Source: Patescibacteria group bacterium
Lineage (GTDB): Bacteria > Patescibacteriota > Patescibacteriia > UBA10025 > JBIOWE01
DNA: 64,000 nucleotides
Assembly (NCBI GenBank): GCA_044868145.1
Contig: JBIOWE010000013.1
Location: forward strand, 6,611-70,610
Direction of reading: 5' to 3'
A program made the position numbers and the translations under genes. The notes beneath the pieces were generated by a model. The model had not been told where the DNA came from and made no database searches. It saw nothing but the letters and a program-made list of their open reading frames with translations. Within the stretch, counting starts at the first letter, position 1; the number at the start of each line of letters is the position of its first letter. Shown piece by piece: positions 1 through 64,000 of the stretch.

Positions 1-625
1 CATCTTTGCCAAACTGAATGGTGCGCGTGAAGTGGCCGCCACCGGATGGAAGCGTAAACAGCTGTTCTTTACCGGAAACCGTGAACTCTGCGCCGTTGTA
101 CTTATAGCGACTCACTTGGCCTTCTTCAGCCACGTAGAGCCACGTTACATCGCCTGCGCGGAGGAACGCCAGGCCATGAGGATTATCAAGTCCTGACGCT
201 AACGTCTTGACTGCATCCGCCGTACCATCCGCATTCGCATCAGGCAGCGCAAGCACGTTCCCTGCCCCGGTAATACTGACAACAAGCGTTCCGTTGGGAT
301 CGAATGCCAACACGCGGGCGTGGCCGATGTCCTTCGCAAATAAACCAATCGAGAAACCGGCTGGCAGCGTGAGCGGGAACTCAACTGGCTGGCCAGTAGG
401 CAACACCTTTTTTACAGCGTTGACGTTGGATGCCGCATTGGCATTCTCTGCGGTGTTCGTGTTTTCGAATCGAACTTCCGTATTGGTGTTCAAATAATCC
501 GTTACGGTTTGAGAAGACGGGAAGAACGCAGGCTTAATGCCGCGCAAAAATAAAAACCAGGCAGCAGTCGCTGCGCCAGCCATGAGTAATACGACGATAA
601 TAACGGTGCGTGTCCTTTTATTCAT
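1..625 (-). CDS. PQQ-dependent sugar dehydrogenase-like (SGDH/glucose-sorbosone dehydrogenase family) beta-propeller protein; partial, C-terminus runs off window edge
   Basis: Own translation of minus strand from ATG at 623-625 (MNKRTRTVIIVVLLMAGAATAAW... signal anchor; LAFDPNGTLVVS, NPHGLAF, LYVAEEG motifs). Absent from ORF track because no stop lies inside the window. Confidence 0.5.
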   Translation of the reverse strand, partial: MNKRTRTVIIVVLLMAGAATAAWFLFLRGIKPAFFPSSQTVTDYLNTNTEVRFENTNTAENANAASNVNAVKKVLPTGQPVEFPLTLPAGFSIGLFAKDIGHARVLAFDPNGTLVVSITGAGNVLALPDANADGTADAVKTLASGLDNPHGLAFLRAGDVTWLYVAEEGQVSRYKYNGAEFTVSGKEQLFTLPSGGGHFTRTIQFGKD

Positions 626-720
626 ACGCTTAAATCATACCATAAACACAAGTGCGATGTAACCGCGCTGTAAGAAACAAGCTACCAACCTTGTGACCCC
701 GCTTGTCGCGAGTGATGGGG

Positions 721-748
721 TTGACAAACAGAGTATATCTGCTATGAT
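721..748 (+). promoter_or_regulatory. sigma70-type promoter: TTGACA-16-TATGAT, followed by AGGAGG (762-767) and GTG start at 772
   Basis: hexamers and spacing read directly. Confidence 0.55.
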
Positions 749-771
749 GCCTTGATAAAACAGGAGGAAAC

Positions 772-1254
772 GTGCTCTTTCAAAAATCTCTGGAATCAAT
801 GTTCCAAAGTTTAGAAGATCAACTTGGCAAGGCACCGCCCGCCGCAAAGGAAAAAATCTTTGACTTTATTACCGGCATTCCTGCGATTGATTTCAATCCC
901 AAGCTTGGGCGAGAAATTATGATAGGTCTCGCTAAAAGCGCAGGCATGAAGCTCGACATTCCTCACACCTTTGACCTGCAGGAATTATTATCGGAACTCG
1001 CAAGCTGTCTTAGCAAGATCGCGAAACATTTATGCGATTCCATTAAAGACCCGGTGTCCCCCATTGAGGCATCCACGGTTCTGTTCGTGGCTTATACAAA
1101 ATCCTACTTGTGGCATGGCAAAGGCGGCAATATAGGAGTCGTCGCCATCGTAACATTGACGCCGGAAAGCCTTAAGAAAATTCAGGATTCGTTGGGCCTC
1201 AAGAACAAGCAGGCGATAAAGCTAGAGGATTTGCTCCAGAATGGACATTTTTAA
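772..1254 (+). CDS. hypothetical protein (GTG start)
   Basis: ORF track; strong SD; terminator hairpin downstream. Confidence 0.55.
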   Translation: MLFQKSLESMFQSLEDQLGKAPPAAKEKIFDFITGIPAIDFNPKLGREIMIGLAKSAGMKLDIPHTFDLQELLSELASCLSKIAKHLCDSIKDPVSPIEASTVLFVAYTKSYLWHGKGGNIGVVAIVTLTPESLKKIQDSLGLKNKQAIKLEDLLQNGHF

Positions 1255-1273
1255 TCAGGCTTCATAGAATCAA

Positions 1274-1307
1274 AAGCTCGCAAAACAATGCGGGCTTTTA
1301 TTTTTTC
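1274..1307 (+). terminator. intrinsic terminator (stem AAGCTCGCA/TGCGGGCTT + T-run), overlaps 3' end of convergent alkD-like gene
   Basis: hairpin followed by TTTTATTTTTTC. Confidence 0.5.
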
Positions 1308-1951
1308 TGCAATTCTCGCAGCGCGTCCTTGGCAACCCACCGCGCCGACGGACTATCGAGGTTTTGGACGGTGCGTGCAAGCTGAATGGCGTGGCGCTTC
1401 AGTGATGCGTTCCGTTTCCCAATCTGGCGCAATGCCCAATTGACCGCTTTTTTGACAAAGTTACGATTGTCGGTCGCGCCGCGTTTGATGAACGGAAAGA
1501 ATTGTACAAACTTCGCGTCAGCCGACGTTTTGTTATGCCACGCAAGCGCAGCCATCATCGCAAAGCCCGCTCGTTTAACGAATTCCTGCTTGCTCCTTGC
1601 CCACTGCTTTGCCTTCGCAAACGCAAAGGGCGTTTTGTCGAACAGGTTCATGCATACTTGGTCGCACACGTCCCAGCTGTCGAACTCCTTTACCCATGCG
1701 TCCATTTGCTTTGAAGTCACTTGTTTTGGGTTATCAACCATACTAGCAAGTATGCGGGCTTCATGAATGCCGGACCTCCAGAGTTGTTGAGCGAGCAGGT
1801 GGTTCTTCCCTATATCTTTCGCCATCTTCCGTAAAATTGGAACGCTCACGCCAAGCGGCTTATGGGCGTTGATGCCAAACCGTGCCATGCCAGCCACATT
1901 CTTCGGGTCTGCATGAGACTTCAACTTTTTCAAAATTTTTGTGACTTCCAT
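1298..1951 (-). CDS. DNA alkylation repair protein (AlkD/AlkC-like HEAT-repeat DNA glycosylase family)
   Basis: 217 aa, family-typical helical repeat sequence (…WVKEFDSWDVCDQ…ALRQIGKRN…). Confidence 0.6.
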   Translation of the reverse strand: MEVTKILKKLKSHADPKNVAGMARFGINAHKPLGVSVPILRKMAKDIGKNHLLAQQLWRSGIHEARILASMVDNPKQVTSKQMDAWVKEFDSWDVCDQVCMNLFDKTPFAFAKAKQWARSKQEFVKRAGFAMMAALAWHNKTSADAKFVQFFPFIKRGATDNRNFVKKAVNWALRQIGKRNASLKRHAIQLARTVQNLDSPSARWVAKDALRELQKK

Positions 1952-1960
1952 ATTTTGTGT

Positions 1961-2020
1961 TCAATTGCGTATTACGCATTCCGAATTACGTATTAATCCA
2001 AAATTCGCAATTCGTAATTC
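1961..2020. repeat. heptad-phased ATTACG/CGTAAT repeat array immediately upstream of alkD-like start; contains 18-mer AATTCGCAATTCGTAATT (2002-2019) identical to 42284-42301
   Basis: direct reading; see findings. Confidence 0.6.
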
Positions 2021-2021
2021 T

Positions 2022-2414
2022 TTAATCCTGGCCTGTTTTCCTTCGCTTTTTCTCCCATGCCCGGACTTTTCCTTCATCGAATCCAAAATAATGCGCAATT
2101 TCATGGTGCACGACTTCGTGGACAAGCTTGCGCACGTTTTCAGGATAAGGTCCGGCAAGATGCTCGATCACATGCTTGAATATGGTAATCTTGTCGGGCA
2201 GAACGCCGCTGTAGCCCGCACTCCGCTTGTGGAGTGGGATGCCCTCATACAATCCCAAAAGAACTCCGCGTGCTTTGATCTGACGCTCTTTCATTCGCGC
2301 CGGCCTCGCATCGTCTTCCACGACAAATGCGACGTTTTCAATTCGCCTGCGTATCTGTTCTGGTACCGCGAGAATGGCTTCGTGGATATATTGTTCAAAC
2401 ACTTCTCTATTCAT
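2022..2414 (-). CDS. zincin-like metallopeptidase (HExxH; DUF1025/COG3824-like)
   Basis: 130 aa with HHEIAHYFG motif. Confidence 0.5.
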   Translation of the reverse strand: MNREVFEQYIHEAILAVPEQIRRRIENVAFVVEDDARPARMKERQIKARGVLLGLYEGIPLHKRSAGYSGVLPDKITIFKHVIEHLAGPYPENVRKLVHEVVHHEIAHYFGFDEGKVRAWEKKRRKTGQD

Positions 2415-2818
2415 TATTTCTCAATTACGTATTGCACATTGCCAATTTTGCTTTGCTTATATCGCTGAAGGTAGACGATAAATCCACCAATTTGTTGGGC
2501 GATTCTCTTCAACTCGTTGTTCATTTTCTCAAAATCTTCCTTTCCGATGTACTCAACTGACAGAGCTACATACAGATGATTTCGTACTTCTCCGATAGAT
2601 CCTTTGGAGATTCGCAGGTAGCGCGAGAATTCATTATTATTGTTTTTCTCAAAACCTTCAACAATATTCGCGGTCACGGAAATCATCGCTCGTCGAATTT
2701 GATCTCGCAGGCCGTAATCTCTACTCCAGGGAAGACGGGCAGATACGTCATAAATGATTTTCGTCAAACGAAGAGCATCCCTCCAAATTGGCAAATCCTC
2801 AAAGGCATTATACCGCAT
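2414..2818 (-). CDS. four helix bundle protein (TIGR02436-like, '23S rRNA intervening sequence protein' family)
   Basis: 134 aa, family-typical sequence (ANIVEGFEK…SKGSIGEVRNHLYVA). Confidence 0.6.
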   Translation of the reverse strand: MRYNAFEDLPIWRDALRLTKIIYDVSARLPWSRDYGLRDQIRRAMISVTANIVEGFEKNNNNEFSRYLRISKGSIGEVRNHLYVALSVEYIGKEDFEKMNNELKRIAQQIGGFIVYLQRYKQSKIGNVQYVIEK

Positions 2819-2933
2819 AATGTTTTCTTATGAAAAAATAAATTCCCCAGAGTTTCTTGGGGAAGGACGTCTCAATATAAGATAGCATGGAATAAAACCA
2901 AAGTCAAGAATGTAATGAGAGGTTTGCCTGGAA

Positions 2934-2965
2934 TCCGTAATGCGTAATTCGAAATGCGTAATTCT
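2934..2965. repeat. heptad repeat array CCGTAAT-GCGTAAT-TCGAAAT-GCGTAAT
   Basis: direct reading. Confidence 0.55.
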
Positions 2966-3680
2966 ATGATACTCTCATCCAATTGTCCGGCGTGATGTCT
3001 GCATCGAAAAACGCCGTCAGTTGATCCGACCGCACAATATCGTTTTTCAGTTTTTGAACACCCCGCTCAAACGCCTCCAAAAACGCAAACGGATCAATGC
3101 CAAAATGAATCACGCCGAAATCAGTATTCGAAGCATTATGCAGATGCGGCGGTCCCACAATCGGGCCGTCTTTTTTTTCGTAGAGAGAAAACGCCACTTT
3201 GAAATAGCTGATGGAACGAAACTCGCTAGGCGATACACCGCCCTGCGCGATCAAATACTGTTTTAATTCCTGAAACATGGCTGCGTTATCCGCTTTCAAA
3301 CGCATAAACAGCTGGAAATTATTATGCTCAATGCTGTTGCGGAGCAGGCGCAGCCCCACGTAGTCAATCGGCTCAAGACCAAGATACGCTTTATAGAATT
3401 GTAGGAAGTCTTGGTAGCGGACTGTGGTTTTACCAAGAGCGAGCATAGTAGCTGTTTTGATGGCAATATGCACGAGCAAGAACGCCGGCAGGTGGGTTGA
3501 AACATCCTGTCGCGCCTGCTCACCGAACGTTCCTGCCAGCAACAAAATTTGCCGGCGCATCAAAAAGAGCGGCGCAAACGCCGTTGGCGGTTTCGCGATC
3601 TTCAAATACAACTGCGCATACTCCGATTCCGGCTTCTTCGGATCAAAGAAGTACAACGCCAGCTTGTCTGCAACATCCAT
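2964..3680 (-). CDS. hypothetical protein
   Basis: 238-aa ORF, no recognisable family. Confidence 0.45.
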   Translation of the reverse strand: MDVADKLALYFFDPKKPESEYAQLYLKIAKPPTAFAPLFLMRRQILLLAGTFGEQARQDVSTHLPAFLLVHIAIKTATMLALGKTTVRYQDFLQFYKAYLGLEPIDYVGLRLLRNSIEHNNFQLFMRLKADNAAMFQELKQYLIAQGGVSPSEFRSISYFKVAFSLYEKKDGPIVGPPHLHNASNTDFGVIHFGIDPFAFLEAFERGVQKLKNDIVRSDQLTAFFDADITPDNWMRVS

Positions 3681-3821
3681 ATATCTTCATTGTACCCTTC
3701 TCGCGCCAAAAAATCACCCTCTGGGTAATGCAAGGTATCATTACACGTTATGTTAGGAGACACAGCTCATCACGCAAAAACCCAGGATGACCTGGGCATT
3801 TGCGTTGGGCTGGGTCTTGGC

Positions 3822-4049
3822 CTAGTTTACGGGCCAGAATGGTCCTTCAGAAGGTCCTCCAGCAGGATTACCTCCAAAGGCTGGCGTCGACATTACACGA
3901 TCAGACACCGTGATTGGACCTGTGGCAAGAAAAATACCAGAATTTCCATTGACTGGGCAAACATTGACTTGTGCTGCGCTCGCAACTGCACCAAACGCGA
4001 AGACAGTAATTGTCGCAGCAAGTAGGCTAATAAACAACGTTTTTCTCAT
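3822..4049 (-). CDS. small secreted protein (signal peptide)
   Basis: 75 aa, N-terminal hydrophobic signal. Confidence 0.4.
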   Translation of the reverse strand: MRKTLFISLLAATITVFAFGAVASAAQVNVCPVNGNSGIFLATGPITVSDRVMSTPAFGGNPAGGPSEGPFWPVN

Positions 4050-4114
4050 GCACTATCACCTCCCTTCAAAATGAAATGTAAAGTCTACTTTACATTGTAA
4101 ACGAATGAAAAGCA

Positions 4115-4148
4115 CCTGTCAAGTTAACTTGACAGGCCCTGTGGATAA
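4115..4148. promoter_or_regulatory. perfect 22-bp palindrome CCTGTCAAGTTAACTTGACAGG (terminator-like for minus gene) abutting TGTGGATAA box (4140-4148)
   Basis: direct reading. Confidence 0.5.
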
Positions 4149-4153
4149 ATTCC

Positions 4154-4516
4154 TTACCGCTTGGCGCTCGCGTAGGAAAGCGCCAGCATCTTCGTCAGAA
4201 CCATGACACCGAGCCCAACAACAAGCCACGGATCGAGCTGATGCCGAACACTCTGCACAATGACACCGAGAAGAAGGACGCTTGTCCCCACCAAGAATGC
4301 AACTCGTCCAGCGAGCATCCGGTGTATTCCCTCTCGCTCGTCCCGCGCCTGTTCCCGCCACACGTACACCCCGAATACCACGAAGACGATGAGAATAACG
4401 ATGCTCATCATCATCGTGAGACTGTCCGGCATAAGGAAGCCAAACGGGTTTAACAGTGCTGTCAAGAGTAAAAGGAAAATAACGACCACAGTGATCTCGC
4501 CAATATTATTTTCCAT
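4154..4516 (-). CDS. small multi-TM membrane protein (DUF2178-like partner of XRE regulator)
   Basis: ORF track, internal Met at 4514-4516 avoids long overlap; hydrophobic. Confidence 0.45.
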   Translation of the reverse strand: MENNIGEITVVVIFLLLLTALLNPFGFLMPDSLTMMMSIVILIVFVVFGVYVWREQARDEREGIHRMLAGRVAFLVGTSVLLLGVIVQSVRHQLDPWLVVGLGVMVLTKMLALSYASAKR

Positions 4517-4739
4517 AAGAAAAAATACGTTCAATTGGTTTGTGAAAATACGCCGCAATTTTCATCGCTAACAAGACGGAAGGCGCGTAGTTTCCCTTTT
4601 CAATCGCAATGATTGTCTGCCGCGTAACGCCAACAGCGCGAGCAAGCTCTTCTTGGCTAATCCCTGCCCGCATACGGAGCTTGTAGACATTATTGATCAC
4701 GCGTTCACCCATAAGAAAAGCAATGTGAGTATAAAACAA
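4506..4739 (-). CDS. XRE-family helix-turn-helix transcriptional regulator
   Basis: 77 aa, GISQEELARAVGVTRQTIIAIEKG HTH motif. Confidence 0.7.
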   Translation of the reverse strand: MFYTHIAFLMGERVINNVYKLRMRAGISQEELARAVGVTRQTIIAIEKGNYAPSVLLAMKIAAYFHKPIERIFSYGK

Positions 4740-4793
4740 AACAGCGTCCTGTCAAGACTCCTTTACATGGTCGAGCACTAAACAATCTTAAAA

Positions 4794-4864
4794 CTGCGGG
4801 ACTAGGATTCGAACCTAGATTCCCAGGTTCAGAGCCTGGTTGCCTACCATTAGCAGATCCCGCA
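4794..4864 (-). tRNA. tRNA-Gln (anticodon CTG)
   Basis: reverse complement TGCGGGATCTGCTAATGGTAGGCAACCAGGCTCTGAACCTGG…GGTTCGAATCCTAGTCCCGCA; U1:A72, G discriminator, T-loop GGTTCGAATCC. Confidence 0.8.
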
Positions 4865-4906
4865 CCGAATCAATATGGTATCACTGAGGCAGAATCCATG
4901 CAACTA

Positions 4907-6457
4907 CTAGCTGTCCGACACCACAGACCCGCCAAACGTGCTAAGGATATCTTGGAATATTCCCGATTCTTGTTCTTTTGACAACTGGAACTTGGTGAAT
5001 TCCGCTTCCGGCACCACCTTGGTTTTAATGCGCACCGGGCTGCCGATCAGGTCGGTAAACATTTTCTCCAGCAAAAGCAAGGTCTTGTTTCCTTTCGCTT
5101 GCTCCTCGTGCAGTTTGAATCGGAAGCCGATGGTCAACTTTCCGTCGCTGACCGCGAGCGGCACGCCTGCCTGTAAAATCATCGCAAGCGCATGGTTTGA
5201 TCCATTCACACTTGTTAAAACGCTTGCCCACGTTTTTTGCACATCTGCAAGGGTAAAATGTGCTTTAGCGCCCTTTTTTTGCGCTGGCTGAACAGTTGGG
5301 ATTGCTTTGGACTCAACCATTCTTTCCTGCCGCGGTTTTGGGGGTTCAACTGCTGCCATCGACTGCCCTCCCTCGCACAATTCAATAGCTGCAAGCTCAA
5401 GCGGAAGCTGGGGCAACGGAGAGGAGCGAAAATCGCGTACTTTATTCATGAACAGTTCAATCATGCGTACGACATCGCGCGAGGACACGAGCTTGCCAAA
5501 TTCCAAAATCTTTTTACGCTCTTCTTCGTCAACGTCGAGCGAAGAGAACTGATCCAACGAGCTAGTTACGGAGTACAGGAGCAAGCGCCGAAGAAACTCG
5601 ATCACGTCTTTCGTCAATTCTTGCAAGTTTACTCCCTCATCAGCCGCTCGATTCACGAACCCAATCGCATTCGTTAAATCTCGGTGAATGAGGTAACCGA
5701 CAAATTCGATGACCAGGGCGATGTCCGATCGCGGCAAAACGATGTCGGCTTCTTCCTCGGTAATTTCTTTACCGCCAATGGCGAAGAGTTGCGACAGAAA
5801 TACCTCAGCGTCCCGCACCGAACCGTCTGCGCGACGGCTGATACGGTCGAGTACCGAGTCTTCGACTTTCACGCTTTCCATCTGCGCAAGATATGACAGC
5901 CGCTTTTTCAAGTCCTGTATCGTCACTTTCTTAAAATCGAATCGTTGGCAGCGCGATATGATCGTGGCAGGCACTTTGTGTATTTCCGTCGTCGCCAGAA
6001 TAAAAATAACGTGTTGTGGCGGTTCTTCGAGCGTTTTCAAAAGCGCATTAAACGCCGAGGTCGAAAGCATGTGCACCTCGTCAATAACAAACACTTTATA
6101 CGGCGCCCGCGTCGGGGTGAACCGCGCATTCTCGATAATATTTTCGCGAACGTTGTCCACGCCCGTATGGGACGCCGCGTCCATCTCGATAAAATCGATG
6201 AATCGCCCTGCGGCGAGCTCCGTGCAAAAATCGCATTTGTTGCATGGCTCATGGCCCTTACGGTTTTTGCAGTTCACGGCCTTGGCAAAAAGACGCGCAA
6301 TCGTCGTTTTTCCGACGCCGCGTGGGCCAGCGAATAGGTAGGCGTGGCTGATTTTCCCGCGTTCGATCTCGTTTGCCAACGTCACCTTGATGTGGTTTTG
6401 GCCAACGACTTCATCAAACGTTTTTGGGCGATATCGACGGTACAAGACGTCCGACAT
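4907..6457 (-). CDS. dnaX: DNA polymerase III subunit gamma/tau
   Basis: 516 aa; YRPKTFDEVVGQ…GPRGVGKTT Walker A, zinc module CNKCDFC. Confidence 0.9.
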   Translation of the reverse strand: MSDVLYRRYRPKTFDEVVGQNHIKVTLANEIERGKISHAYLFAGPRGVGKTTIARLFAKAVNCKNRKGHEPCNKCDFCTELAAGRFIDFIEMDAASHTGVDNVRENIIENARFTPTRAPYKVFVIDEVHMLSTSAFNALLKTLEEPPQHVIFILATTEIHKVPATIISRCQRFDFKKVTIQDLKKRLSYLAQMESVKVEDSVLDRISRRADGSVRDAEVFLSQLFAIGGKEITEEEADIVLPRSDIALVIEFVGYLIHRDLTNAIGFVNRAADEGVNLQELTKDVIEFLRRLLLYSVTSSLDQFSSLDVDEEERKKILEFGKLVSSRDVVRMIELFMNKVRDFRSSPLPQLPLELAAIELCEGGQSMAAVEPPKPRQERMVESKAIPTVQPAQKKGAKAHFTLADVQKTWASVLTSVNGSNHALAMILQAGVPLAVSDGKLTIGFRFKLHEEQAKGNKTLLLLEKMFTDLIGSPVRIKTKVVPEAEFTKFQLSKEQESGIFQDILSTFGGSVVSDS

Positions 6458-6529
6458 AATAAAAAAATCGCATTAAGTGTGCGACTTTATTGTAGAGGAA
6501 TCACAACGACAAAGCAAGCGATCGCGGAC

Positions 6530-7153
6530 CTACTCCAAATCGTTTACGTTTTGTTCGACAGGCACGGTATCAGTTGCGTCGCCGGTCATGTGCGCCATGG
6601 AAGCGCCTGAACCTTGTTTAATCACATTTTCGACCGCGGCCCACGAACTTTCGCCGCTCTTCGGAACAAGCAGCACCACTTCATCTCCCGCCGCCCCCTT
6701 GAAATACGTAATGGACGCGAGCAAAACCTTATACACTCGGTCTCCGGCAAGCACGCGAAATTCATCCGTCATTTCATCTTTGGATAAAGCACCGACCAAA
6801 CGGACCCTTTCTACCGGACCGATTTGTTTATAAATGAATGATCCATCGCCAGCAATGGTGAGCTTGAGCACGTCTCCTTCGACGAGTTTAGATTTTGAGG
6901 CGTAGTTCGCTGGCACGCTATATTTCTTGCCGTCAGGTCCAACCATCTGCTGCCCGTCGAACACTCCCTCGATGACTTTCTCCTCGCCTTCAACATCTTG
7001 CGTTCCGACGTTGCGCGCTTTGCTCGTCGCTAACCCTTGGTCAACATCGCGACCGCCGAGTAATTCAGAAAGCAGCATCTTCGCGTTCTGCAGAGATGCG
7101 TCGGCAGTCTCGATTAATTTTTTTATTTGATCCAATTTGTTTTGGTTTGGCAT
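6530..7153 (-). CDS. hypothetical protein
   Basis: 207-aa ORF upstream of dnaX. Confidence 0.45.
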   Translation of the reverse strand: MPNQNKLDQIKKLIETADASLQNAKMLLSELLGGRDVDQGLATSKARNVGTQDVEGEEKVIEGVFDGQQMVGPDGKKYSVPANYASKSKLVEGDVLKLTIAGDGSFIYKQIGPVERVRLVGALSKDEMTDEFRVLAGDRVYKVLLASITYFKGAAGDEVVLLVPKSGESSWAAVENVIKQGSGASMAHMTGDATDTVPVEQNVNDLE

Positions 7154-7221
7154 ACATTTCTGTTTTACCTCTTTTCGGTTTTCTTTTTTGTGTTGATTTC
7201 CCGAGGTTTTTGTTTGCTTCT

Positions 7222-7800
7222 TTATTCTATACCTAAGCTGCTTGCTGGGTCAAGTACCTTATTTGTAGGCGCAAAGACGTAAGAAAAAATTGGCGTCGAG
7301 CGGGAATCTGGTTTATCCACCGATTCAACGTCCCAACCGGGCAAAAAGAACGCATACGATATGACGCGCGTCCCGGGTCTCAACTCACGCTTAAATTTCT
7401 CCGAAAGTTTTTGCATTGCCTTTGGCGTCAAAAAACAAAAGATCACGTCGGCCTGCGACAGATCCGTTCGAAAAAAATCTGCGAAACGCACATAGCCCCG
7501 TTTACGCTGGCCAAGCGCGAAAAGCTTAACCCATGACCACAGAAAAAGCGGCATGGACACTTCGTAGCCTATTACGCGCGCTTGCGTCGTGTTCACCATG
7601 GCGGAGATCACACGGCCATCGCCTGAACCGAGGTCATACACGAGTTCATTATCGCGAATTCGCGCGAGACGCAAAATACGCTCAATATCTTTTTTCCAAA
7701 CGGGAATCCACGGCGCCGCCACAAAACCTGCGTACGCGGCCGTGCCAAAAAACAGCAGTACGCCAAAAAATAAAATCAAGGGTGCGAGAACATCGTTCAT
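7222..7800 (-). CDS. membrane-anchored class I SAM-dependent methyltransferase-like protein
   Basis: N-terminal TM; motif I VYDLGSGDGRV. Confidence 0.5.
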   Translation of the reverse strand: MNDVLAPLILFFGVLLFFGTAAYAGFVAAPWIPVWKKDIERILRLARIRDNELVYDLGSGDGRVISAMVNTTQARVIGYEVSMPLFLWSWVKLFALGQRKRGYVRFADFFRTDLSQADVIFCFLTPKAMQKLSEKFKRELRPGTRVISYAFFLPGWDVESVDKPDSRSTPIFSYVFAPTNKVLDPASSLGIE

Positions 7801-7831
7801 ACCCTGTTAGTATAGGATTCTTACGGCGGTT

Positions 7832-10384
7832 TCACAAATTCCGCTCGCCCATAGCCGGCCCTTGGATGGCTTGCGGTTCGCCCAGGCGCGAACGCTGGAG
7901 GATCTGCTGCTCCACCTGCGCTTTATCGTTACCGAAGCGCTTGCGGGAATTCTCGATGATTTGCCTGGCTTTATTTGCATCACCCGGAGCCAAAGGGAAC
8001 GTTTGCATATTGAACGGCTTAGAAACCGTATTATTGATGAGCAGCTTCACGTTTGCCGTGTACATTTCGACGTTCATGACGTCGTACTCGTTAAAAACTG
8101 GCGCGAATTCCTTGGCAATTGTTTCCGCGTCTTCCACGCCGACGCGAAACGCAACCATTGTTCCGACGTTACCAAAAACCGCGTCGCGGATCTTGGTATC
8201 CTGGCCCTGCACGAGCTGCGTGATAAATTGGTGAGCAATGGTCAGGTTTAGCCGATATTTTCGGGCTTCGGACAGAATGGTGGCGATACTTTCCGTCACA
8301 AAATTTTGAAACTCATCAATATATAAATAAAAGTCCTTGCGCTGTTCCTGCGGAAGTCCCGCGCGCCGCATAGCTGCCATTTGGAGTTTGGATGTAATAA
8401 TCAAGCCGAGCAAACTGCTGTTGACCTCACCGGTCATGCCTTTCGCCAGGTTCACGAGCAGAATTTTTTGATTGTTCATCACGTCGGAAAAGTCGAATCC
8501 GGATTTCTGTTGCCCGATGATGTTGCGCATCATCGTGTTTTCCACGAACCGACCAACTTTGGAAATAATGTAGCCGAGCATTTCGGACTTATGGAAGTCC
8601 GACGTTTTCGCCATTTCCTTCTCCCAGAACGCGCGCACAACCGGGTCCTTTACTTTTTGCACTTTATACCGCTGGAACCCGATGTCCGTGAACATGCGCG
8701 GGATTTCAGCGATGGTTCCAGGATCCGACTGGTCTTCCATGAGCGTGAGCATGACGTTACGCATGTTATGCTCAAACATCGGTCCGATCATTTCCGGCGG
8801 AAACAATTTATAGAAAATGGCGACCATCTCCTGGACCGCAAAATCTTTTTCTTCCGGCGTCTGCGCCTCAAGCATGTTCAGGCCCATCGGCCGCTCCATG
8901 TCCGAAGGATTAAAATAGATAACGTCGTTCATTCGGCGCTCCGGAATATGCTCGAGCACGGCTTTCACAAGATCGCCGTGCGGGTCAATGACCGCGACCC
9001 CCGCGCCCTGCTCGATATCTTGGATAATCATATTGGTCATCAACACGGATTTTCCCGTGCCGGACTTACCGATAACGTACACATGCCGCCTGCGATCATC
9101 GATTTGAATACGCACGGGCCGTTCTTCTCCGCGGTAGAGATTTCTGCCAAGGACAATCCCCTGGCTCGGGAGATCAACAGGCGCGGGCGCTTTTCGGCTG
9201 CCGAGCCAGCGTATATTCGGGGTTTCCGTGGCTGGCAGGGGGAAATGGAATAAAGACGCCAGCTCCTCTGTATTCAGCACAAGGCGTTTGCCTTCACTGA
9301 ATTGTCGATAGATAAAACTGCGCAACATTGCGGGCAAAGACATCGGATCATGGCGAATGAATCCGTTCCCATACTCATAGAGCGTGTATTGCGTGAACGA
9401 GTCAATGATATTCCGGAGCGCGAGCTGGGTGCGTTCGTGCGACGGGCCAGAAACGACAACCCTAATATTGAGGTCAAATCCGGCCTTTGAAGTCTTTTGT
9501 TCTACGCTTTGTAAAACCTGCTGCTCCATTGGCGACAGACGATAGGGCATGTCGAGCTCCTTTGGTTTCTTCGGAAAAAATACATGGAAGAGCTCAAACA
9601 GGAACCCGACAAGACCGCTTTTGCCAACCGCTTCCCGAAGCGTTTTGCCCTGTTGCATCTCCCGTGCGACCCTGGCGCCCCAATTATGCCAACTCGCTTT
9701 AGCCGAACGAACGACAAATTGAATCACGGCGCCTTCTTCCGGCCCGATTTTCGACAAACTATTCGTGAGCGCGTTCAACGGATCAACCGACATACCCATA
9801 TAGGTTTGAAGCGCAAAGATATATGGCCGTTTCAAACGCAATGTTGTGCCCATCGTAACGCTATGGGGTCGGAAAATATTGTAATCCTCCACTTCCTCAA
9901 TTTGCGCGGCCGGATACTGCGCATGGATTTGTTGCTCCATGAACTGCCGGCGATAGAGCGGAACAACCACATAAAACGAAATGAGCCCGCGGTCAGCAAC
10001 AATTTCAAACGAGAAATGATCGTGCCGACCAAACAAAAAAGCGCCGAACCCGCGTTGGGCGCGCATGCCCCCGAGCACTTTCATCAGCGCTTCTGCAGGC
10101 GCAAGGTCATCAACGATTGTTTGCTTCACGCCGCCTCTCTCTTCGCGTTGTTCCTGCTCCGCCGCTTCTTTTGGCACAGTGACCAAAAGCACAACATTGC
10201 GAAAACTCGTGGGCACGCTTCTCTCGCGGCGGAGTATTCGCCGCAAAATAACCAACGCCGCCGCCAAGAATAACAATCCGACGCCTGCGAAGAGCAGCGC
10301 GCTGGCGAAGTGAGGACCGAGCAAAGAGCCAAGGCTTGGGGCGGCGAGCGTCGGAGAAAGTGTTTGAGCGTGCGCAACGGGCAT
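7832..10384 (-). CDS. type IV secretion coupling-protein-like ATPase (VirD4/TraG/TraD family, TrwB AAD-binding type)
   Basis: 850 aa; N-terminal TM helices; Walker A VIGKSGTGKS; Walker B LYIDEFQNF; TIAHQ motif. Confidence 0.55.
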   Translation of the reverse strand: MPVAHAQTLSPTLAAPSLGSLLGPHFASALLFAGVGLLFLAAALVILRRILRRERSVPTSFRNVVLLVTVPKEAAEQEQREERGGVKQTIVDDLAPAEALMKVLGGMRAQRGFGAFLFGRHDHFSFEIVADRGLISFYVVVPLYRRQFMEQQIHAQYPAAQIEEVEDYNIFRPHSVTMGTTLRLKRPYIFALQTYMGMSVDPLNALTNSLSKIGPEEGAVIQFVVRSAKASWHNWGARVAREMQQGKTLREAVGKSGLVGFLFELFHVFFPKKPKELDMPYRLSPMEQQVLQSVEQKTSKAGFDLNIRVVVSGPSHERTQLALRNIIDSFTQYTLYEYGNGFIRHDPMSLPAMLRSFIYRQFSEGKRLVLNTEELASLFHFPLPATETPNIRWLGSRKAPAPVDLPSQGIVLGRNLYRGEERPVRIQIDDRRRHVYVIGKSGTGKSVLMTNMIIQDIEQGAGVAVIDPHGDLVKAVLEHIPERRMNDVIYFNPSDMERPMGLNMLEAQTPEEKDFAVQEMVAIFYKLFPPEMIGPMFEHNMRNVMLTLMEDQSDPGTIAEIPRMFTDIGFQRYKVQKVKDPVVRAFWEKEMAKTSDFHKSEMLGYIISKVGRFVENTMMRNIIGQQKSGFDFSDVMNNQKILLVNLAKGMTGEVNSSLLGLIITSKLQMAAMRRAGLPQEQRKDFYLYIDEFQNFVTESIATILSEARKYRLNLTIAHQFITQLVQGQDTKIRDAVFGNVGTMVAFRVGVEDAETIAKEFAPVFNEYDVMNVEMYTANVKLLINNTVSKPFNMQTFPLAPGDANKARQIIENSRKRFGNDKAQVEQQILQRSRLGEPQAIQGPAMGERNL

Positions 10385-10386
10385 AC

Positions 10387-10914
10387 TTATTCGCCGCGCC
10401 GGCGGAGGCGCAACAGGCGGTCAGTTTTTATTTTTGCTTCCTGTTCCAAGAAAAAACGGTTCACGCTTGGAATGAGGCGCAACCAATCCTTGATCAAATT
10501 GAGAATTTCCTTCACGCGCACCTTGGCTTCTTGCAAGAGTTGCGCAATCTTTGACGCGGCCTGTTCGCCGACGCGCTTGAATTGCATCTGCTCTTGCGGC
10601 GTCATTTGCAAAAACATTTCCTGGAGGTTTTCTGAAAGAATGGCTTCCACGTCGTGCACGAGCGGGCTCACCGGTTGCGGAGGAATAGGGCTAGCGGATT
10701 GCCCAGGCGCAGGGTAGGCCATTGGCTGTTCTCGCTCTTGAGGTATTGTCGCTTCCTGCTCTGGCCGAGCTTCTGAGCCAAGTTCCTTGATTTGTTCAGG
10801 TCTTGTTTCAGTGCCTTGGCTGTGCTCCATCCGTCTCCGTTCAACCGCAGAAAAAATATCCTCAACTGATTCTCGTTCAGGTCTTGTTCGTTTATCTTTT
10901 TGCGTACCATTCAT
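10387..10914 (-). CDS. hypothetical protein (low-complexity N-terminus)
   Basis: 175-aa ORF. Confidence 0.4.
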   Translation of the reverse strand: MNGTQKDKRTRPERESVEDIFSAVERRRMEHSQGTETRPEQIKELGSEARPEQEATIPQEREQPMAYPAPGQSASPIPPQPVSPLVHDVEAILSENLQEMFLQMTPQEQMQFKRVGEQAASKIAQLLQEAKVRVKEILNLIKDWLRLIPSVNRFFLEQEAKIKTDRLLRLRRRGE

Positions 10915-10972
10915 ATGAACTGTTTTATTATATCATTTTTTTGCGATTTTTGCAACCTTTTCCGCACACCTC

Positions 10973-11001
10973 TTGACAAAAATCCTGCGGCATGGTAGTA
11001 T
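10973..11001 (+). promoter_or_regulatory. sigma70 promoter TTGACA-17-TAGTAT; SD AAAGGAGGAG before ATG 11048
   Basis: direct reading. Confidence 0.6.
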
Positions 11002-11047
11002 GACGCGTTGAAGAAAAAATTAAAAACAAATTTAAAAAGGAGGAGTA

Positions 11048-11617
11048 ATGAAACGGTTAGCTCTTTTTATAGCAATCATTACAGGAATGGTAGTATCGGG
11101 TTGCGGGAGATATGCCGCTCGAATGGACATTTCTCCAAAAGGTGCAAAAGCGCATGCCTACTACAGAGCAAACTTCGAGATCAAGGATAAGATGCAGGTC
11201 GAACGCATTCCCCACGATCGCCACGGTTGGGATCCGGTTTGGGCACATGAAACAGCTCTTCCGATACATCCAGGCGGAGAAGAAATCATAAAATTCGACC
11301 GCTACGAAGTGGAGTATATAGTGCGCCCGGGATCAAACCCCCCATTGCTGCTGGAAGCGGTTCGGTATTCCATTGACGGAGAACCAAGCATACCAGTGAA
11401 ACCATGGCGTTACAATAACATCAACCTGTATGTTTTCAAAATAAAAAACTTTCAGGATGGTGCCTGGCATACTATCCGCGTCGAACAACTCTACATGAAG
11501 AATCCATACTACCCCGAGTCGCCGAATGAAGAGCAGAAGTATGAAGAATTTTATTTCAACGTGCTCTTCTGCTCGAGTAACTCAAACTCCGATTGCTTCT
11601 GGGAACCCAATTGGTAA
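11048..11617 (+). CDS. lipoprotein (signal peptide + lipobox VSGC)
   Basis: 189 aa, MKRLALFIAIITGMVVSGC. Confidence 0.55.
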   Translation: MKRLALFIAIITGMVVSGCGRYAARMDISPKGAKAHAYYRANFEIKDKMQVERIPHDRHGWDPVWAHETALPIHPGGEEIIKFDRYEVEYIVRPGSNPPLLLEAVRYSIDGEPSIPVKPWRYNNINLYVFKIKNFQDGAWHTIRVEQLYMKNPYYPESPNEEQKYEEFYFNVLFCSSNSNSDCFWEPNW

Positions 11618-11632
11618 ACCCAAGAATGACTG

Positions 11633-11669
11633 AGGGGGCGCGCTCTATTATCAAGCGGCCCCTTTTTTA
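11633..11669 (+). terminator. intrinsic terminator (GC stem + TTTTTTATTT)
   Basis: hairpin AGGGGGCGCG…GCGGCCCC then T-run. Confidence 0.5.
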
Positions 11670-11715
11670 TTTACAAAAAAGCAATTCTATGATATAACAG
11701 GGGCGAAAGAATCCT

Positions 11716-12171
11716 ATGCCGCAGCCACAAATCATTGAACAAGGCGTCCAAACCAAAACAAAGATCACAACCTCGTTAACCGTCGGGATGACCATGCTCG
11801 CATCGTTATTTCTCGGCGCGACATTTGTGAACGCGATGATTGCCGCGTGGCCTTGGAGCGACAATGCGTATTTGCTCCGAGACGTGACGCCGCCTGACGT
11901 GATGATTATCGGACCAGCAAATGGGACAGCGATCAACGACCTCGCCCGGATAGACGTGGAGGCAACCGATACGAACGATATAAAATATGTTGTGCTCTAC
12001 GCGAACGACCTTACCTTGGCAACAGACGCGGACGGAACCGACGGCTGGGCCTTTGCCTGGTTGACTATCAATCATCCAAACGGCGACTATACGCTAACCG
12101 CGGAAGCGTTTGATCTGTATGGCAATCGCGGGCGTAGCGAACCTGTAACCGTCATCGTCAACAATCAGTAG
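11716..12171 (+). CDS. membrane-anchored Ig-like (Big-type) domain protein
   Basis: 151 aa, N-terminal TM, beta-rich repeat. Confidence 0.4.
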   Translation: MPQPQIIEQGVQTKTKITTSLTVGMTMLASLFLGATFVNAMIAAWPWSDNAYLLRDVTPPDVMIIGPANGTAINDLARIDVEATDTNDIKYVVLYANDLTLATDADGTDGWAFAWLTINHPNGDYTLTAEAFDLYGNRGRSEPVTVIVNNQ

Positions 12172-12204
12172 TGTGCGGGCAGTAATCAATCCAATAAAAA
12201 CAAA

Positions 12205-12999
12205 ATGGAGCCAACAGCCCCACAGATAAACCAGCAAGTTTCAAGCGACCACCCTCGCGTTTTGCATCCGATTGATTGGAGATTGCAATCTCAACAATAT
12301 GGTACAGCGCTCCTCGTTGCTGCACCGCTTTTTACGGTTCTTTCGATTTACCTTTTCTATCGTCGCGGCTACTACGATCTCTTCATTGCCAATAAAATTT
12401 TCGCAGGTGTAGCTGCAGTGATGCTCGGCATTGTACTCATCATTGGACCATTAAGCCGCCTATTCAATAAATTCGACCACTATCTGCAGTATCGAAAAGA
12501 ACTTGGTATTATTGCTTTTCTCCTTGCTTTCGTCCATGCCATAGCTTCATTATTCTTGTTACCTACCCACTTCCCGCTCATACGATATGTGACGACAGGT
12601 TTGTGGCCATTCGTGTTTGGCCTCGCAAGTCTCTTTGTCCTTCTGTTTATTTTGATTATATCGAATGCGTGGGGACGGCGTGCGCTCGGCGGAGCTCGAT
12701 GGTGGCGCATACAGAATTGGGGCGTACGTATCGCATTCGTCTTGCTTGCGCTCCATGTTGGGATTATGAAATTCCCGAGCTGGGTCTCCTGGTACCAAGA
12801 GGGCGGTTCTCAGGACTTGGTACATCCGGAATGGCCAGGCGCTGGCATGCTTATCGCCTGGCTCATGGCTTTCGTGATACTATTCCGTCTAATGGAGTAT
12901 ATGAACCCTGCGCTAGGCAAGATTGGATGGTACATGATCGTTATTGGGCTCCCAGTTGTATACGTTTTTACCTTTCTGTGGGGCTCACGCTTCGCGTAA
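12205..12999 (+). CDS. ferric-reductase-like transmembrane domain protein (MsrQ/YedZ-like)
   Basis: 264 aa, 6 TM, conserved His in helices (AFVHAI, LALHVG). Confidence 0.45.
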
Positions 13000-13048
13000 A
13001 ACAACAAGGAAGCAAGAATTTATTTATCTTTTTATCCCACTGAATATC

Positions 13049-14008
13049 ATGCTCGACCCAACAACATCACCACTTTTGATAATTTTCGTGGTGCTCGCCA
13101 TTGTCATCCTCTGGCTGTATCGAGAGAACGTAAAATTCACGAGTCGGTTTCGAGTGCTTGACGTGTACTCAAAAGACCTGACCGCCATGGCGAGGAAAGG
13201 CCTTTTGGATCCGGTGATTGGCCGTGATCACGAAATTGAACGGGTACTGCAAATCCTTTCTCGACGAACAAAAAATAATCCTTTGCTCGTAGGAAAGTCT
13301 GGAGTCGGAAAAACGGCGATCGTCGAAGGATTAGCGCAAAAGATAGCCTCTGGCAACGTGCCGATACCGCTTTTAAAAAAACGAGTTGTGGCGCTTGACC
13401 TGTCCGGCCTCGTTGCGGGAACAAAGTACCGAGGCGAGTTTGAAAAACGTTTGAAGAGCCTGGTTGACGAGATTATCGCGGCGCAGCGCACCATTATCCT
13501 GTTTGTTGACGAAATTCATTCGCTCGCGGAAGCCGGTGAAGCGACCGGGGCCATCAACGCGGCGGACATTCTGAAGCCCGCGCTCGCACGCGGCGAATTG
13601 CAAGTCGTTGGCGCGACAACGTATGAAGACTACAATTCCTATGTCCAAAAAGATTCAACCCTGGCGCGACGGTTCCAGCCCGTGACCATCGAGGAGCCAA
13701 CAAAAGAACAAACATTCAGCATCCTGCAGGGAATCCGAAAACGATACGAAGCTCATCACAACGTGCGTATCTCGGACGAAGCGCTCAAGCGGGCGATTGA
13801 ATTAGCGGACAAATATCTGAAGGTGCGGGTTTTTCCCGATAAAGCAATTGACTTGATCGATGAGGCGTCTGCGAAAGTCCGGCTCGCTGCATTGGAGCAA
13901 AAACCAACAGCCAAACCCCTCGCTGTTTCCGGCAAGGACGTTGATGCGATTATGGAAGAATGGAGAACCGAGTGGACCGAAAAGCTGGGTAGTCAGCAAA
14001 CGACATAA
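13049..14008 (+). CDS. membrane-anchored single-module Clp/Hsp100 AAA+ protein (ClpA/B/C D1-like only)
   Basis: ATG at 13049 gives 319 aa: TM helix then [44 protein letters not shown]…GEFEKRLK…FVDEIHSL (Walker A/B, sensor) but no D2/ClpP loop. Confidence 0.6.
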
Positions 14009-14116
14009 ACCAAAACAAAAAGAGGCGACAAGCATTGGCCTCTTTTTTTATTTTCTTAACTTGGTCTTTAGCCTAAGGACTGAAGGGCTATTTGGCTGAA
14101 AGGCTGATAAGCTCGT

Positions 14117-14704
14117 TTACGCTTCTTTTTTCTCCACAGGCTCCCCCCGTAACACAATCATAGCAAGAACTGGCCCGACAATCCAGATAAATCGCGCCAG
14201 ATCTGTGGTAAACACTTGTTGCGTGAGCGGCTGCAGGCGCTGGACTGCTTCCGCTGGCAAGAAGGAGAGAATAATACTGACGAGCAGACCCACGTGCAAA
14301 ACGCTATAGATAATAACGTGAAAAAATGAGCCGGCAGTATCGGCTTTCGCCGCGATCGTGCGCATGAGCGCGGATCGGGAAAGCAGGAAAAAGAGAATAA
14401 TAAAAACGGCGATAAACGCCGATATACGGAAAACAAACAGCGAGCTTACAACCTTATTAATGCTTTCTTGAACCGCCGCTTGGTTGATATAGGGCGCGTG
14501 CTCAACAATTGCGAGGGACATGTACGTGGAAACAAGCAGCACAAGCACCCGGTCACGGCCGAGGGACATGCCATACAGGAACGCGCCTACAAGAAAAAAC
14601 AGGATGATAAACAAATCCCAGGTGGGCTTTGACCAATCAATGCTGGAAAAAAACGACGCAGCGGTCGTTGATGATTCTTGCGCAAGCGCGACACCAAAGA
14701 ACAT
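14117..14704 (-). CDS. hypothetical multi-TM membrane protein
   Basis: 195 aa hydrophobic. Confidence 0.45.
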   Translation of the reverse strand: MFFGVALAQESSTTAASFFSSIDWSKPTWDLFIILFFLVGAFLYGMSLGRDRVLVLLVSTYMSLAIVEHAPYINQAAVQESINKVVSSLFVFRISAFIAVFIILFFLLSRSALMRTIAAKADTAGSFFHVIIYSVLHVGLLVSIILSFLPAEAVQRLQPLTQQVFTTDLARFIWIVGPVLAMIVLRGEPVEKKEA

Positions 14705-14772
14705 ACGATAACGTTAAGTATTTCAAGCACAGTATATCACAAAACCAGCAACATTTCAACGGTTATCGCGCG

Positions 14773-15891
14773 CTATGACGATGACTGGTCCAACTCCTCG
14801 AGTAATGCTTTCTGTCTGCGCGAAAGATGTGTTGGCGTTTTCACCTGCACAGTCACAAAATGATCGCCGCGGCCCGAACGATTCAGATGCGGAACACCTT
14901 TGCCGCGCAAGCGGAATACTTTCCCGGCCTGCGTGCCTGCCGGAATCTTAAGCTGTTCTGGGCCATCAAGCGCATTGACCATCAGAGTCGTTCCAAGCGC
15001 GGCCTGGGGAAACGTTATTTCCTGCGTGGTGTGAATATCGTCGTCGCGGCGCTCAAACTCTGGATCCGCCTCGACGCGAACCGTTATGTACAAATCCCCC
15101 GACTCACTACCCTTTTTGCCGGCTTCTCCTTTGCCAGAAAGACGAATTTGTTGGCCTGAATTAATACCAGCGGGAATATGGACCTTGATTGTTTCTTCCT
15201 CGCGTACGCGGCCCTCGCCTTTGCAGCGGCCGCACTTTTCACGGGCAATCTTGCCTTCACCCTGGCATTCTGGGCACACGCCAACCGAGCGCACTTGACC
15301 GAGGATCGTGCTGCGTACCTGCTCAACCTCACCCGATCCAGCGCAGGTGGGGCATGTTTCGATTTTTGTCCCTGGCTCTGCACCATTACCGCGACACCGT
15401 GGACAGCGCACTTCTTTGACTAAGCTTACCACGCGCTCACCGCCAAACACGGACTCGCGAAAAGTTAGTTCCATCTCTGTTTGAATATCACGCCCGCGTT
15501 CTCGTTCGGTCCGGCGTCTGCTGCGGCGCGTACTCCCAAACCCGAACAAATCGCCGAACATGTCGCCAAGGTCGCCGAAATCGAATTGTACGTTGTCTGT
15601 GCGAAACCCGCCGAACGGACCTCCCTGGCGGGCTAAATCTTCCCACGAGAATCCGCCAAACCCGCCCTGACGCTGGGCTTGATCAAACGTTTGCCCATAT
15701 TGATCGTATTGCTTGCGTTTTTCCGGATTTGATAATACTTGGTACGCTTCATTTATTTCTTTGAAGCGCGCTTCATCGCCGCCTTTTTTGTCAGGGTGAT
15801 GCTCGTGCGCGAGTTTGCGAAACGCGCGCTTAATATCGTCGGCAGTCGCGCCACGATCAACACCTAATATGTTGTAGTAGTCCTTTGCCAT
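14773..15891 (-). CDS. dnaJ: molecular chaperone DnaJ
   Basis: J domain HPD, G/F region, 4x CxxCxGxG zinc fingers. Confidence 0.9.
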   Translation of the reverse strand: MAKDYYNILGVDRGATADDIKRAFRKLAHEHHPDKKGGDEARFKEINEAYQVLSNPEKRKQYDQYGQTFDQAQRQGGFGGFSWEDLARQGGPFGGFRTDNVQFDFGDLGDMFGDLFGFGSTRRSRRRTERERGRDIQTEMELTFRESVFGGERVVSLVKEVRCPRCRGNGAEPGTKIETCPTCAGSGEVEQVRSTILGQVRSVGVCPECQGEGKIAREKCGRCKGEGRVREEETIKVHIPAGINSGQQIRLSGKGEAGKKGSESGDLYITVRVEADPEFERRDDDIHTTQEITFPQAALGTTLMVNALDGPEQLKIPAGTQAGKVFRLRGKGVPHLNRSGRGDHFVTVQVKTPTHLSRRQKALLEELDQSSS

Positions 15892-15909
15892 ATTTCAAAA
15901 AATCCTCAA

Positions 15910-15966
15910 TTCGTAATCCGTAATTCGTAATATAATAATTCCCCAATGAGCGATTGCGAATTACGG
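15910..15966. repeat. heptad repeats TCGTAAT-CCGTAAT-TCGTAAT plus inverted ATTACGG copy (14-bp perfect inverted repeat TAATCCGTAATTCG/CGAATTACGGATTA) directly upstream of dnaJ
   Basis: direct reading. Confidence 0.6.
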
Positions 15967-15967
15967 A

Positions 15968-17008
15968 TTAACGCCTGAGCGCAACCCGTTCCGCCTCAAC
16001 TTGTATTTTCTCAATGGATAGGAAACGCATCCATTTCAAAATGGTGAACACAATAGTGCTGAATGTTTCGATCAGCGCTTTATATAGGAACGTAAAAATA
16101 CGCAATAGGAAAAAAAGCGCGAGCGCGAACAGAGCAGGCAGGAATTTTACATAGGGATCAACATATTGACTGATTTGGCGGCGCACGATTTTCTGCACGA
16201 CCGTATCCATTGTATCGGTGCCGTTCGCCTGAATGTGAAACGCGTCCAAAAAGCTTTGTCTGGCTTCAGTAAGCGCTTTCCCTTGCGCCTGCTTGACCGC
16301 TTCATTGATTATTTGCTCGGAAATGCCCGCGCCAATGCCAGCAGCGCCTGCGCCGGAAATGCCGCTCGTGCCGGCAATAAAGGCATCAAGGGTCATGGAC
16401 GGCTTATACTCTGGGTATGTGGTTGGAAGAATCTTGTTAATAGTATCAGCAATGCCGCGGACCAGGCTATCGACCACTCGTGATGAACCATTTGGGCCAG
16501 ATACAAGAAATCCGTAGTACGTAAAGGATACAGCGAGGATCGCGAGCCCGATCGCCGTAGACAAACCGGCCTGCACAACACGACGGGGAGTGAATTTTAA
16601 TCGCGACTGTAGGTCAAGGCGAATTTCCCGCTTCCAATAGAGAAACGCCAAAATAAGTAAAATCACCGAGATGACGGAGAAAAGAGAGATGGGAAAAAAG
16701 AGGAAGTGCGTTAATGCGGCAACACCGACAATGAGCAGCAAGAATAGTTTGTTGCTTACGACCATTTCCGTAATGCCTACAATCGCGAACATCAAGGAAA
16801 ACGCCAGAAACGCCGCGGCCATACTGAGAATGGTCGCGAGATTGACGACAAATGAGAAGTCGCCGGCAAAGATAAGATCCAGTGTCAACCAGAACAAGGC
16901 GGTGAGAACCACAACCAAGCAACCTAAAAAAACAATTTTGCCCGTTGGCTGGGGCAGGTTTTTTTCTGCTATCGGAGGTTGTGGCGGTGCCGGCTTCTCG
17001 ACTCTCAT
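15968..17008 (-). CDS. hypothetical multi-TM membrane protein
   Basis: 346 aa. Confidence 0.45.
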   Translation of the reverse strand: MRVEKPAPPQPPIAEKNLPQPTGKIVFLGCLVVVLTALFWLTLDLIFAGDFSFVVNLATILSMAAAFLAFSLMFAIVGITEMVVSNKLFLLLIVGVAALTHFLFFPISLFSVISVILLILAFLYWKREIRLDLQSRLKFTPRRVVQAGLSTAIGLAILAVSFTYYGFLVSGPNGSSRVVDSLVRGIADTINKILPTTYPEYKPSMTLDAFIAGTSGISGAGAAGIGAGISEQIINEAVKQAQGKALTEARQSFLDAFHIQANGTDTMDTVVQKIVRRQISQYVDPYVKFLPALFALALFFLLRIFTFLYKALIETFSTIVFTILKWMRFLSIEKIQVEAERVALRR

Positions 17009-17058
17009 AGAATTGCCAATGGCTTATGGATGAAAAGCTGATTGGCTGTCAAGCTGAC

Positions 17059-17373
17059 TTAGGCTGTTTTAAACCCTATGCCTTCCGACTTTGGTGGCTC
17101 AGACGCCTGGAGGGTGCCGAACTTTGACTCGTACTTTTTGATATTGTCCGCAAGCGCGGCGAGAATACGCTTCGCATGCCCCGGCGACGTTAGTACGCGT
17201 GATGTCAGCAGCCCTTTTGGCGGATGGATCAACATGAAATCAAGCACAAATTCCTCTTTTGTGTGCGAGATCATCAAATTGTTCGAATACTTCCCTTTGA
17301 GCGTTTCGTTGTCCGCTTCGACCTGGATTTGTTGCTGCTGTCCATTCATATGTTTTCCTTTCATGGAACCCAT
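17059..17373 (-). CDS. hypothetical protein (DUF3467-like)
   Basis: 104 aa. Confidence 0.4.
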   Translation of the reverse strand: MGSMKGKHMNGQQQQIQVEADNETLKGKYSNNLMISHTKEEFVLDFMLIHPPKGLLTSRVLTSPGHAKRILAALADNIKKYESKFGTLQASEPPKSEGIGFKTA

Positions 17374-17409
17374 CGCACGCTAGAAAGCGTTCGCTGGGTT
17401 TAAATAATA

Positions 17410-17703
17410 TTATTCCAGAGCACCTTTTCTAAGGTGCGGCGAAGAAGTTTTGGATTGCATTTTTGCATCCCAAAGAGCGTTGGCGAGCATGCGCACGTTC
17501 GAATCAATCGTATTCATAATTATACCATGATTCGACTCTTTCATGGCGAAGAGCGACTGCCGGAATTCGGGATCTTTGGGCAACTTCAGCTTCCCAGAGT
17601 TGAATTGTTCCGCCAAATATCGAAGCTTCGGTTCCCATTCACGGAACCGCTTTTCTCGCGCTTTTTGCAATATGTCTTTGTATGGACCAAGTTGATTTTC
17701 CAT
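17410..17703 (-). CDS. hypothetical protein
   Basis: 97 aa. Confidence 0.4.
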   Translation of the reverse strand: MENQLGPYKDILQKAREKRFREWEPKLRYLAEQFNSGKLKLPKDPEFRQSLFAMKESNHGIIMNTIDSNVRMLANALWDAKMQSKTSSPHLRKGALE

Positions 17704-17839
17704 TTGTGTATGCTAAATTGTGAATAAGTCAGGTTCTTTCAACATTTTAACCCTTTTTGCAAAGGGAGGTGATGCAAAGCTCTTTACTTACTTCTATATG
17801 TCCTTCGCCTAACCGGGGCCCCTGGCTCCGGTTTTTATT

Positions 17840-17848
17840 TGTGGATAA
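17840..17848 (+). promoter_or_regulatory. TGTGGATAA box (rc of DnaA-box consensus TTATCCACA), 6 nt upstream of -35 of sRNA unit 1
   Basis: perfect 9-mer. Confidence 0.45.
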
Positions 17849-17889
17849 ATCGTTTTGACAATAAGGAGGCCGCGAAGTAAACTAAAGGT

Positions 17890-17994
17890 AGGTGTACTTT
17901 TTCTTAAATAGGTTTGGCGCTTACCACTCCCCAAGCCAACCAAACCACCTCTCCCTACAGAGGACCCGAGCAAAAAATGCTTGGGTCTTTTTTT
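17890..17994 (+). ncRNA. candidate small RNA unit 1 (promoter TTGACA 17855-17860, 17-nt spacer, TAAACT; terminator GACCCGAGCA…TGCTTGGGTC + T7)
   Basis: promoter and terminator read directly; no conserved ORF; internal stem GGTTTGG…CCAAACC. Confidence 0.5.
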
Positions 17995-18042
17995 GCGTGG
18001 CAAACGGTTGACACGAACAAAGCTATGATGTATACTCAAGTT

Positions 18043-18144
18043 ACTTCAATATGTTCCACGGTTTGGTGCTTGGCCCCCTAAGCTAGCCAAACCACTCCCT
18101 AGTTAGAGAGGACCAAGTCGGGTAATGACTTAGGTCCTTTTTTT
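18043..18144 (+). ncRNA. candidate small RNA unit 2 (TTGACA 18008-18013, 17 nt, TATACT 18031-18036; terminator GGACCAAGTC…GACTTAGGTCC + T7)
   Basis: near-consensus promoter; paralogous to unit 1. Confidence 0.55.
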
Positions 18145-18152
18145 GTGGATAA
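18144..18152 (+). promoter_or_regulatory. TGTGGATAA box upstream of -35 of sRNA unit 3
   Basis: perfect 9-mer. Confidence 0.45.
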
Positions 18153-18192
18153 CTCATTTGACAGCTCAAAAACAATTGGTTACACTGGATTT

Positions 18193-18298
18193 GCCAATAT
18201 CAGTTCCTTGGAATGGTTTGGTACGTACTGCCACTACAAACCAAATTGTTCCTCTTTAATACCCGGCCGAAGCCCTAAAAGCTTCGGTCTTTTATTTT
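18193..18298 (+). ncRNA. candidate small RNA unit 3 (TTGACA 18158-18163, 17 nt, TACACT; terminator CCGAAGC…GCTTCGG + TCTTTTATTTT)
   Basis: as above; diverged paralog retaining GGTTTG…CAAACC stem. Confidence 0.5.
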
Positions 18299-18468
18299 CC
18301 AACCGAACGCAGGTCGCCCCGCCCGCTTCGCGTTGCGAAGCAAGGCGGGCGGGCGTGCCTGCGAACGGTCCATCCCGGTGCACCACCCATCGCACCCACG
18401 GCGGGGTGCTCTGTGTAGCTTTTTTTAATAAGGCGGGCTACTTTATTCACCCGCCTTGCTCTTATAGC

Positions 18469-20409
18469 TTACTTTTTCACGTCTTCGTATTTACCTTCGA
18501 CCGGGCCCTTGTCCTTAGACCCTGAGCTTGCCGAAGGGTCGTCGGGTTTCTTCTGCTGCTTGGCTCCGGGCTGACCAGCCGAAGGTCCCGAGCTTGCTGA
18601 GGGACCTGATTGCTGTCCATACATGGCCTGCCCGATCTTCTGAATCGCCTGCGACAATTCATCCGTCGCCTTTTTAATAGAGCTTACGTCGTCGCCGTCT
18701 TTCACCTTTTTCACGGCTTCAATCTTTTCATTAATTTCCTTCTTGGTCTTGTCGTCCACTTTCGAGTCGGCGTCTTTGAGCGCTTTTTCGGAGGTGTACA
18801 CGAGCGTGTCCGCCGTATTCTTGGCGTCTATGAGCTCGCGCTTTTTCTTATCTTCCGTCGCGTGCTTGCTCGCTTCCTGTTTCATACGTTCGACTTCGTC
18901 CTTTGACAAACCGGTTGAACCGGAAATGATGATGGACTGCTCTTTAGCCGTTGCTTTGTCTTTCGCTTTCACGTTCAAAATACCGTTCGCGTCAATGTCG
19001 AACGTTACTTCCACTTGGGGAACGCCGCGCGGCGCAGGCGGAATACCGGAGAGCATGAACTTGCCGAGGGACTTATTATCGCCGGCCATTTCGCGCTCAC
19101 CTTGGAGCACGTGAATTTCCACAGTTGTTTGATTATCCCCAGCCGTGGAGAACACCTGCGACTTGGACGTTGGAATGGTCGTGTTACGGTCAATTAATGG
19201 CGTACGCACGCCGCCCAGCGTTTCAATGCCGAGCGTCAACGGCGTCACGTCCAAAAGCAACACGTCATGCACGTCGCCCTGGAGCACGCCCGCTTGCACT
19301 GCCGCGCCAACGGCAACCACTTCATCCGGGTTCACGCCCATGTGGGGCTTTTTGCCGAAGAATTTTTCAACGGACTGGATAACGAGCGGCATGCGCGTTT
19401 GTCCGCCGACAAGAATCACTTCCTTGATGTCGGATGTTTTCATGCCAGCGTCATCCAGCGCTTTTTGTACCGGTCCAAACGTCTGCTCCACAAGGTCGCC
19501 CACAAGTTCCTCGAGCTTGGCCCGCGTCATTTTCAGGGTAAAGTGCTTTGGCCCGTTTGCGTCCGTCGTGATAAACGGCAGGTTTATTTCCGTTTCCATG
19601 GCCGTGGAAAGCTCGTGTTTCGCTTTTTCCGCTCCCTCTTTCAAGCGCTGCAGGGCCATTTGATCTTTGGAAAGGTCAATACCCTGATCTTTCTTGAACT
19701 CTTGGATCAGCCAATCAATAATCAGGCGGTCAAAGTCGTCGCCGCCCAAGTGCGTGTCGCCGTTCGTAGATTTCACCTCAACGGTATCCTTCGAAACCTC
19801 AAGGATCGAAATGTCAAACGTGCCGCCACCGAGGTCATAGACAGCTATTTTTTCATCTTTCTTTTTGTCGAAACCATAGGCGAGCGCGGCTGCGGTCGGC
19901 TCATTGATGATGCGACGGACGTTAAATCCTGCTATTTCCCCTGCTTCTTTTGTCGCGTGGCGCTGCGAATCGTCAAAATACGCTGGAACGGTAATCACCG
20001 CTTCCGTGATTTTTTCGCCGAGCTTCGCTTCCGCGTCCGCTTTGAGCTTCTGGAGCACCATGGCGGAAATTTCCTGCGGCGCATACTCTTTACTGCCCAT
20101 AACCACCTTGACCCCAGCGCCGGACTGCACCATTTTGAACGGCAGCACTTTCAAATCGCGCTGCACTTCCGGATCATCCCAGCGACGGCCGATCAACCGC
20201 TTGATCGAATAGAGCGTGTTCTCCGGGTTCGTCACTGCTTGGCGCTTCGCAATCTGACCGACAAGCCGTTCGCCATTTTTGGACATAGCAATGACCGAGG
20301 GCGTTGTTCTGGCGCCTTCGCTATTTTCAAGAACCTTTGGCTGGCCACCTTCAATAATGGCCATGCAGGAGTTCGTTGTTCCTAAATCAATTCCCAGTAT
20401 TTTTGCCAT
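18469..20409 (-). CDS. dnaK: molecular chaperone DnaK (Hsp70)
   Basis: 646 aa, [16 protein letters not shown] motifs. Confidence 0.95.
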
Positions 20410-20438
20410 ACTTTTTTTTCGTTTTCGTTAATGAATGT

Positions 20439-20777
20439 TTAAAGCTGATTAAAGGTAATTCCGCCCTTGTTCAGCGCTTCGTGTAATTCGAGCACTTCGC
20501 CACTCGCAAGCGCGTCCACATCTTGGAAACGCATCACTTCATGTTGCTCAAGGTCCGTGAGAATGCTCGACATGCGAATGCCCATTGGCCCGAGTGAGAC
20601 AACGGAGAGCGCCGCGCTTTGGCATACCGCACACTTAATGTAGAGCAGGGTGGTGCCTTCTTCGTCCTGGATCACTTCCAATTGCCGCAGATCGTAGAGC
20701 GTGCTGCATACCGGACAACGCGCATCCATTTTGATGCGCTCCGGACGGAACGAATTGAAATTATTCGATATTTTCAT
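20439..20777 (-). CDS. hypothetical zinc-ribbon protein (2x CxxC)
   Basis: 112 aa, CPVC…CAVC. Confidence 0.4.
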   Translation of the reverse strand: MKISNNFNSFRPERIKMDARCPVCSTLYDLRQLEVIQDEEGTTLLYIKCAVCQSAALSVVSLGPMGIRMSSILTDLEQHEVMRFQDVDALASGEVLELHEALNKGGITFNQL

Positions 20778-20858
20778 ACGGATTTATTACCCACGGTGAG
20801 AAAGCTATCGCTAGTTTCCTCGCCGCGGGCGGGGAACAATTCCCCCACCCAGGTGAAC

Positions 20859-21263
20859 TTACTTCGCCTGCATGGTGATCTTGATGGACTTCGGTTTTGC
20901 TTCCTCTGCTTTTGGAATCACTATTTTCAACATACCCTTGTCATAGCTTGCTTGGGCCTTGTCGCCATTAACAGTTTTCGGAAGCGCAATGGTGCGCGAG
21001 AAGCTGCCGAACCGTACTTCCTTACGATAATAGTTCTTGTCGTCCACCTCGCTCTTTTTCTCGGATTGACCCTCAATGCGGAGCACATTGTCCTCAACGG
21101 TGATGTTCACTTTTTCCGGATCAATGCCTGCAAGCGGCGTTTCCACAACGATGTTGTCTTTTTCCTCATAGACATCAACCGCGGGGCTGAACCGCATTGG
21201 CCGCATCATCGAGTCAAAATCCTCGAATAAGTCAGTGAATGGTGTCCATTTGACTAATTGCAT
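20859..21263 (-). CDS. Hsp20/alpha-crystallin family small heat shock protein
   Basis: 134 aa, ACD signature. Confidence 0.8.
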   Translation of the reverse strand: MQLVKWTPFTDLFEDFDSMMRPMRFSPAVDVYEEKDNIVVETPLAGIDPEKVNITVEDNVLRIEGQSEKKSEVDDKNYYRKEVRFGSFSRTIALPKTVNGDKAQASYDKGMLKIVIPKAEEAKPKSIKITMQAK

Positions 21264-21352
21264 AGTTTTTTTCTTTGTTAATGTTTATTTAGACCTTTGC
21301 TCAAAAGTTTAAAGTTAAAAGTTGGCAGTCCGCAGTTTTCAAATTCACCTGA

Positions 21353-21709
21353 TTATTTAAACAAGCTTCTCGATAATCCTGTAAGCATGGCTCCTATTTC
21401 GTCCAGTTTTACCCACAGATCGTCGAGTTCTTTTTTGGTGCAGAACCGTAGCGCATGGCAAATCTCTAACCCTGCCTTTACTTCATTAACGGAACGGAGC
21501 GAAATGTTTAGAAATCGATGAAATTCGACTTTTGAATTAGTTACTGAGGATCCCTCTGAAAGATTCAATAATATGGAGATTGATGCGCGACGCAGTTGAG
21601 CAACGAGACCAAATTTTTCTTCATCTGGTAACGCTTCTGTAAACTTGTATAAAAGTACAATAAACTCCTTGGTCTTTTGATAAACTTTTAAATCTTGATA
21701 TGTTCCCAT
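21353..21709 (-). CDS. four helix bundle protein (TIGR02436-like), second copy, embedded in heat-shock operon
   Basis: 118 aa, paralogous to 2414..2818. Confidence 0.55.
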   Translation of the reverse strand: MGTYQDLKVYQKTKEFIVLLYKFTEALPDEEKFGLVAQLRRASISILLNLSEGSSVTNSKVEFHRFLNISLRSVNEVKAGLEICHALRFCTKKELDDLWVKLDEIGAMLTGLSRSLFK

Positions 21710-21748
21710 AAACTTACGCCTTTCAACTTCCAGCTGTAAACTTTCAAC

Positions 21749-22231
21749 TTATTCTGCTACCTTAACCTTCGCGTGCGCGAGTACTTTTCCGTTCATCAAA
21801 AATCCCGTGTCTACCTCTTCAAGAATTGTATCTTTCTCAACACCATCGCGTTTCTCCTTGGAAACGGCATCGTGAAATTCCGGATTAAACTTCCTGCCGA
21901 CGGTGTTCATGACTTCAATGCCTGTCTGCTTCAAAAATTCTTCAAACTGCTTTTTAATCGCTTCCATGCCGCGAACCCATTCCGATTGTTTTTGGTCTTG
22001 AGGCACATGCTGGAATGCGCGGCGGAAATTATTATAAATAGGGAGAAGTTCAAGCACAAGCGCTGCGTGAGCAAACTGAATCATCTCCTTTTCTCGCTTT
22101 TCGGTTTCTCGCTTGTAGTTAATGTAATCCGCTTTGGCGCGTTTCCAGCCGTCTAGATATTCATTCATCCGTTTTTTCAGGAGCTCAATATCTTCGTGAC
22201 TTTCATGGATCGGCTGTTTCTGTTCATCCAT
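21749..22231 (-). CDS. grpE: nucleotide exchange factor GrpE
   Basis: 160 aa, GrpE family sequence. Confidence 0.85.
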   Translation of the reverse strand: MDEQKQPIHESHEDIELLKKRMNEYLDGWKRAKADYINYKRETEKREKEMIQFAHAALVLELLPIYNNFRRAFQHVPQDQKQSEWVRGMEAIKKQFEEFLKQTGIEVMNTVGRKFNPEFHDAVSKEKRDGVEKDTILEEVDTGFLMNGKVLAHAKVKVAE

Positions 22232-22235
22232 AGTA

Positions 22236-22937
22236 TTACCGTCGTTCTTTTAATAATTCCTTTGCGTAGCGCAGGAGCGACCGGTTGCTTGCGTAGTCCA
22301 TGCGTATTGGCCCGAGAATGCCGAACATACCCGATTGCTCGTTGCCAATCCAATACCGCGTGACTAGCGAACCGCATTCTTGGCCGAACGGATTCTCGCG
22401 TCCGATATAGGCCTGCACGTCATCAGTCACGCGATCAAACAATGTAGCCATCACTGAATCAAGATGGTCCACCATATTCGAGATATGATAGACGAGATCC
22501 AGGTCGTCGAACTCGGGCTGATGAAAAAGGTTGGATATGCCAGTATAATAGACGTTTTCTCGTTCGAACCCCACGATCACGGCGCTTTGGGAAAGGTCCG
22601 CGAGCGCGCGACTGACGTTTTTCACCAACTGCTCATAGGATTCCTTGATGCCAGTGGCCTGCTCAAGCACTTTGCGCTCTTTCGGCGTCAGTTTGCGGTC
22701 GGCGGCGAAATGATCAAGGTAAAAGCGCCAGCCTTTTTCGGTTGGAACGCGTCCGGCTGACGTGTGGGGTTGGGCAATATAGCCCTCGCGTTCCAAATCG
22801 TTCATCTCGCTACGAATCGTTGCCGGAGATACGTCAAAATGGTATTTACCCGCAACAAGCTTCGACCCTACCGCTTCGCCGGTGTGGATATGTTCGTCAA
22901 TGATGGTTTTCAGCAATGTCTGTTTTCGGTCTTCCAT
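22236..22937 (-). CDS. hrcA: heat-inducible transcription repressor HrcA (first ATG at 22937; track ORF extends to TTG at 22970 which would almost abut CIRCE)
   Basis: HrcA family sequence, CIRCE operator upstream. Confidence 0.85.
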   Translation of the reverse strand: MEDRKQTLLKTIIDEHIHTGEAVGSKLVAGKYHFDVSPATIRSEMNDLEREGYIAQPHTSAGRVPTEKGWRFYLDHFAADRKLTPKERKVLEQATGIKESYEQLVKNVSRALADLSQSAVIVGFERENVYYTGISNLFHQPEFDDLDLVYHISNMVDHLDSVMATLFDRVTDDVQAYIGRENPFGQECGSLVTRYWIGNEQSGMFGILGPIRMDYASNRSLLRYAKELLKERR

Positions 22938-22979
22938 AATCTTATCTAACCTTAGCCAAAATTCCACCAATTTATTCTA

Positions 22980-23006
22980 TTAGCACTCAAAGCTCGAGAG
23001 TGCTAA
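22980..23006. promoter_or_regulatory. CIRCE operator TTAGCACTC-N9-GAGTGCTAA (perfect consensus)
   Basis: direct reading. Confidence 0.9.
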
Positions 23007-23010
23007 TTCC

Positions 23011-23039
23011 ATTATAATAGTCCGGAAAAGGAGTGTCAA
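23011..23039 (-). promoter_or_regulatory. sigma70 promoter of hrcA operon: TTGACA (23034-23039) -17- TATAAT (23011-23016), -10 ends 4 nt before CIRCE
   Basis: direct reading on minus strand. Confidence 0.75.
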
Positions 23040-23050
23040 GGAAAGAAGCT

Positions 23051-23116
23051 TATAGCGTATGGCCTATGGCGTATAGTTAAAAACCGCCTACGTTCAAACG
23101 GCTTTCTATACGCTAT
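23051..23116. repeat. three copies of (T)ATRGCGTATRG motif (two direct, one inverted) upstream of hrcA -35; 11-mer ATGGCGTATAG shared with 43167-43184
   Basis: direct reading. Confidence 0.45.
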
Positions 23117-23126
23117 TTGCTATTAG

Positions 23127-23813
23127 CTATCGGCTATCTTTGCCGTACGTCAACCCTTCATCCAGCTCCGCGATGGCGATATATCGCTTTAACGCCGTGC
23201 CAACGGGGTATGACGTTTGCAACGTCAATATTCTGCGTTCGTAATTATATTGCTCCAACACAGAGGTCTCGTTCGGTGGGACGACCTTGGTCTCCTTAAT
23301 CCGATACACAAACACGTTGCCATTCGCGTCGGAAAGATAAACAACAGTTTCCAGCGGAACGCCGACGAGCGGACGGAAAATGCGCTTATAGTTGCCGGGC
23401 TTCCAGGCGTAATCGGACGAATGACCAAAGATGTACACGTTCCCCCACTCACCCGGCTTCGCCGTATCCGGATAATGGACAACACCGCGGCTTAGCGCTT
23501 CTTGTTCCGTATCCTTGTTGATAACGTCAATATAAATGACAGGCGCGGTCACGGCGATGTCCGGTATGGTGAGAAGGTTCGGTTCTCCGGTACTCGCGGT
23601 TGGTAACTTTACTATCTTTCTGTCTACCGTGTTCGTGATTGGCAAATGTTCGTTCGTAGCGGTATTGATGGCTCCTTGCGGTGAAGGTTCATGCGTCAAC
23701 CATTGCACCATGAGCAAGAAGCCGACAGCAAAAACAAGCGCCAACAGAAGATACGGTAAGCGCTGCCGCTTTGAACGTTTTTGGGATTCGCGATACGAAA
23801 ATGTCGTTTTCAT
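23127..23813 (-). CDS. sortase-family-like membrane-anchored protein with Ser in place of catalytic Cys (TLQTS instead of TLxTC)
   Basis: 228 aa; N-terminal TM; His motif NVYIFGHSS, LTLQTSYP, KRYIAIAEL with SrtA-like spacing. Confidence 0.5.
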   Translation of the reverse strand: MKTTFSYRESQKRSKRQRLPYLLLALVFAVGFLLMVQWLTHEPSPQGAINTATNEHLPITNTVDRKIVKLPTASTGEPNLLTIPDIAVTAPVIYIDVINKDTEQEALSRGVVHYPDTAKPGEWGNVYIFGHSSDYAWKPGNYKRIFRPLVGVPLETVVYLSDANGNVFVYRIKETKVVPPNETSVLEQYNYERRILTLQTSYPVGTALKRYIAIAELDEGLTYGKDSR

Positions 23814-24526
23814 ACTAATGTAAAAAGGTCATCGGACATTGAATCGGCGGCCGGCGCCGGCACAACCTGCGTGAAATACTCCCAGCCGAACATCCGCTTC
23901 CGATGTATTGGAGTAAGATTATCCACCCTGGAACGCATTTTGGCTTGCGTTTGGTGCGCTTCTATCGCCTGCGCTTTCTCGCTTGTATATTGATCAACTG
24001 CTATGTTATGCGTCGGTACGGGCATTGGAGACGGATCAGACCAGCCAAAGATTCGGATCATATCCATTGGCATCATTACGTAGAACAGCGACGTTTCAGT
24101 CGCGCTTTTTTCGACTGCTTGCGTGGTGAATCGCGAAATCGCCTTATGGTCCGCGTGCCCGGACAGTCCGTCGGAGCCAAACGTAATAACGCATTGAGGG
24201 CGAAACGCATCAATGAGTTTCGCGATTTTTTCCACGACCCCAGTGCTCTGTTCCAAGGCGCCATCCCCATAATCGAGCATATGTATTTTGTTAACGCCCA
24301 GGATATGGGAGCTCCGTTCGAGCTCTTGCGTGCGCGTTTGCGAAAGGCCGTGCGCTTGCCACAGCGATGGATCGCCCTTTACTCCTTTATCTCCGCGCGT
24401 CGCGCAGACGAGCTCAATCTGACAACCGAGTGAGTTGTATTTTGCGATTGTTCCGCCGCAGCAAAAAGCTTCATCGTCAGGGTGCGCAAAAACAAGTAAT
24501 ATTTTTTTAATTTGAGCGTCGCTCAT
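23810..24526 (-). CDS. PIG-L/LmbE family deacetylase
   Basis: start at ATG 24526 (track ORF longer); VFAHPDDEAF…H…H motifs. Confidence 0.65.
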   Translation of the reverse strand: MSDAQIKKILLVFAHPDDEAFCCGGTIAKYNSLGCQIELVCATRGDKGVKGDPSLWQAHGLSQTRTQELERSSHILGVNKIHMLDYGDGALEQSTGVVEKIAKLIDAFRPQCVITFGSDGLSGHADHKAISRFTTQAVEKSATETSLFYVMMPMDMIRIFGWSDPSPMPVPTHNIAVDQYTSEKAQAIEAHQTQAKMRSRVDNLTPIHRKRMFGWEYFTQVVPAPAADSMSDDLFTLV

Positions 24527-25541
24527 GTTGGTTTTCTTCACGAATGCGCGTTGCAAAAGCCCCTTGGCCAAATCGTATACCGAAATGGGAGAGATAGCCG
24601 AGTCCGAACACGCCTTTGAGTATATCCGGGAAACGGATGACCAGGCTAAAAACGAGACCCGTGCTCGCCCCAAATCCCATCGCATCGAAAATGAGTGTTT
24701 CACCTATCTCTTGGCTGCCGAGAGAGCCAGGAATGGGGAGCAGGAACGTGACTATGGTTAGCGTTGCCACAATAAATGCGTGAAAAATGTTCGCCTGCAA
24801 ATCCAGAAACAGCATGGCGCTCCAAAATTGCGCGATCGCGATTGTCCCAGCAATAAAAGAGATGAACAAGCTGACAAAAAACGTTCGGCGATGATCATGA
24901 AAAAAAGCAATGATTATTTGTTCAAATTCCTTCATCCGTTCAAGTATACGCTGCATACCTTTAAAACGATGCATCTGCGCGAATCGCATGAAAAAGCTAA
25001 AAAAATCTTTTTTTGCAAACATTCTCAAATAAAAAAATGCCATGAGGCCGATAAAAATGACTGAAACGATAAGCAGGCCAATAACAAAATTCCGCGTTAG
25101 ACTAAATGAAGTGAGCGCATAGAAGATTCCACCAACAACGAACGGAAGCGCGTAGGTAAAATCCATCACTTTGTCGATAATCACGGACGCGAGTCCCTGC
25201 GAAAAGGGAATACTCATCTCCTTTTTGAGGACGTAAGCACGGACCGCCTCTCCCCCGATGTTTGGAGATGGCGTAAAATAATCGACGCTAAAGCCCACGA
25301 GTTTTGCGGCAAGCAAATTTTTATACCGCGGCATATACCCTTGAACATTTAAAATAAGCTTCCAGCGCCACGTGGTAACTAGGAGCTGGGCGAAAGAAAG
25401 CGCGAGAATGACAAAGAGCTCCCCAAAGGAGAACTCTTGTATCACCCGGCCGATTGAATCGAACCCAGCATGCAACAAACTAAATACAAAGAGTCCGACC
25501 CCGACGAGAATGGAAATAATAAATAAGAGAGTACGCTTCAT
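24507..25541 (-). CDS. flippase-like / lysylphosphatidylglycerol-synthase-TM-domain family (UPF0104) membrane protein
   Basis: 344 aa, ~8 TM. Confidence 0.45.
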   Translation of the reverse strand: MKRTLLFIISILVGVGLFVFSLLHAGFDSIGRVIQEFSFGELFVILALSFAQLLVTTWRWKLILNVQGYMPRYKNLLAAKLVGFSVDYFTPSPNIGGEAVRAYVLKKEMSIPFSQGLASVIIDKVMDFTYALPFVVGGIFYALTSFSLTRNFVIGLLIVSVIFIGLMAFFYLRMFAKKDFFSFFMRFAQMHRFKGMQRILERMKEFEQIIIAFFHDHRRTFFVSLFISFIAGTIAIAQFWSAMLFLDLQANIFHAFIVATLTIVTFLLPIPGSLGSQEIGETLIFDAMGFGASTGLVFSLVIRFPDILKGVFGLGYLSHFGIRFGQGAFATRIREENQHERRSN

Positions 25542-25549
25542 AGAAAAGC

Positions 25550-26326
25550 TCAGCCTTCGTTTGGATACACCACGATCATTACTTTTCTGCCGTTATTCAC
25601 GTCGCCCCTGTTCCAATCATGAATCGCATTCATGAGTACGTCCGGTTCATACACGAACTCCTCGCCCTTGCGCGTGCCAGGGTCATTCGTGATAATCCTG
25701 CCGTCAGCCGTGTACCCACGAATGACCAGCGCATGGTACAAAGGCCCTGGACTGCGAAAATTCAGATTGCCCAGGAGCCGGCCTGCGGCCAGAACGATGA
25801 CTGGCCTGCCGTGCGCCACCTCATTTTTAATATCGTCAATCGTGATGTCGTATTGCACACGCACATCCTTGTACCCCAGGTAATCGCGAATAAACTGAGC
25901 GGTCTGCTCCCCTGTCGTGTCTTGAAAGAAACCAAAGGTAATAGTCTCATAATTCACGAGTTGCTGAATTTCGTCTTCCGCGATTTGCGGGGTAAACGTT
26001 TTGCCTTGCCAGAAGTAGTGCACCATAAGACTCGCGGCTTCTTCACACGCCTCATTATGCGTCTCGTCCCACACGGCAAACGGCGCCTGCGGCGTAAAGG
26101 GCACGGCGAGGTTGTACTCGTCCGGCATCTTAAACACCGGCTGAACGTTCATGTTGTCGGATTTCGGCAAAACGACGGACGGCGCGTTCACGGGTTCCGG
26201 CAAGGAAGCTTCAACCGTCCACTCTTTCCACAAATCCAAAATAGCGACGCGGTTAACATAGGCAATCGCGCCGACAAAAACAACGATGCATGCGGTGGCT
26301 ACCAATAATCTTGCGGTCTTGGTCAT
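25550..26326 (-). CDS. membrane-anchored C39-like (papain-fold) cysteine peptidase domain protein
   Basis: 258 aa; NEACEEAASLMV (Cys) … YHALVIRGY (His). Confidence 0.5.
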   Translation of the reverse strand: MTKTARLLVATACIVVFVGAIAYVNRVAILDLWKEWTVEASLPEPVNAPSVVLPKSDNMNVQPVFKMPDEYNLAVPFTPQAPFAVWDETHNEACEEAASLMVHYFWQGKTFTPQIAEDEIQQLVNYETITFGFFQDTTGEQTAQFIRDYLGYKDVRVQYDITIDDIKNEVAHGRPVIVLAAGRLLGNLNFRSPGPLYHALVIRGYTADGRIITNDPGTRKGEEFVYEPDVLMNAIHDWNRGDVNNGRKVMIVVYPNEG

Positions 26327-26362
26327 AAACGTATTCTCAGGACAAGCACGACGGAGAATTAT

Positions 26363-26710
26363 TTACGGTTTTACGCTCCGAACAAAAGCATTGGTAAGCC
26401 AACTGCCGAGCCAAAGGATCGCGGCTCCCAGAAAAGCAGCGGTAAACGAGTCCACGGAAAACCCTTTGATAAACGATGAAACGAACCACAGCAAGAATGC
26501 GTTAATCACAAACGTGAATAAGCCGAGGGTGAGAATGGTTATGGGCAACGTGAGAATAACGAGAATCGGGCGTACGATCGCATTGAGAATACCGAGTGCG
26601 AGCGCCACGAACAAAGCCGCGTAAAAACTCGCTACATGGAATCCAGGTATGAGATAGGCAACAAGGAGTAAGAGCAGTGCGTTTATTATCCAACGAAGAA
26701 GTATGTGCAT
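26363..26710 (-). CDS. phage holin family 4-like small membrane protein
   Basis: 115 aa, 4 TM, LINALLLLLVAYLIPGFHV motif. Confidence 0.55.
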   Translation of the reverse strand: MHILLRWIINALLLLLVAYLIPGFHVASFYAALFVALALGILNAIVRPILVILTLPITILTLGLFTFVINAFLLWFVSSFIKGFSVDSFTAAFLGAAILWLGSWLTNAFVRSVKP

Positions 26711-26767
26711 AGTATTTTGTTGGTACCGCCAAGAGCCCCGAAAAACGCGTTAAAGAATCGAATTTCG

Positions 26768-26842
26768 TAGTCCCAAGCGGATTCGAACCGCTGTTTTCGC
26801 GCTGAGAACGCAATGTCCTAGACCGGGCTAGACGATGGGACC
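26768..26842 (-). tRNA. tRNA-Glu (anticodon CTC)
   Basis: rc GGTCCCATCGTCTAGCCCGGTCTAGGACATTGCGTTCTCAGCGCGA…GCGGTTCGAATCCGCTTGGGACTA; G1-U72 wobble. Confidence 0.75.
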
Positions 26843-26943
26843 CTACGTGCCCGCTCACGTTTTCGAAGAAAAGGTGGGCGGGGACTATGGCGGCGTAAGA
26901 AATACTCAATCATTTTACTGAAAATCTCGCGATTTGTCCAGCC

Positions 26944-28839
26944 CTATTCGACGATAACGCCGCTCCTGGCCAACAAAGACCAGTCTCGGTCAAACGAGGC
27001 GGCAGAGTACACGCGCTCACCATACAGCGGGTCATTCACAATAATACTCGTCGGATTATCTTGCGAGCCGACAAATCCTTTGACCACACGAGTATGCTCG
27101 CCGTTAATCGCGAGAACGGTTTTACCGGTCGGCGTTTTCCAATCAATCCGTGCGCCGGTGGTCGCGTTGCCCCAAATAATCACGGGGTTACCCTTGGCAA
27201 TCTCGGCAGTTATCTGACTAATCGTGCCGCCGGTGAACGCGCGACTGGGACGGTATTGCGAACCGACGCGCGCGATCGGCTCCCAATACACGCCGTAGCC
27301 GGTTGTCGGCTGCCTGCCGTCCACGTTGCCGACAAACGCCGCATGCGGGTCACCCCACACATTGCCGTTATGCGGGGTCGGGTCAACGCCTATGCGATCC
27401 AAGAGTTCGTTTTCAGACACAAACACGCCTTTCGCGGCTAAAGCCATGCGCAACGCAGCAGCCTCGCACGACAAATTACGTTGCTGGCGATAATACGGCA
27501 CGGTAATGCGTACTTGCGTTGGCTCCGTGGTGAATGACACACGCATATCCTGCTTAGACGGAATTTTCTCGGAGCCGACAATGCCTGCGACGAGCGTGAC
27601 AGTGTACGTCATGTCGCGACTCAAGGTGGCGGGCTTAAAAGTGAGCGTTGAGCCAGACCAAGCAAACGATCCTTGAACAGGCGGCTGGATGGAAAATCGT
27701 TGTTCCGCGGAGGCATGGTCAACTTCCTGATCAAACGTAAACGAAAGCGATGCACCCGGTTTCACGCCGGTGGCACCGTTTGCGGGAGAGCTGTGACTGA
27801 GCTTTACGCTGCCTCTTGTCGTGAAGGTATAGACGGCGTCTTGCTCAAGGTATCCTCCTGCTTGAGTTCGCACGCCCGCCGGAATTGTCAGGGTGTAGCG
27901 CGTGTCCGGATCAAGCTTTTGGGGTTCGATCTTGTACGCCGTTTGGTCATCCGTTCTCCATGACCCGACCACGTTTGGTTCAACGAAAATTTTTACAGGG
28001 AGGTCTTGCGTATCCATTGGTTCGGAAAAGGTAATGTGCATTGTGCTCGCGCGATCAATGCTATCGCCAGTTGGGCCGACATCCACGATGCCCGGCGCTT
28101 GCCGCGTTTTCCAACTAGTCACGCTCACTTGTACCGGATCGCTCTGACTAATCACTATGCCCGTTTGCAAATCTTTTTGACTGGTGCGCTCAATGATCGT
28201 GAGTTGATACGTAGTGCCCTGCTGCAACCGTGTCTCAGGCCTTAAAGTGTACTCTTGCCCGTTTGCTGATTCCTCAACAGTGAACTGCGTTTCCGGGGCC
28301 AAGGTAAACTCATGAACAACAACGCCGGGGTTGGGGCTGTTGAGTCGCACATGAAACGTGGATTCCGGACTAATGGCGTCAGAGGAGTCGGATGCGGCGA
28401 CCTGTTCTATTTTGGGCGCTGGCTGAGTCGTGAACTGTATTGCCATATCTCGACCCACTCCTGCGGGCATCAAACCATTCCGCACGCCTTGCAGCCGTAT
28501 CGTGTACGTTGTGTTTGGCGCGAATGTCACGAGGGGCTGGAACGTCACGGTTTGCGTAAAAAACTTTTGTAAGAACTGGTCGCCGAACTGCCAATTCCCC
28601 AGCGCCGCGGGCTCAATCGTCGCTTCAATTGCGCGACTAATCGGCCGGTCAAAATGAATCGTAATCGGACTTGCCACGGACACGCGGTCGCCAAATTGGA
28701 CCACCTTTACCTCATGCTCAGGCGGTTTAGCCGCGATCGCCACGCCCGTGAACACAAAAACAAGGAGGCAAAGACTGCCTCCCAAGAGTATTTTTTCCTT
28801 TTTTGTTACGTGATGCGTTTTAGGAATTGCTTGCGGCAT
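26944..28839 (-). CDS. secreted multi-Ig-like-domain protein with C-terminal C39-like peptidase domain
   Basis: 631 aa; signal anchor; beta-rich repeats; C-term YYRQQRNLSCEAAALRMAL … GEHTRVVKGF. Confidence 0.5.
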   Translation of the reverse strand: MPQAIPKTHHVTKKEKILLGGSLCLLVFVFTGVAIAAKPPEHEVKVVQFGDRVSVASPITIHFDRPISRAIEATIEPAALGNWQFGDQFLQKFFTQTVTFQPLVTFAPNTTYTIRLQGVRNGLMPAGVGRDMAIQFTTQPAPKIEQVAASDSSDAISPESTFHVRLNSPNPGVVVHEFTLAPETQFTVEESANGQEYTLRPETRLQQGTTYQLTIIERTSQKDLQTGIVISQSDPVQVSVTSWKTRQAPGIVDVGPTGDSIDRASTMHITFSEPMDTQDLPVKIFVEPNVVGSWRTDDQTAYKIEPQKLDPDTRYTLTIPAGVRTQAGGYLEQDAVYTFTTRGSVKLSHSSPANGATGVKPGASLSFTFDQEVDHASAEQRFSIQPPVQGSFAWSGSTLTFKPATLSRDMTYTVTLVAGIVGSEKIPSKQDMRVSFTTEPTQVRITVPYYRQQRNLSCEAAALRMALAAKGVFVSENELLDRIGVDPTPHNGNVWGDPHAAFVGNVDGRQPTTGYGVYWEPIARVGSQYRPSRAFTGGTISQITAEIAKGNPVIIWGNATTGARIDWKTPTGKTVLAINGEHTRVVKGFVGSQDNPTSIIVNDPLYGERVYSAASFDRDWSLLARSGVIVE

Positions 28840-29045
28840 GCGTTCTTATTGTACGTAAAAAAATGACCTATGTCGAGGAAACACGCTTGTCACATTGCCG
28901 TGTCATTCTGAGGAAGCCGAGCCGTGAGCTTGCCGAACGGTCGAGGCTGACGAAGAATCTCCTGGCCATTATCTTTTAGCAAGGAGATTTCTCCTCGCCC
29001 GGCCGCGTAAATTCTATACGCGGCGAGGTCGTCGAAAAGACAGCA

Positions 29046-29086
29046 AAAATAAAAAACCCCGGTTATTAAAACCAGGGTTCTTTTTG
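29046..29086. terminator. bidirectional intrinsic terminator (AACCCCGGTT/AACCAGGGTT stem flanked by A-run and T-run)
   Basis: direct reading. Confidence 0.5.
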
Positions 29087-29382
29087 TACACCCGAATGTC
29101 CAGCCATACTACCGGTCAGTATCGCCCTGAACATCTCTTTCCCCTAAACCTTACCCGGATTTTGGGTACTCCGATGTCCATTCTTCGAGACCCCCTGTGT
29201 TCAACAGAGGGCGGAGTCATAGAAGCCTGTGAGCGGCAGGCTGTTTTTGAATAGCCCGTTGGCAGGCGCGGCAATAAATCGCCAATGCTGGAGCCTTTAT
29301 GAAGGGCCATGTACCCCGCTCGACCGATATCAGCACTTCATTCGGGTGAATGTAAAGGACTTTTTGGAGGAACCTTTAAAAT

Positions 29383-29826
29383 CTAGTAAGAGTTTTGGGG
29401 AACTGCCAGAAAGCGGCAGACCGGAGACCATGGATAGTCGTTCGGTGCGAGACCAAGATGTCGACCCTGGCAGGTCTGGCGCGGAAAGAGGACGTACAAG
29501 CGGTGATCCTCCCAGCTGTACCATCTTGATCCAAGAAGTACCAGGGGAAACTCATACGTCTGAAACGTGGCAGTAAACGTCAGGAGGTCCTTAACCGATC
29601 CTGAACAGAGTTTGTTCTCTTTGAAAAAATTCAGCGTGTCGTCGCTTTCGATGAACTCGTCGAAATGGACAATCTGCACCTCTCGTTCGGCCTTAACATA
29701 GGATCCAAGCGGAAAGTGCTTCTCCGTCGCTTGCTGGTCAACCCAGGAAAAGCGACTCTTGTCTATCAGACCATCGAACAGTGCTGACACGAGGTGAAGC
29801 CGGTGTTTCTGAATTGTTAAACCCAT
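29383..29826 (-). CDS. hypothetical protein immediately downstream of RHS toxin gene; candidate cognate immunity protein
   Basis: 147-aa ORF 129 nt after RHS stop, same strand; C-terminal part of ORF may be non-coding. Confidence 0.35.
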   Translation of the reverse strand: MGLTIQKHRLHLVSALFDGLIDKSRFSWVDQQATEKHFPLGSYVKAEREVQIVHFDEFIESDDTLNFFKENKLCSGSVKDLLTFTATFQTYEFPLVLLGSRWYSWEDHRLYVLFPRQTCQGRHLGLAPNDYPWSPVCRFLAVPQNSY

Positions 29827-29955
29827 CTCGCCCTCCTTTTTTTGGTTTTTGTAATGACTACACTACCACAATGGTTGGCTGATTGTCAAACGAAAAAAGA
29901 CAGTCAATACAAAAGCCGCTCCTTTTTCTTGGAACGGCTTTTTTTGGGAAAATCC

Positions 29956-32900
29956 TTAGTATGAATTATACCACAAACCATAGTCTGATGATTCTATATG
30001 CTCCTCCTCGGCCCGCGGATTCAGGGATGGAGCGGGGGGCAATGGACCCTGGACGCCTAGGCCGCCTTTCGGCGGACCCTCGGATTTGTTGGCTCCTGGA
30101 CCAACATTACCCGGAGCATTTTGCGATGGCGTACCGCCACCACCGCTACTTGGGCCAGATGGGATAGGACTAGCTGGGTTGGATAGCGGTGGGTTTAAAT
30201 TTATGTCGCCCATAGCTGTCGGCTGAATATAATCTTCGCCCGGATAGGATGATTGTGGTGCGGTTTTTGGATTCTTCGCCGCCTTAATTACTTCTTCTTT
30301 TACCTTATCCTTTAGTTCTTCTAAAAGCTTTTCTCCTATCTCTCCTAATGCGCCTTTTACGGCTTTAACTCCGGACTTTTCGCAGCCTAAGGTTACACTC
30401 CTTAACAAACCACGTGCTAATTTCGTACCTAGGTTCTTTACGGCTGATGCGGCGTTGAGACCAGTAAGAGTCCAGTCTCCCGTTGTGCTCCCTGCATCGA
30501 TCAATTCCTGGTCTTCGGAAGGTAAATCTTTTTGTCCTTCTACTTCACCCGACAAGGCACCGAGGGTACAATTTTCTAACACCCCTTGCAAATAACCCAA
30601 AAGTGTCAAGCTTGATTCCACCGAAACAATCTCCTCTACAGTCTCGGAGTAGGCGTTTGATACATTTTGTCCTGCATCACTCAATGAATCTGCGAAATCT
30701 CTTTCAGGAATGCCGGGCCCCGCACTGCTAGACCCTGCACCGGAAGGATCTGACCGATCAGGATAATACAGACCGCGAGGATCGGTTCTATTAATAGGGT
30801 TCTCAGCCACATACGCCAGCCCATTCCCAAGATTCATCGGGTCCGTCCACGTGCCAATCGGGTCGCGTTGGATGAAGCGGCCGAGCACAGGACTATACAT
30901 TCTATTGTGGTAGTCGTAGAGCCCTGTTTCGCTGTCGAAACGTTGGCCGGTGAATAGGTACGGGTTGCCGATTGCTGAACTGCCGATGTCAGTTCCGCTC
31001 GCGTTACGGAATGTAGGCTTGCCGTACGGATCATAGTCGTACCGCTCAACAACGTTTCCAGACGAATCCGTTACCGCGCTAACGCTGCCAAGACTATTGA
31101 GATGCGCTGTGTAGTCTTGACCGCTACGTTTAAAGCCGACGAGTTCGTTGGCCCCGGAACCCCAGACATTCGTTGCCTGGACCACGTCGCTGCCATCGCG
31201 TTCTTCCACAGTTTCGAAGCCGCTGTAATAAAACTTCGTGGTTGTTGCGCCGACGATTTTGTTAATCCGACGACCGAGTACATCATACGCGTACGAGGCA
31301 ATCGTTGTCGTACCTGGAGCATCTTTCACGGTGAGGAGCTGGTTCCGATAGTCGTAAACGTATTGATATGTTCCGTCGGACTTCAAGTTCCCGTTCACAT
31401 CGTACGTAAGGCCTGCAGCCCCGACTGTGGTGTACTGGTTCATCTGGCTGTCGGCCGGATTCGGCGTTGTTCCATCCATGACGTACGAAGTGGGTGTGCC
31501 GTTCTCCGTGACACTCGTGCGATTGTTCACGCCGTCAATTGCGTAGTCAATCGTTTTCTGCACCGCACCGGTGTTTGCAACCGGATCGTCAAGGCCCAAC
31601 TTGGCCTGCGTCAGCCGGTACGCGGCATCGTAGCTGTAGCGGTCGCCTTTGCCGCTCCATGGAGCGTGGTTCTTCTTCTCGTACAGTCGGACATTCACGC
31701 TATCAAACCCGTATTGAAAGTCCGTAATGGTTGTGAGCGGCGATACCTTCTCGTCAACAAGATGCGTGATTCTGCGAATCGTGTCGTATGTTACCGTGGC
31801 CTGCGTGCCATTGCCGAACGTGCGTTTGGAAACGCGTCCAAAGCCGAGATAGTCGTTATCAACAATTTGTGAACCATTCGTGATGGTCTGAAGCCGATCC
31901 AACGCGTCAAAGGTTTGATCAAGCGTCCTGCCACCGGGGTAAACGAGGCTCGTCGGGTCGGCGACACTGTTAAACGTGCGGCTAAGAACCTTACCGTTCT
32001 GCGTTTCTGTGCGTGGCTGGCCGAACGAGTCGTATGTTGAGGTGACCATACTGTCCTCGTCTTGACCCAGCGTCATGCGGCTCAACCCGTCATAACCGTA
32101 TGTTTCGGCGGTTGTGCCGAGAACGCCCGGAGCCCGCACGATTGCTCGAGACGTCAAGCGATTTTCGTCATCGTAAACATTCGTGACCACTGACCCGTTT
32201 TGATCCATGGCCGTAAGTACATTGTCGTTCGCGTCGTACGTTTGCGAAGACGTCGTTGCGTCGGCATAGAGCGTTGACGTCAAACGGTTCAGCGCGTCGT
32301 ATGAATAGATTGATGTGTGATTGTTGTCGTCGGTTTGTGAGGCTAGTCGCGAGTTATCATCCCACGCCTGCAAAATCGTAATGGAAGGATCCGCGTCCAT
32401 TCTCGTTTGACGACTCAATCCATCGTACGTGAACGTTGAAACGCTCCCTTTCGCGTCAGTCGTGCGGACAACGTTGCTCCGGCTGTCGTAGGCGTAGGTG
32501 GTCGTCTGACTCAACGGGTCACCCTGTTGCAGCACTTGTGTGGTGAGCCGGTCGAGATCATCGTAGGTGAAGGTGGTGGTCGTGTTCACTGCGGGACCGC
32601 TCACCTCCGGCAGCTCGTGCTCAACCGTGCTGATTACGTTGCTATTTGCGTCGTAGGTGTTCGTGACCGTATTGAGCAGCGGATCCGTGGCCACAGTCAT
32701 TCGGCTCATCCCATCGTATGCGAAAAGCGAATCTCGATTGAGATCGTCTCGAGTTTTTACTAGGCGGCTGTTTTGATCGTACTGGAACTTTGTCGTTCTC
32801 GGATCACCAGGAAGTGCGGCTTGCGTTGCAGGATCAAAATAGGATGCATCCGACTGGAACTCTCGGTTGAGTTCGTCATATTGAAAGGCGGACTCGGCGA

Positions 32901-35328
32901 GTCGGACGTTCCCGCCGCCGGTTTGATTCAAATGGCCTTCATATTTCGAGGTCAACATATTGCCGTTCATGTCGTACGTGAACAACGTTTTGAAACCGAG
33001 CGGGCTTAACCCCTGGGTAAGACGGTCGAAAGGATCGTAGGTGAATTGAGTCATCTTGCCACGGCCGTCAACGCTTTTGATGGTGTTGAAATTCGCGTCG
33101 TACGTAAACGCTTGCGTGGAAGCGCCTGCAGCTCCAAACCCGCGAGTTACCTGATAAGGACGATTACGTCCGTCGTAAATTGTTTTGACGCTGTTGCCAA
33201 ACGGTTCAATAACCTTTGTCACGTTCTCATTCGGATCGTATTCATAGGTCGTCATGACATTCTTTGGCGAATCGTCAACCTCGCGGGTTTCCGTAAGCGG
33301 GTGGTTCAGGATGTCATACGTCCAGGACGAAGTCAGACGATTGTTGGGGTAGAAATTACCGTTCTCGTCCTTGTTGTCCACGTCCACGCGGATGACGTTT
33401 CCGTTCGCGTCGTAGGTGTAATCCGCGGCAATGATAAGCGGATGCCGACCGACAGATCTTGTTACCTGGTTCATGGCGTTTACCGCGTATGTGGAGGCCT
33501 GGCCTTTGCCATCCGTAAACGAGGTGAGGTTTCCCACCGAGTCGTATGTGTAGCTATTGGTAATCGCTGCTCCGCCGCTATCACTTGTGACAGACTGGAG
33601 ATAGCCATTGTTTAGACCGGAGGCGTAATACGCGTAAACGTCGTAATTCCCTTCAGGATGGGTGAGCCTGGTGACCTGGCCGTATTGGTTGTACCGCGTG
33701 GTTGAGGCGGGTTGTTGCGGCTGGCTCAATCCGACAGTCACGGCCGGGGCTTGCACTTTCACCACATTGCCGGCTGTTTGATTCGTTATCTCGTCCCCGT
33801 TCAAATCACCCAGCGTTCCTTCTTCGTAATCATAGAAATAGGTCGTTACTTTCCCTTTCGGGTCTGTCGCTGTTTTGATGAACTGAAAATTCGGTTCGTA
33901 CGTGTAGGACATTACAATGTCCGGGTCCACGCCGAGCGATCCTGCCTTTCGGTTTGTTGACAAAAGGTTGGCCCGCTTTTTCGGATCAGGGTTCGCTGCG
34001 TCGTATGTAAACGACGTTTGATTCCCTCGCGGATACGTTACCAAGCTCAGGGAACCCATGCTGTCATACGCATACATAGTTTCCCAATACGGCGGGTCGT
34101 CCGGATTCACGCCGTTCGAGTACACCTTCTCTTTCGACGGCTGGCCGGAGCTGTTGTAGAACCAGTCCTTGATATTACCATTGCGATCCGTAACGCGCGT
34201 GTAGCTTTGCTCTGGATGGTAGTCGTAAAGATATGTGCCGTTACCGTATACCTGGCTCGACACTCGATCAGACCCATCATACACGTTCGTCAGGAACACC
34301 TGGCCCTTGGGGTCTTTGATCGTCAACAGGTTATGGTTCAAGGTGCCGGGGGTGAGTCCGATTGAATATGTGTACGTTGTCTGACGGCCAGCCGGAAAAT
34401 CCTGGGTTGCCGGAGACGTGACAATGGACAGGTTGCCATCAGCATCGTACGTATACGTCACGCGGCGACTGGTGTAATCCTGCACTGCGGTTATCCTGCC
34501 ATTCGCGTCGTATGCCAGGTAGATGTTTCTGCTAAGCGTGTCAAGAACGCGGACAAGCAAGTTACCGGAATAGAAAAACGTCAGCGTATTGCCATTGCGG
34601 TCAATCATCTGCTTAAGCAAACCATCGTTCGATTGGCTCGCGAACCCGTAGAACACGTACTGGAACCCGTCCGGCTCAAGCAGTGTGTACGTACCATTCC
34701 CGTTCAGACTGATCGTATCGAAGAAACCCGGCGCGGTGTATACGCCTCCATTCAAGGTGTAAAGGTCGTTGAACCGGTTACCAGGCGGCGCGTTGCCTTG
34801 TGGCGTGATAATGCCATGATAAAGGCGGATATTTGAACCGTCCTGCAGAATTCGTTTATTGTAATTAAACTCCCAGCCATAACCAAGACTGCCGCTGTAT
34901 GTAAGCTGTGCGCGGTACACGCGTTGGAATGCAAAGTCCAGCCCCCTACCCGGAATCACCAGATCGGTGGCCTCGAGATAAAATTCACCGTTTTGAAGAT
35001 AAACGGGTTCGCCGTCCGATGTCGGGGTTCCGACCGGAGTGGACGGGATGGACGGAGGAGGAGAACCTCCCCCACCGTGACAGCCTGCGGCGTTTGCTGT
35101 GGGTATAAGGAGAAGTCGCTCAACGACAAACTGAAAACGCTGTAGTGGATTCCTGTGGGTGTTGAATGCTTGAATCCAGGGGCACCTGGCGTACGCGTGC
35201 CAGATCGGTAACCCAATAAAGACAAGAATAAAAAAAATCGCGACGATCAAAGTACGAGCACGAAACGACTTCAACCCTTTTGTGTTAAATTCTCTCCGTT
35301 GAGTATTTTTCTTAACAAAATTTGGCAT
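29956..35328 (-). CDS. RHS/YD-repeat polymorphic toxin (N-terminal TM anchor, YD repeats, RHS core ending DPRGL, ~330-aa variable C-terminal domain)
   Basis: 1790 aa; repeated YD/YxYDxxGR motifs; GNPYLFTGQRFDSETGLYDYHNRMYSPVLGRFIQRDP…NRTDPRGL. Confidence 0.85.
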   Translation of the reverse strand: MPNFVKKNTQRREFNTKGLKSFRARTLIVAIFFILVFIGLPIWHAYARCPWIQAFNTHRNPLQRFQFVVERLLLIPTANAAGCHGGGGSPPPSIPSTPVGTPTSDGEPVYLQNGEFYLEATDLVIPGRGLDFAFQRVYRAQLTYSGSLGYGWEFNYNKRILQDGSNIRLYHGIITPQGNAPPGNRFNDLYTLNGGVYTAPGFFDTISLNGNGTYTLLEPDGFQYVFYGFASQSNDGLLKQMIDRNGNTLTFFYSGNLLVRVLDTLSRNIYLAYDANGRITAVQDYTSRRVTYTYDADGNLSIVTSPATQDFPAGRQTTYTYSIGLTPGTLNHNLLTIKDPKGQVFLTNVYDGSDRVSSQVYGNGTYLYDYHPEQSYTRVTDRNGNIKDWFYNSSGQPSKEKVYSNGVNPDDPPYWETMYAYDSMGSLSLVTYPRGNQTSFTYDAANPDPKKRANLLSTNRKAGSLGVDPDIVMSYTYEPNFQFIKTATDPKGKVTTYFYDYEEGTLGDLNGDEITNQTAGNVVKVQAPAVTVGLSQPQQPASTTRYNQYGQVTRLTHPEGNYDVYAYYASGLNNGYLQSVTSDSGGAAITNSYTYDSVGNLTSFTDGKGQASTYAVNAMNQVTRSVGRHPLIIAADYTYDANGNVIRVDVDNKDENGNFYPNNRLTSSWTYDILNHPLTETREVDDSPKNVMTTYEYDPNENVTKVIEPFGNSVKTIYDGRNRPYQVTRGFGAAGASTQAFTYDANFNTIKSVDGRGKMTQFTYDPFDRLTQGLSPLGFKTLFTYDMNGNMLTSKYEGHLNQTGGGNVRLAESAFQYDELNREFQSDASYFDPATQAALPGDPRTTKFQYDQNSRLVKTRDDLNRDSLFAYDGMSRMTVATDPLLNTVTNTYDANSNVISTVEHELPEVSGPAVNTTTTFTYDDLDRLTTQVLQQGDPLSQTTTYAYDSRSNVVRTTDAKGSVSTFTYDGLSRQTRMDADPSITILQAWDDNSRLASQTDDNNHTSIYSYDALNRLTSTLYADATTSSQTYDANDNVLTAMDQNGSVVTNVYDDENRLTSRAIVRAPGVLGTTAETYGYDGLSRMTLGQDEDSMVTSTYDSFGQPRTETQNGKVLSRTFNSVADPTSLVYPGGRTLDQTFDALDRLQTITNGSQIVDNDYLGFGRVSKRTFGNGTQATVTYDTIRRITHLVDEKVSPLTTITDFQYGFDSVNVRLYEKKNHAPWSGKGDRYSYDAAYRLTQAKLGLDDPVANTGAVQKTIDYAIDGVNNRTSVTENGTPTSYVMDGTTPNPADSQMNQYTTVGAAGLTYDVNGNLKSDGTYQYVYDYRNQLLTVKDAPGTTTIASYAYDVLGRRINKIVGATTTKFYYSGFETVEERDGSDVVQATNVWGSGANELVGFKRSGQDYTAHLNSLGSVSAVTDSSGNVVERYDYDPYGKPTFRNASGTDIGSSAIGNPYLFTGQRFDSETGLYDYHNRMYSPVLGRFIQRDPIGTWTDPMNLGNGLAYVAENPINRTDPRGLYYPDRSDPSGAGSSSAGPGIPERDFADSLSDAGQNVSNAYSETVEEIVSVESSLTLLGYLQGVLENCTLGALSGEVEGQKDLPSEDQELIDAGSTTGDWTLTGLNAASAVKNLGTKLARGLLRSVTLGCEKSGVKAVKGALGEIGEKLLEELKDKVKEEVIKAAKNPKTAPQSSYPGEDYIQPTAMGDINLNPPLSNPASPIPSGPSSGGGGTPSQNAPGNVGPGANKSEGPPKGGLGVQGPLPPAPSLNPRAEEEHIESSDYGLWYNSY

Positions 35329-35337
35329 AAAGTATCT

Positions 35338-35346
35338 TGTGGATAA
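35338..35346 (+). promoter_or_regulatory. TGTGGATAA box 9 nt upstream of RHS start codon (reads TTATCCACA on coding strand)
   Basis: perfect 9-mer. Confidence 0.4.
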
Positions 35347-35552
35347 AGGCTAAAGGATTGATCATCTTACCCTTAGATGGCTAGCAAGGCAAGCACAAAA
35401 CATACCCCCTAACGAAGTGAGATATGTTTTGTTTTTTGGATTTTATCTTTACTGAACCACCCAAATCGCTTCAAGCGCTCTTTCGTTCAAAACTCCACAA
35501 AGGGGTTCTGTGGACCCCTTCGAAGAGTACGGTTAAGTAAACGAAAACGTTC

Positions 35553-35792
35553 TTACTCTTTCCAAGCGTGATGGAAATACAGTGCCGCAAGAAAAGACGT
35601 CATCGAGAGTTGCAGGTAGAAGCTCGAGCTGATGTACAGGAAGGCACCAGAGATTTCCGTGTAGAAGCCAAAGATGCCGGTAACCAGTCCAAATACTGCA
35701 AACGCTGTCGGCACCATTTTCGCTTTCATCATCATCATACGTGTTTTGAGTTTTATTAATTTACCTGCCACGTTCGACCGCCCGCGTGGCAA
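35553..35792 (-). CDS. small membrane protein
   Basis: 79 aa, 2 TM. Confidence 0.35.
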   Translation of the reverse strand: MPRGRSNVAGKLIKLKTRMMMMKAKMVPTAFAVFGLVTGIFGFYTEISGAFLYISSSFYLQLSMTSFLAALYFHHAWKE

Positions 35793-35813
35793 AAAAATGC
35801 CTTTTTTATCGAT

Positions 35814-36830
35814 TTATCTATGAGAAAGTTGATTCGCGACTAACTGCGCAATTTCGACTAATCGACAAGAGTATCCCCACTCATTATCGTACCAAGCGAC
35901 AATTTTGACAAGATCCCCGTCAATAACCTTCGTAAGCGACAAATCCACCACTGTGGAATGGCTATTGCCGATAAAATCGGACGAAACAAGGGGTTCGTCG
36001 GTCACATCGAGGATACCCTTGAAACGAGGTTGTTTCTTTGCTTCCCGAAATGCCTCATTCACCTTGTCAACCGTCACCCTTTTTTTGAGGAGAAACGTGA
36101 AGTCGGAAAGCGACACGTCCATCGTCGGCACACGCACGGCCATGCCGTCGAACAACCCTTTCAATTCTGGAATGGTCTCGGTCGTGGCAATGGCGGCGCC
36201 AGTTGTTGTTGGCACAATATTCTGGGCTGCGGCGCGAGCCCGGCGCAAATCCTTATGCGGGCCGTCCACAAGGTTCTGATCCGCGGTATAGGAGTGAATC
36301 GTGGTGAGAATCGCTTTTTTAACGCCGAACCGTTCATGCATCACTTTTGCGACTGGCGCGACGCTGTTCGTTGTGCACGATGAATTGGAAATAATATGCT
36401 CGTTCGCGTCCAAACGATCGTCATTGACGCCGAGCACGAATGTACCAACATCGCCGCCCTGGGGGGGCGCCGAGATGACAACGCGCTTGGCGCCGGCTTG
36501 TATGTGCGCTGACGCAAGCTCTTTTGTAATAAATCTGCCGGTGCTTTCTATAACGATATCCACGCGCATTTTTTTCCAGGGCAGCTTTGCGGGATCCTTT
36601 TCCGCGATGACTGGGTATTCTTTCCGGTCAACAACCACTGACGTTTTGGTAAACGTAACATCACGGTTATACGTGCGGTATACCGTGTCATATTTCAGTA
36701 AATGCGCCAGCGTCTTTGTGTCTGTCAGGTCGTTGATGGCGACTATCTCCAGAGACGTTTTGTCGAGAGCGGCTTTGAATGCCGCTCTGCCGATGCGCCC
36801 GAAACCATTAATTGCAATGCGTGCCCCCAT
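35814..36830 (-). CDS. gap: type I glyceraldehyde-3-phosphate dehydrogenase
   Basis: 338 aa, INGFGRIGR, SCTTN. Confidence 0.9.
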   Translation of the reverse strand: MGARIAINGFGRIGRAAFKAALDKTSLEIVAINDLTDTKTLAHLLKYDTVYRTYNRDVTFTKTSVVVDRKEYPVIAEKDPAKLPWKKMRVDIVIESTGRFITKELASAHIQAGAKRVVISAPPQGGDVGTFVLGVNDDRLDANEHIISNSSCTTNSVAPVAKVMHERFGVKKAILTTIHSYTADQNLVDGPHKDLRRARAAAQNIVPTTTGAAIATTETIPELKGLFDGMAVRVPTMDVSLSDFTFLLKKRVTVDKVNEAFREAKKQPRFKGILDVTDEPLVSSDFIGNSHSTVVDLSLTKVIDGDLVKIVAWYDNEWGYSCRLVEIAQLVANQLSHR

Positions 36831-36874
36831 GGTATGTGTGGTTATTGTATCATACTGCGGCTGCTCCCACCAGC

Positions 36875-37741
36875 TTATGCGCGATGGCTACTTCCGACGA
36901 GCCCAATGTTTTTTTCCACCGTCTTTTGCAGCGCAAGAATCGCGGGCCTCATCACTTCGCGCGGATCAAACTCTTCCCTGTTGCGCTCGAGCGTGGTACG
37001 CAGGCTGTTCACGAACGCGAGCTTCAATTCCGTGTTAAAATTCACGATGCGCACGCCAAGCTCAGTGGCTTCGGCAAGTTGCCGACCGGAAAGGCCCGAC
37101 GCTCCATGGAGCACAAGCGGCACATTTGGCAATTTTTTATGAATCGCCGCGAGACGATCAAGATCGAGCTCGGGGTAATTTTTTTGCAGCTTCACGACGC
37201 CGTGAATGTTCCCGATGGCAACGGCAAGCGTATCCACACCCGTTTTTTCGACGAAATCTTTCGCCTCGCCAGGATCGGTCATGAGTGCCTTACGTTCTTC
37301 CGGTGAGATCTCTTCCAGACCTTTCACCTCACCGAGTTCGCCTTGCGCCCACACGTCGTGCCGATGCGCGTAATCAGCCGCTTGCTTCGTCAGAATCAAA
37401 TTCTCGGCGAACGGCAACTCGGAATTATCGATCATGATCGAGGAAAAACCAATGCGAATGCATTCAGCCACGGAACGAAAACTTTTGCCGTGGTCAAGGT
37501 GCAAAGCCACGGGTATGTCGCCGGCTTCATCCGCGCCGAGGACTTCGACGATATTCGTAAGCGCTTTCAACCCAGCGTACTGAATACTCCGTTCGGATAT
37601 TTGCAAAATAACCGGCGAACGCTGCGCCACGGCAGCGCGAATGACTCCCAGGGTCGTTTCAAGATTCTCGATGTTAAACGCGCCAAGGGCATACCCTTGC
37701 TCCGAAGCCGTTTTGACGAGTTGCGCAATACGAACGATCAT
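36875..37741 (-). CDS. fba: class II fructose-bisphosphate aldolase (or tagatose-bisphosphate aldolase)
   Basis: 288 aa, LHLDHG, GxxHG motifs. Confidence 0.8.
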   Translation of the reverse strand: MIVRIAQLVKTASEQGYALGAFNIENLETTLGVIRAAVAQRSPVILQISERSIQYAGLKALTNIVEVLGADEAGDIPVALHLDHGKSFRSVAECIRIGFSSIMIDNSELPFAENLILTKQAADYAHRHDVWAQGELGEVKGLEEISPEERKALMTDPGEAKDFVEKTGVDTLAVAIGNIHGVVKLQKNYPELDLDRLAAIHKKLPNVPLVLHGASGLSGRQLAEATELGVRIVNFNTELKLAFVNSLRTTLERNREEFDPREVMRPAILALQKTVEKNIGLVGSSHRA

Positions 37742-38532
37742 GAGGATGATGAAAGGTTAGCGATTGATTGAATAACTGCCGAGAAAGAGTCGGCGCGATG
37801 GCTGGCGCCGCCGACGAGCACGCCGGAGAAAATCTGGCCGTCGACGTATTGAGCCGCGATCTGCCCGTCAACGCTGCCGCCATAGATGAGCGCCATGTTG
37901 TTCATGACGAGCTGCTCAGAAAATAATTCAAAGAGTTGGCTGCGAATTGCATAGCCCGCTTCTGCTGCCTCATCTGGTGCGCAGGCTTGGCCACTGCCAA
38001 TTGCCCAAATAGGTTCATACGCAACGATCACGCGGTTATTCGGACTTATCATTTGCTCCCCAAGAGCCAGGCGGAGTTGGTCAGCGACAACAGCATTCCG
38101 CTTGCCTTGGCGTCGGTGCTCGAACGTTTCCCCAATGCACACAATTGGCACAAGCCCGTTGCGAAGGCAGGCGCTTACTTTACCGGCTACCATGCGGTCC
38201 GTCTCGTGCAGATGCTGCCGGCGCTCCGAGTGGCCCACAATAACATACGATACCCCAAGGTCGCGTAGCATTGGCGCCGAGTACTCTCCGGTAAATGGGC
38301 CTTTGTCCTCCCAAAACACGTTCTGGCCTCCAAGTTTTATTGCGGATTGTTTGAGCGTGGTCCGCACCCGGTCAAGGTAGAGCGGCGAAGGGCAAGCGAT
38401 AACTTCTAAATCGGGTGGCAAGGTACTCGCCATGTTCATCAACGCAGTAGCCAAAGCGACCGTCTGATCGTAATCAAGGTTCATTTTCCAGTTGCCCACG
38501 ATGTATCGGTTTTTCGGCATAATGACGCTCAA
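37738..38532 (-). CDS. tpiA: triose-phosphate isomerase
   Basis: 264 aa, GNWKMN, VGHSERR, YEPIWAIGSG. Confidence 0.9.
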   Translation of the reverse strand: MSVIMPKNRYIVGNWKMNLDYDQTVALATALMNMASTLPPDLEVIACPSPLYLDRVRTTLKQSAIKLGGQNVFWEDKGPFTGEYSAPMLRDLGVSYVIVGHSERRQHLHETDRMVAGKVSACLRNGLVPIVCIGETFEHRRQGKRNAVVADQLRLALGEQMISPNNRVIVAYEPIWAIGSGQACAPDEAAEAGYAIRSQLFELFSEQLVMNNMALIYGGSVDGQIAAQYVDGQIFSGVLVGGASHRADSFSAVIQSIANLSSSS

Positions 38533-38578
38533 TAACTAAGTACAGAATAACAAATTTCTGTTGTTTGTGCCATATCGA

Positions 38579-39523
38579 TCAATACCATTCGTACGTCTGT
38601 CCGAGCCAGGCAAGCAGGGCTTTTGCTTCAGAGAATCGCGCATCGCTCGTCTCGGAATCGAAGAGCGTCACAAGAGCCGACCGATCGCCGGCAACGCGTC
38701 CGCGGAGCGCGAGCGTAAACCCCGCCTCCTCGAGATAGCCGGTTTTTGCGACCGTTTTTCCAAGTTGGGGGTCGTTCAGTAATTGGTTCGTGTTCCGAAT
38801 CGTATGCCGAATATGGCGGCCAACCGTCTCGAACGCGTACGCTTTCGAGCTGAGCGCTTCCATAATCGTTGCATTGCGAAACGCATACCCAGCAAGCTTG
38901 CCATATTCCTTTGCCGTGGATACGTTGCGCGGATCAAGGCCAGTCGGATCAAAGAAGGTCGTATGCAGAAGTCCAAGCTGGCCGGCCTTTTCGTTCATGC
39001 GGTGTACGAACGCGTCGGCGGAAAGTCCGGTACTGCGCACCAACGCGTTCGTGGCGTTGTTCGCGGAACCGACCAACATCGCGGAAAATAAATCTGCCAC
39101 GCGAACAATCTCTCCGGGCGACACAACCAGTCGGCTGCCTGCAGGCGCGCTTTCGTCTTGCCGCACCATGCGGACCTCCTGTTGAAAGTCAGTGCTTTGA
39201 TCGAGCACAACCAACGCGGACATCAATTTCGTTAAGCTGGCGATTGGCACCGCTTTGTCGGCGTCCTTGGACCACAAGACAAGCCCGCTTGCGTCATCGA
39301 TCACCACGCCGGACCGCGCAGTAAGCAGAAACGGCGGGAACACATACAAAGGCTCTCGCCGAATTGGCGAGGACCCGTTAGATATCCGGAAAGGCGGATC
39401 GATCTGATTGTATAAAAAGGAATCAACCGCCGACAATTGTTGTGTTACCGGGAGAGTTAACATATCCGACGGATAGGCCATGTGGTGTACAGTGAAAAGA
39501 AACGCAAGAAGAAGCGACACCAT
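38579..39523 (-). CDS. D-alanyl-D-alanine carboxypeptidase (S11, PBP5-like)
   Basis: SxxK (ASLTK), SxN (SANN), KTG. Confidence 0.75.
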   Translation of the reverse strand: MVSLLLAFLFTVHHMAYPSDMLTLPVTQQLSAVDSFLYNQIDPPFRISNGSSPIRREPLYVFPPFLLTARSGVVIDDASGLVLWSKDADKAVPIASLTKLMSALVVLDQSTDFQQEVRMVRQDESAPAGSRLVVSPGEIVRVADLFSAMLVGSANNATNALVRSTGLSADAFVHRMNEKAGQLGLLHTTFFDPTGLDPRNVSTAKEYGKLAGYAFRNATIMEALSSKAYAFETVGRHIRHTIRNTNQLLNDPQLGKTVAKTGYLEEAGFTLALRGRVAGDRSALVTLFDSETSDARFSEAKALLAWLGQTYEWY

Positions 39524-39529
39524 ATGCGC

Positions 39530-40120
39530 TTATTCGATTTTTTGCTGATCTTGCTGACGCTGCGCCAGAAACTTCACGAGACTTTCATCATTTTTCAATC
39601 GATCAAACTCCGGTAATTCTTCCACCCGGTGCACGCCGAGGAATTTCAGAAATTCAAACGTCGCTTCGTATGTCGTTTGCATGCTGTCTTTATGCTCATG
39701 GCTGTCTATCAAGCCGCGAATGAGCAGGTTGCGCAGGATCAAGCTGCAGTTGACGCCCCGAATTTGCTCTAGCTGCATTTTTGTTATGGGCCCGCGATAC
39801 GCGATGATGGTGAGCGTTTCAAGCGCAGGTTTTGTCAGATCACCTGTCTGTTCGCTTTTAATAAAATCCTTCACGATATGACTTGTGTTTGGATTGGTCA
39901 CCATCTGATAGCTTTGGCCGGTCTTCATGATGTGGATGCCCCGTTCTTCAGTATTCCAAGAACCCATCAGCGTTTCCATAGCTTCTTTGACTTGTTGTCG
40001 ATCTACATGCAGAATCTCCGAGAGTTTCTCCTCTGATAGCGGCCTACCAGCGATGAACAAGAGACTTTCCAACAATTGCTTAATATTTTGCATGCGTTTA
40101 TTGAATTCGTTTAAGAACAA
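39530..40120 (-). CDS. scpB: segregation and condensation protein B
   Basis: 196 aa ScpB family. Confidence 0.8.
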   Translation of the reverse strand: MFLNEFNKRMQNIKQLLESLLFIAGRPLSEEKLSEILHVDRQQVKEAMETLMGSWNTEERGIHIMKTGQSYQMVTNPNTSHIVKDFIKSEQTGDLTKPALETLTIIAYRGPITKMQLEQIRGVNCSLILRNLLIRGLIDSHEHKDSMQTTYEATFEFLKFLGVHRVEELPEFDRLKNDESLVKFLAQRQQDQQKIE

Positions 40121-40793
40121 TTTCCGAAAAAATACCTTCTTGCGTCACAGCGAGCGTTCGTTGTTTGACAAGCTCAAGCAAGGCGAGGAACGTTACAATC
40201 ACTTCGGTTTTGTTTTTTGATTCTTTCAGCACATTGCGGAAGTTCACGACCGCTTCGCGCTCCATCAAACTGCGGATGTTCTGGATTTTTTCTTGGATCG
40301 AAATGGTTTTTTGCATTACTTCCTGCGCGAGACTGACAAAAGGCTCAATTGAATGGAGCACGCCCAGAAATAATTCACGCATTTTATCGGTCGTGAGATT
40401 ATGCGGCGGGTTGAAAATGCGCTCGATCCGCACGAGCGCTCGATCCCGACTGAACGCGAAATGCCGCCGTAAAATCATTTTGTGCAAAATGCGCGATGCA
40501 TCGTAAAACTCTTTATAGATTTTCAGCTGCTGTTCAAGCGGTACACCCTCTTCCTCATCAAACGTCAGATATGGCAGCATTGCCTTCGACTTGATGTATA
40601 ACAGCTTCGCCGCTACTACGAGGAAATCGGCAAGCTCCTCCATGGGGATATCCTGGGCTTTATTTAAAAACGTCAAATACTGCTCCGTCACTTGCGCGAG
40701 TGAAACGTTCGTAATATCCAACTCCTCTTGCTCAATGAGTTGCAGCAGCAAGTCCAGAGGCCCTTCAAATGTTTCGAGTTTTATTTTGTACAC
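40098..40793 (-). CDS. scpA: segregation and condensation protein A (GTG start)
   Basis: 231 aa ScpA family. Confidence 0.8.
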   Translation of the reverse strand: MYKIKLETFEGPLDLLLQLIEQEELDITNVSLAQVTEQYLTFLNKAQDIPMEELADFLVVAAKLLYIKSKAMLPYLTFDEEEGVPLEQQLKIYKEFYDASRILHKMILRRHFAFSRDRALVRIERIFNPPHNLTTDKMRELFLGVLHSIEPFVSLAQEVMQKTISIQEKIQNIRSLMEREAVVNFRNVLKESKNKTEVIVTFLALLELVKQRTLAVTQEGIFSEIVLKRIQ

Positions 40794-40810
40794 GATAGGA
40801 AAAGGAAAAA

Positions 40811-40832
40811 GTAAAATCTAAAAAGGAAAAAT
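40811..40832. repeat. 22-nt A-rich element GTAAAATCTAAAAAGGAAAAAT; exact inverted copy at 51918-51939
   Basis: exact 22/22 match between two intergenic loci. Confidence 0.7.
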
Positions 40833-41045
40833 GTCGGAAAATTCTTTCTTCATAAACCGTCCTTTGGGAGCAGCCACGTGAAAATGGGAGCGAAGAGGAA
40901 CGGTTCCGACCCCGAGCGGAGTCGAGGGGGAGGCCGAGTTCGGGTCAAAAGCGACGATGAGCCCCATTTTCCAGGGTGCGAGCACGGGGCGGCGGATTTT
41001 TTGTGCTACTTTTTTGTCCGCACAAAAAAGTGGCGAAAATGATGC

Positions 41046-42269
41046 TCAACCTTTCATCTTATTTTTTATATTTTCAAATCGATGCTTTGCCAGCAAGAAG
41101 GTAATTTTTGGAACGGACTTGATTCGGGCTTCTTTGAATGATATGCGCCCGGACAAGAAGTCGAGAAAGTACTGGTGCACCTCTTTGTCGCGCCCGAAGT
41201 GTTTTAGGCCAGTGTCAATAATGCTCGGGTGCTCAAAAATAAAATGCTGCATGCTAAGAAGCGTTTTGAACTCCAAACCAAATTCTTTATGCCACAACTT
41301 CTGATACTCGGCGAGCTCGTGTTCCGAAACGTTATCTTTTTGTATTGCGTCAGCCATTACCTTTCCCGCGAGCTCCCCGGAGGTTAAGGCATAGTAAATG
41401 CCTTCTGCAGTGAGCGGCTGCGGGAATCCAGCCGCGTCTCCGCACAAAAGCACCCGATTCGTATACGTTTTTTTCAAAGGTCCTCCCCATGGTATCGCCC
41501 AAGAACGCATGCCGGTCAAAGGAAATGCTTCTGGCAGTAAATGCTCGCTCTTCAGAAATGCGATATACGCGTCATGCACCTGCTTTAAGGCGGCGTCTTT
41601 GTACGTACTAAGAAATCCTACTCCAACGTTCACGAACTTGCCTTTGGGGAATATCCAACCGTATCCGTGAATGCCGTGAAACGCGAAATGGATGATGATT
41701 TCATCGTTCGGCAAGCCGGTGTCGAATTCGAGCTCTTGCTCGGAAGCGAACGCGTAATGATCTTTCGGCCAGCCGAGGTTCAGGCCTGACGCTTTGGCAA
41801 CCAAGCTGTTAATGCCATCCGCGCCAATAACCGCTTTCGCAGTATATACCTCACCATTTTGTAGAAAAACCGTCGCTTCGTCTTGGGTAATTTTGACTTC
41901 CCGGACGCGTTTTCCAAGAACATGATGCACACCCGCTTGCTTGCAGAGCTCATACATGCCCGCGGAAAAATCCAGTCTGCGCATTAAATAGTAAGAGTCA
42001 TGTGCACCGGCAGCCGTGGCCTTTTGCAGTGCGTGCGAATAGACAGTGATTTTGCGAATCGCGGACCGGCTAACCTTGCGCACGATTGGCGCAAGATAGG
42101 GAAAACGCTCGAGGGCAGCGTATCGCAAGCCGCCACCGCACACCTTGTCTTTGGGCAACTTGTCCGCTTCAATTAGGCAAACCGAAACGCCCGCCTTCGC
42201 AAGATTATACGAAGCGTTCTGACCCGATGGGCCTCCTCCGATTACTAAGACATCGTACGATTTCTCCAT
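41046..42269 (-). CDS. geranylgeranyl reductase family FAD-dependent oxidoreductase
   Basis: 407 aa, VLVIGGGPSG Rossmann motif. Confidence 0.7.
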   Translation of the reverse strand: MEKSYDVLVIGGGPSGQNASYNLAKAGVSVCLIEADKLPKDKVCGGGLRYAALERFPYLAPIVRKVSRSAIRKITVYSHALQKATAAGAHDSYYLMRRLDFSAGMYELCKQAGVHHVLGKRVREVKITQDEATVFLQNGEVYTAKAVIGADGINSLVAKASGLNLGWPKDHYAFASEQELEFDTGLPNDEIIIHFAFHGIHGYGWIFPKGKFVNVGVGFLSTYKDAALKQVHDAYIAFLKSEHLLPEAFPLTGMRSWAIPWGGPLKKTYTNRVLLCGDAAGFPQPLTAEGIYYALTSGELAGKVMADAIQKDNVSEHELAEYQKLWHKEFGLEFKTLLSMQHFIFEHPSIIDTGLKHFGRDKEVHQYFLDFLSGRISFKEARIKSVPKITFLLAKHRFENIKNKMKG

Positions 42270-42302
42270 AATTCGTAATACGGAATTCGCAATTCGTAAT
42301 TA
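42270..42302. repeat. heptad repeat array abutting start codon: (sense) ATTACGA-ATTGCGA-ATTCCGT-ATTACGA-ATT-ATG
   Basis: direct reading; 18-mer identical to 2002-2019. Confidence 0.6.
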
Positions 42303-42767
42303 CTTTTTCTTGCCGACGTCGCCGGTCTGCGCATTTTCCGATTTAATAAAATCCTTTACTTTCATGCTCACGCTCTCGGTGAAACTGCCCGCCTGGAACA
42401 CCGCCTTTTTCAGTTTAGCGAGCCCCTTATCAACCACAACGTCGAGCTTGTGGACTGAACCGAACGGGGTGATGGCGCCGGGTTTAACCTTCAACTCGGA
42501 CTGCATCTCTTTTTCTTTCGCAATGCCCACTTTCTTCGCCTTCAGCATTTTCTTGAGTTTGCCGAAATCAAGGTTGTAATGGGCCGGGATAAGGACGAGG
42601 TAATGTTTTTTATCAACCTTAACGAGCAGCGTCTTCGCGATTTCCTGCAGCTTTCGCTTCATGGTTTGCGCTGCATCGTACGCCGTGAACACTTTTTTGT
42701 GTTTCAAAATGTCGTACTTGATTTTGTTTTTGTCGAGATGAGACAGAATTTTCTTTGGGATGGCCAT
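42300..42767 (-). CDS. YbaK/ProX-family aminoacyl-tRNA deacylase-like protein
   Basis: 155 aa, KPGAITPFG motif. Confidence 0.55.
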   Translation of the reverse strand: MAIPKKILSHLDKNKIKYDILKHKKVFTAYDAAQTMKRKLQEIAKTLLVKVDKKHYLVLIPAHYNLDFGKLKKMLKAKKVGIAKEKEMQSELKVKPGAITPFGSVHKLDVVVDKGLAKLKKAVFQAGSFTESVSMKVKDFIKSENAQTGDVGKKK

Positions 42768-42805
42768 ACATTATAAAATTAAAGATTAAAAATCAAAGAT
42801 CAAAA

Positions 42806-43117
42806 TTAATGTTTTATTCCTTTTAGTTTAAAAAGTGTCAATTGCTTTCCGAGAAGCTTTCGCGCTTCGCGGCGGCCTTTGTTAGTCAATTGGATTTCGT
42901 CAATGAACCATTTGTGCGGCGTGCGGCGACCGTAGCCGATCAAAAGCTCTTTATCAATCATGCGTTCAATGCTTTTGGTAAGCGAGTTTTGCTGATCCTC
43001 GTGAGTTGGAGGCGTTTTTTCCTTTTCGTAAAATTTCAACAGGCTATTCCGCTTAAACCGAGCCTTGTGGCCAAGCGATTCATTGAGAATGTACTTTTGG
43101 AGCAGTGAAAGTCTCAT
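42806..43117 (-). CDS. hypothetical protein (first ATG at 43117; track ORF starts at TTG 43138)
   Basis: basic, possibly winged-helix. Confidence 0.35.
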   Translation of the reverse strand: MRLSLLQKYILNESLGHKARFKRNSLLKFYEKEKTPPTHEDQQNSLTKSIERMIDKELLIGYGRRTPHKWFIDEIQLTNKGRREARKLLGKQLTLFKLKGIKH

Positions 43118-43128
43118 GCCTACAAATT

Positions 43129-43184
43129 TACGAATCAATACGAATGCACGAATTTCTTATCATATACTATACGCTATACGCCAT
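43129..43184. repeat. three TACGAAT/CGAATT repeats (~10-nt period) plus CTATACGCTATACGCCAT motif directly upstream of the 42806..43117 gene
   Basis: direct reading. Confidence 0.5.
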
Positions 43185-43202
43185 AAGCTGACCTTTTGCA
43201 CT

Positions 43203-44609
43203 TTACCTCTTTGCGTCAATTTTGAGGTGTAAATCATGAAGTTGTTGTTCATCCACGGGAGAGGGTGCGCCGGTCATGGGATCGCGGTTGTCCCCCGTCT
43301 TTGGAAATGCCACGACCTCGCGGACGTTTGGCAAGTTCAACAGCACCATAATTAACCGGTCAATACCTGGAGCAATGCCGCCATGCGGAGGCGCGCCATA
43401 GGTAAACGCTTCAAGCATGTGCCCGAACTTCTCACGCGCTTCCTCGCGCTTTATGCCGACGAGTTCAAATATTTTTTCCTGCAGTTCCGGATTCGTGATA
43501 CGAATCGAACCGCCGCCGACTTCATAGCCGTTAAGCACCATGTCGTGCTGCCACGAACGCACTTTGAATGGGTCTTTGTCGAGTATTGGAATATCCTCAT
43601 CCTTCGGCGCTGTAAAGATATGGTGCGCTGGCGCGTAATGTCCTTCTTCCTTCTTTGGCTCAAACAACGGCCAATTCACAACAAAACAAAAGCCAAGTTC
43701 GTTCGGATCGTTTTTATTCTTTCGGATGTCCGGCTTGTCCGAACCATATTGTTTCATGGCTTCGTCATAGTCAATACGAGGCCAGGGCTTGTGCGTAAAT
43801 CTCTTTTCCGGGGTGAGCGTTTCAACGAGTTTCGTAAACAAGGCTTCCGTGAGCTTGAGTAAATCGTCTTGCGTTACAAACGACATCTCAAGGTCCAATT
43901 GATAGAATTGATCTGGCGCTCGATCAGACCGCGAGTCCTCGTCCCGAAAGCACGGCGCGATTTGGAAATATTTTTCAAAGCCGGCGACCATCAGCAACTG
44001 CTTATATTGCTGCGGCGACTGTGGCAGCGCGTAAAACTTTCCAGGGTAGACACGTGACGGCACCAAGTAATCCCGCGCGCCTTCCGGCGTGGACTTCCCG
44101 AGAATGGGGGTCTCTATTTCAATGAACCCTTCGTTATGTAATTGCTCGCGGATGAACGTATTCACCTTGTCGCGAAAAATAATCATGTGTCGATTTTTCT
44201 CGCGGCGCAAATCGAGATAACGATATTTCAAACGCAGTTCCTCCGACTCCTTGCCCTTTTCCGTGGCAACAATTTCAAACGGCGGCGTTTTTGATTCGCT
44301 AAAAATTTTCAGTGATTCGGCTTTCACTTCCACGGTGCCAGTCGGAATTTCCTTATTCACCATATTCTCCGGCCGCTTTTGCACTGTGCCAACCACTTCA
44401 ATGCAAAACTCCGGTCGCAATTTCTGCGCCATCTCGAGGAGTTCTTTATTGCCCGACGCGAACACCACCTGCACGATTCCTGAAATATCGCGCAAGTCAA
44501 TAAACACGACCTTGCCCATGCGTCGCGTTGCATTCACCCAGCCGTCAAGGCGGACGGATTGGTCGGTTTTTTTGGTTGTGTGAAGCGTGAGTGTTCTTTG
44601 CATATTCAT
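43203..44609 (-). CDS. aspS: aspartate--tRNA ligase, bacterial-type catalytic core but lacking GAD insertion domain
   Basis: 468 aa; EGARDYLVPSR, FYALPQSPQ, FRDEDSRSDRAP, GGGSIRI. Confidence 0.8.
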   Translation of the reverse strand: MNMQRTLTLHTTKKTDQSVRLDGWVNATRRMGKVVFIDLRDISGIVQVVFASGNKELLEMAQKLRPEFCIEVVGTVQKRPENMVNKEIPTGTVEVKAESLKIFSESKTPPFEIVATEKGKESEELRLKYRYLDLRREKNRHMIIFRDKVNTFIREQLHNEGFIEIETPILGKSTPEGARDYLVPSRVYPGKFYALPQSPQQYKQLLMVAGFEKYFQIAPCFRDEDSRSDRAPDQFYQLDLEMSFVTQDDLLKLTEALFTKLVETLTPEKRFTHKPWPRIDYDEAMKQYGSDKPDIRKNKNDPNELGFCFVVNWPLFEPKKEEGHYAPAHHIFTAPKDEDIPILDKDPFKVRSWQHDMVLNGYEVGGGSIRITNPELQEKIFELVGIKREEAREKFGHMLEAFTYGAPPHGGIAPGIDRLIMVLLNLPNVREVVAFPKTGDNRDPMTGAPSPVDEQQLHDLHLKIDAKR

Positions 44610-44682
44610 CCGCTGGGTAGCCAGGGTCCCTTGACCCTGGCGGTGATCGGCGAGGTCAAGGGACCTCGCCTACCCACGTTTT

Positions 44683-45687
44683 TTAATCCGTGAATTGGAA
44701 GGTGGAGAGGATTGTTTGCTCGGTTTCGCCCAATTGTTTATCTCCGATAAACTCCAAACCAAGGAGCTTTGATCTGTGCTGTACTACGTAAGCAACTGTA
44801 TCTGCACCGCATGAGGGTCCGTCGCAGTATCGGTAAACGAACTTCTTACCGCTCCTTCCACCAAGGGTAATGTCCCCAACAGGGGCGGTATCAAACCATG
44901 TCGTCAAAGAGCCGTCGCGGAATCGTATGTCTACCACAGACTTATTATCGGCTGTTTGGAAAAAAACACTTTCACCATCTCTCAGCGACCAATCGGCCGG
45001 ATATAGAAGTGAATAACCAACTGCTCCGTTCTTATACGTCTTCCACCCCGTCGTATCGTCGAGGAATTGGAAGGTGGAGAGAATTTGGTTAAAAATTGAA
45101 GTGTAGCTGTCCTTTTTTTCATCTTCAGGGATGTATTGTACAATGCTTATTAGCTTTTTGTTAAAAATTACGTATACGACATTAGTATAATTCGAAAGTG
45201 GCCCCGTCTTAGAACGTCTAACGGCTGGAATGCTATCAAGTGTTATATCCGTTTCAGAAAGAATACTGGATTGAGCATCCTTTGATCCGACTGCCTCCTT
45301 TAATGAAGTTGCTTGGCTATCTTCATAATAGATTTCTATCTTGGTGCCCATCATTAGTTCTGTTTGATTGGCAGCTCGCTCGTCAAAAAACTGCGCTGGA
45401 TTTTCCGTGCTAGTAATGCCACTAGTAATACCAGTTAACCATTCCGATGGATATCGTATTGAATACCCACCCGCACTATTCGTATACGTCTTCCACCCCG
45501 CGGTGTCGTCGGCCGTGGTATTCGTGTTGGCTGCCGTATTGGTGTTCGTAACGACTTGGCTCGTATTCGTATTCCCTGCCGGCGTTTTTGGCAGGAGCAA
45601 CGTGTACCACACCGCGCCGACGATGACCACGCCGACAACTAAGAGAATGATGATGGGAACGACTGCGACGCCTTTTTGGTTAAACAC
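44683..45687 (-). CDS. secreted/membrane-anchored protein with internally duplicated ~130-aa module (GTG start)
   Basis: DDTAGWKTYTNSAGGYSIRYPSEW…ILSTFQFLD repeated as DDTTGWKTYKNGAVGYSLLYPADW…ILSTFQFTD. Confidence 0.5.
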   Translation of the reverse strand: MFNQKGVAVVPIIILLVVGVVIVGAVWYTLLLPKTPAGNTNTSQVVTNTNTAANTNTTADDTAGWKTYTNSAGGYSIRYPSEWLTGITSGITSTENPAQFFDERAANQTELMMGTKIEIYYEDSQATSLKEAVGSKDAQSSILSETDITLDSIPAVRRSKTGPLSNYTNVVYVIFNKKLISIVQYIPEDEKKDSYTSIFNQILSTFQFLDDTTGWKTYKNGAVGYSLLYPADWSLRDGESVFFQTADNKSVVDIRFRDGSLTTWFDTAPVGDITLGGRSGKKFVYRYCDGPSCGADTVAYVVQHRSKLLGLEFIGDKQLGETEQTILSTFQFTD

Positions 45688-45699
45688 AAGGTTGTTCAG

Positions 45700-45873
45700 C
45701 TAATAATAATTAAGGGGTTGAGTGCTGATGATACGCACCGCATACGGTGGCGGGAGGATTTCTTGCGCCATGGCGCGCACGGTTGACGTGTAGAGCAAAA
45801 CGGAAATCGTCGCTTCAAAAAGAATGAGAACAATGCCAACGCTCGACGGAATTTTTGCTTGAAGTACGTTCAT
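45700..45873 (-). CDS. small single-TM protein (57 aa), not in ORF track (<60 aa)
   Basis: own translation MNVLQAKIPSSVGIVLILFEATISVLLYTSTVRAMAQEILPPPYAVRIISTQPLNYY. Confidence 0.35.
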   Translation of the reverse strand: MNVLQAKIPSSVGIVLILFEATISVLLYTSTVRAMAQEILPPPYAVRIISTQPLNYY

Positions 45874-45880
45874 ACGCTCA

Positions 45881-46057
45881 TTACTTCTGCGCCTCGATGG
45901 GCGTTTTGATAATATTGATGTACTGCGGCTTAATGTCCCGTTGCATTTTTTGGAGAGAGTTCATGAGCAACAATAAGGCCACGGCAATCTCTGCAACGAG
46001 AATGAGAGCACCCAGAACGGTTGGCACTCTACTCCCGCGATATAGTATATCATTCAT
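45881..46057 (-). CDS. small single-TM protein (58 aa), not in ORF track
   Basis: own translation MNDILYRGSRVPTVLGALILVAEIAVALLLLMNSLQKMQRDIKPQYINIIKTPIEAQK; 7-nt gap to next ORF. Confidence 0.35.
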   Translation of the reverse strand: MNDILYRGSRVPTVLGALILVAEIAVALLLLMNSLQKMQRDIKPQYINIIKTPIEAQK

Positions 46058-46060
46058 AAT

Positions 46061-46095
46061 GAATTAAGAATTGCGAATTGCGAATTAAGAATTTT
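46061..46095. repeat. five tandem heptads GAATTAA-GAATTGC-GAATTGC-GAATTAA-GAATTTT abutting start of 58-aa ORF
   Basis: direct reading. Confidence 0.55.
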
Positions 46096-46114
46096 GACCT
46101 TCGACTGTGAACTG

Positions 46115-46543
46115 TTAACTTGCGACGGTGCACATGCGAATGATAATGCCCGCACCTCCCGCGTAAAATGTCGTGGGCGTGCAGACTGGCGCATCACTTG
46201 GGCAATCGCTATCGGTTTGACAGCGCTGGTGGCATCGGTGGTCCCCAAGTTCCTGTCCGCACGTTTGACCGTTCACGTTCGCATTACAATCGCGCGTGGC
46301 ATAGCACACGGCATTGGCGCTGCAATCGGCGTCCGTATAGCAAACGCCGCTTGACGCGGTGGCGTTCGTATTCGCGACAGCATTCACGTTGATCACACGA
46401 CCGAGGTTGAACGCTTCCGGCACATTGGCAAGCGCCGGATTCTCGATCCAATAATGATACAAGGTGCCAAACACGCCGAGCGCCACGACGGACATAAAGA
46501 GCAAAATCACCAAACCGCGAATTGTCGAAATGCCTTTATTCAT
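46115..46543 (-). CDS. small secreted cysteine-rich protein
   Basis: 142 aa, signal anchor, >12 Cys. Confidence 0.45.
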   Translation of the reverse strand: MNKGISTIRGLVILLFMSVVALGVFGTLYHYWIENPALANVPEAFNLGRVINVNAVANTNATASSGVCYTDADCSANAVCYATRDCNANVNGQTCGQELGDHRCHQRCQTDSDCPSDAPVCTPTTFYAGGAGIIIRMCTVAS

Positions 46544-46592
46544 CTTATGGTCGCAAACGATTTAAAAGTCTAATCCTTCCCTAACATTCTTG

Positions 46593-47120
46593 TTAGAAAA
46601 TTATCGTGACTAGTAGTAAAAAAATTATTAAAAGAATGAAAAGAGCTCCCGCCTGATTATAGATATTCCCCTGATCTGATGATAATTTTTGAAACCGATT
46701 TTTTATGATGTAAGCGGCTGCAAGAAAGCAGAGAAGAATAATAAGAAATAATAAGGTAAATACATGAGAACCAACTGCCGCATCCACCGCAATTATTGGG
46801 AAAACGGACAAAAGGAAAAGTATTGAGATTGCAGTAAAAGATAAAGTAGGAGTTACGGGCGTACGTTTCCCCGCTACCCTTCGATATGAAAAAAAGAGAT
46901 ACCAACCAGCAAGAATGGCAGCAAGCAACAATAAAATACTGGCCCAAATCATATATTCCCTAAAGTCCTCCTCGCGAAGACCCACGAGTATGGAACGACC
47001 AAACAAAGTGACGCCCAAACCAAAAGCTGATACCGTATAGAAAATAAAAACTGTCAGCATTATCAAATACGCGGGAGTAGCCTTTTGACTTTTTTCTGGT
47101 TTATTAGAAACAGTATCCAT
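46593..47120 (-). CDS. hypothetical multi-TM membrane protein
   Basis: 175 aa. Confidence 0.45.
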   Translation of the reverse strand: MDTVSNKPEKSQKATPAYLIMLTVFIFYTVSAFGLGVTLFGRSILVGLREEDFREYMIWASILLLLAAILAGWYLFFSYRRVAGKRTPVTPTLSFTAISILFLLSVFPIIAVDAAVGSHVFTLLFLIILLCFLAAAYIIKNRFQKLSSDQGNIYNQAGALFILLIIFLLLVTIIF

Positions 47121-47122
47121 GT

Positions 47123-48415
47123 TTATGGTCTAAGTCTATTTAAAAGTCTTGGGAACGGAATCGTCTCACGCACGTGGTCCAAACCGCAAAGCCACGCGAT
47201 GGTCCGCTCAAGGCCGACACCGAAGCCTGCGTGGGGAACCGACCCATAGCGCCGTAAATCGAGATACCATTCGAAATCTTTTTTCTTGAGTTTGTATTCT
47301 TTCAAACGCTTTTCGAGAAGTTTTGCGTCCCAAATTCTTTCCGATCCGCCGATAATCTCACCATAACCCTCGGGCACTAACAGGTCGTTACATAATGCAA
47401 GTGTGGGATCGCTTTTGTCCGGCTGCATGTAAAACGCTTTGACCTTTGCCGGGTAGTGCGTAATGAAAAGTGGCTGATCCATTTTTTCCATGAGCAATGT
47501 TTCGTCGTCTCCTCCCAAATCCTCGTCCATCTTGATATCGGAGCCAAGTGATTGTAATTTTTTCACTGCCTCGCTATACGTCATTCGTTCAAACGGTCGC
47601 TTGATTTTTTCAAGCTTCGACACGTCTCGTCCTAGGAATAGGAGCTCTTTTCTTTTTGTGCTGATTAGCCGATTAACTAATTCACTAACTAGCTCTTCTT
47701 GGAGGCGGAGATTGTTTTCAAATTGCGCAAATGCGACCTCCGCGTCGAGCATCCAAAACTCCATCATGTGCCGCCGTGTCTTGGACTTTTCCGCCCGGAA
47801 CACCGGGCCAAAGTCATACACGCGGCCGAGCGCCATCGCGAGCGCTTCCAAATACAGCTGGCCCGACTGCGCCAGGTAGGCGGTTTCGTCAAAGTACTTC
47901 GTCGAAAACAAGGTTGTCGTTCCTTCACTTGACGTTGACGTCAGAATCGGTGTATCGGTCAACACAAACCCCTTGTCGTGGAAAAATGACCGCAGGATCC
48001 AGATAACCGTATCGCGAATTTTGAGAATAGTGGCCTGGCGCTCCGAGCGTATCCACAAATGCCGGTAATCAAGCAAAAAATCAACACCGTGCTCCTTTTT
48101 CCCGATTGGATATTCCTCCGCAACCTGGAAAACGGTAAGCGACCGAACATCCATTTCGTATCCCGTTGGGGACCGACGCTCTTCCCGGACAGCTCCCTGC
48201 ACAGCCATGGACGATTCTATTGTCGCACGTTCACACGCAGCCCATACGTCTTCCGGCACGGTTTTCTTTGATACGACTGCCTGCAACGTTCCGGATCCGT
48301 CACGCAGCTGTAAAAAAAATATTCCACCTGAACTTCGTTTGTTAAACATCCAACAATGGAGGGTAACTTCTTTGCCAAGATAACGAGAAATATCCGCAAT
48401 GGCTACTTCTTGCAT
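47123..48415 (-). CDS. asnS: asparagine--tRNA ligase (class IIb; alternative: archaeal-type AspRS)
   Basis: 430 aa; FRAEKSKTRRHMMEFWMLDAE, YGSVPHAGFGVGLERTIAWL. Confidence 0.7.
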   Translation of the reverse strand: MQEVAIADISRYLGKEVTLHCWMFNKRSSGGIFFLQLRDGSGTLQAVVSKKTVPEDVWAACERATIESSMAVQGAVREERRSPTGYEMDVRSLTVFQVAEEYPIGKKEHGVDFLLDYRHLWIRSERQATILKIRDTVIWILRSFFHDKGFVLTDTPILTSTSSEGTTTLFSTKYFDETAYLAQSGQLYLEALAMALGRVYDFGPVFRAEKSKTRRHMMEFWMLDAEVAFAQFENNLRLQEELVSELVNRLISTKRKELLFLGRDVSKLEKIKRPFERMTYSEAVKKLQSLGSDIKMDEDLGGDDETLLMEKMDQPLFITHYPAKVKAFYMQPDKSDPTLALCNDLLVPEGYGEIIGGSERIWDAKLLEKRLKEYKLKKKDFEWYLDLRRYGSVPHAGFGVGLERTIAWLCGLDHVRETIPFPRLLNRLRP

Positions 48416-48423
48416 ATGTCAAA

Positions 48424-48452
48424 ATTATACTAGTTTTTTGCGATCCTGGCAA
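48424..48452 (-). promoter_or_regulatory. sigma70 promoter TTGCCA-17-TATAAT placed 8 nt upstream of asnS ATG (leaderless-type)
   Basis: direct reading on minus strand. Confidence 0.55.
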
Positions 48453-48561
48453 CCGCTTCTCGCCTCTTCGGCGAGTAGCCGATGAGGCTACGTCGACGGT
48501 TCGCCGGTGAGGCGAAATAAAAAAGACCCGACTTTGACATCGAGGTTCTTTGTTTTGGATT

Positions 48562-49164
48562 CTATACTGTCGGGGTGGTTTTCTTGCGTCGGAAAAGGTA
48601 TGAACCCACCCAGACAACGGCAAGCGCTCCCAGCAGGTTGTACAAAAGGTCTGACGCGGTATCGTACCGTGGTCCAACGCGCTGGGTGTTAAAAAGAATA
48701 TCTCCGATGAATTCAGAAATTTCGTACAGGGAAACAAGCAGCATCGTCAGAGAGATCGTATACAGCCCAATATGGAAAGGCGAAAGCTGCAAAAAGCCGC
48801 TGCTGCGCAACTTGTGCAAAATAAAAAGGAGAATAACTGCTAAAGAGAGCGAGCCTTCAAAATGCGTTAGGTTGTCCCACCACGACACGTTCCAATAAAA
48901 GTGCGCGAAATTCCCTGCCGCATCAAGCCAAACGCCGAGAACCGCAGCCCATGCGATAAAACCTGGGAGAGTAATATTGTACTTGCGGCGGAGTTTTTGA
49001 TACAAAACGTAGTACACAATCATGACAAACAAGTTCGTGATTGCCAGCGCGATTTTTCTTTGCAGCACGTCGTAATCGCCGACGAACTCGACAATGAGCA
49101 GAATAAAAAGAGAAAGGTACGCGAGGTTTGACCAACGGTCTCGAAACGGTTGAAGGCCGGTCAT
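48562..49164 (-). CDS. hypothetical multi-TM membrane protein
   Basis: 200 aa. Confidence 0.45.
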   Translation of the reverse strand: MTGLQPFRDRWSNLAYLSLFILLIVEFVGDYDVLQRKIALAITNLFVMIVYYVLYQKLRRKYNITLPGFIAWAAVLGVWLDAAGNFAHFYWNVSWWDNLTHFEGSLSLAVILLFILHKLRSSGFLQLSPFHIGLYTISLTMLLVSLYEISEFIGDILFNTQRVGPRYDTASDLLYNLLGALAVVWVGSYLFRRKKTTPTV

Positions 49165-51839
49165 GGATTGTTGTTTTTTACTTTTGTAAAAACGAATTTC
49201 ACAATTTCAATTAAAGCAACGACGCTTAAGCTAAAGATAACAACTCGGAGCCAGTCAAGCAAGTGGATTGGTTGCGTGTGAAAAATAACTTGTAGCGACG
49301 GCGCATACACCGCAAGTAATTGCAACACAATTCCCGCGAGAACTGCCACGAGCAGCCAAGGGTTGCGAAAAAAGTTTTGCTTCCACAAAGGATACTTGAG
49401 TGACCTGCAACTGAATACATAGAACAAACTCATCATGCCGAGCGCCGCAAAAGCTACTGTGCGGGCATAATCGAGATTATTGGTTGCGATGTACCGGAAA
49501 TAAAACAACAATAGAATGCCGACGCCTGACACTCCGCTAATCACGATGATAAGAATACGCATTGGTGCGTCCACAATAACGCGTCGTTTTTGTTTCGATG
49601 CCGGCTGCATCACGTCCCGTTCGCCCGGTTCAAGCGTGAGCGCCACGCTCGGAAATCCATCATTGATGATGTTGACCCACAAAATTTGACTTGCGGCAAG
49701 CGGCAAAGGAAAACCCAGTATTACTGCGGCCGTGATAACGATCATCTCCGTAAAACTATTGGAAAGCAAGTAGAGAACGATGCGCTTGATGTTTTCAAAG
49801 AGGATCCTGCCTTCACGGACCGCGGCGACAATCGTGCCGAATTGATTATCCATAATCACCATGTCCGCGGTTTCTTTCGCCACGTCCGTGCCCGATCCGA
49901 GCGCAATGCCAATGTCAGCCATTTGGAGAGCGGGCGCGTCGTTGATGCCGTCGCCGGTCATGGCGACGACTTCGCCTTGTTGCTGGAAAGCGTCAACAAT
50001 CGCTAGCTTATCGTGAGGGCTCACACGCGCGAAAACAGAGACTTGTTTCACGCGCTCATTGATCTTCGCAGGAGGCAACCGGGAAAATTCTTCTCCTTCT
50101 ATAATGTTTTCATCGCCAGACGGCATGCCCAACTCCTTGGCGATCGCTTGAGCGGTAAAACGGTGATCACCGGTGACCATGACGGTTCGGATGCCTGCGG
50201 CTTTTGCTTCTTGGATTGTTTCTGTGGTTCCTTTTCTCAATGGATCTTTTATGCAGAGAAAGCCAACGAACGTAAGCTCATCAAAAAACGCCTGATCGCC
50301 GCCCAATACATAATTTGAAGGAACGCTTTTATACCCCACGGCAAGAATACGCAGCCCTTGACGACTCAGCGTACGATATTGCTCTTCAAAACGCCGTTTT
50401 GTTTTCTCATCAAGCGATTGTTTCCGCCCGTCAAGGTCCACGCTGCCGGCTTTGTGCAGCAGAACCTCCGGCGCTCCTTTCGCGTAGAGCACTCGTTTTC
50501 CATTTTTGTCCTGATGCACGGTCACCATGTACTTGCGAGATGAATCGAAAGGAATCTCCTCGAGGCGGGGTTGATCGTAACGCGTTTTTTCTTGATCAAT
50601 GCCCGCGACAATCGCCGCCTGCACAAGGGCGCGCTCCGTGGTATTACCGACGCTCACCCATTCATCAAGCGCGTCTTTGGGATTTTGCACGTACGCGTCG
50701 GATGCGAGCAGTCCAATCTTGAGAGCCAGGAAATAACTGCGGCTGGCATGGTCCGTGCCGTCACGAAACTGCGCGGCGCTGAAATTCAAGTCGTGGTGAT
50801 ATGTAACAATTTTTACCACCTGCATCTCGGCTTTTGTCAGCGTACCGGTCTTATCCGTACAAATGACTGTGGTTGAGCCGAGCGTTTCCGCGGACGCGAG
50901 TTGGCGCACGAGGGCGTTCTGCTTCAAAATACGCTGCATACCGATCGCCAAAACTACGGTAATGGCAACGACCAGGCCTTCGGGAATCGCTGATACGGTA
51001 ATAGCCACGGCCGTGGTAAACATTTCTTGCACACCATACCCCAGCGCCCGTCCAAGGAGAAAAATCCCCAATGATAGCAGCACAATGAGCAGGGCCAGGC
51101 GCCTGCCGAAAGACGCTAAACGCTTTTGCAATGGCGTTTCTCGCTCCGGAGTTGCCTGTACGAGACTGGCGATTTGACCAAGCTCCGTTTGAACGCCAGT
51201 GCGCACGACAATGCCCCATACCGTTCCGGTCAACACAGCTGTACCGGCAAATAACATGTTCGCTTGATCCATTACTGGAATGTTCGGTTTGAGTGTTTGT
51301 GTTCCTTTCTTCACCGGCGTTGATTCCCCAGTAAGCGGCGCTTCGTTCACTTGCACGTCATGCGCTTCGAGAATACGAATGTCGGCCGGAATACGCTTGC
51401 CGGCCCGCAGACGCACGATATCCCCTGGCACAAGGTCTTTGCTTTCGAGACGAACATCATTGCCGTCGCGGAGAACGGTTACGTAATAGGAAACGACTTC
51501 CTGCAATTTCTCCAGGCTGCGTTGCGCACGAAACTCCTGAATGAACCCCACAAGAACGTTCAAACCAACAGCGGCCAAAATCACATACGCGTCCAGATAA
51601 TCCCCGAGAAAAAAACTGATGACCGAAGCGATGACGAGGATCACCATGAGCACACTGGTGAATTGTTTTAGGAAAAGACCAACAAGCGAAAACGGTTTTT
51701 TTTTCGGGAGCACGTTCCATCCCCATTGTCTCCGGCGTTCTCCCACGCCCTGGGACGTGAGACCGAAAGTTTTCGAATGCAAACGCGAAAGAACTTCGCT
51801 TCTTGGGAGAGCGTGCCAAGCTGTAGTTTCCTGTATCAT
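49161..51839 (-). CDS. cation-transporting P-type ATPase (P2-type, Ca2+/Mg2+-like)
   Basis: 892 aa; DKTGTLT, TGDHRFTA, GDGINDAPAL. Confidence 0.85.
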   Translation of the reverse strand: MIQETTAWHALPRSEVLSRLHSKTFGLTSQGVGERRRQWGWNVLPKKKPFSLVGLFLKQFTSVLMVILVIASVISFFLGDYLDAYVILAAVGLNVLVGFIQEFRAQRSLEKLQEVVSYYVTVLRDGNDVRLESKDLVPGDIVRLRAGKRIPADIRILEAHDVQVNEAPLTGESTPVKKGTQTLKPNIPVMDQANMLFAGTAVLTGTVWGIVVRTGVQTELGQIASLVQATPERETPLQKRLASFGRRLALLIVLLSLGIFLLGRALGYGVQEMFTTAVAITVSAIPEGLVVAITVVLAIGMQRILKQNALVRQLASAETLGSTTVICTDKTGTLTKAEMQVVKIVTYHHDLNFSAAQFRDGTDHASRSYFLALKIGLLASDAYVQNPKDALDEWVSVGNTTERALVQAAIVAGIDQEKTRYDQPRLEEIPFDSSRKYMVTVHQDKNGKRVLYAKGAPEVLLHKAGSVDLDGRKQSLDEKTKRRFEEQYRTLSRQGLRILAVGYKSVPSNYVLGGDQAFFDELTFVGFLCIKDPLRKGTTETIQEAKAAGIRTVMVTGDHRFTAQAIAKELGMPSGDENIIEGEEFSRLPPAKINERVKQVSVFARVSPHDKLAIVDAFQQQGEVVAMTGDGINDAPALQMADIGIALGSGTDVAKETADMVIMDNQFGTIVAAVREGRILFENIKRIVLYLLSNSFTEMIVITAAVILGFPLPLAASQILWVNIINDGFPSVALTLEPGERDVMQPASKQKRRVIVDAPMRILIIVISGVSGVGILLLFYFRYIATNNLDYARTVAFAALGMMSLFYVFSCRSLKYPLWKQNFFRNPWLLVAVLAGIVLQLLAVYAPSLQVIFHTQPIHLLDWLRVVIFSLSVVALIEIVKFVFTKVKNNNP

Positions 51840-51917
51840 ACAGCGTTCATTGTACCATAAAAAAGTAAAAGTGAAAAAGAAAAAAGTAAAAACTATCGTA
51901 AAGAAATCTTTCCAATA

Positions 51918-51939
51918 TTTTTCCTTTTTAGATTTTACT
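51918..51939. repeat. inverted exact copy of 22-nt A-rich element (ATTTTTCCTTTTTAGATTTTAC) within ~100-bp A-rich imperfect palindrome
   Basis: exact reverse-complement match to 40811-40832. Confidence 0.7.
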
Positions 51940-52022
51940 TTTTACTTTAAAAAAGAAGAAGGCCCTTCTGTACAAGTCGGGCCATTCTCCTTTTGATTCA
52001 ATTATCGATTGATAAAGCGATG

Positions 52023-52376
52023 TTATGAAGTCACGTTACTCGTGGTGTTGACGACGAAGATGACGATTGCCCATGCGAGCAATACGACGATCAAACCGAT
52101 GACTGCAGCTGAGATAATCTTCTTCGCCTTTGCCACGCGCTCTTCGTTACCGCCAGCGGTGAGCCACATAAAGCCACCCCAGAGAATCATGATGACTGCT
52201 ATCAAGCCCAAAAGGCCGAGAACGAACTGGATAATCTTGATAACTGTTGCTTGCAAGTCCGCTGTACCGATGCCAAATGTCGTGCCAAAGTTCTGGTTAA
52301 TGTTCACCTGTGCAAGAGCGGCCATCGGGACGAACAGTAAACCTAAAGCGAGTGCGCTTGGAATAATTTTTTTCAT
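52023..52376 (-). CDS. TrbC/VirB2-like type IV secretion pilin family protein
   Basis: 117 aa: signal peptide, two hydrophobic helices (IIQFVLGLLGLIAVIMILWGGFMWLTAGGN…AAVIGLIVVLLAWAIVIFV). Confidence 0.5.
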   Translation of the reverse strand: MKKIIPSALALGLLFVPMAALAQVNINQNFGTTFGIGTADLQATVIKIIQFVLGLLGLIAVIMILWGGFMWLTAGGNEERVAKAKKIISAAVIGLIVVLLAWAIVIFVVNTTSNVTS

Positions 52377-52655
52377 TCAATATTCACCCCCTTCCAAAAA
52401 ATAAATTTTTGAAATCCCACATAAAATACGTGGGTCAACCTTTTTTCTTTGAAGAAATGTATAAAAACGCGAGAAATCCACCAAGTAAAAGCAGTACAAC
52501 GATTACGCCACCTGTGAGAGCCATAATGCAAAAACCTTATAATAATGGCTGTTTTGAATGTTCGGTTCAAGTATAACAAAATTAGACAAACTTGGCAAGT
52601 CCCCTTGATTTTCTTGGGTTTCCATGCTACCCTGACCACAGTTTATCACCAATAT

Positions 52656-52728
52656 GGGCCGTTAGCTCAGCTGGTAGAGCACCTGCCTTTTAAGCAGGGT
52701 GTCGCAGGTTCGAATCCTGCACGGCTCA
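52656..52728 (+). tRNA. tRNA-Lys (anticodon TTT)
   Basis: GGGCCGTTAGCTCAGCTGGTAGAGCACCTGCCTTTTAAGCAGGG…GGTTCGAATCCTGCACGGCTCA. Confidence 0.85.
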
Positions 52729-52897
52729 ACTTAGTTTATTGCTACCCTTCACCAAACACCGCGGTCAAAGTATAAGCTTGAGCTATATCAAAGTGCGGGA
52801 TGAGAAGGGCAGCAGCGAGACAACCCTGAACGTAGTGAAGGGGCGTCGAGCGCCGACGGACGCGACCATAAGGAAGCGTCCGGCGCTGCCCAGGACC

Positions 52898-52916
52898 CGA
52901 ATCCTGCACGGCTCAA
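52898..52916 (+). repeat. 19-bp direct duplicate of tRNA-Lys 3' end (CGAATCCTGCACGGCTCAA, also at 52711-52729)
   Basis: exact 19/19 match ~170 bp downstream of tRNA. Confidence 0.7.
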
Positions 52917-52949
52917 TTTGGTTTCTAGCGAAGAAGAGATGTATCACAT

Positions 52950-53678
52950 TTGACTATGAGCAAACCCGCAGTTCTTCTGATCCACGGTTTCACAAGCCAT
53001 CGATCGAGCCTTGAAGCGCTCATACCGGAGCTTAAGGCAAATGGCTTTGCTTGGCATTACCCGATTCTCGCAGGCCACGGAACGTCGCCGGAAGATTTGG
53101 AAGATAAACGATGGCACCATTGGCAAGCGGATATCGAGCGAGCGCATCAATATCTACGACAGTCGAACGACAAAATCGTTGTTGTTGCAATTTCGATGGG
53201 CACGCTCCTTGCGATGGAGCTTGCCGCCAACTATCCCGAAGACATTGCTGGCCTTGTACTGCTTTCTCCTTGCTTGCGATTTAAAGATAAACTTTCTCTG
53301 TTCACGCCGGTTATGCGTTTCTTTGTGACCCGGCATCCGTTCGGTCCAAAGAAAAAGTACGCGCATGCGTCGCAAGAATACTTAGACAAAGGATACCAAT
53401 GGTTTCCCACTGCGTCGTATTATTCATACTGGAAGCGAACACGCACTATTCTGCCGGTCATCGCCAACGTGCGTTGCCCTGTTCGCATCATTCAATCGAA
53501 AGCAGATCACATCGCCGATCCACGCGGTGCCCAAAAAATCTTCGATCTCTTACAATCCCCGAAGGAAATCCTGTGGCACGAGCAATCGGGTCATGAGCTG
53601 TTGCTTGACCTTGAAGTAAAAAAAGTCATTGAAGAAATAATGAACTTCGCCCCATTGCGCGGTCCTCGGGGTGGATAA
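52950..53678 (+). CDS. alpha/beta hydrolase (esterase/lipase-like)
   Basis: 242 aa, LIHGF, nucleophile elbow AISMG. Confidence 0.6.
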   Translation: MTMSKPAVLLIHGFTSHRSSLEALIPELKANGFAWHYPILAGHGTSPEDLEDKRWHHWQADIERAHQYLRQSNDKIVVVAISMGTLLAMELAANYPEDIAGLVLLSPCLRFKDKLSLFTPVMRFFVTRHPFGPKKKYAHASQEYLDKGYQWFPTASYYSYWKRTRTILPVIANVRCPVRIIQSKADHIADPRGAQKIFDLLQSPKEILWHEQSGHELLLDLEVKKVIEEIMNFAPLRGPRGG

Positions 53679-53740
53679 ACTGTGTACACCCGGGTGGCTT
53701 GTCGTGAGGTAATAAATGAGATACGATAAGTAGACATTGT

Positions 53741-55099
53741 ATGGCTGACGAGCAAGTCGCAAAACTCCCACCCCAAAGTATAGACGCAGAACTAGCAGTT
53801 CTGGGTTCTTTGTTAATTAATAAGGAAGCGATTGACAAAGTCGCCGATATTGTACGTCCGGAGGACTTCTACAAAGACGACCACCGACTCATTTACGAAG
53901 CAATGCTCGATATTTATGAGCAGCGGGAACCGATCGATGTTTTGTCTCTGGCCAGTAGGCTCGAAGACCTCGGAAACCTCGAGCGAATAGGCGGGCGAAC
54001 GTACCTGGCTACCCTTTCCAATGCCGTCCCATCCGCGGCACACGTCGTGAACTACGCCGAAATTGTGCAGCGTAAAGCCACGCTGCGGCGATTAATCCAG
54101 GTTTCGTCTGAAATCGTTGGCATGGGCTACCAAGAAACGGAAAACATCGATGAATTGCTGGATAGAGCCGAGCAAAAGCTCTTCGGCGTTTCTCAAAAAT
54201 ACCTTAAACAAAATTTTATCCCGATCAAGTCCGTTCTTTCCGAAGCGTTTGATCGGATAGACGACTTGCATCGCGAGAGCGGGAAACTCCGCGGCATCGC
54301 CACCGGCTTTACGGTTTTGGATAATATGCTCGCCGGTTTGCAACAATCGGACCTCGTCATTATTGCGGCTCGACCGTCCGTTGGAAAAACGTCGCTCGCG
54401 CTCGACATCGCACGGCAGGTCGCGACCCATGCGAAAGTGCCGGTCGGCATTTTTAGTCTTGAAATGTCAAAAGAGCAACTCGTTGATCGCATTCTTTGCT
54501 CGCAAGCCGGCGTTGACCTCTGGCGCATGCGCACCGGTAAACTTACTGAAGACGAAGACTTCGCAAACATCGGTCACGCGATGGGCGTACTCTCCGAGTC
54601 GCCGATTTTTATTGACGACTCTGCCACGGCGAACGTCATGGAAATTCGGACGAAAGCTCGCCGCTTACAATCGGAACACAATCTTGGATTAATGATCATT
54701 GATTACTTGCAGCTCATGCAAGGCGAACGCCGGTCAGAAAACCGCGTGCAGGAAATCAGCGAAATCACCCGCGCGCTCAAGGCGATTGCCCGAGAGCTGC
54801 GCATTCCGGTGCTCGCGCTTTCCCAGCTCTCACGCGCCGTTGAATCGCGCACGCCGCCAATCCCCAAGCTCGCGGACCTTCGCGAGTCGGGTTCCATCGA
54901 GCAGGACGCCGACGTCGTGCTGTTCATTTATCGTGAAAGCATGAACAAACGAGACGTTGACCCCGGACGGAAAAATGTTGCGGAGATTCATATTGCGAAG
55001 CACCGGAACGGTCCAACGGGCATGGTGCAACTCTTTTTTGACGAAAACAAAGTGAGCTTCCGCACGCTCGAACGGAACATTCAAGAACCCTTTTCCTAA
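53741..55099 (+). CDS. dnaB: replicative DNA helicase DnaB
   Basis: 452 aa, Walker A ARPSVGKTS, DnaB N-terminal domain. Confidence 0.9.
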   Translation: MADEQVAKLPPQSIDAELAVLGSLLINKEAIDKVADIVRPEDFYKDDHRLIYEAMLDIYEQREPIDVLSLASRLEDLGNLERIGGRTYLATLSNAVPSAAHVVNYAEIVQRKATLRRLIQVSSEIVGMGYQETENIDELLDRAEQKLFGVSQKYLKQNFIPIKSVLSEAFDRIDDLHRESGKLRGIATGFTVLDNMLAGLQQSDLVIIAARPSVGKTSLALDIARQVATHAKVPVGIFSLEMSKEQLVDRILCSQAGVDLWRMRTGKLTEDEDFANIGHAMGVLSESPIFIDDSATANVMEIRTKARRLQSEHNLGLMIIDYLQLMQGERRSENRVQEISEITRALKAIARELRIPVLALSQLSRAVESRTPPIPKLADLRESGSIEQDADVVLFIYRESMNKRDVDPGRKNVAEIHIAKHRNGPTGMVQLFFDENKVSFRTLERNIQEPFS

Positions 55100-55389
55100 T
55101 GTTTGACCAATTCAAACAACTCAAACAGCTCCGTGACCAAGCGCAACAACTGAAACAAACGCTTGGATCCGAATTCATTGAACAGAAGTCTGCGGACGGT
55201 CGCGTGCGGATTGTTATGAACGGCAACCAAGAAGTGACATCTTTGATGATTGATGAATCGTTACTCCACCCGGAAAAAAAGAATGAGCTTGAGGAAACAA
55301 TGCGGAACGTCGTGAATGAAGCAACGGAAAAAATTCGAAAACTGATAGCCGAAAAGTTAAAAATGTCTGGCGGCCTCTTTGGTCAGTAG
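55099..55389 (+). CDS. ybaB: YbaB/EbfC family nucleoid-associated protein
   Basis: 96 aa, conserved neighbour of recR. Confidence 0.7.
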   Translation: MFDQFKQLKQLRDQAQQLKQTLGSEFIEQKSADGRVRIVMNGNQEVTSLMIDESLLHPEKKNELEETMRNVVNEATEKIRKLIAEKLKMSGGLFGQ

Positions 55390-55400
55390 ATAAAGGAACG

Positions 55401-56006
55401 ATGGCGAACTACCCAAAACCAATACAGGAACTCGTCGAAGCGTTTAGCCGTCTCCCGGGGTTCGGACCGAAATCGGCAGAACGCCTGGTTTTTTATTTAT
55501 TGAAGCAGCCCAAGGAAAAATTACACGAACTAGCTAAAAGTATCGAACAACTCCCGGACGAGGTGCTCCATTGCGGTATTTGCTTCAATATCGCCACAAA
55601 AACGCCATGCGAGTTTTGCGCTGACAAAAAGCGCGATCAAACGCTCGTGTGCGTTGTGGCGCAGCCCCAAGATATTTACGTTATCGAGAAAACCGGAGAC
55701 TATCGCGGTCTCTTTCATGTGCTTGGCGGCGTTTTGAGCCCTGTGGAGGGAGTGACACCGGCGCAGCTTCATGTACAGCCCCTACTGGACCGTGTTACAA
55801 AGCAAAAACCGCGCGTGGTTGAGGTTATTCTTGCGACAAATCCCGACATCGAAGGAGAAGCGACCGCGCTGTATCTTGCCCGCGAATTGAAAAAACGAGG
55901 TGTGCGTACGACGCGCATCGGCAAAGGACTGCCCATGGGATCAGATATTGAATACGCAGACGAGATTACCGTCAGCAACTCGCTCAAAGGCAGGAAAGAA
56001 TTGTAA
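55401..56006 (+). CDS. recR: recombination protein RecR
   Basis: HhH, C4 zinc finger CGICFNI…CEFC, Toprim. Confidence 0.9.
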   Translation: MANYPKPIQELVEAFSRLPGFGPKSAERLVFYLLKQPKEKLHELAKSIEQLPDEVLHCGICFNIATKTPCEFCADKKRDQTLVCVVAQPQDIYVIEKTGDYRGLFHVLGGVLSPVEGVTPAQLHVQPLLDRVTKQKPRVVEVILATNPDIEGEATALYLARELKKRGVRTTRIGKGLPMGSDIEYADEITVSNSLKGRKEL

Positions 56007-56092
56007 ATCCACCACTAATTTATTCCACTGATTTTCACTAATTCTTATGTCGCTTGATTCGTGCTGATTAATGATATTAATTAGTGGAGGTA

Positions 56093-56131
56093 TTACAAAA
56101 ACAGGCTCTCTTGCTAGGCGCCTGTTTTTTT
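56093..56131. terminator. bidirectional terminator ACAGGC…GCCTGT flanked by A-run/T7, between recR and rplU 3' ends
   Basis: direct reading. Confidence 0.55.
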
Positions 56132-56441
56132 ACTTTATGCTTTCGATCTGCACCTTTGTGAACAACTGGCGGTGACCGCGCTTGCGGCGGTAACGAACTT
56201 TTGACTGAAACTTAATCACGGTAATCTTGTCCCCTTTTCCTTGCTCGAGCACCTTGGCCGTTACCGATGCGCCCGACAGAAACGGCGAACCGACGCGGAC
56301 CGTGGCGCCGTCAATAAGCAAAAGCACCCGATCAAAACGAACGGTTTTACCGACTGCTTCCGGTAATTTTTCAAATCGAAGAACATCGCCCTTGCGAACG
56401 AGGTATTGCTTTCCACCCGTTGCGATAACCGCGCTTGTCAT
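56130..56441 (-). CDS. rplU: 50S ribosomal protein L21
   Basis: 103 aa bL21 family. Confidence 0.9.
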   Translation of the reverse strand: MTSAVIATGGKQYLVRKGDVLRFEKLPEAVGKTVRFDRVLLLIDGATVRVGSPFLSGASVTAKVLEQGKGDKITVIKFQSKVRYRRKRGHRQLFTKVQIESIK

Positions 56442-56493
56442 AAAGAAGTTTAAAAAAAATGGACCAAACGGTTCCGTACTCTATTTTACACTA

Positions 56494-57021
56494 CTACAGT
56501 GTATTTGACAAGTCTACTTTGACGTTGTCACCAACACGGATATTGCGCACGCTAGTGTACTGAAATGGGACTTCCAAAACCTCATTCGCCGCTTCGCGCG
56601 GTTTATACGTGGGTGTTTTTTCGGCTGTTGGTAATTCTGCGCCTTGAGTGACATCGACAACTTTGTTATCGCGAATCCAGACGATATCAATGCGGAACAG
56701 CATGCCAGCCATCGTAAATTCATACTTGTCTGCCGTGTCAAAAACAAAGAGCATACCTTTGTCTGGCAAGAGTGCGGGCCGACCCATCAAACCTTTGGCA
56801 CGCGATCTTGGCGTATCGGCAATTTCCGCTTCAACAGTGGCTTTGCCGTCACCGATACTCACGACAGCTGTTTGCTTAATAATATGTTTTACATAGGGGG
56901 TAACCGCGGTTTCAATATCCTTTTGGGCGAGCCCCCAGAACACGGCGCCAAAAAAAATAGCCATTACAAACAAAATGTAGATATTCCGACTCATGCCGAG
57001 TTGCCGCAATTGGCGTGCCAT
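56494..57021 (-). CDS. DUF192 domain protein
   Basis: 175 aa, GLMGR…GMLFVF…IDIVW. Confidence 0.6.
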   Translation of the reverse strand: MARQLRQLGMSRNIYILFVMAIFFGAVFWGLAQKDIETAVTPYVKHIIKQTAVVSIGDGKATVEAEIADTPRSRAKGLMGRPALLPDKGMLFVFDTADKYEFTMAGMLFRIDIVWIRDNKVVDVTQGAELPTAEKTPTYKPREAANEVLEVPFQYTSVRNIRVGDNVKVDLSNTL

Positions 57022-57066
57022 ATATGGTCAGTATAGTGAAAAACGCGTTATCCGCAAAGTGGACGA

Positions 57067-58176
57067 TTACGACGTCCGTTTGCGGTGGAGCGCGACCAAA
57101 CTCGTAAGCAACGCGACAGTAAAGAGGCCGAGCACGATAAGCCAAATCAGTTTAGCTTTCGTGTTGGAAAAAAGCGCGGCAACGCCAAAGAGCAGACTGG
57201 TCATCCAAAGGAAAAGAACCGCACCGCGATGCGAGAATCCAACGTCAAGCAGGCGAAAATGTAAGTGCCCGCGATCGGCGGCAAACGGCGAACGCCTGCC
57301 GAGCAAACGACGAATCACTACCCACAAGACATCGAGCAGCGGAATGCCAAGGATGAGCAGTGCGGTTGCGATTTTCGCGCCGGAAATAATCGCCAGCACA
57401 CCGAGCATAAAACCCGCCCACAGACTCCCGCCTTCGCCGAGGAACACGCGAGCGGGATGAATGTTAAACAGCAAGAAGCCCGCCATCGCGCCGGCGACGA
57501 GTATCGCGAGCAATGCCGTTTCCGGCTGCGCCACGTCTTTTGTTAAACTCAAAAAGAAAATAATGAACGAGCCAATGGCAGTAATACCCGAGACAAGGCC
57601 ATCAAGGCCGTCCAGGAATTTCGTGGTGAACATTGATCCGAGCAGCCAAACAAACGCGAAGATATCGGCAAACAGTACAATCTTATATGGTAAGCCGTGC
57701 GCCGAAAAAACCGTAAACGATATCTGGTCAAGCGCGATTGTTCCGCCCAGGGGATTCGTGATATAGCTCACGCCAATGCCCGAGGCAATGATAACCAGCG
57801 CGGCGGCAATCGGCCAAAGCAGTTGTTTATGCCATCGGAGCGTGAAGCGATCATCAAGGTAGCCGCCAATCATCAGCAAACCTCCGCCCAAGAGAATGCC
57901 GAATATATGTTTCGGCAAAAGATACCCGCCGAGTAAGCGTTCCGTAAAAAACGTGTAAAATAAAACAGCGATCGTAAAGCTTGCGTATACCGCGAGACCG
58001 CCAAGCAAGGGAACCGGGCCGGCTTGTATTTTACGATCCGGCGACATCTGTGGCTTATCAAGAATGCCTTTCGCCATCGCATAGCGGCGGACCAACGGGG
58101 TCAAAACCGCAGCAAGCCCAAAAGCCAAAAAAAATGGAATGACATATGCGACAGGACTTAAGACCTTGTTTATCAT
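57067..58176 (-). CDS. glycosyltransferase family 4 polyprenyl-phosphate sugar-1-phosphate transferase (MraY/WecA superfamily, WecA-like)
   Basis: 369 aa, ~10 TM, KFLDGLDGLVSG motif; lacks MraY TPTMGG. Confidence 0.6.
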   Translation of the reverse strand: MINKVLSPVAYVIPFFLAFGLAAVLTPLVRRYAMAKGILDKPQMSPDRKIQAGPVPLLGGLAVYASFTIAVLFYTFFTERLLGGYLLPKHIFGILLGGGLLMIGGYLDDRFTLRWHKQLLWPIAAALVIIASGIGVSYITNPLGGTIALDQISFTVFSAHGLPYKIVLFADIFAFVWLLGSMFTTKFLDGLDGLVSGITAIGSFIIFFLSLTKDVAQPETALLAILVAGAMAGFLLFNIHPARVFLGEGGSLWAGFMLGVLAIISGAKIATALLILGIPLLDVLWVVIRRLLGRRSPFAADRGHLHFRLLDVGFSHRGAVLFLWMTSLLFGVAALFSNTKAKLIWLIVLGLFTVALLTSLVALHRKRTS

Positions 58177-58586
58177 ATCGCTTTTGGGCGGGCGTCTAAA
58201 TAGCCCTGTAAAATGAGCCGAGCCGCTTCGCGGTCAACCACGTTTTTCGGTTGCTTACGTGCAAAAAGCGCTTTCTCGATCTCAGCTGAAGACAATCGCT
58301 CATCGTAAAATTCTACCGGGATCTTCAGCTGGTCCTCAAGCATGATCCCAAACCGTTCCGCTTCCACGGCTTGCTGACCCTTTTCACCCGCCATAGTAAT
58401 CGGCAGGCCAACCACGATTTTTTTCACTTTTTCGCGTTCGCAGAGCAATTTGAGAAAATGGAGCGTGTGGCTGGAATCAACATTTTCAACCACGTCAACG
58501 CCAACGGCCATGTGCTGGTCATCATCCGAGAGCGCCACGCCGATTCTGCGACCGCCGTAATCTAAGCCCATGAGACGTCCGGTCAT
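58173..58586 (-). CDS. ruvX: Holliday junction resolvase-like RuvX/YqgF
   Basis: 137 aa, GLDYGGRRIGVA. Confidence 0.85.
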   Translation of the reverse strand: MTGRLMGLDYGGRRIGVALSDDDQHMAVGVDVVENVDSSHTLHFLKLLCEREKVKKIVVGLPITMAGEKGQQAVEAERFGIMLEDQLKIPVEFYDERLSSAEIEKALFARKQPKNVVDREAARLILQGYLDARPKAI

Positions 58587-59332
58587 GAACGTTGCGTCAA
58601 AATTTCCGCGCCATGCTCCGTGACCACAATCGTATGTTCAACGTGGCTGGCTAAACTCTTATCCGCGGTGACGACTGTCCAGTGGTCTTTCTGCACACGC
58701 ACGTCAGGAGATCCCATTGTCACCATTGGTTCAATCGCGAGCACCAAGCCCGGTTCAAGGAGCGGGCCTGAACCCTTGGAACCGAAATTCGGTACTTTCG
58801 GTTCTTCGTGCACTGCCTTGCCGACGCCGTGCCCCGTGAGCGCGCGCACCACACCGAAGCCGTGGGGCTCAACGAACGCTTGGATTGCCGCGCCAATATC
58901 GCCCACATGACCGCCTGGGCGCACTGCCTGAATACCGATTGCCAAGCTGCGCTCGGTTACGCGGAGCAATGTTCCGATGTCGCGAGAAACCTTCCCAACC
59001 GCTATGGTCGTGGCAGTATCCGTGAACAGCCCTTTGTATTCTATGCCGACGTCAACGGATACAATATCGCCTTCCCGAACCACTTTTTTCTTGGTCGGAA
59101 TACCGTGCACCACTTCAGCGTTAATGGAAACGCATGTAGCAGCCGGGTACCCTTCGAATCCCTTGAATGATGGACGAGCGCCTGCAGCCGCGATGAGCTG
59201 TTCGGCTTTTTGATCAAGTTCGAACGCCGTTACGCCAGGTCGAACCTCGTGTACCACATCTCTGAGGATTTGGCCGAGCAATCGTCCGCCTGTTCGTAAT
59301 ATCTCCAACTCTTCTTGTTTGGTAACCCGCAT
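58583..59332 (-). CDS. map: type I methionine aminopeptidase
   Basis: 249 aa metal-ligand pattern. Confidence 0.9.
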   Translation of the reverse strand: MRVTKQEELEILRTGGRLLGQILRDVVHEVRPGVTAFELDQKAEQLIAAAGARPSFKGFEGYPAATCVSINAEVVHGIPTKKKVVREGDIVSVDVGIEYKGLFTDTATTIAVGKVSRDIGTLLRVTERSLAIGIQAVRPGGHVGDIGAAIQAFVEPHGFGVVRALTGHGVGKAVHEEPKVPNFGSKGSGPLLEPGLVLAIEPMVTMGSPDVRVQKDHWTVVTADKSLASHVEHTIVVTEHGAEILTQRS

Positions 59333-59334
59333 AT

Positions 59335-60558
59335 CTATTGTATGTGCTTGATTATGTTCTTGAACACAACGGGAATGGGTGGCTCAGCGTCAACAATCAT
59401 CACAATGCCGCGTTTTTGGTAATATTGCACGATTGGGTTCGTTCGCTTATGGTACAGTTTCAGTCGCTCGCGGATTGCGGCGGGATAGTCGTCAGCGCGG
59501 CGGAAGAGCGTGCCATGGCAAACAGGGCACTGTTTCGCGTTCTTTTTGATAGTAACGCCCTCAATAAAAATGCGCCCGCATCGTTCACACATCCGCCGTT
59601 TTGTAAGCCGTTTGAGGGTTGTTTGGTCTTTAATGGGCAAATAAACAACGTGCGTGATCGATCTGCCATATCGTTTGAGCAGACGATCAAGGAAACGCGC
59701 CTGACGAAGAGTGCGTGGATAGCCGTCGAACAGGATTCCCCGGCCTTTTGGCACGCGAGCCAGCTCTTTTTCGATTAAACGGTTCACCCACGCGTCCGGC
59801 ACAAGCGCGCCTTTTTTGTTGATAAGCGCGTCAATCTTGCGGCCGAGTCTTGGATCGGTCGCAACCATTGCGCGGAGCAAGCGCCCAGTTTCGATATAAT
59901 GCAACCGAAAACGCTTCGTGAGCAATCGCGCCTGCGTGCCTTTGCCTGAACCTTGGGGACCAAGCAACACAATATGCATCAGCTGCTTTTGCCTTTGTTG
60001 TATTAGCTCGTAAAGCGCGCGAAATTTTTTCAGAAATGCTTGCCGGGTGGAATTGTTCTCAATAGTAAAATCCGCGAGCGTTATAACGGCGTCAAGCTGT
60101 TGTTGATTGCGGCTTCCGCGCCGCTCGCGCATTTCCTGTCGCAAGAACTCACTAAAGCTGACCTTGTCATCGATTTTGCCACGCCGCACTGCGCGGCTGT
60201 ACCGAATATGTGCATGGCTGGCGATCACAATAAGAAAAAAACGAGCGTGATCTTTGAACGTTTCCACCTCGCCCACGTTGCGAATGCTCGATATCACGAC
60301 TTGCTTCGCCTTTGCCTTATCTATTTTCTTCGAAGCAAGCTCGGCCAAGAAGCCCCTGCCGTACTTTTTCCTCCATGCATTCGCAGCGCGTATGAGGTCG
60401 TCCCGACTGCGGTAGCGTATCCCGCGTTTGGACATTTCCTCACGTAAAATATCAGAAAGTGAATAATGCCGGAATCCCTGTTTGGCAAAAAAGGACGCGG
60501 CAGTATCCTTGCCTGAACAATACAAACCAACAAGGCCAACGACCAGTGGTTTTTGCAT
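59335..60558 (-). CDS. adk: adenylate kinase (C-terminal ~215 aa with zinc LID CERCG…CPVC) fused to an N-terminal extra P-loop NMP-kinase-like domain
   Basis: 407 aa; N-term GLYCSGKDT P-loop; second P-loop IVLLGPQGSGKGTQ; conserved adk-map order. Confidence 0.7.
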   Translation of the reverse strand: MQKPLVVGLVGLYCSGKDTAASFFAKQGFRHYSLSDILREEMSKRGIRYRSRDDLIRAANAWRKKYGRGFLAELASKKIDKAKAKQVVISSIRNVGEVETFKDHARFFLIVIASHAHIRYSRAVRRGKIDDKVSFSEFLRQEMRERRGSRNQQQLDAVITLADFTIENNSTRQAFLKKFRALYELIQQRQKQLMHIVLLGPQGSGKGTQARLLTKRFRLHYIETGRLLRAMVATDPRLGRKIDALINKKGALVPDAWVNRLIEKELARVPKGRGILFDGYPRTLRQARFLDRLLKRYGRSITHVVYLPIKDQTTLKRLTKRRMCERCGRIFIEGVTIKKNAKQCPVCHGTLFRRADDYPAAIRERLKLYHKRTNPIVQYYQKRGIVMIVDAEPPIPVVFKNIIKHIQ

Positions 60559-60564
60559 AACTGC

Positions 60565-60573
60565 ATTATATCA
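60565..60573 (-). promoter_or_regulatory. extended -10 element TGaTATAAT 6 nt upstream of adk ATG (leaderless-type)
   Basis: direct reading; weak -35. Confidence 0.45.
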
Positions 60574-60640
60574 AAAAACGACCAGCTGGCACACACTCTT
60601 GCTGCTCAATGCTCGACTAAGGGTTTATTGATTTGCTGGA

Positions 60641-60845
60641 TTAAAAAAGTGGCTTCAGTTTTACTAAAGCCACTTTGTGAGCTAAGTTACCCTTTTGGGT
60701 TAAACTGAAACCAAAACTTTAAGCTTCGCCGGACGAGTCCATATGACCCAACCGGAACCTTAAAGGAGTTTCAATGAACTTATTTACACCACCTCCCTTC
60801 CGGTTCTTTGCAAGAAGAGCTACTTTCTTTAAAAGAACCGCAATG
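60641..60845 (-). ncRNA. candidate ~200-nt noncoding RNA: promoter TTGACA (60876-60881) -18- TATACT (60852-60857), intrinsic terminator AAGTGGCT…AGCCACTT + T-run (60643-60675); no ORF >10 aa
   Basis: direct reading of minus strand. Confidence 0.4.
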
Positions 60846-60932
60846 TAAACAAGTATAAATGCTCTATTAATCGTTTGTCAACTGAAAAAGCGACGTGGAA
60901 AAAACGACCCTCGAGAACGGTGCGGGTTTGTT

Positions 60933-61436
60933 TCACCACTTGCAAGTCACGCTGAATGCTACCCCGGCCATAGTGAAGTTAAATTTCCCCTTCACAGGGC
61001 ACTGCCAATCTTTGTGATCCCCGGCTCGGACCGGAAAGCCATACGTACTGTTTGAATCCGGTCGGTCGTACACTACAGTTTCCTCCGATTCGCAATTATT
61101 CGTCAATCGGAGGATTTGTCCTTTGCCTAACGTGACGTTACCCGAATCGTCCAAACTACATCCGTTGTCTAGCACCCACTGCTTTTCTGCAGTCGGCTTT
61201 GTTGGGCCAGCCTTGAGTGGGCAATCGGTAGCGAGGGCGGAATGGGGCTGAACGAAGGTTTTTAAGGTGGCGAAAATCCCACGGTCCGCAACTGAACTTG
61301 CGCCCGCTCGAGCCACGGCACTATCGCAGAAGGCGTGCGCGTACCACGAGGGCAGGCCAACAAAGGTAACGACGAGAATGATTGCTGGGACGAGGATCCA
61401 AAGCGCTTTTCGCTGACGTTTTGAGATCATAAACAT
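60933..61436 (-). CDS. secreted Cys-containing protein, paralog 1 of a tandem pair
   Basis: 167 aa; N-terminal 27 aa and ~80 nt nearly identical to paralog 2. Confidence 0.5.
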   Translation of the reverse strand: MFMISKRQRKALWILVPAIILVVTFVGLPSWYAHAFCDSAVARAGASSVADRGIFATLKTFVQPHSALATDCPLKAGPTKPTAEKQWVLDNGCSLDDSGNVTLGKGQILRLTNNCESEETVVYDRPDSNSTYGFPVRAGDHKDWQCPVKGKFNFTMAGVAFSVTCKW

Positions 61437-61508
61437 TTATTAAATTAACGATGAAATAGTATTGCCTTAGGCTGGCCTAGAAAATCAGAATCACGTCTTG
61501 CCTCGTTC

Positions 61509-62012
61509 CTATCCCGAGCATTCCATCACAAAACTGCTGCCCGATAGAGGTCCAAGTAGGAAGGTTAGCGTCGTTTGATAAGAACACGAAATGTTTTTTT
61601 GTTTCCCTGCTTTCACGGTAAAATTCCAGTTTGCATGCTGGGTATCATAGACTTGAACAAATTGGTCAGTGTTGCATGTGTTTGTGATTTGAAGATACTG
61701 GTCCTTCGAGAGGGATACAGTATACTCGTCCTCCCAGACGCAATTAGGTACCATATCCTTTGTGGCGCTCGCTGGCTTTGTCGGGGCCCACGGCCAACAC
61801 CAGGCTTGAGCACTCAGGGGTTGAATGAAACTTTTCAAACTGCTTATGATTCGAGTGCCAACTCCCGAGGCGGAATCGAGTCGAACTACTGCGCTATCGA
61901 TGCCAGAACAATCTGCTTGAACATCCTGCGCCGGCAGGCCAACAAAGGTAACGACGAGAATGATTGCTGGGACGAGGATCCAAAGGGTTTTTCGCAGACG
62001 TTTTGAGATCAT
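61509..62012 (-). CDS. secreted Cys-containing protein, paralog 2
   Basis: 167 aa; shares signal anchor ISKRxRKxLWILVPAIILVVTFVGLP. Confidence 0.5.
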   Translation of the reverse strand: MISKRLRKTLWILVPAIILVVTFVGLPAQDVQADCSGIDSAVVRLDSASGVGTRIISSLKSFIQPLSAQAWCWPWAPTKPASATKDMVPNCVWEDEYTVSLSKDQYLQITNTCNTDQFVQVYDTQHANWNFTVKAGKQKNISCSYQTTLTFLLGPLSGSSFVMECSG

Positions 62013-62116
62013 AGTAATATGACAAAAATGAATGCATGAGACGCCTTCACCTTACTCCGCCATCAAAAAACCGTCAATAGTCATTTTTGCACAAACTGAC
62101 GGGGCAAGAATCATAA

Positions 62117-62153
62117 ATAAAAAAGGCTACCGGATGTTCCGTGTAGCCCTTTT
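62117..62153. terminator. bidirectional terminator GGCTAC…GTAGCC (paralogous hairpin also at 63950-63988)
   Basis: A-run/hairpin/T-run. Confidence 0.55.
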
Positions 62154-62178
62154 GAGGTTGAGTCTCTTTTTGGTTGGA

Positions 62179-62379
62179 CTACTTCCAGCTCATATTATTT
62201 AACATTATCCAATATAGATAACGGTAAAGCCACTGGCTCCACCAAGATGTTTGAGGGGTATCTTGCTGAATCGTACCTGCGCTGGTCGGATTTGCCTGCA
62301 CAACTTGGCCACTCAATGCAGCTGGTATACAGTAGAGGCTTAAAACCAATACAAGTAAAACAACAATGAACTTCTTCAT
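62179..62379 (-). CDS. small secreted protein
   Basis: 66 aa with signal peptide. Confidence 0.35.
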   Translation of the reverse strand: MKKFIVVLLVLVLSLYCIPAALSGQVVQANPTSAGTIQQDTPQTSWWSQWLYRYLYWIMLNNMSWK

Positions 62380-62548
62380 TTTTCCTCCTATCTTTTTTCA
62401 AAGAGGGTTAAAGTAATCTGCCCTTTGCAGCTCTTCTTCTGGTACCTCCACAACCTCCTTTCTTATTTTTTAGATTTTCAAAGGACTGTTAGCTCCTATC
62501 TTCGGTTTACACCCCCGTAGAACCGCTGTCAAGTCCACTTTATTCGAA

Positions 62549-62584
62549 ATAAAAAAGCCTCGACTTTCACATCGAGGCTTTTGG
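62549..62584. terminator. bidirectional terminator GCCTCGA…TCGAGGC
   Basis: direct reading. Confidence 0.55.
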
Positions 62585-62596
62585 AATAACAAGGAG

Positions 62597-63043
62597 CTAG
62601 TCGAGGAATATTATTGTCCTCGGTCCAGTGCTCTGCAAACCTACTTTTAGACAGTAATAGTAAATGCCGTTGGCCACAGTCGACCCATTGGAATCTACTC
62701 CGTCCCAAGCTACTTGCTTACTTCCCGCAGACTGCTTTTCATTGACCAATGTTTTAACTTTCTGTCCAATGGCATTGAAAACGTCTAACTCAACTGTAGC
62801 TTCCTCGGCGAGGGAATAGCACAGCTGCGTATTCTTGTTAACCAGCTGGAGAACCTGCTTGCTTGGAGCTGTCCCTTTGAATAAACCGGCATCAATATCT
62901 AGGGATTGCAGTGCCCGAGACTTCGACAGCTTTAATTCCCTAATGTAAGCGTCTACTTGACCAGTGATGGCCTGTGCCGACGGAACGAAGCTCAGTCCTA
63001 AAACAGTTACAACAAATGGAACAACAAAACCGGATTTCTTCAC
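62597..63043 (-). CDS. secreted protein with C-terminal FlgD-Ig-like / T9SS-tail-like beta-sandwich domain (GTG start, SD AAAGGAGGT)
   Basis: 148 aa, signal peptide; ELDVFNAIGQKVKTLVNEKQSAGSKQVAWDGVDSNGSTVANGIYYYCLKV. Confidence 0.5.
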   Translation of the reverse strand: MKKSGFVVPFVVTVLGLSFVPSAQAITGQVDAYIRELKLSKSRALQSLDIDAGLFKGTAPSKQVLQLVNKNTQLCYSLAEEATVELDVFNAIGQKVKTLVNEKQSAGSKQVAWDGVDSNGSTVANGIYYYCLKVGLQSTGPRTIIFLD

Positions 63044-63241
63044 CTTTACCTCCTTTTCTTTCGCCGTTTGGCGAGTTTTTACTTTTCAATGAGCTAATCT
63101 ATATTTTAGTACTCGAGTAAGTTAATCACGATATACTATTTTTGTCAAGTGCTGTATCAATTTCGCTCGGTTTACGTGATGTTTCTTCATTTTGACAAAA
63201 CTGGTACTTCAACAAAGATAAAGTGGTAGCGCGTCACACTA

Positions 63242-63276
63242 AATAAAAAACCACGACTGAAAGTCGTGGCTTTTTC
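63242..63276. terminator. bidirectional terminator CCACGAC…GTCGTGG
   Basis: direct reading. Confidence 0.55.
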
Positions 63277-63292
63277 ATAACAGAAGGAGCGA

Positions 63293-63700
63293 TTATCGAA
63301 GCACAATATCCTTCTCAAGAGTATCCTCTATCGGAGGGGTAACCGGAATGGTATCGTTTGAGGACGGCTTCAGGGCACTGAGTTGAATATGGAAAGGGTT
63401 GGCTATCCATAAAAACGCGCGGTACACACCCTCAGGCATTCGCTTGCCATTTTCATCCATGCCGTCCCAGGTCACCACATGCTTTCCTTTCGCCTGCCGT
63501 TCTTTGACCAGGGTTTTTATTTTCTGGCCGTCTTTGCTGCAGATGAATAATTCAACGTAAATGCTGTCAAGCGGAAATTGAGGTGGCACAGTATACTCAA
63601 TCTGGTCTGCATAAGTCATTTTGCCCGAGCGTGAGATAACTGCTATCAATATGGCGAAGCCAAGAACAATGCCCGCCTTGTGCGACGTCTTTAATTTCAT
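63293..63700 (-). CDS. secreted protein with FlgD-Ig-like/T9SS-tail-like domain, paralog of 62597..63043
   Basis: 135 aa; YVELFICSKDGQKIKTLVKERQAKGKHVVTWDGMDENGKRMPEGVYRAFLWI; duplicated promoter/leader. Confidence 0.5.
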   Translation of the reverse strand: MKLKTSHKAGIVLGFAILIAVISRSGKMTYADQIEYTVPPQFPLDSIYVELFICSKDGQKIKTLVKERQAKGKHVVTWDGMDENGKRMPEGVYRAFLWIANPFHIQLSALKPSSNDTIPVTPPIEDTLEKDIVLR

Positions 63701-63949
63701 ACTACCTCCTCTTCTCCTCGTTGTTCTTTAAACTAGCGATTTTTTAATTTTCAATGTACTAATCTACTTTTAGTGCTCGAGTAAGTTAATCACGAAACTA
63801 AACTTTTGTCAAGTACCCGATATGAAATAAAACTACCTTTAACTCTCTAGCCCCTCTTTAGTAGCTGCTTCATAATTAAAAGCCTGATCCCTATACTGTC
63901 GGTTTATCTGTGGGAGTGCGGTCTGTCAAGGGGATAAGCGGATAGTAAA

Positions 63950-63988
63950 GAAAAAGGCTACCGGTTGTTCCATGTAGCCTTTTCATTT
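63950..63988. terminator. bidirectional terminator GGCTAC…GTAGCC
   Basis: direct reading. Confidence 0.5.
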
Positions 63989-64000
63989 GGAAGTGCTATG

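Follow-up and report, generated by a model that had tools for sequence, protein, structure and literature searches.

The locus described here raises the question of whether four perfect copies of the DnaA box, all of them located between genes, serve to regulate the genes next to them. The stretch of DNA that was analyzed, in the following called the window, comprises 64 kb and by its sequence is a piece of a Patescibacteria (CPR) chromosome from an ABY1-like group. Its DnaK (18469..20409, minus strand) is 67-79% identical in the best segment to DnaK proteins of Patescibacteria MAGs, with relatives among the Kerfeld-, Komeili-, Uhr-, Kuenen-, Magasanik- and Moranbacteria, and the nearest other DnaK in the protein database is only about 80% identical. 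The genomes of Patescibacteria are tiny, with few transcription factors that can be recognised as such. In a literature search no paper on DnaA boxes in Patescibacteria was found. A previous sequence-only reading had suggested that DnaA, or another protein that recognizes the same sequence, acts as a transcriptional regulator at the four sites. This suggestion is supported computationally by the enrichment of the boxes, by their proximity to promoters and by the use of the same box at the dnaA loci of ABY1 relatives. In our judgement the four 9-mers probably, though by no means certainly, represent isolated high-affinity DnaA boxes under selection, at which DnaA would work as a transcription factor tied to the state of replication initiation.

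The 9-mer TGTGGATAA begins at positions 4140, 17840, 18144 and 35338 of the window, in each case on the plus strand, in intergenic DNA and with nine of nine matches, so that the count of exactly four perfect copies given in the sequence-only reading is correct. By chance, 0.29 perfect copies would be expected per window, and none out of 100 dinucleotide shuffles reached four. For the 7,298 intergenic bases that remain after removal of spurious ORFs, the expectation is about 0.07 copies as compared to the four observed. TGTGGATAA is the commonest intergenic 9-mer of the window, low-complexity words (A/T runs) aside. When up to one mismatch is allowed, 22 sites are found in the whole window versus 10.7 expected. 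It had been stated that within coding sequences variants with one mismatch are the only ones to occur; this is correct but incomplete, as two such variants (at 17719 and 57048) are intergenic. The preferred T at position +2 is present in three of the four perfect boxes.

Since sites 2 and 3 are part of paralogous tandem units, these numbers have to be based on three independent events instead of four, which corresponds to a P of about 6e-5 against the 0.07 copies expected. Once the duplication of the sRNA units is allowed for (three independent sites), the co-orientation of the boxes has no significance. One might thus argue that a single box was copied together with an sRNA unit and that the other two arose at random and are functionless, all the more as sites 1 and 4 do not have a common geometry. 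The probability of three independent intergenic events is so small, however, that this explanation is statistically disfavored, and together with the observations on the sRNA units and on related genomes given below we regard it as very improbable.

Boxes 2 and 3 are associated with three tandem units on the plus strand (17855-18300), each of which has its own near-consensus TTGACA-17-TAnACT promoter and its own terminator. Box 2 (17840..17848, plus strand, perfect) is located directly past a terminator (17811-17833 plus T-run), and is separated by 6 nt (17849-17854) from the -35 element of the unit A promoter, TTGACA-17-TAAACT (17855..17883, plus strand). The corresponding predicted sRNA (17888..17998, plus strand) is composed of a hairpin (GGTTTGG/CCAAACC), a linker rich in C and U, and a terminator. 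Unit B (promoter TTGACA-17-TATACT at 18008..18036, sRNA at 18041..18146, both plus strand) has the best promoter of the three, yet it has no box, and only the degenerate sequence TGCGTGGCAAA is present at the respective position. Box 3 (18144..18152, plus strand, perfect; TGTGGATAACT) is again found directly past a T-run, that of unit B, and 5 nt (18153-18157) before the -35 element of unit C, whose promoter TTGACA-17-TACACT (18158..18186) and sRNA (18191..18300) are likewise on the plus strand. The distance of 5-6 nt between two of the boxes and the -35 elements of sRNA genes, which the sequence-only reading had pointed out, is therefore confirmed by measurement. All three predicted sRNAs are about 105 nt long and have the GGTTTGG/CCAAACC hairpin and the C/U-rich linker in common, as well as a terminator stem that shows compensatory changes.

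In units A and C the box is conserved in nine of nine positions and the promoter hexamers are intact, although the promoter spacers and the sequences flanking the box have fully diverged. Intact hexamers and two intact boxes amid unrelated spacers and flanks argue for purifying selection, and a box that had merely been copied along with its unit would not be expected to remain at nine of nine under these circumstances. Conservation of the box is thus seen between the paralogous units A and C and not in B; it could be followed within the array, the DnaK of the nearest relative being about 80% identical and homologues of the sRNAs not having been found. With a covariance model built from the three sRNAs, no convincing match was obtained among 80 CPR loci and 193 loci with the promoter module described below, and a strict sRNA pattern had zero matches in metagenome contigs. 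Rfam scans of the window and of the sRNA region returned three tRNAs and sub-threshold noise and no family for the sRNAs. An exact-protein look-up with the DUF3467 protein adjoining the array was without match.

Several further features were observed in this region. At 17780-17835 a truncated fourth unit is present, the 5' part of which is similar to unit B. The single-stranded linkers of the sRNAs (CCACCUCUCCCU, CCACUCCCU and UUCCUCU) resemble the anti-Shine-Dalgarno sequence. One of the two intergenic one-mismatch boxes, TGTGAATAA (17719..17727, plus strand), precedes the start of a 97-aa gene (17410..17703, minus strand) by 16 nt; the sRNA region as a whole therefore has two perfect boxes and one box with a single mismatch over 430 bp. 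Between unit C and the stop codon of dnaK a long GC-rich hairpin (GCCCCGCCCGCTTCGC...GCGAAGC..GGCGGGCGGGC) extends from 18305 to 18365. A Logan contig from this organism stops within the sRNA region; the assembly breaks there about 140 nt past dnaK.

Box 1 (4140..4148, plus strand, perfect) reads TTATCCACA on the minus strand, where a gene for a membrane protein (4154..4558, minus strand) has its stop codon 5 nt before the box. Downstream of it, the operon of this gene and an HTH gene is ended by a terminator-like hairpin (4114..4137, minus strand). The -35 element of the next promoter-like sequence, TTGACA-17-TACAAT (4094..4122, minus strand; near-consensus with 11 of 12 matches), is contained within the hairpin, and the distance from the box to this -35 element is 17 nt. 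The order on the minus strand is accordingly stop codon, TTATCCACA, hairpin (4137..4114), promoter (4122..4094) and a 75-aa ORF (3822..4049, minus strand), which has a hydrophobic signal-peptide-like N-terminus and the ribosome-binding site GGAGGTG and to which no Pfam family could be assigned. This small secreted-protein gene is the presumed target of box 1. With respect to the sRNA units, the orientation of the box is opposite and the spacing is different. It had been noted previously that three of the boxes come after terminator-like hairpins; this is the case, but the hairpin at site 1 (4114-4137) terminates transcription of the minus strand and not of the plus strand.

On the strand of dnaX (4907..6457), box 1 comes about 760 nt downstream of this gene, after a tRNA-Gln gene and the genes for the HTH and membrane proteins, all of which are downstream of dnaX. 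For Borrelia burgdorferi, another case outside of the model organisms, DnaA is reported to control transcription of dnaX-ebfC (PMC9879097); box 1 of the window is not at the dnaX promoter. At a distance of about 1.4 kb from dnaX, an 850-aa TrwB/TraG-like type IV coupling protein is encoded (7832..10384, minus strand), the neighbors of which do not belong to a Pfam family.

Box 4 (35338..35346, plus strand, perfect), which also reads TTATCCACA on the minus strand, is located 9 nt upstream of the ATG (35328..35326) of an RHS-repeat protein gene (29956..35328, minus strand; 1790 aa with RHS_repeat and DUF6531). Its placement on the coding strand in front of this start codon had been recognized correctly before. 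The promoter scan found nothing above threshold at this site. A putative weak promoter, TTGCCT-17-TAAGAT (35364..35392, minus strand), has 8 of 12 matches, is sub-threshold and was spotted by eye; if it is used, we infer that box 4 would lie at about +11 to +19 of the RHS transcript. A fourth sRNA gene past box 4, where a plus-strand hairpin with a T-run is present at about 35390-35445, was also considered. This candidate was rejected, as there is no plus-strand promoter, the fold z-score is -1.4 and the sRNA model did not match.

Taken by themselves, the four sites thus show boxes 6 and 5 nt upstream of TTGACA (sites 2 and 3), a box 17 nt upstream of a -35 element (site 1) and a box next to a putative promoter (site 4). 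The odd geometry of site 1, the lack of a convincing promoter at site 4, the boxless unit B and the isolated position of the boxes all count against regulation by DnaA.

Furthermore, the occurrence of the 9-mer was assessed in 80 dnaK loci of CPR bacteria, which comprise 1.34 Mb with about 10% intergenic DNA. These loci contain 34 perfect boxes, about half of them intergenic. For the 80 loci and the window together, counted on both strands, 20 intergenic perfect boxes are found as compared to 1.65 expected. The enrichment in intergenic DNA by which the sequence-only reading had wanted its proposal to be judged is thus present in the related loci and amounts to 12-fold, so that about 11 of 12 intergenic boxes are above chance, a proportion that also speaks against randomly arisen, functionless boxes. 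The specificity is sharp: each of the 27 one-mismatch variants has between 0 and 6 intergenic copies, which is near expectation. In a ranking of words by how many loci have an intergenic copy, the box is 130th out of 69,041; the words ahead of it are mostly from the CIRCE element or A/T runs. The intergenic boxes of the CPR loci are found at variable positions and in both orientations, hrcA promoters included.

Perfect boxes are present upstream of hrcA in five relatives (L007, L018, L019, L075 and L080) and after dnaJ in three (L007, L052 and L064); in L019, a box is located within the spacer of the hrcA promoter. A heat-shock-specific link was nevertheless rejected, because the boxes in front of hrcA (4 of 65 within 250 nt, versus about 2.3 expected) show no excess over the general intergenic rate. 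The CIRCE words are the top intergenic 9-mers over the 80 CPR dnaK loci, and the window itself has an hrcA promoter (TTGACA...TATAAT) followed by a perfect CIRCE element, TTAGCACTC-N9-GAGTGCTAA, at 22981-23040 on the minus strand.

The use of the same word at dnaA itself was analyzed in five dnaA loci of ABY1, the class of the source genome, namely the metagenome locus L165 and four loci obtained from homologues of its DnaA. The named close homologues of the L165 protein are DnaA proteins from Magasanikbacteria and Patescibacteria. All five loci encode DnaA, and the four that were fetched show the order rpmH/rnpA...dnaA-dnaN. A perfect TTATCCACA is present about 100-130 nt upstream of dnaA in four of the five loci and perfect boxes are found within the dnaA-dnaN spacer in three of the five, accompanied by many boxes with one mismatch. 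The DNA-binding domain of the DnaA proteins from the ABY1 relatives is conserved, and in their domain IV the motif PRQ...GGRDHTT is kept. The same motif is present in DnaA of B. subtilis, and by analogy to the domain IV-DNA structure from E. coli we take it to confer the same specificity.

The window is not an origin, as had already been suspected. A search with the B. subtilis DnaA sequence found no DnaA homologue in the window, the GC skew is negative and monotonic over the window without a switch, and most genes are on the minus strand. In addition, no second box with up to two mismatches is present within 120 nt of any perfect box, so that each of them is isolated. The boxes of the window have the same 9-mer as oriC, datA and the DARS loci; unlike these, the window lacks clustered boxes, an AT-rich element for unwinding, dnaA or dnaN next to the boxes and a switch in GC skew. 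An interpretation of the locus as oriC, as datA or as a DnaA-box cluster was therefore rejected.

A related possibility is that the boxes bind DnaA chiefly for titration or storage, similar to datA or to the clusters of B. subtilis, and would tune the timing of initiation with little effect on promoters. In B. subtilis, box clusters outside of the origin regulate initiation (PMC3245932), and the boxes of the window are perfect, hence of high affinity, and intergenic, with four of them per 64 kb versus about 0.9 intergenic boxes per 64 kb in the CPR relatives. The known titration loci are, however, clusters of several boxes, whereas here even neighbors with two mismatches are missing within 120 nt, and titration does not account for the module described in the following paragraph, in which the box has a strict orientation and is 5-7 nt away from the -35 element. 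We consider a function mainly in titration unlikely.

The arrangement of sites 2 and 3 was used as a search pattern, TGTGGATAA-N4-7-TTGACA-N17-TAnACT, in the following called the module. In metagenome contigs at least 120 matches were obtained, with a rough chance estimate of about 5. In viral contigs the forward box with a gap of 4-7 nt gave 73 matches (42 non-redundant). As controls, the reversed box gave 7 matches (6 non-redundant) and the scrambled box 24 (6 non-redundant) at the same gap, and the forward box gave 2 matches with a gap of 0-3 nt and 9 with a gap of 8-11 nt. By gap length the 73 matches are divided into 4 (4 nt), 18 (5 nt), 37 (6 nt) and 14 (7 nt), so that the gaps of 6 and 5 nt in the window sit on the peak of the distribution. 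Since the module loci were chosen by the pattern, conservation inside them is no evidence, and it is the controls that count as such; they show that the module is specific in orientation and spacing. The extended consensus of the non-redundant set is yTGTGGATAA[C/A]T, and the flank of the module, like that of box 3 (TGTGGATAACT, flank CT), is identical to the flank of R4 from E. coli. An interpretation of TGTGGATAAT as an extended -10 element was rejected, because the box is followed by C or A in most cases and its spacing is incompatible with TGnTATAAT.

Fixed orientation and a spacing of 5-7 nt would likewise be compatible with an activator dedicated to these promoters or with an extended promoter element. 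The 9-mer could thus be read by a different protein, e.g. a CPR or phage factor, or serve as an upstream element that RNA polymerase contacts through sigma or alpha, and its identity with the DnaA box would then be a coincidence; many of the module matches are on viral contigs, which possibly encode a factor of their own. Such a reader would have to recognize a sequence identical to the high-affinity DnaA box, down to the R4-type flank CT, and the same word is used upstream of dnaA and in the dnaA-dnaN spacers of the ABY1 bacteria. The variable positions and both orientations in CPR intergenic DNA, including the hrcA promoters, are also at variance with a fixed promoter element, and the stacked co-oriented boxes of some contigs, 2-3 nt apart, resemble DnaA arrays. 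Moreover, we know of no other conserved factor with the specificity for TGTGGATAA. In our view there is little to be said for a reader other than DnaA, and DnaA probably acts as gene regulator at the predicted sites, as it does in model bacteria.

Stacked boxes were seen in phage-like contigs, where two or three co-oriented copies of TGTGGATAA with 2-3 nt between them end 5-7 nt before a consensus -35 element (L110, L116, L117, L122, L155, L157, L168, L176, L203, L224, L243 and L248); some of these contigs have an extra box inside the promoter spacer. They look like a phage group with promoters wired to the DnaA of the host. Downstream of the module, a DUF5320-like gene family, genes for LexA-like and small phage proteins, rpoB, a DUF3800-II RNA and several promoter-terminator units without ORF are found. 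The module precedes the gene of a small Gly-rich protein (MPRFNGTGP...), presumably DUF5320-like, in L083, L105, L108, L109, L125, L133, L134, L152, L160 and L161, and in these promoters the near-palindrome TTATGGGTATATACTCATAA overlaps the -10 element. In L131 (377-495, minus strand) the module is directly upstream of a DUF3800-II RNA (Rfam RF02961, 60 bits), which is the sole known RNA directly downstream of a module in an Rfam scan of 20 module loci.

For regulation by DnaA, we infer binding of DnaA at the boxes, the sign of the regulation and the spreading of oligomers as follows. At sites 2 and 3 the box would be centered near -46 with its TAA end toward the promoter. The TAA ends face the sRNA promoters in the same way as those of R1 and R4 in E. 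coli face into oriC. A DnaA monomer bound to box 2 or 3 might touch RNA polymerase, and could activate or stabilize transcription at low DnaA levels. Since the TAA end faces the promoter, oligomers of ATP-DnaA could spread from there at high DnaA levels, cover the -35 and -10 elements and repress transcription. At site 4, a position of the box between the putative weak promoter and the start codon would suit a roadblock or repression. For box 1, upstream of a strong promoter and in an orientation opposite to that of sites 2 and 3, the effect would be the least clear of all sites.

Promoters controlled by DnaA boxes are already known; to our knowledge, the window would be the first case in Patescibacteria and the first in front of sRNA genes. 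In the gua operon of E. coli the DnaA box is downstream of the promoter. The nrdAB, dnaA and gua promoters of E. coli have high-affinity TTATCCACA boxes at or just downstream of promoter elements, as in the window, and the position of box 4 past the putative RHS promoter loosely recalls the repression of the gua operon by DnaA. The promoters in the window differ from those of E. coli in that each has a single box and not two or three and that there is no Fis or IciA context. The targets are also different: in the window, which is from an uncultivated member of the Patescibacteria, they would be the tandem sRNAs and the genes for an RHS protein and for a small secreted protein. The switch between low and high DnaA proposed for sites 2 and 3 matches that of nrdAB from E. 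coli. DnaA is established as both an activator and a repressor, and the outcome at nrdAB is set by the level of DnaA and its bound nucleotide (PMC8203912). In B. subtilis (sda, ywlC, yydA and dnaA; ChAP-chip and IDAP-seq), boxes outside of oriC are intergenic as in the window, and some of them control neighboring genes (PMC4447404, PMC2533591, PMC3245932). Regions with a single box bind DnaA from B. subtilis in vitro, while in vivo only clustered boxes are stably occupied (PMC4447404). Stable occupation in vivo is thus a matter of clusters of many boxes in B. subtilis, whereas the boxes of the window are isolated, those of the sRNA genes being at a fixed distance from the -35 element.

A more far-reaching proposal is that the module represents a widespread class of DnaA-dependent promoters, with the box at about -46, 5-7 nt from the -35 element and with the TAA end toward the promoter, by which Patescibacteria and uncultivated phages would couple sRNAs and early genes to the potential of the host for replication initiation, and which would drive two of the three tandem sRNAs in the window. 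We put this forward as a tentative and rather doubtful generalization. If true, it would provide a direct link from replication to translation in an organism with very few regulators, with the sRNA linkers acting as mimics of the anti-Shine-Dalgarno sequence. Should DnaA be a general regulator in Patescibacteria, part of their gene control would become readable from sequence. The geometry of the module bears on the open question of activation versus repression by DnaA (PMC8203912). Its specificity in orientation and spacing, which is seen over hundreds of environmental and viral contigs, provides a defined and testable architecture with natural variants, and the module flags many unannotated sRNA-like genes.

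Finally, other repeated elements and genes were noticed in the window. Paralogous 23S_rRNA_IVP/bAvd-like genes are present at 2414..2818 and 21353..21709 (both minus strand), one of them inside the hrcA-grpE-dnaK heat-shock cluster. Tandem heptamers in three to four copies (ATTACGA, ATTGCGA and ATTACGG, minus strand) are located at 15892-15935 and 42270-42300, immediately 5' of the start codons of dnaJ and of the gene at 41046..42269, with a further copy near 46070 (46068-46090); they may represent a 5'-UTR or operator element. An intergenic repeat, AAAAGTAAAA or TTTTACTTTT, occurs in both orientations at 40807, 51861, 51882, 51933, 51940 and 63077, with four of its copies in the spacer at 51840-52008 that adjoins the tRNA-Lys gene.

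Follow-up and report, generated by a model that had tools for sequence, protein, structure and literature searches.

PrrF1/PrrF2, OmrA/OmrB, and AbcR1/2 are encoded by adjacent duplicated small RNA (sRNA) genes, each of which has its own promoter and terminator, and their seeds are partly redundant. The pair NgncR_162/163 appears to resemble the units presented here in the same respects. In Listeria monocytogenes, several of the sibling RNAs LhrC1-5, which measure ~100 nt, are encoded in one intergenic locus (lhrC1-4), each with its own promoter and terminator. These RNAs consist of two stem-loops joined by a single-stranded stretch and carry redundant UCCC/CUCCC motifs in loop and linker; they act by SD occlusion and are regulated through a conserved element that precedes the -35 (PMC4132741). 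More generally, the C-rich-motif sRNAs of Firmicutes target G-rich ribosome-binding sites (PMC4132741). Our literature searches found no report of a regulatory RNA in Patescibacteria/CPR.

We analyzed a 64-kb stretch (referred to as the window) of a 76.9-kb contig from the metagenome-assembled genome of an uncultured Patescibacteria group bacterium, in which a sequence-only reading had noted an unusually long non-coding interval with three sRNA-like units downstream of dnaK. At 765 bp (17704-18468), it exceeds every other non-coding gap of the window, among which the largest measures 427 bp; the median is ~78 bp. Its + strand contains three units of ~150 bp each (period 150-153 bp), and all three have the same layout: the predicted promoter TTGACA-17-TAnACT is followed by a hairpin (SL1), then by a C/U-rich linker that is single-stranded, and finally by an intrinsic terminator. 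The units were placed correctly, but their orientation relative to dnaK has to be amended: since they are on the + strand and dnaK is on the minus strand, they converge on dnaK. The features of the locus are as follows.

17410..17703, minus strand: orf97, a real 97-aa gene with homologs, divergent from the units
17757..17840, + strand: unit 0, a degenerate fourth copy (recognized by sequence, direct repeats D6/D7, and terminator)
17840..17848, + strand: perfect TGTGGATAA box, 6 nt ahead of the -35 of unit 1
17855..17883, + strand: predicted unit 1 promoter, TTGACA-17-TAAACT (sigma-70 match)
17890..17994, + strand: unit 1 predicted RNA, ~105 nt (fold -32.9 kcal/mol, z -3.4)
18008..18036, + strand: predicted unit 2 promoter, TTGACA-17-TATACT (11/12 to consensus)
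18043..18144, + strand: unit 2 predicted RNA, ~102 nt (fold -37.7 kcal/mol, z -4.5)
18144..18152, + strand: perfect TGTGGATAA box, 5 nt ahead of the -35 of unit 3
18158..18186, + strand: predicted unit 3 promoter, TTGACA-17-TACACT (sigma-70 match)
18193..18298, + strand: unit 3 predicted RNA, ~106 nt (fold -30.4 kcal/mol, z -4.4)
18302..18369, no strand assigned: near-perfect palindrome of 68 nt (GC 0.72-0.74), between unit 3 and the dnaK 3' end
18469..20409, minus strand: dnaK, last gene of a CIRCE/HrcA-type operon, converging on the units

The locus shares with LhrC the tandem arrangement of ~100-nt RNAs with individual promoters and terminators, the conserved element upstream of the -35, the stem-loops connected by a linker, and the C/U-rich motifs in loop and linker. 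However, the terminator loops of the units lack the C-rich motif that LhrC has, the units are far more diverged than the nearly identical LhrCs, the sequence of the SL1 stem is conserved, and the host genome, from a different phylum, is largely SD-less. There was no sequence or covariance-model similarity to LhrC, whose model was not among the Rfam matches at either the gathering threshold or E<=10. RsaE/RoxS, RNAIII, FsrA, and SprD, like the units, have exposed C-rich motifs, both in the loop of a hairpin and in a single-stranded region before the terminator. The RsaE/RoxS type is single-copy and conserved across Bacillales, whereas the units are multicopy and without Rfam match, and the RsaE/RoxS covariance model was absent from the matches at E<=10. 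The PrrF, Omr, AbcR, and NgncR pairs are from Proteobacteria and represent unrelated families and seeds; it is by the absent Rfam matches alone that they are set apart from the units.

Predicted promoters, RNAs, and terminators

In silico, all three units showed sigma-70 matches of 10-11/12 with a 17-nt spacer, in agreement with the earlier proposal of one sigma70 promoter per unit, including TTGACA-17-TATACT for unit 2. Promoter-like sites were abundant in the 2-kb region (8 observed versus 1.6 expected), and only 7 sites on the + strand of the whole 64 kb reached at least 10/12, the unit promoters being 3 of them. As had been claimed, perfect TGTGGATAA boxes were found 5 to 6 nt upstream of the -35 in units 1 and 3; the U-tail of unit 2 runs into the second of them, and the corresponding position of unit 2 has the diverged sequence TGCGTGGCA. 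Read as its reverse complement, TGTGGATAA corresponds to TTATCCACA, the consensus of the DnaA box. Units 1 and 3 agree at 14 of 15 positions in the box region, compared with 2 of 17 in the promoter spacers. In total, the window contains four perfect boxes of this type, all intergenic and all on the + strand, and a DnaA-type box with one mismatch is present at 17719. The box-plus--35 arrangement was absent from 91 other loci, and no box enrichment was detected in relatives. We infer from the position of the boxes near the -35 that a transcription factor, DnaA or another, probably controls units 1 and 3. A CIRCE/HrcA operator was absent from the units.

The predicted RNA of unit 1 starts with an unstructured leader, followed by SL1 (17911-17946) with a GGUUUGG/CCAAACC stem, an inner GCUU/AAGC pairing, and the C-rich loop ACCACUCCCC; the linker CCACCUCUCCCUAC is single-stranded, and the terminator hairpin (~17959-17987) precedes a U-tail. 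The predicted unpaired probability was 0.98 for the CU-run of the loop and 0.76 for that of the linker. Unit 2 has SL1 at 18060-18093 with the loop GCCCCC, the linker ACUCCCUAGUU, and a terminator with U-tail at 18105-18137, and its CU-runs had predicted unpaired probabilities of 0.67 and 0.93. In the lowest-energy fold of unit 3, GGUUUGG pairs with CCAAAUU via two G-U pairs within an extended SL1 of 13 bp (18210-18252), and the linker UCUUUAAUACCC leads to a terminator at 18265-18289. The linker stretches, single-stranded over 11-14 nt, have C/U-rich sequences (CCACCUCUCCCU, CUCCCU, or UCUUUAAUACCC), and across the units the predicted unpaired probability of the CU-rich runs ranged from 0.55 to 0.98.

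The motif GGTTTGG...CAAACC occurs three times on the + strand, versus 0.02 occurrences expected. Of the shared stem initially described, these outer sequences are present in every unit, but the inner GCTT...AAGC pair is restricted to units 1 and 2, unit 3 having GUA...UAC instead. A terminator is present in all three units, as had been stated, in the form of a GC-rich hairpin with a U-tail and an energy between -9.7 and -14 kcal/mol; that of unit 3 ranks lowest in strength, and its U-tail is interrupted. A CU-rich run before the terminator was observed in 3/3 units, in 2/31 other terminators of the window, and in 13% of 231 overall.

The terminator-like hairpin previously noticed ahead of unit 1 is real, is situated at 17811-17833, and is followed by a T-tail. 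It is the end of a fourth, degenerate and promoter-dead unit, unit 0. The promoter remnant of the latter consists of a -35-like TTGCAA (17757-17762), a 17-nt spacer, and a dead -10, CTCTTT (17780-17785), and its leader segment TTACTTCTATATGT (17788-17801) matches the unit 2 leader at 13 of 14 positions. SL1 and linker are missing from unit 0.

Selective conservation, coding potential, and homologs

The comparison of the paralogs revealed a highly selective conservation. Identity was 6/6 in the -35, 5/6 in the -10, 7/7 in the 5' arm, and 5-7/7 in the 3' arm of SL1, whereas it was only 2-8/17 in the spacer, 32-43% in the leader, 41-59% in the loop, and 38-50% in the linker. About 41% of the alignment columns are invariant among the three units, from which we calculated a chance of ~4e-4 for the invariance of 11/12 hexamer positions. 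That the -35, the -10, and the SL1 stem are kept while their flanks are near random argues for maintained, independently transcribed, non-coding RNA genes, and on this sequence evidence we consider such genes a likely explanation for the units. In addition, the loop between the conserved SL1 arms measures 22, 20, and 15 nt in the three units; this variation in length fits an RNA hairpin and not a DNA operator with fixed spacing.

Several observations indicate the + strand as the relevant one. Folding z-scores were -3.4 to -4.5 on the + strand versus -1.8 to -2.1 on the minus strand, 88.9% of the cells were paired as compared with 29-56% when the partners were slid, and only for a + strand RNA do the changes from G-C to G-U make sense. 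Changes in SL1 are exclusively one-sided, and compensatory changes among the three paralogs are confined to the terminator stems; because no ortholog was found, the covariation evidence is limited to these three sequences. A six-frame comparison of the units identified no shared ORF or peptide on either strand, with stops or frameshifts interrupting every frame on both strands, so that the short ORFs do not correspond between units, as had been argued in favor of an RNA function. Taken together, promoters, folds, selective conservation, and the absence of ORFs support the original interpretation as sRNA transcription units.

The Rfam search of the whole window at the gathering threshold and of the gap at E<=10 returned only sub-threshold, terminator-driven matches, the best being RsaH (20.9 bits; gathering score 50) and ncr1241, and Rfam gave no matches in ten related loci. 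Since no family matches the units, they are not fragments of a known element, a possibility that the sequence-only reading had asked to be checked. R1, a covariance model derived from units 1 to 3, retrieved in the window these units only. The matches of R1 in the related loci L004, L005, and L010 were marginal (19 bits) and terminator-driven, with E-values of 0.016 in one search and 0.15 for the identical L010 copy in a larger search, and these loci hold putative homologs at most. Otherwise, R1 gave nothing convincing in 80 Patescibacteria loci anchored on DUF3467, in 6 loci from metagenomes, in 80 viral loci, or in the orf97 relatives L213-L216. The exact SL1-core pattern had 6 matches in JGI metagenomes, none of them homologous: one was within a coding region, and the contigs examined were unrelated ORF-poor DNA without terminator. 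A looser pattern yielded only chance matches in viral contigs. No micro-variation was available for analysis, since the SRR30692719 Logan contigs match the window exactly and L004, L005, and L010 do not differ from each other.

Analogous non-coding units exist at the same locus in relatives. L004 has three tandem, terminator-ended, non-coding units on the opposite strand, and L065 has one that is divergent from an orf97 homolog. The units in L004/L005/L010 and L065 resemble those of the window in locus, in orientation to dnaK/DUF3467, in their terminator ends, in C/U-rich stretches (UCCCCUCCUA and CUUUCCCUCCU), and in lacking an Rfam annotation; unlike them, they do not possess the GGUUUGG stem. 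Local alignment to the L065 and L004 gaps gave two borderline similarities only. At this position, L213, L216, L003, and L065 harbor SD-led small protein cassettes with paralogous promoters, whereas the window units have no SD-led ORF between promoter and terminator; AGGAGG or GGGAGG is present in their promoter spacers only, without a usable start codon. The closest orf97 relative, L213 (79% identity), contains small protein genes and no RNAs here, and the family is thus very young or narrow.

Putative function and competing explanations

With predicted promoters of their own, Rho-independent terminators, and no conserved coding potential, the units classify as putative intergenic trans-encoded sRNA genes. 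A tandem duplication would have generated three live genes and one decayed copy, and we infer that each gene is transcribed alone from its near-consensus sigma-70 promoter into a ~105-nt RNA composed of a short unstructured leader, SL1 (a 7-bp conserved stem with a C-rich loop), a C/U-rich linker, and a Rho-independent terminator. The exposed C/U-rich loop and linker would then pair with G-rich SD-like regions of mRNAs and block ribosome binding. For the full proposal, namely, lineage-specific sibling base-pairing sRNAs that arose by tandem duplication and block SD sequences through C/U-rich seeds, we see about even chances; pairing through C/U-rich seeds, considered as a mechanism, is put forward tentatively. 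Most genes are SD-less or leaderless, and an SD-like sequence was observed for only ~10/64 genes, so that the targets would be the minority of strongly SD-led genes. This scarcity of SD sequences weakens a generic anti-SD role. Duplex-energy prediction over the ~70 start regions of the window gave no outlier, and no sites complementary to stem or seed were found near start codons in the window. Moreover, seed pairing leaves the invariant SL1 stem sequence unexplained, which could be a protein-binding site.

The convergent orientation raises the alternative that the locus acts in cis. The gene order of the dnaK operon is hrcA-grpE-bAvd-like-hsp20-112aa-dnaK, and a perfect CIRCE, the sole one in the window, is present upstream of hrcA (22980-23006), behind a perfect sigma-70 promoter. 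On the other side of the gap, orf97 is located upstream of DUF3467, a 346-aa gene, and dnaJ. Because there is no second CIRCE in the window, heat control of dnaJ would need read-through from dnaK, and the three strong promoters, head-to-tail and right against the dnaK 3' end, could interfere with such HrcA/CIRCE-controlled transcription and uncouple dnaK from orf97-DUF3467-dnaJ. Over their whole length, the RNAs would be complementary to the intercistronic RNA between dnaK and orf97, and collision or RNase III cleavage would then bring about the uncoupling; such a module can coexist with a role in trans. In accordance, we detected no minus-strand intrinsic terminator in 17600-18500 and no strong minus-strand promoter for orf97, the best candidates (9/12) overlapping the start codon. 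However, the palindrome and hairpins at 18302-18460 may already end dnaK transcription, a weak promoter-like site precedes DUF3467 (17431-17404), and a purely antisense mode of action could do without a conserved SL1 stem, exposed C-rich loops, or three separate, terminated RNAs. We regard cis-antisense action or transcriptional interference as a live but rather unlikely alternative.

Conservation of the stem sequence itself, 7/7 in all three units, with drifting loop and flanks, might alternatively reflect sRNAs that serve as a sponge or decoy, in which three copies of the GGUUUGG/CCAAACC helix with its C-rich loop titrate a protein. The product of orf97 is a candidate partner, given that orf97 is divergent from an sRNA-like unit also in L065. 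Its homologs, with 63-79% identity, are in L065 and P0122-P0125, and exact look-ups of the orf97 and DUF3467 products retrieved no record. Titration by decoys is nonetheless rather improbable: orf97 has no Pfam match and no recognizable RNA-binding domain, its closer homologs (L213 and L216) adjoin small protein genes and not RNAs, and the L065 unit lacks the GGUUUGG helix.

The small protein cassettes in L213, L216, L003, and L065 open the further possibility that the units are non-functional relics at a cassette hot spot, that is, decaying small protein genes that retain promoter and terminator. Unit 0 has clearly decayed, units 1 and 0 have AAGGAGG or AGGGAGG in their promoter spacers, and the two borderline similarities concern a cassette leader of L004 and a cassette terminator of L065, equalled by 1/200 and 2/200 shuffles, respectively. 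Neutral decay should, however, erode hexamers and SL1 arms like the spacer, and all three units have kept them intact against a spacer identity of 2-8/17; no common reading frame remains either. We give little credence to this origin for the three intact units.

Very small peptides, either of 11-39 aa from the + strand (unit 2 could encode MFHGLVLGPLS, and unit 3 has an ORF of 21 aa) or from minus-strand TTG starts behind the SD-like GGGAG/AGAGG found in each unit, are exceedingly improbable and were rejected, since ORF position, frame, and sequence differ between units, the + strand ORF of unit 1 crosses the terminator, the loop lengths of units 1 and 2 (22 versus 20 nt) shift the minus-strand frame, and an SD is missing from the + strand ORFs just as a promoter is from the minus strand. 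The nearby bAvd-like gene led us to consider DGR template/variable repeats, which were discarded in view of the differences between units, these affecting all four bases and including indels. Individual promoters and terminators and the 150-bp period do not suggest a TIGR-type guide array.

Returning to the sibling sRNAs, these would be an otherwise ordinary kind of element with a familiar design and a putative function. Their occurrence suggests Gram-positive-style C-rich-seed riboregulation in Patescibacteria, and the locus exemplifies the birth and death of small genes, since three of its copies are live and one is dead and since cassettes turn over in relatives. It would be a long shot to claim that no sibling sRNA family had been described before in a Candidate Phyla Radiation bacterium and that this one is wired to DnaA, silences SD-led genes, and resides in a heat-shock-locus nursery. 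If this were true, the sRNAs, acting in an anti-SD-like manner in a genome in which most genes are translated without a Shine-Dalgarno sequence, would silence selectively the small number of strongly SD-led genes, including many small cassette genes; the heat-shock locus would be a fast-turnover "small-gene nursery" in which relatives hold RNA or small-protein cassettes; and the abutting boxes would link two of the three genes to DnaA and couple post-transcriptional control to replication status. Being defined from promoter to terminator, the cluster provides a probe set for metatranscriptomes of uncultured, reduced-genome Patescibacteria.

The palindrome between unit 3 and dnaK is followed on its 3' side by a + strand hairpin with a T7 run (18377-18426), and another hairpin (18433-18460) adjoins the dnaK stop. 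The palindrome may be a barrier or 3'-end element that separates the convergent transcripts. Two Logan unitigs (run SRR30692719) terminate within it.

Promoter-to-terminator units between orf97 and dnaK

The window belongs to an uncultured Patescibacteria (CPR) genome. A sequence identical to its DnaK is on record from NCBI and Logan, and the next best DnaK relatives, labeled Parcubacteria, Kerfeldbacteria, and Patescibacteria group, are ~80% identical. A classical heat-shock cluster, hrcA-grpE-(bAvd-like)-hsp20-112aa-dnaK, is encoded on the minus strand, with orf97, DUF3467, a 346-aa membrane protein, and dnaJ downstream. With homologs of 63 to 79% identity in relatives, orf97 is a real gene; because it is counted as such, the noncoding gap between it and dnaK amounts to 765 bp. 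This is the longest noncoding gap of the window (median, ~78 bp; coding density, ~87%), in agreement with the initial impression that the interval is unusually long for a compact genome. The features are as follows.

17410-17703, minus strand: orf97, bordering the gap
17757-17840: unit 0, a decayed fourth copy (TTGCAA, 17-nt spacer, dead -10 CTCTTT; hairpin 17811-17833; no first hairpin, SL1)
17890-17994, plus strand: unit 1, promoter TTGACA-17-TAAACT
18043-18144, plus strand: unit 2, promoter TTGACA-17-TATACT
18193-18298, plus strand: unit 3, promoter TTGACA-17-TACACT
18302-18369: 68-nt GC-rich near-perfect palindrome, in the most GC-rich 100 nt of the window (0.72-0.74)
18377-18426, plus strand: hairpin and T7 run past the palindrome
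18433-18460: hairpin beside the dnaK stop codon
18469-20409, minus strand: dnaK, bordering the gap on the other side
22980-23039, minus-strand promoter: textbook heat-shock control of hrcA, with a sigma-70 promoter matching at 12/12 positions and, after it, a perfect CIRCE (TTAGCACTC-N9-GAGTGCTAA)

The sequence-only reading had assigned each of the three units its own sigma-70 promoter and intrinsic terminator, which was borne out in silico for all of them. Their promoters are among only 7 plus-strand sites in the whole 64 kb with at least 10 of 12 consensus positions; most other strong sites in the window precede genes, indicating that the host uses such promoters. An intrinsic terminator lies ~105 nt past the expected start in each unit. 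The GGTTTGG/CCAAACC internal stem ascribed to all units was also recovered, since GGTTTGG...CAAACC occurs three times on the plus strand versus 0.02 expected. The inner GCTT...AAGC pair, likewise claimed for all, is present in units 1 and 2 but not in unit 3, in whose best fold GGUUUGG pairs with CCAAAUU within a 13-bp stem. The terminator-like hairpin noted ahead of unit 1 is real, but is the terminator of unit 0, whose leader has 13 of 14 nt in common with that of unit 2.

The units do lie downstream of dnaK, as had been stated, but on the opposite strand, and therefore converge on it. In the strongest rival explanation, read-through of dnaK would be controlled by antisense action or by collision. 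In its favor, the gap shows neither a minus-strand terminator nor a strong orf97 promoter, and the single CIRCE of the 64-kb window is the one ahead of hrcA. Such control would be compatible with the sRNA reading. With these minor corrections, the view of the units as sRNA-like is supported in silico. As predicted tandem sibling sRNAs, a well-known and ordinary type of element, they are apparently lineage-restricted and fall outside every curated family. The Rfam search for a known element of which they might be fragments, covering the gap, the window, and ten related loci, matched no family. Literature searches turned up no sRNA study of CPR bacteria, and these units are unusually well defined.

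Conservation, folding, and predicted base pairing

The three units were aligned region by region, and their pairwise identities were determined. The -35 element is identical in every pair (6/6), the -10 element matches at 5/6 positions, and the SL1 arms match at 7/7 (5') and 5-7/7 (3') positions; identity is 2-8/17 in the promoter spacer, 32-43% in the leader, 41-59% in the SL1 loop, and 38-50% in the linker between SL1 and the terminator. This sharply mosaic pattern indicates that the duplicates are old and have preserved their expression signals and one helix, which fits poorly with decaying relics. Because the spacing between the SL1 arms varies (22, 20, and 15 nt), an RNA hairpin fits and a DNA operator does not. 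As had been noted, possible ORFs differ in frame: on both strands of the three units, every frame is broken or unshared. The minus strand holds an SD-like GGGAG followed by TTG, but out of frame between units, since the differences in loop length are not divisible by three.

Compared with shuffled controls, the plus strand folds significantly better (z of -3.4, -4.5, and -4.4), and the minus-strand values are weaker (-1.8 to -2.1). The consensus structure has 88.9% of cells paired versus 29-56% with partners slid. Both SL1 and the terminators show G-C to G-U changes, which only a plus-strand RNA can accommodate; true compensatory changes occur in the terminator only, as much as three sequences can give.

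In each predicted RNA, a leader of ~20 nt without structure precedes SL1, whose loop is C-rich (ACCACUCCCC, GCCCCC, CUGCCAC); a C/U-rich single-stranded linker (CCACCUCUCCCUAC, ACUCCCUAGUU, UCUUUAAUACCC) joins SL1 to the 3' terminator. For the CU-runs, the predicted probability of being unpaired is 0.55-0.98. A CU-rich motif in or just ahead of the terminator loop is found in 3/3 units versus 2 of 31 other window terminators, and at 13% of 231 terminators overall (window plus 40 related loci); it is no general feature here.

The Listeria LhrC family and other Gram-positive C-rich-seed sRNAs keep ribosomes from binding at SD sequences (PMC4132741). Like LhrC, the units are adjacent copies, each with its own promoter and terminator; two hairpins flank a single-stranded join, the exposed C/U-rich motifs are redundant, and a conserved element lies shortly ahead of the -35. 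Because their design matches these sRNAs, we favor the interpretation that the units are base-pairing sibling sRNAs, whose C/U-rich seed would pair with the SD-like sequence of target mRNAs and block ribosome binding. An SD-like sequence precedes only ~10 of 64 window genes, the majority having no Shine-Dalgarno; given this rarity, an anti-SD-like seed would address a small specific gene subset and not general translation. At least 8 window genes have a -10 box 4-12 nt ahead of the ATG, which suggests leaderless mRNAs. Target prediction within the 64 kb brought no individual target to prominence. Seed pairing would not explain the invariant SL1 stem sequence, which leaves room for a protein partner. 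Strong AGGAGG SDs cluster on hypothetical genes, e.g., at 762, 11038, and 29837 (minus strand), as well as in the stretch of 42% GC at 62.4-63.7 kb.

Cassettes at related loci

The genome collection was searched solely via 80 DUF3467-anchored loci, and the MAG itself through the window. With the three units as its seed, a covariance model recovers no others beyond a marginal 19-bit match in L004, L005, and L010, loci of one Parcubacteria species with an 80% identical DnaK. Two of the related loci carry the following cassettes.

L004, 8330-8745, minus strand, opposite dnaK: three tandem terminator-ended units, identical in L005 and L010
L213, 2836-3827, minus strand: genes for small hydrophobic proteins (79, 86, and 62 aa), led by very strong SDs

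The L004 units sit in a 613-bp gap adjoining DUF3467 and have no Rfam match. At least two of the three have promoters, the terminators of two are paralogous and differ by a compensatory G-C to A-U change, and UCCC and CCUCC/CCUCCU motifs occur in loops and ahead of the terminator. Another locus, L065, harbors a ~175-nt unit (5' end CUUUCCCUCCU) with promoter and terminator, divergent from the orf97 homolog and thus arranged relative to orf97 as in the window. Strong-SD small protein genes occupy the equivalent position in L213-L215 (the closest orf97 relatives, 79% identity), L216, L003, and others, with paralogous promoters in some. Those of L213 are driven by two nearly identical promoters (TTGACA-17-TAAGAT), and the intergenic region common to them and orf97 contains a GC-rich palindrome. 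As relatives carry either kind, the dnaK-DUF3467 interval is a variable hot spot for small RNA or protein cassettes. Local alignments of the window units with those of relatives gave just two borderline similarities, and homology is unproven; exact-pattern scans of JGI metagenomes and viral contigs, which require an exact match, revealed no true homolog. In L007 (7684-7846) and L012 (1464-1734), both on minus strands, the first opposite-strand noncoding units upstream of DUF3467 in the two MAGs both contain the motif GAGGGGTTAG close to their 5' ends and may represent a separate conserved RNA.

TGTGGATAA boxes and other elements

The perfect TGTGGATAA boxes reported for units 1 and 3 are present, ahead of the -35 by 6 nt in the former and 5 nt in the latter; TGTGGATAA is exactly the reverse complement of the consensus DnaA box. 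Between these units the box region is 14/15 identical versus 2/17 in the promoter spacers, which suggests selection on it. The box is lost in unit 2, the box plus -35 arrangement occurs in no related locus, TGTGGATAA is not enriched in relatives, and GC skew revealed no replication origin in the window; DnaA or another factor may bind the boxes. The window contains four perfect copies, all intergenic and on the plus strand, including the first two features below.

4117-4148: perfect TGTGGATAA adjoining a 22-nt palindrome, CCTGTCAAGTTAACTTGACAGG
35338-35437 region, plus strand: fourth perfect TGTGGATAA, 10 nt upstream of the start of a 1790-aa minus-strand gene
~60650-60881, minus strand: orphan promoter-to-terminator unit of ~200 nt (TTGACA-18-TATACT; strong terminator near 60673)

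The CCTGTCAAGTTAACTTGACAGG palindrome holds the -35 of a strong minus-strand promoter (TTGACA-17-TACAAT) that drives a small SD-led ORF (GGGAGG at 4064). Some 50 nt beyond the box in the 35338-35437 region lies an orphan plus-strand intrinsic terminator with the C-rich loop CCCCCUAACG; no plus-strand gene is located upstream, and the promoter is weak.

The palindrome at 18302-18369 has no Rfam match and no second copy in the window, and the ends of two Logan unitigs from one sequencing run fall inside it. It may act as a barrier between convergent transcripts or, should transcription run past unit 3, as the 3' extension of that RNA. The orphan unit at ~60650-60881 has no Rfam match and no obvious ORF. 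It contains a G-rich GGAAGGGAGGUGGUG stretch; the gene downstream of it (59335-60558) appears leaderless and has a TATAAT of its own.

Follow-up and report, generated by a model that had tools for sequence, protein, structure and literature searches.

RHS proteins with orphan C-termini are known by the thousand. [quoted passage not shown] Gram-positive WapA proteins exceed 300 kDa (PMC12704120). The T6SS Rhs cocoons (V. parahaemolyticus RhsP, PDB ID 8H8A; P. laumondii Rhs1, 7Q97; P. protegens RhsA, 7PQ5; A. baumannii Tse15) carry an aspartyl-protease plug, and a PVxxxxGE motif at the N-terminal plug is the site of N-terminal autocleavage (PMC8636562). In P. aeruginosa Tse5 the Rhs shell holds a helix-rich, non-enzymatic cargo, a pore-forming C-terminal toxin (PMC10684867, PMC9637101); Tse5 is delivered by the T6SS and has an immunity protein, Tsi5.

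We analyzed a 64,000-nucleotide stretch of a Patescibacteria group bacterium contig (the window; assembly GCA_044868145.1, contig JBIOWE010000013.1), which contains an intact gene for an RHS/YD-repeat protein of 1790 aa (29956..35328, minus strand, as are all features described below). The protein resembles WapA in its putative Sec-type N-terminus, YD shell, RHS-associated core and polymorphic C-terminal domain. With an estimated ∼195 kDa (from 1790 aa) it is, however, the smaller protein, lacks a wall-anchoring or wall-binding domain and has a DUF6531 plug. Its locus has neither an adjacent immunity gene nor orphan C-terminal/immunity cassettes, a sortase gene is found at a distance of 6 kb and not as part of a SrtB-SecF-like-WapA module, and the C-terminal tail is not a tRNase or another known toxin. 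The T6SS Rhs cocoons named above share its aspartyl-protease plug and a PVxxxxGE-like motif at the N-terminal plug and are its best PDB matches (E 1e-33 to 1e-12, residues ∼940–1520), but the window locus lacks PAAR/prePAAR, VgrG, an Eag chaperone and nearby T6SS genes. Like the helix-rich cargo of Tse5, the tail has a predicted helical segment, in which several GxxxG motifs occur, but it has no sequence similarity to Tse5.

The closest homologues are DUF6531-RHS proteins from Omnitrophota, Planctomycetota and Verrucomicrobiota metagenome-assembled genomes (P0006–P0012; 36–55% identical over the core), which have the same order of DUF6531, shell and core, N-terminal signal-like segments and unrelated tails. 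Their loci resemble typical polymorphic-toxin islands, with tightly following ORFs of no known family, whereas the window locus has none. Downstream of RHS at one of these loci (L007) lies a MafB19-type deaminase cassette that has no equivalent in the window. We think it probable that the window encodes a Sec-exported, T6SS-independent protein of the RHS/YD polymorphic-toxin type, with a cargo swapped in by recombination and no adjacent cognate immunity gene.

Architecture of the RHS protein

The gene runs over 1790 codons (5.4 kb) free of frameshifts and internal stops, and the protein contains 36 YD dipeptides, in agreement with a preliminary description of a 1790-aa RHS/YD protein with dozens of YD repeats. 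Its polymorphic-toxin-type identity also stands, as RHS_repeat, DUF6531, YD_repeat_2x and Rhs_assc_core are all matched in Pfam and NCBIfam (RHS repeats: PF05593, E 1.2e-59; TIGR01643, E 8.6e-30), and a precomputed annotation assigns PF25023, TEN_YD-shell. From the N-terminus, a putative Sec-type signal or signal-anchor (residues 1–47, 35188..35328) is followed by the DUF6531 plug (Pfam; residues 106–168, 34825..35013), the YD-repeat shell defined by Pfam, NCBIfam, PDB matches and alignment (residues ∼169–1431, 31036..34824), the RHS-associated core with its aspartyl autoprotease plug (residues 1432–1520, 30769..31035; TIGR03696, E 5e-19) and the C-terminal cargo (residues 1521–1790). Among solved structures, the nearest matches (8H8A, 7Q97, 8QJA, Tse5 and Tse15) are without exception Rhs cocoons.

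The core ends, as previously proposed, at DPRGL (residues 1516–1520). Together with DPIG at position 1489 this forms a DPxG...DPxGL pair, a motif whose role has been described (PMC8636562, PMC12704120), and Asp-1489 is invariant among five relatives in our alignment. The two DPxG motifs are 23 residues apart, compared with 17–18 residues in characterized Rhs proteins (PMC8636562, PMC12704120). Within DUF6531, PVYLQNGE (residues 108–115) resembles PVxxxxGE, and the preceding residue is Glu instead of Asp.

A hydropathy scan finds strong hydrophobicity in a single segment of the protein, residues ∼24–46. The N-terminus combines a basic n-region with seven Lys/Arg residues, an 18-residue hydrophobic core at ∼26–43 and an Ala-45–Tyr-46–Ala-47 sequence before Arg-48 (site read by eye), and could be a Sec signal that is cleaved off instead of remaining as a permanent anchor. 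No PAAR/prePAAR, VgrG, LXG or TcB-type domain is present in the protein (Pfam returns only DUF6531 and RHS_repeat), and we find no T6SS genes within 10 kb on either side, where the neighbors are glycolysis, chaperone and envelope genes. The protein has no LPxTG-type motif and no wall-binding Pfam domain. We considered a sortase-anchored tail and rejected it because the LPxTG motif is absent.

By codon usage the gene as a whole is no outlier among the other genes (distance 0.084), its core being native in this respect. We therefore rejected a recent horizontal transfer of the entire gene; only the tail is foreign. Around the gene we find no orphan rhs fragments, IS elements or repeats. Within its very common family the protein is unremarkable but for one mildly odd trait.

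A box reported 9 nt upstream of the start is indeed found there: TTATCCACA, the DnaA-box consensus (TGTGGATAA on the plus strand), occupies 35338..35346, 9 nt before the RHS ATG. The single copy is not significant alone; four perfect copies occur in the window, against 0.44 expected. There is no Shine-Dalgarno sequence between TTATCCACA and the ATG, and a 17-codon upstream ORF overlaps the RHS start.

The C-terminal cargo

The cargo (29959..30768) is 270 aa long, shorter than the ∼330 aa first given for the region after DPRGL. It had also been called Gly/Ser/Pro-rich; these residues do make up 34% of the tail, but they are confined mostly to its first ∼20 and last ∼100 positions. In between, ∼145 residues (∼1542–1685) are predicted by AF2, with low confidence, to be helical and contain several GxxxG motifs, and a Pro/Gly/Ser-rich stretch with an acidic and aromatic end follows. 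Hydrophobicity in the tail peaks at only 1.09 (Kyte-Doolittle scale, 19-residue window), and insertion of the tail into membranes is speculative. The AF2 model of the tail, computed from the single sequence, has a pLDDT of 43.4, too poor for a fold search.

We could not detect a homologue of the tail in a word-indexed search of 5.8 billion clusters or in an exhaustive search of 1.84 billion representative proteins, which returned only the tail itself. The overall tally stands at no relatives among 15 billion proteins. Searches of Pfam, NCBIfam, PHROGs, PADLOC and PDB sequences with the tail and with the protein encoded downstream gave nothing usable (best E 0.02–0.2, unrelated). The earlier view that the C-terminal region has no known toxin fold and may be novel is borne out to this extent: it is a sequence orphan with no family or PDB match.

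The core is 43–55% identical to the four closest RHS relatives (P0006–P0009), and in the alignment with these four homologues (A4) similarity sets in abruptly near residue 105 and breaks off just as abruptly at DPxGL. Beyond DPxGL the tails are unrelated to that of the window protein (E > 1 in pairwise comparison), the polymorphism of C-termini that the preliminary description had proposed to look for. MAFFT suggested an acidic-Gly-aromatic C-terminal motif shared by the relatives' tails; pairwise comparison did not support it, and we discarded it. The tails of P0007 and P0009 are also Pro-rich and coiled-coil-like, and P0007 lacks DPxGL.

The composition of the gene changes at the same place. 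At a change point at residue 1510, GC3 drops from 0.633 to 0.404, and the GC3 of the tail is lower than in any of 133 windows of 270 codons from other genes. So abrupt a change at the cleavage motif points to cassette exchange. Such exchange is typical of toxin diversification. An orphan tail on a conserved core, with foreign composition, is the classic C-terminal displacement pattern of polymorphic toxins. The tail is presumably toxic, and we regard the cargo as a candidate for a new effector fold.

The gene downstream of RHS

Exactly 129 nt downstream of RHS lies the 147-aa ORF noted earlier (29383..29826). It is a true coding gene (dN/dS 0.11–0.30), lineage-specific and conserved, with no function assigned. 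Its family has three members, from the window and from two relatives, which also make up our host-lineage comparison: L001, a longer, RHS-free contig extending back to the end of the GAPDH gene, and L002, a 1.2-kb contig beginning inside a tRNA gene. In both relatives the homologue adjoins tRNA-Glu and lacks an upstream RHS gene; downstream of RHS, the four closest RHS loci have no homologue of the 147-aa gene. The protein is 63–71% identical to its relatives, compared with 55% for a neighboring core gene, and is thus at least as conserved as this neighbor. Scans of a genome-contig collection and one scan of metagenome contigs returned no relatives of the family or of its Big_5/C39 neighbor. 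The AF2 model, based on a three-sequence alignment, has a pLDDT of 38.9 and is likewise too poor for a fold search.

The gene has its own signals (29832..29889), defined in a three-genome alignment: a TTGACA −35 element (TTTGACAA, 29884–29889), a TAGTGT-like −10 element and GGAGG at 29832–29836. The −35 element is invariant and the Shine-Dalgarno sequence is kept, downstream of a hairpin, in all three genomes. In the window this hairpin (29911..29942; 12-bp stem including an A/U extension, then a U-rich run) starts 14 nt past the RHS stop codon, folds with −23.7 kcal/mol (z −3.3) and is a putative intrinsic terminator for RHS transcription; in L001 and L002 analogous hairpins occupy the matching position upstream of the 147-aa gene. 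The 129-nt gap has room for no other ORF.

On its other side the 147-aa gene is always paired with a Big_5/Peptidase_C39_2 gene (26944–28839). The intervening ∼290-nt stretch reported before measures 296 nt and does end in a hairpin; it is part of a structured ∼300-nt 3′ region with an intrinsic terminator (region 29051..29382, terminator 29051–29083). This region is not present in the two relatives, where the corresponding spacing is 100–150 nt. The terminator had been called bidirectional, but its 14-bp hairpin and T-run (29083–29051) are called by a terminator scan on the minus strand only, and bidirectionality has no evident role because all neighboring genes lie on that strand. An Rfam search of the intergenic regions gave nothing beyond terminator-like chance matches.

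The 147-aa gene is independent of RHS; it forms a transcription unit of its own and goes with the downstream gene for a Big_5/C39-like surface protease. It does not co-vary with toxin C-termini and does not share their atypical composition: its GC3 of 0.59 is a native value and that of the tail is 0.41, from which we conclude that they were acquired separately. Its proposed role as cognate immunity gene is thus not supported, as the ORF is not conserved with RHS loci. As the sole ORF behind RHS also occurs in loci without RHS, we find no cognate immunity gene immediately downstream.

Readings of the locus and their meaning

Under the reading we favor, the basic and hydrophobic N-terminus would direct Sec export and either be cleaved after Ala-47 or stay as an anchor. 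The YD repeats would build a closed shell with a plug on either side, DUF6531 on the one and the RHS-associated core on the other, and the 270-aa cargo would be kept unfolded inside it. Cleavage behind DPRGL by the core's aspartyl autoprotease (DPIG...DPRGL) would allow the cargo to be released into or onto a target cell. Export, encapsulation and autocleavage are proposed here from sequence features. Contact-dependent delivery by a reduced-genome bacterium, as first suggested, would be a further hypothesis; the window contains no taxonomic marker. Immunity would presumably be unnecessary, the target being absent from the producer, or be encoded elsewhere. The absence of an immunity gene is unusual among antibacterial RHS toxins. 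It counts against the toxin model, as do the 23-residue DPxG spacing and the lack of a Shine-Dalgarno sequence at the annotated start. About 100 of the 270 tail residues are low-complexity Pro/Gly/Ser sequence, which also counts against it.

We also weighed other explanations. The tail and the 147-aa ORF might still be a toxin-immunity pair, given a small, apparently cytoplasmic protein of no known family encoded on the same strand 129 nt away, and orphan immunity genes lacking a toxin are known from other polymorphic toxin systems. This is very unlikely: two relatives without an upstream RHS gene keep the 147-aa gene with its synteny and promoter, the ORF has two homologues where the tail has none, the GC3 values differ, purifying selection has conserved the gene at least as well as its core neighbor, and a hairpin terminator separates it from RHS. 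That the RHS product is a non-toxic surface protein, an adhesin-like or teneurin-like shell or a decayed toxin whose tail is a helical spacer with a disordered Pro-rich end, would account for the missing immunity gene, which it does not need, and fits the low-complexity residues, the lack of a toxin fold or family, the similar tails of P0007 and P0009 and the loss of DPxGL in P0007. We nevertheless find it doubtful, since the autoprotease motifs and the 5.4-kb ORF are intact, the sharp break in composition sits right at the cleavage motif and suggests cassette exchange, and there is neither an LPxTG motif nor a wall-binding domain by which the tail could act as an anchor.

A silent or poorly expressed relic is hardly credible. 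The missing ribosome-binding site, TTATCCACA placed 9 nt upstream like an operator over the translation start region, and the overlapping 17-codon upstream ORF could be read in this way, but the 1790 codons have kept their frame and a codon usage normal for the genes of the window, and the upstream ORF could provide translational coupling. More specific, and quite unlikely, is the proposal that an ultra-small, partner-dependent bacterium uses the protein as a host-directed effector: a Sec-only RHS shell would deliver a new helical and disordered cargo to the partner, and TTATCCACA would tie expression to a regulator acting at three other intergenic sites. On this proposal the swapped-in cassette would come without an immunity gene because the target of the cargo is absent from the producer.

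The RHS gene is itself routine, yet the locus is instructive in two respects. A small ORF behind a toxin needs comparative evidence before it is labeled an immunity gene; in the present case the label is at odds with synteny, with the conserved promoter and with codon composition. Under the favored reading, a freshly exchanged cargo with no immunity gene, on a T6SS-independent RHS protein, is a hint that the target is not of the producer's own kind. If the producer is a symbiont or epibiont, the locus would offer a testable lead on how such bacteria act upon their partners.

Architecture of the RHS protein

The RHS/YD-repeat gene (29956-35328, - strand) encodes 1790 amino acids, as the preliminary description had it, and its domain assignment is borne out by Pfam (RHS_repeat, E 1.2e-59; DUF6531, residues 106-168) and NCBIfam (YD_repeat_2x; RHS-associated core domain, residues 1432-1520). 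Among proteins of solved structure, the best matches are without exception Rhs cocoons (8H8A, 7Q97, 8QJA, Tse5, and Tse15). We located the DPRGL motif previously taken as the end of the core at residues 1516-1520; with DPIG at residue 1489, in the C-terminal plug, it makes up the DPxG...DPxG motif pair that marks the Rhs aspartyl autoprotease, despite the 23-residue spacing. Near the N terminus, PVYLQNGE (residues 108-115) resembles PVxxxxGE, the N-terminal autocleavage signature in T6SS Rhs proteins (PMC8636562), but is preceded by Glu instead of Asp and is not conserved in the alignment with the closest relatives, so N-terminal cleavage is at most possible.

The sole strongly hydrophobic stretch (residues ~24-46) belongs to an N terminus in which a basic n-region precedes an 18-residue hydrophobic core and then A45-Y46-A47, with R48 next. 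Read by eye, such a sequence is as compatible with a long, cleavable Sec signal as with a signal anchor, and thus the hydrophobic segment of the proposed transmembrane anchor is present but permanent membrane anchoring is not established. Pfam finds no PAAR, VgrG, LXG, or TcB-type module in the protein, and the 10 kb on either side are free of secretion-system genes; TIM, aldolase, and GAPDH genes are the upstream neighbors, and genes for envelope proteins and chaperones follow downstream. The previously noted TTATCCACA box is found at 35338-35346 (- strand), 9 nt before the start codon. A 17-codon upstream ORF, MINPLAFIHKILYAKFC (35318-35371, - strand), preceded by an AAGGG site, extends across the RHS start codon, which itself has no Shine-Dalgarno sequence; translational coupling is therefore possible.

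A compositionally foreign C-terminal cargo

The region after DPRGL comprises 270 amino acids, not ~330 as first estimated. We compared the RHS protein with 4490 homologues, of which the closest four share 43-55% identity with it across ~80% of its length. Similarity to the closest relatives runs from about residue 105 to DPxGL, with none past that motif, and the tails are pairwise unrelated (E > 1): alike cores carry polymorphic C termini. A word-indexed search returned no tail homologue, an exhaustive HMMER search of 1.84 billion representatives only the tail itself, and Pfam, PHROG, PADLOC, and PDB sequences no match, in agreement with the earlier statement that no toxin fold is recognizable. 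An AF2 model built from the single sequence is unreliable (pLDDT 43); at this low confidence residues ~1542-1685 would be helical and the final ~105 residues, a Pro/Gly/Ser-rich stretch, would lack structure. A sortase anchor is ruled out by the absence of an LPxTG motif.

Third-position GC drops from 0.633 in the RHS core to 0.404 past residue 1510, the maximum-likelihood change point, ten residues ahead of the cleavage motif. Other genes supplied 133 windows of 270 codons for comparison (minimum 0.43, mean 0.586), every one of them above the tail value; codon usage of the whole RHS gene is within the range of the other genes. A conserved RHS core with an unrelated, compositionally foreign tail is the textbook sign of C-terminal displacement. 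By these sequence criteria, the tail is a product of such displacement by recombination, the RHS gene being resident and only the cargo cassette foreign.

The 147-residue gene is independent of RHS

The 147-aa ORF (29383-29826, - strand) lies, as described, 129 nt downstream of the RHS gene, and had been named as the candidate immunity gene. Two homologues (71 and 63% identity) and dN/dS values of 0.11-0.30 indicate that it is a real gene; comparisons within the host lineage rest on these two relatives, and neither the two scans of genome collections nor the single metagenome scan gave any match. In the first relative (contig L001) the order is GAPDH end, small TM protein (homologue of window 35553-35792), DUF5666 protein, tRNA-Glu, 111-aa TM protein, 147-aa gene, and Big_5/Peptidase_C39_2 gene, with no RHS gene in this interval. 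The second contig (L002) opens within this tRNA-Glu, some 175 nt ahead of the 147-aa gene. All three genomes share, ahead of the gene, a hairpin (in the window 14 nt past the RHS stop codon; -23.7 kcal/mol, z -3.3), an invariant TTTGACAA, a -10-like element, and a GGAGG site. Identity between window and L001 is 63% for the 147-aa gene and 55% for the adjacent core gene, and its third-position GC of 0.59 is native, unlike that of the tail. The closest RHS loci contain no 147-aa homologue and carry instead tightly following ORFs without known family; one Omnitrophota MAG locus has a MafB19-type deaminase cassette downstream. Synteny, an own promoter, conservation, composition, and the other RHS loci thus all show that the 147-aa gene is not tied to RHS, and that it forms a toxin-immunity pair with the RHS tail is very improbable. 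It follows from this independence and the conserved promoter that the foreign cassette ends between the RHS stop codon and that promoter, leaving no room for an immunity gene.

The 147-aa gene always precedes a membrane-anchored protein with four Big_5 domains and a Peptidase_C39_2 domain (26944-28839, - strand); both the window (25550-26326, - strand) and L001 (region 2501-5238) have a second C39_2 protein further downstream. A joint function of the 147-aa protein with these surface proteases is possible, and its invariant His-54, Cys-119, His-123, and Cys-137 might mark a metal or active site. The tRNA-Glu(CTC) follows the Big_5/C39 gene in the window (26767-26842, - strand) but precedes the 147-aa gene in the two relatives (L001 1280-1352, L002 1-34). 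The segment from the small TM gene to the 147-aa gene appears to be a variable slot subject to rearrangement: it holds RHS in the window and DUF5666, tRNA, and a TM protein in L001. A bidirectional terminator had been placed at 29046-29086; what we find is a 14-bp hairpin with T-run on the - strand (29083-29051). Between it and the 147-aa stop codon lies a structured stretch of ~300 nt (29084-29382, - strand; -123 kcal/mol, z -3.6) without Rfam match and absent from both relatives, where the flanking genes are 100-150 nt apart; a lineage-specific structured RNA or 3' UTR is possible.

Other window features and overall reading

Perfect copies of TTATCCACA, the DnaA-box consensus, occur four times (4140-4148, 17840-17848, 18144-18152, and 35338-35346, all - strand) versus 0.44 expected, a count reached in 0 of 100 shuffles. 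The three sites mapped against called genes are all intergenic and on the sense strand of genes. Two, with a one-mismatch copy at 17719, fall in a ~1.1-kb stretch without called gene from the dnaK end (18469) to the DUF3467 gene start (17349). A hairpin follows three sites within ~10 nt, and TGTCAAA precedes two. Cumulative GC skew does not turn in the window, so these sites do not indicate a replication origin.

Short tandem arrays of the heptamer AATTCGT/AATTCGC occupy five places on both strands (1994-2030, 2938-2974, 15893-15943, 42262-42312, and 46057-46096), mostly at or between ORF ends. Two 23S_rRNA_IVP-type four-helix-bundle genes (~21353-21709 and 2414-2818, - strand) are present, one also matching bAvd; proteins of this type are accessory to diversity-generating retroelements, and no reverse transcriptase is found among window genes with Pfam calls. 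A 175-aa ORF without Pfam match (46593-47120, - strand) directly follows one of the window's two aminoacyl-tRNA synthetase genes of class II (Asp/Lys/Asn-type); it has the lowest third-position GC in the window (0.33 versus a mean of 0.56) and may be foreign DNA.

The best reading is a Sec-dependent, polymorphic-toxin-type RHS protein whose cargo is unique and was exchanged recently, and which lacks a linked immunity gene. Its architectural and mechanistic side is probable; for actual toxicity of the cargo the balance is even. The lack of an immunity gene may mean that the producer does not contain the target, that immunity is provided from another locus, or that the cargo has no toxic activity. 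It would take functional data for the orphan cargo or the mildly unusual lack of an immunity gene to surprise a specialist, and the RHS protein itself is a further member of a very large known family.
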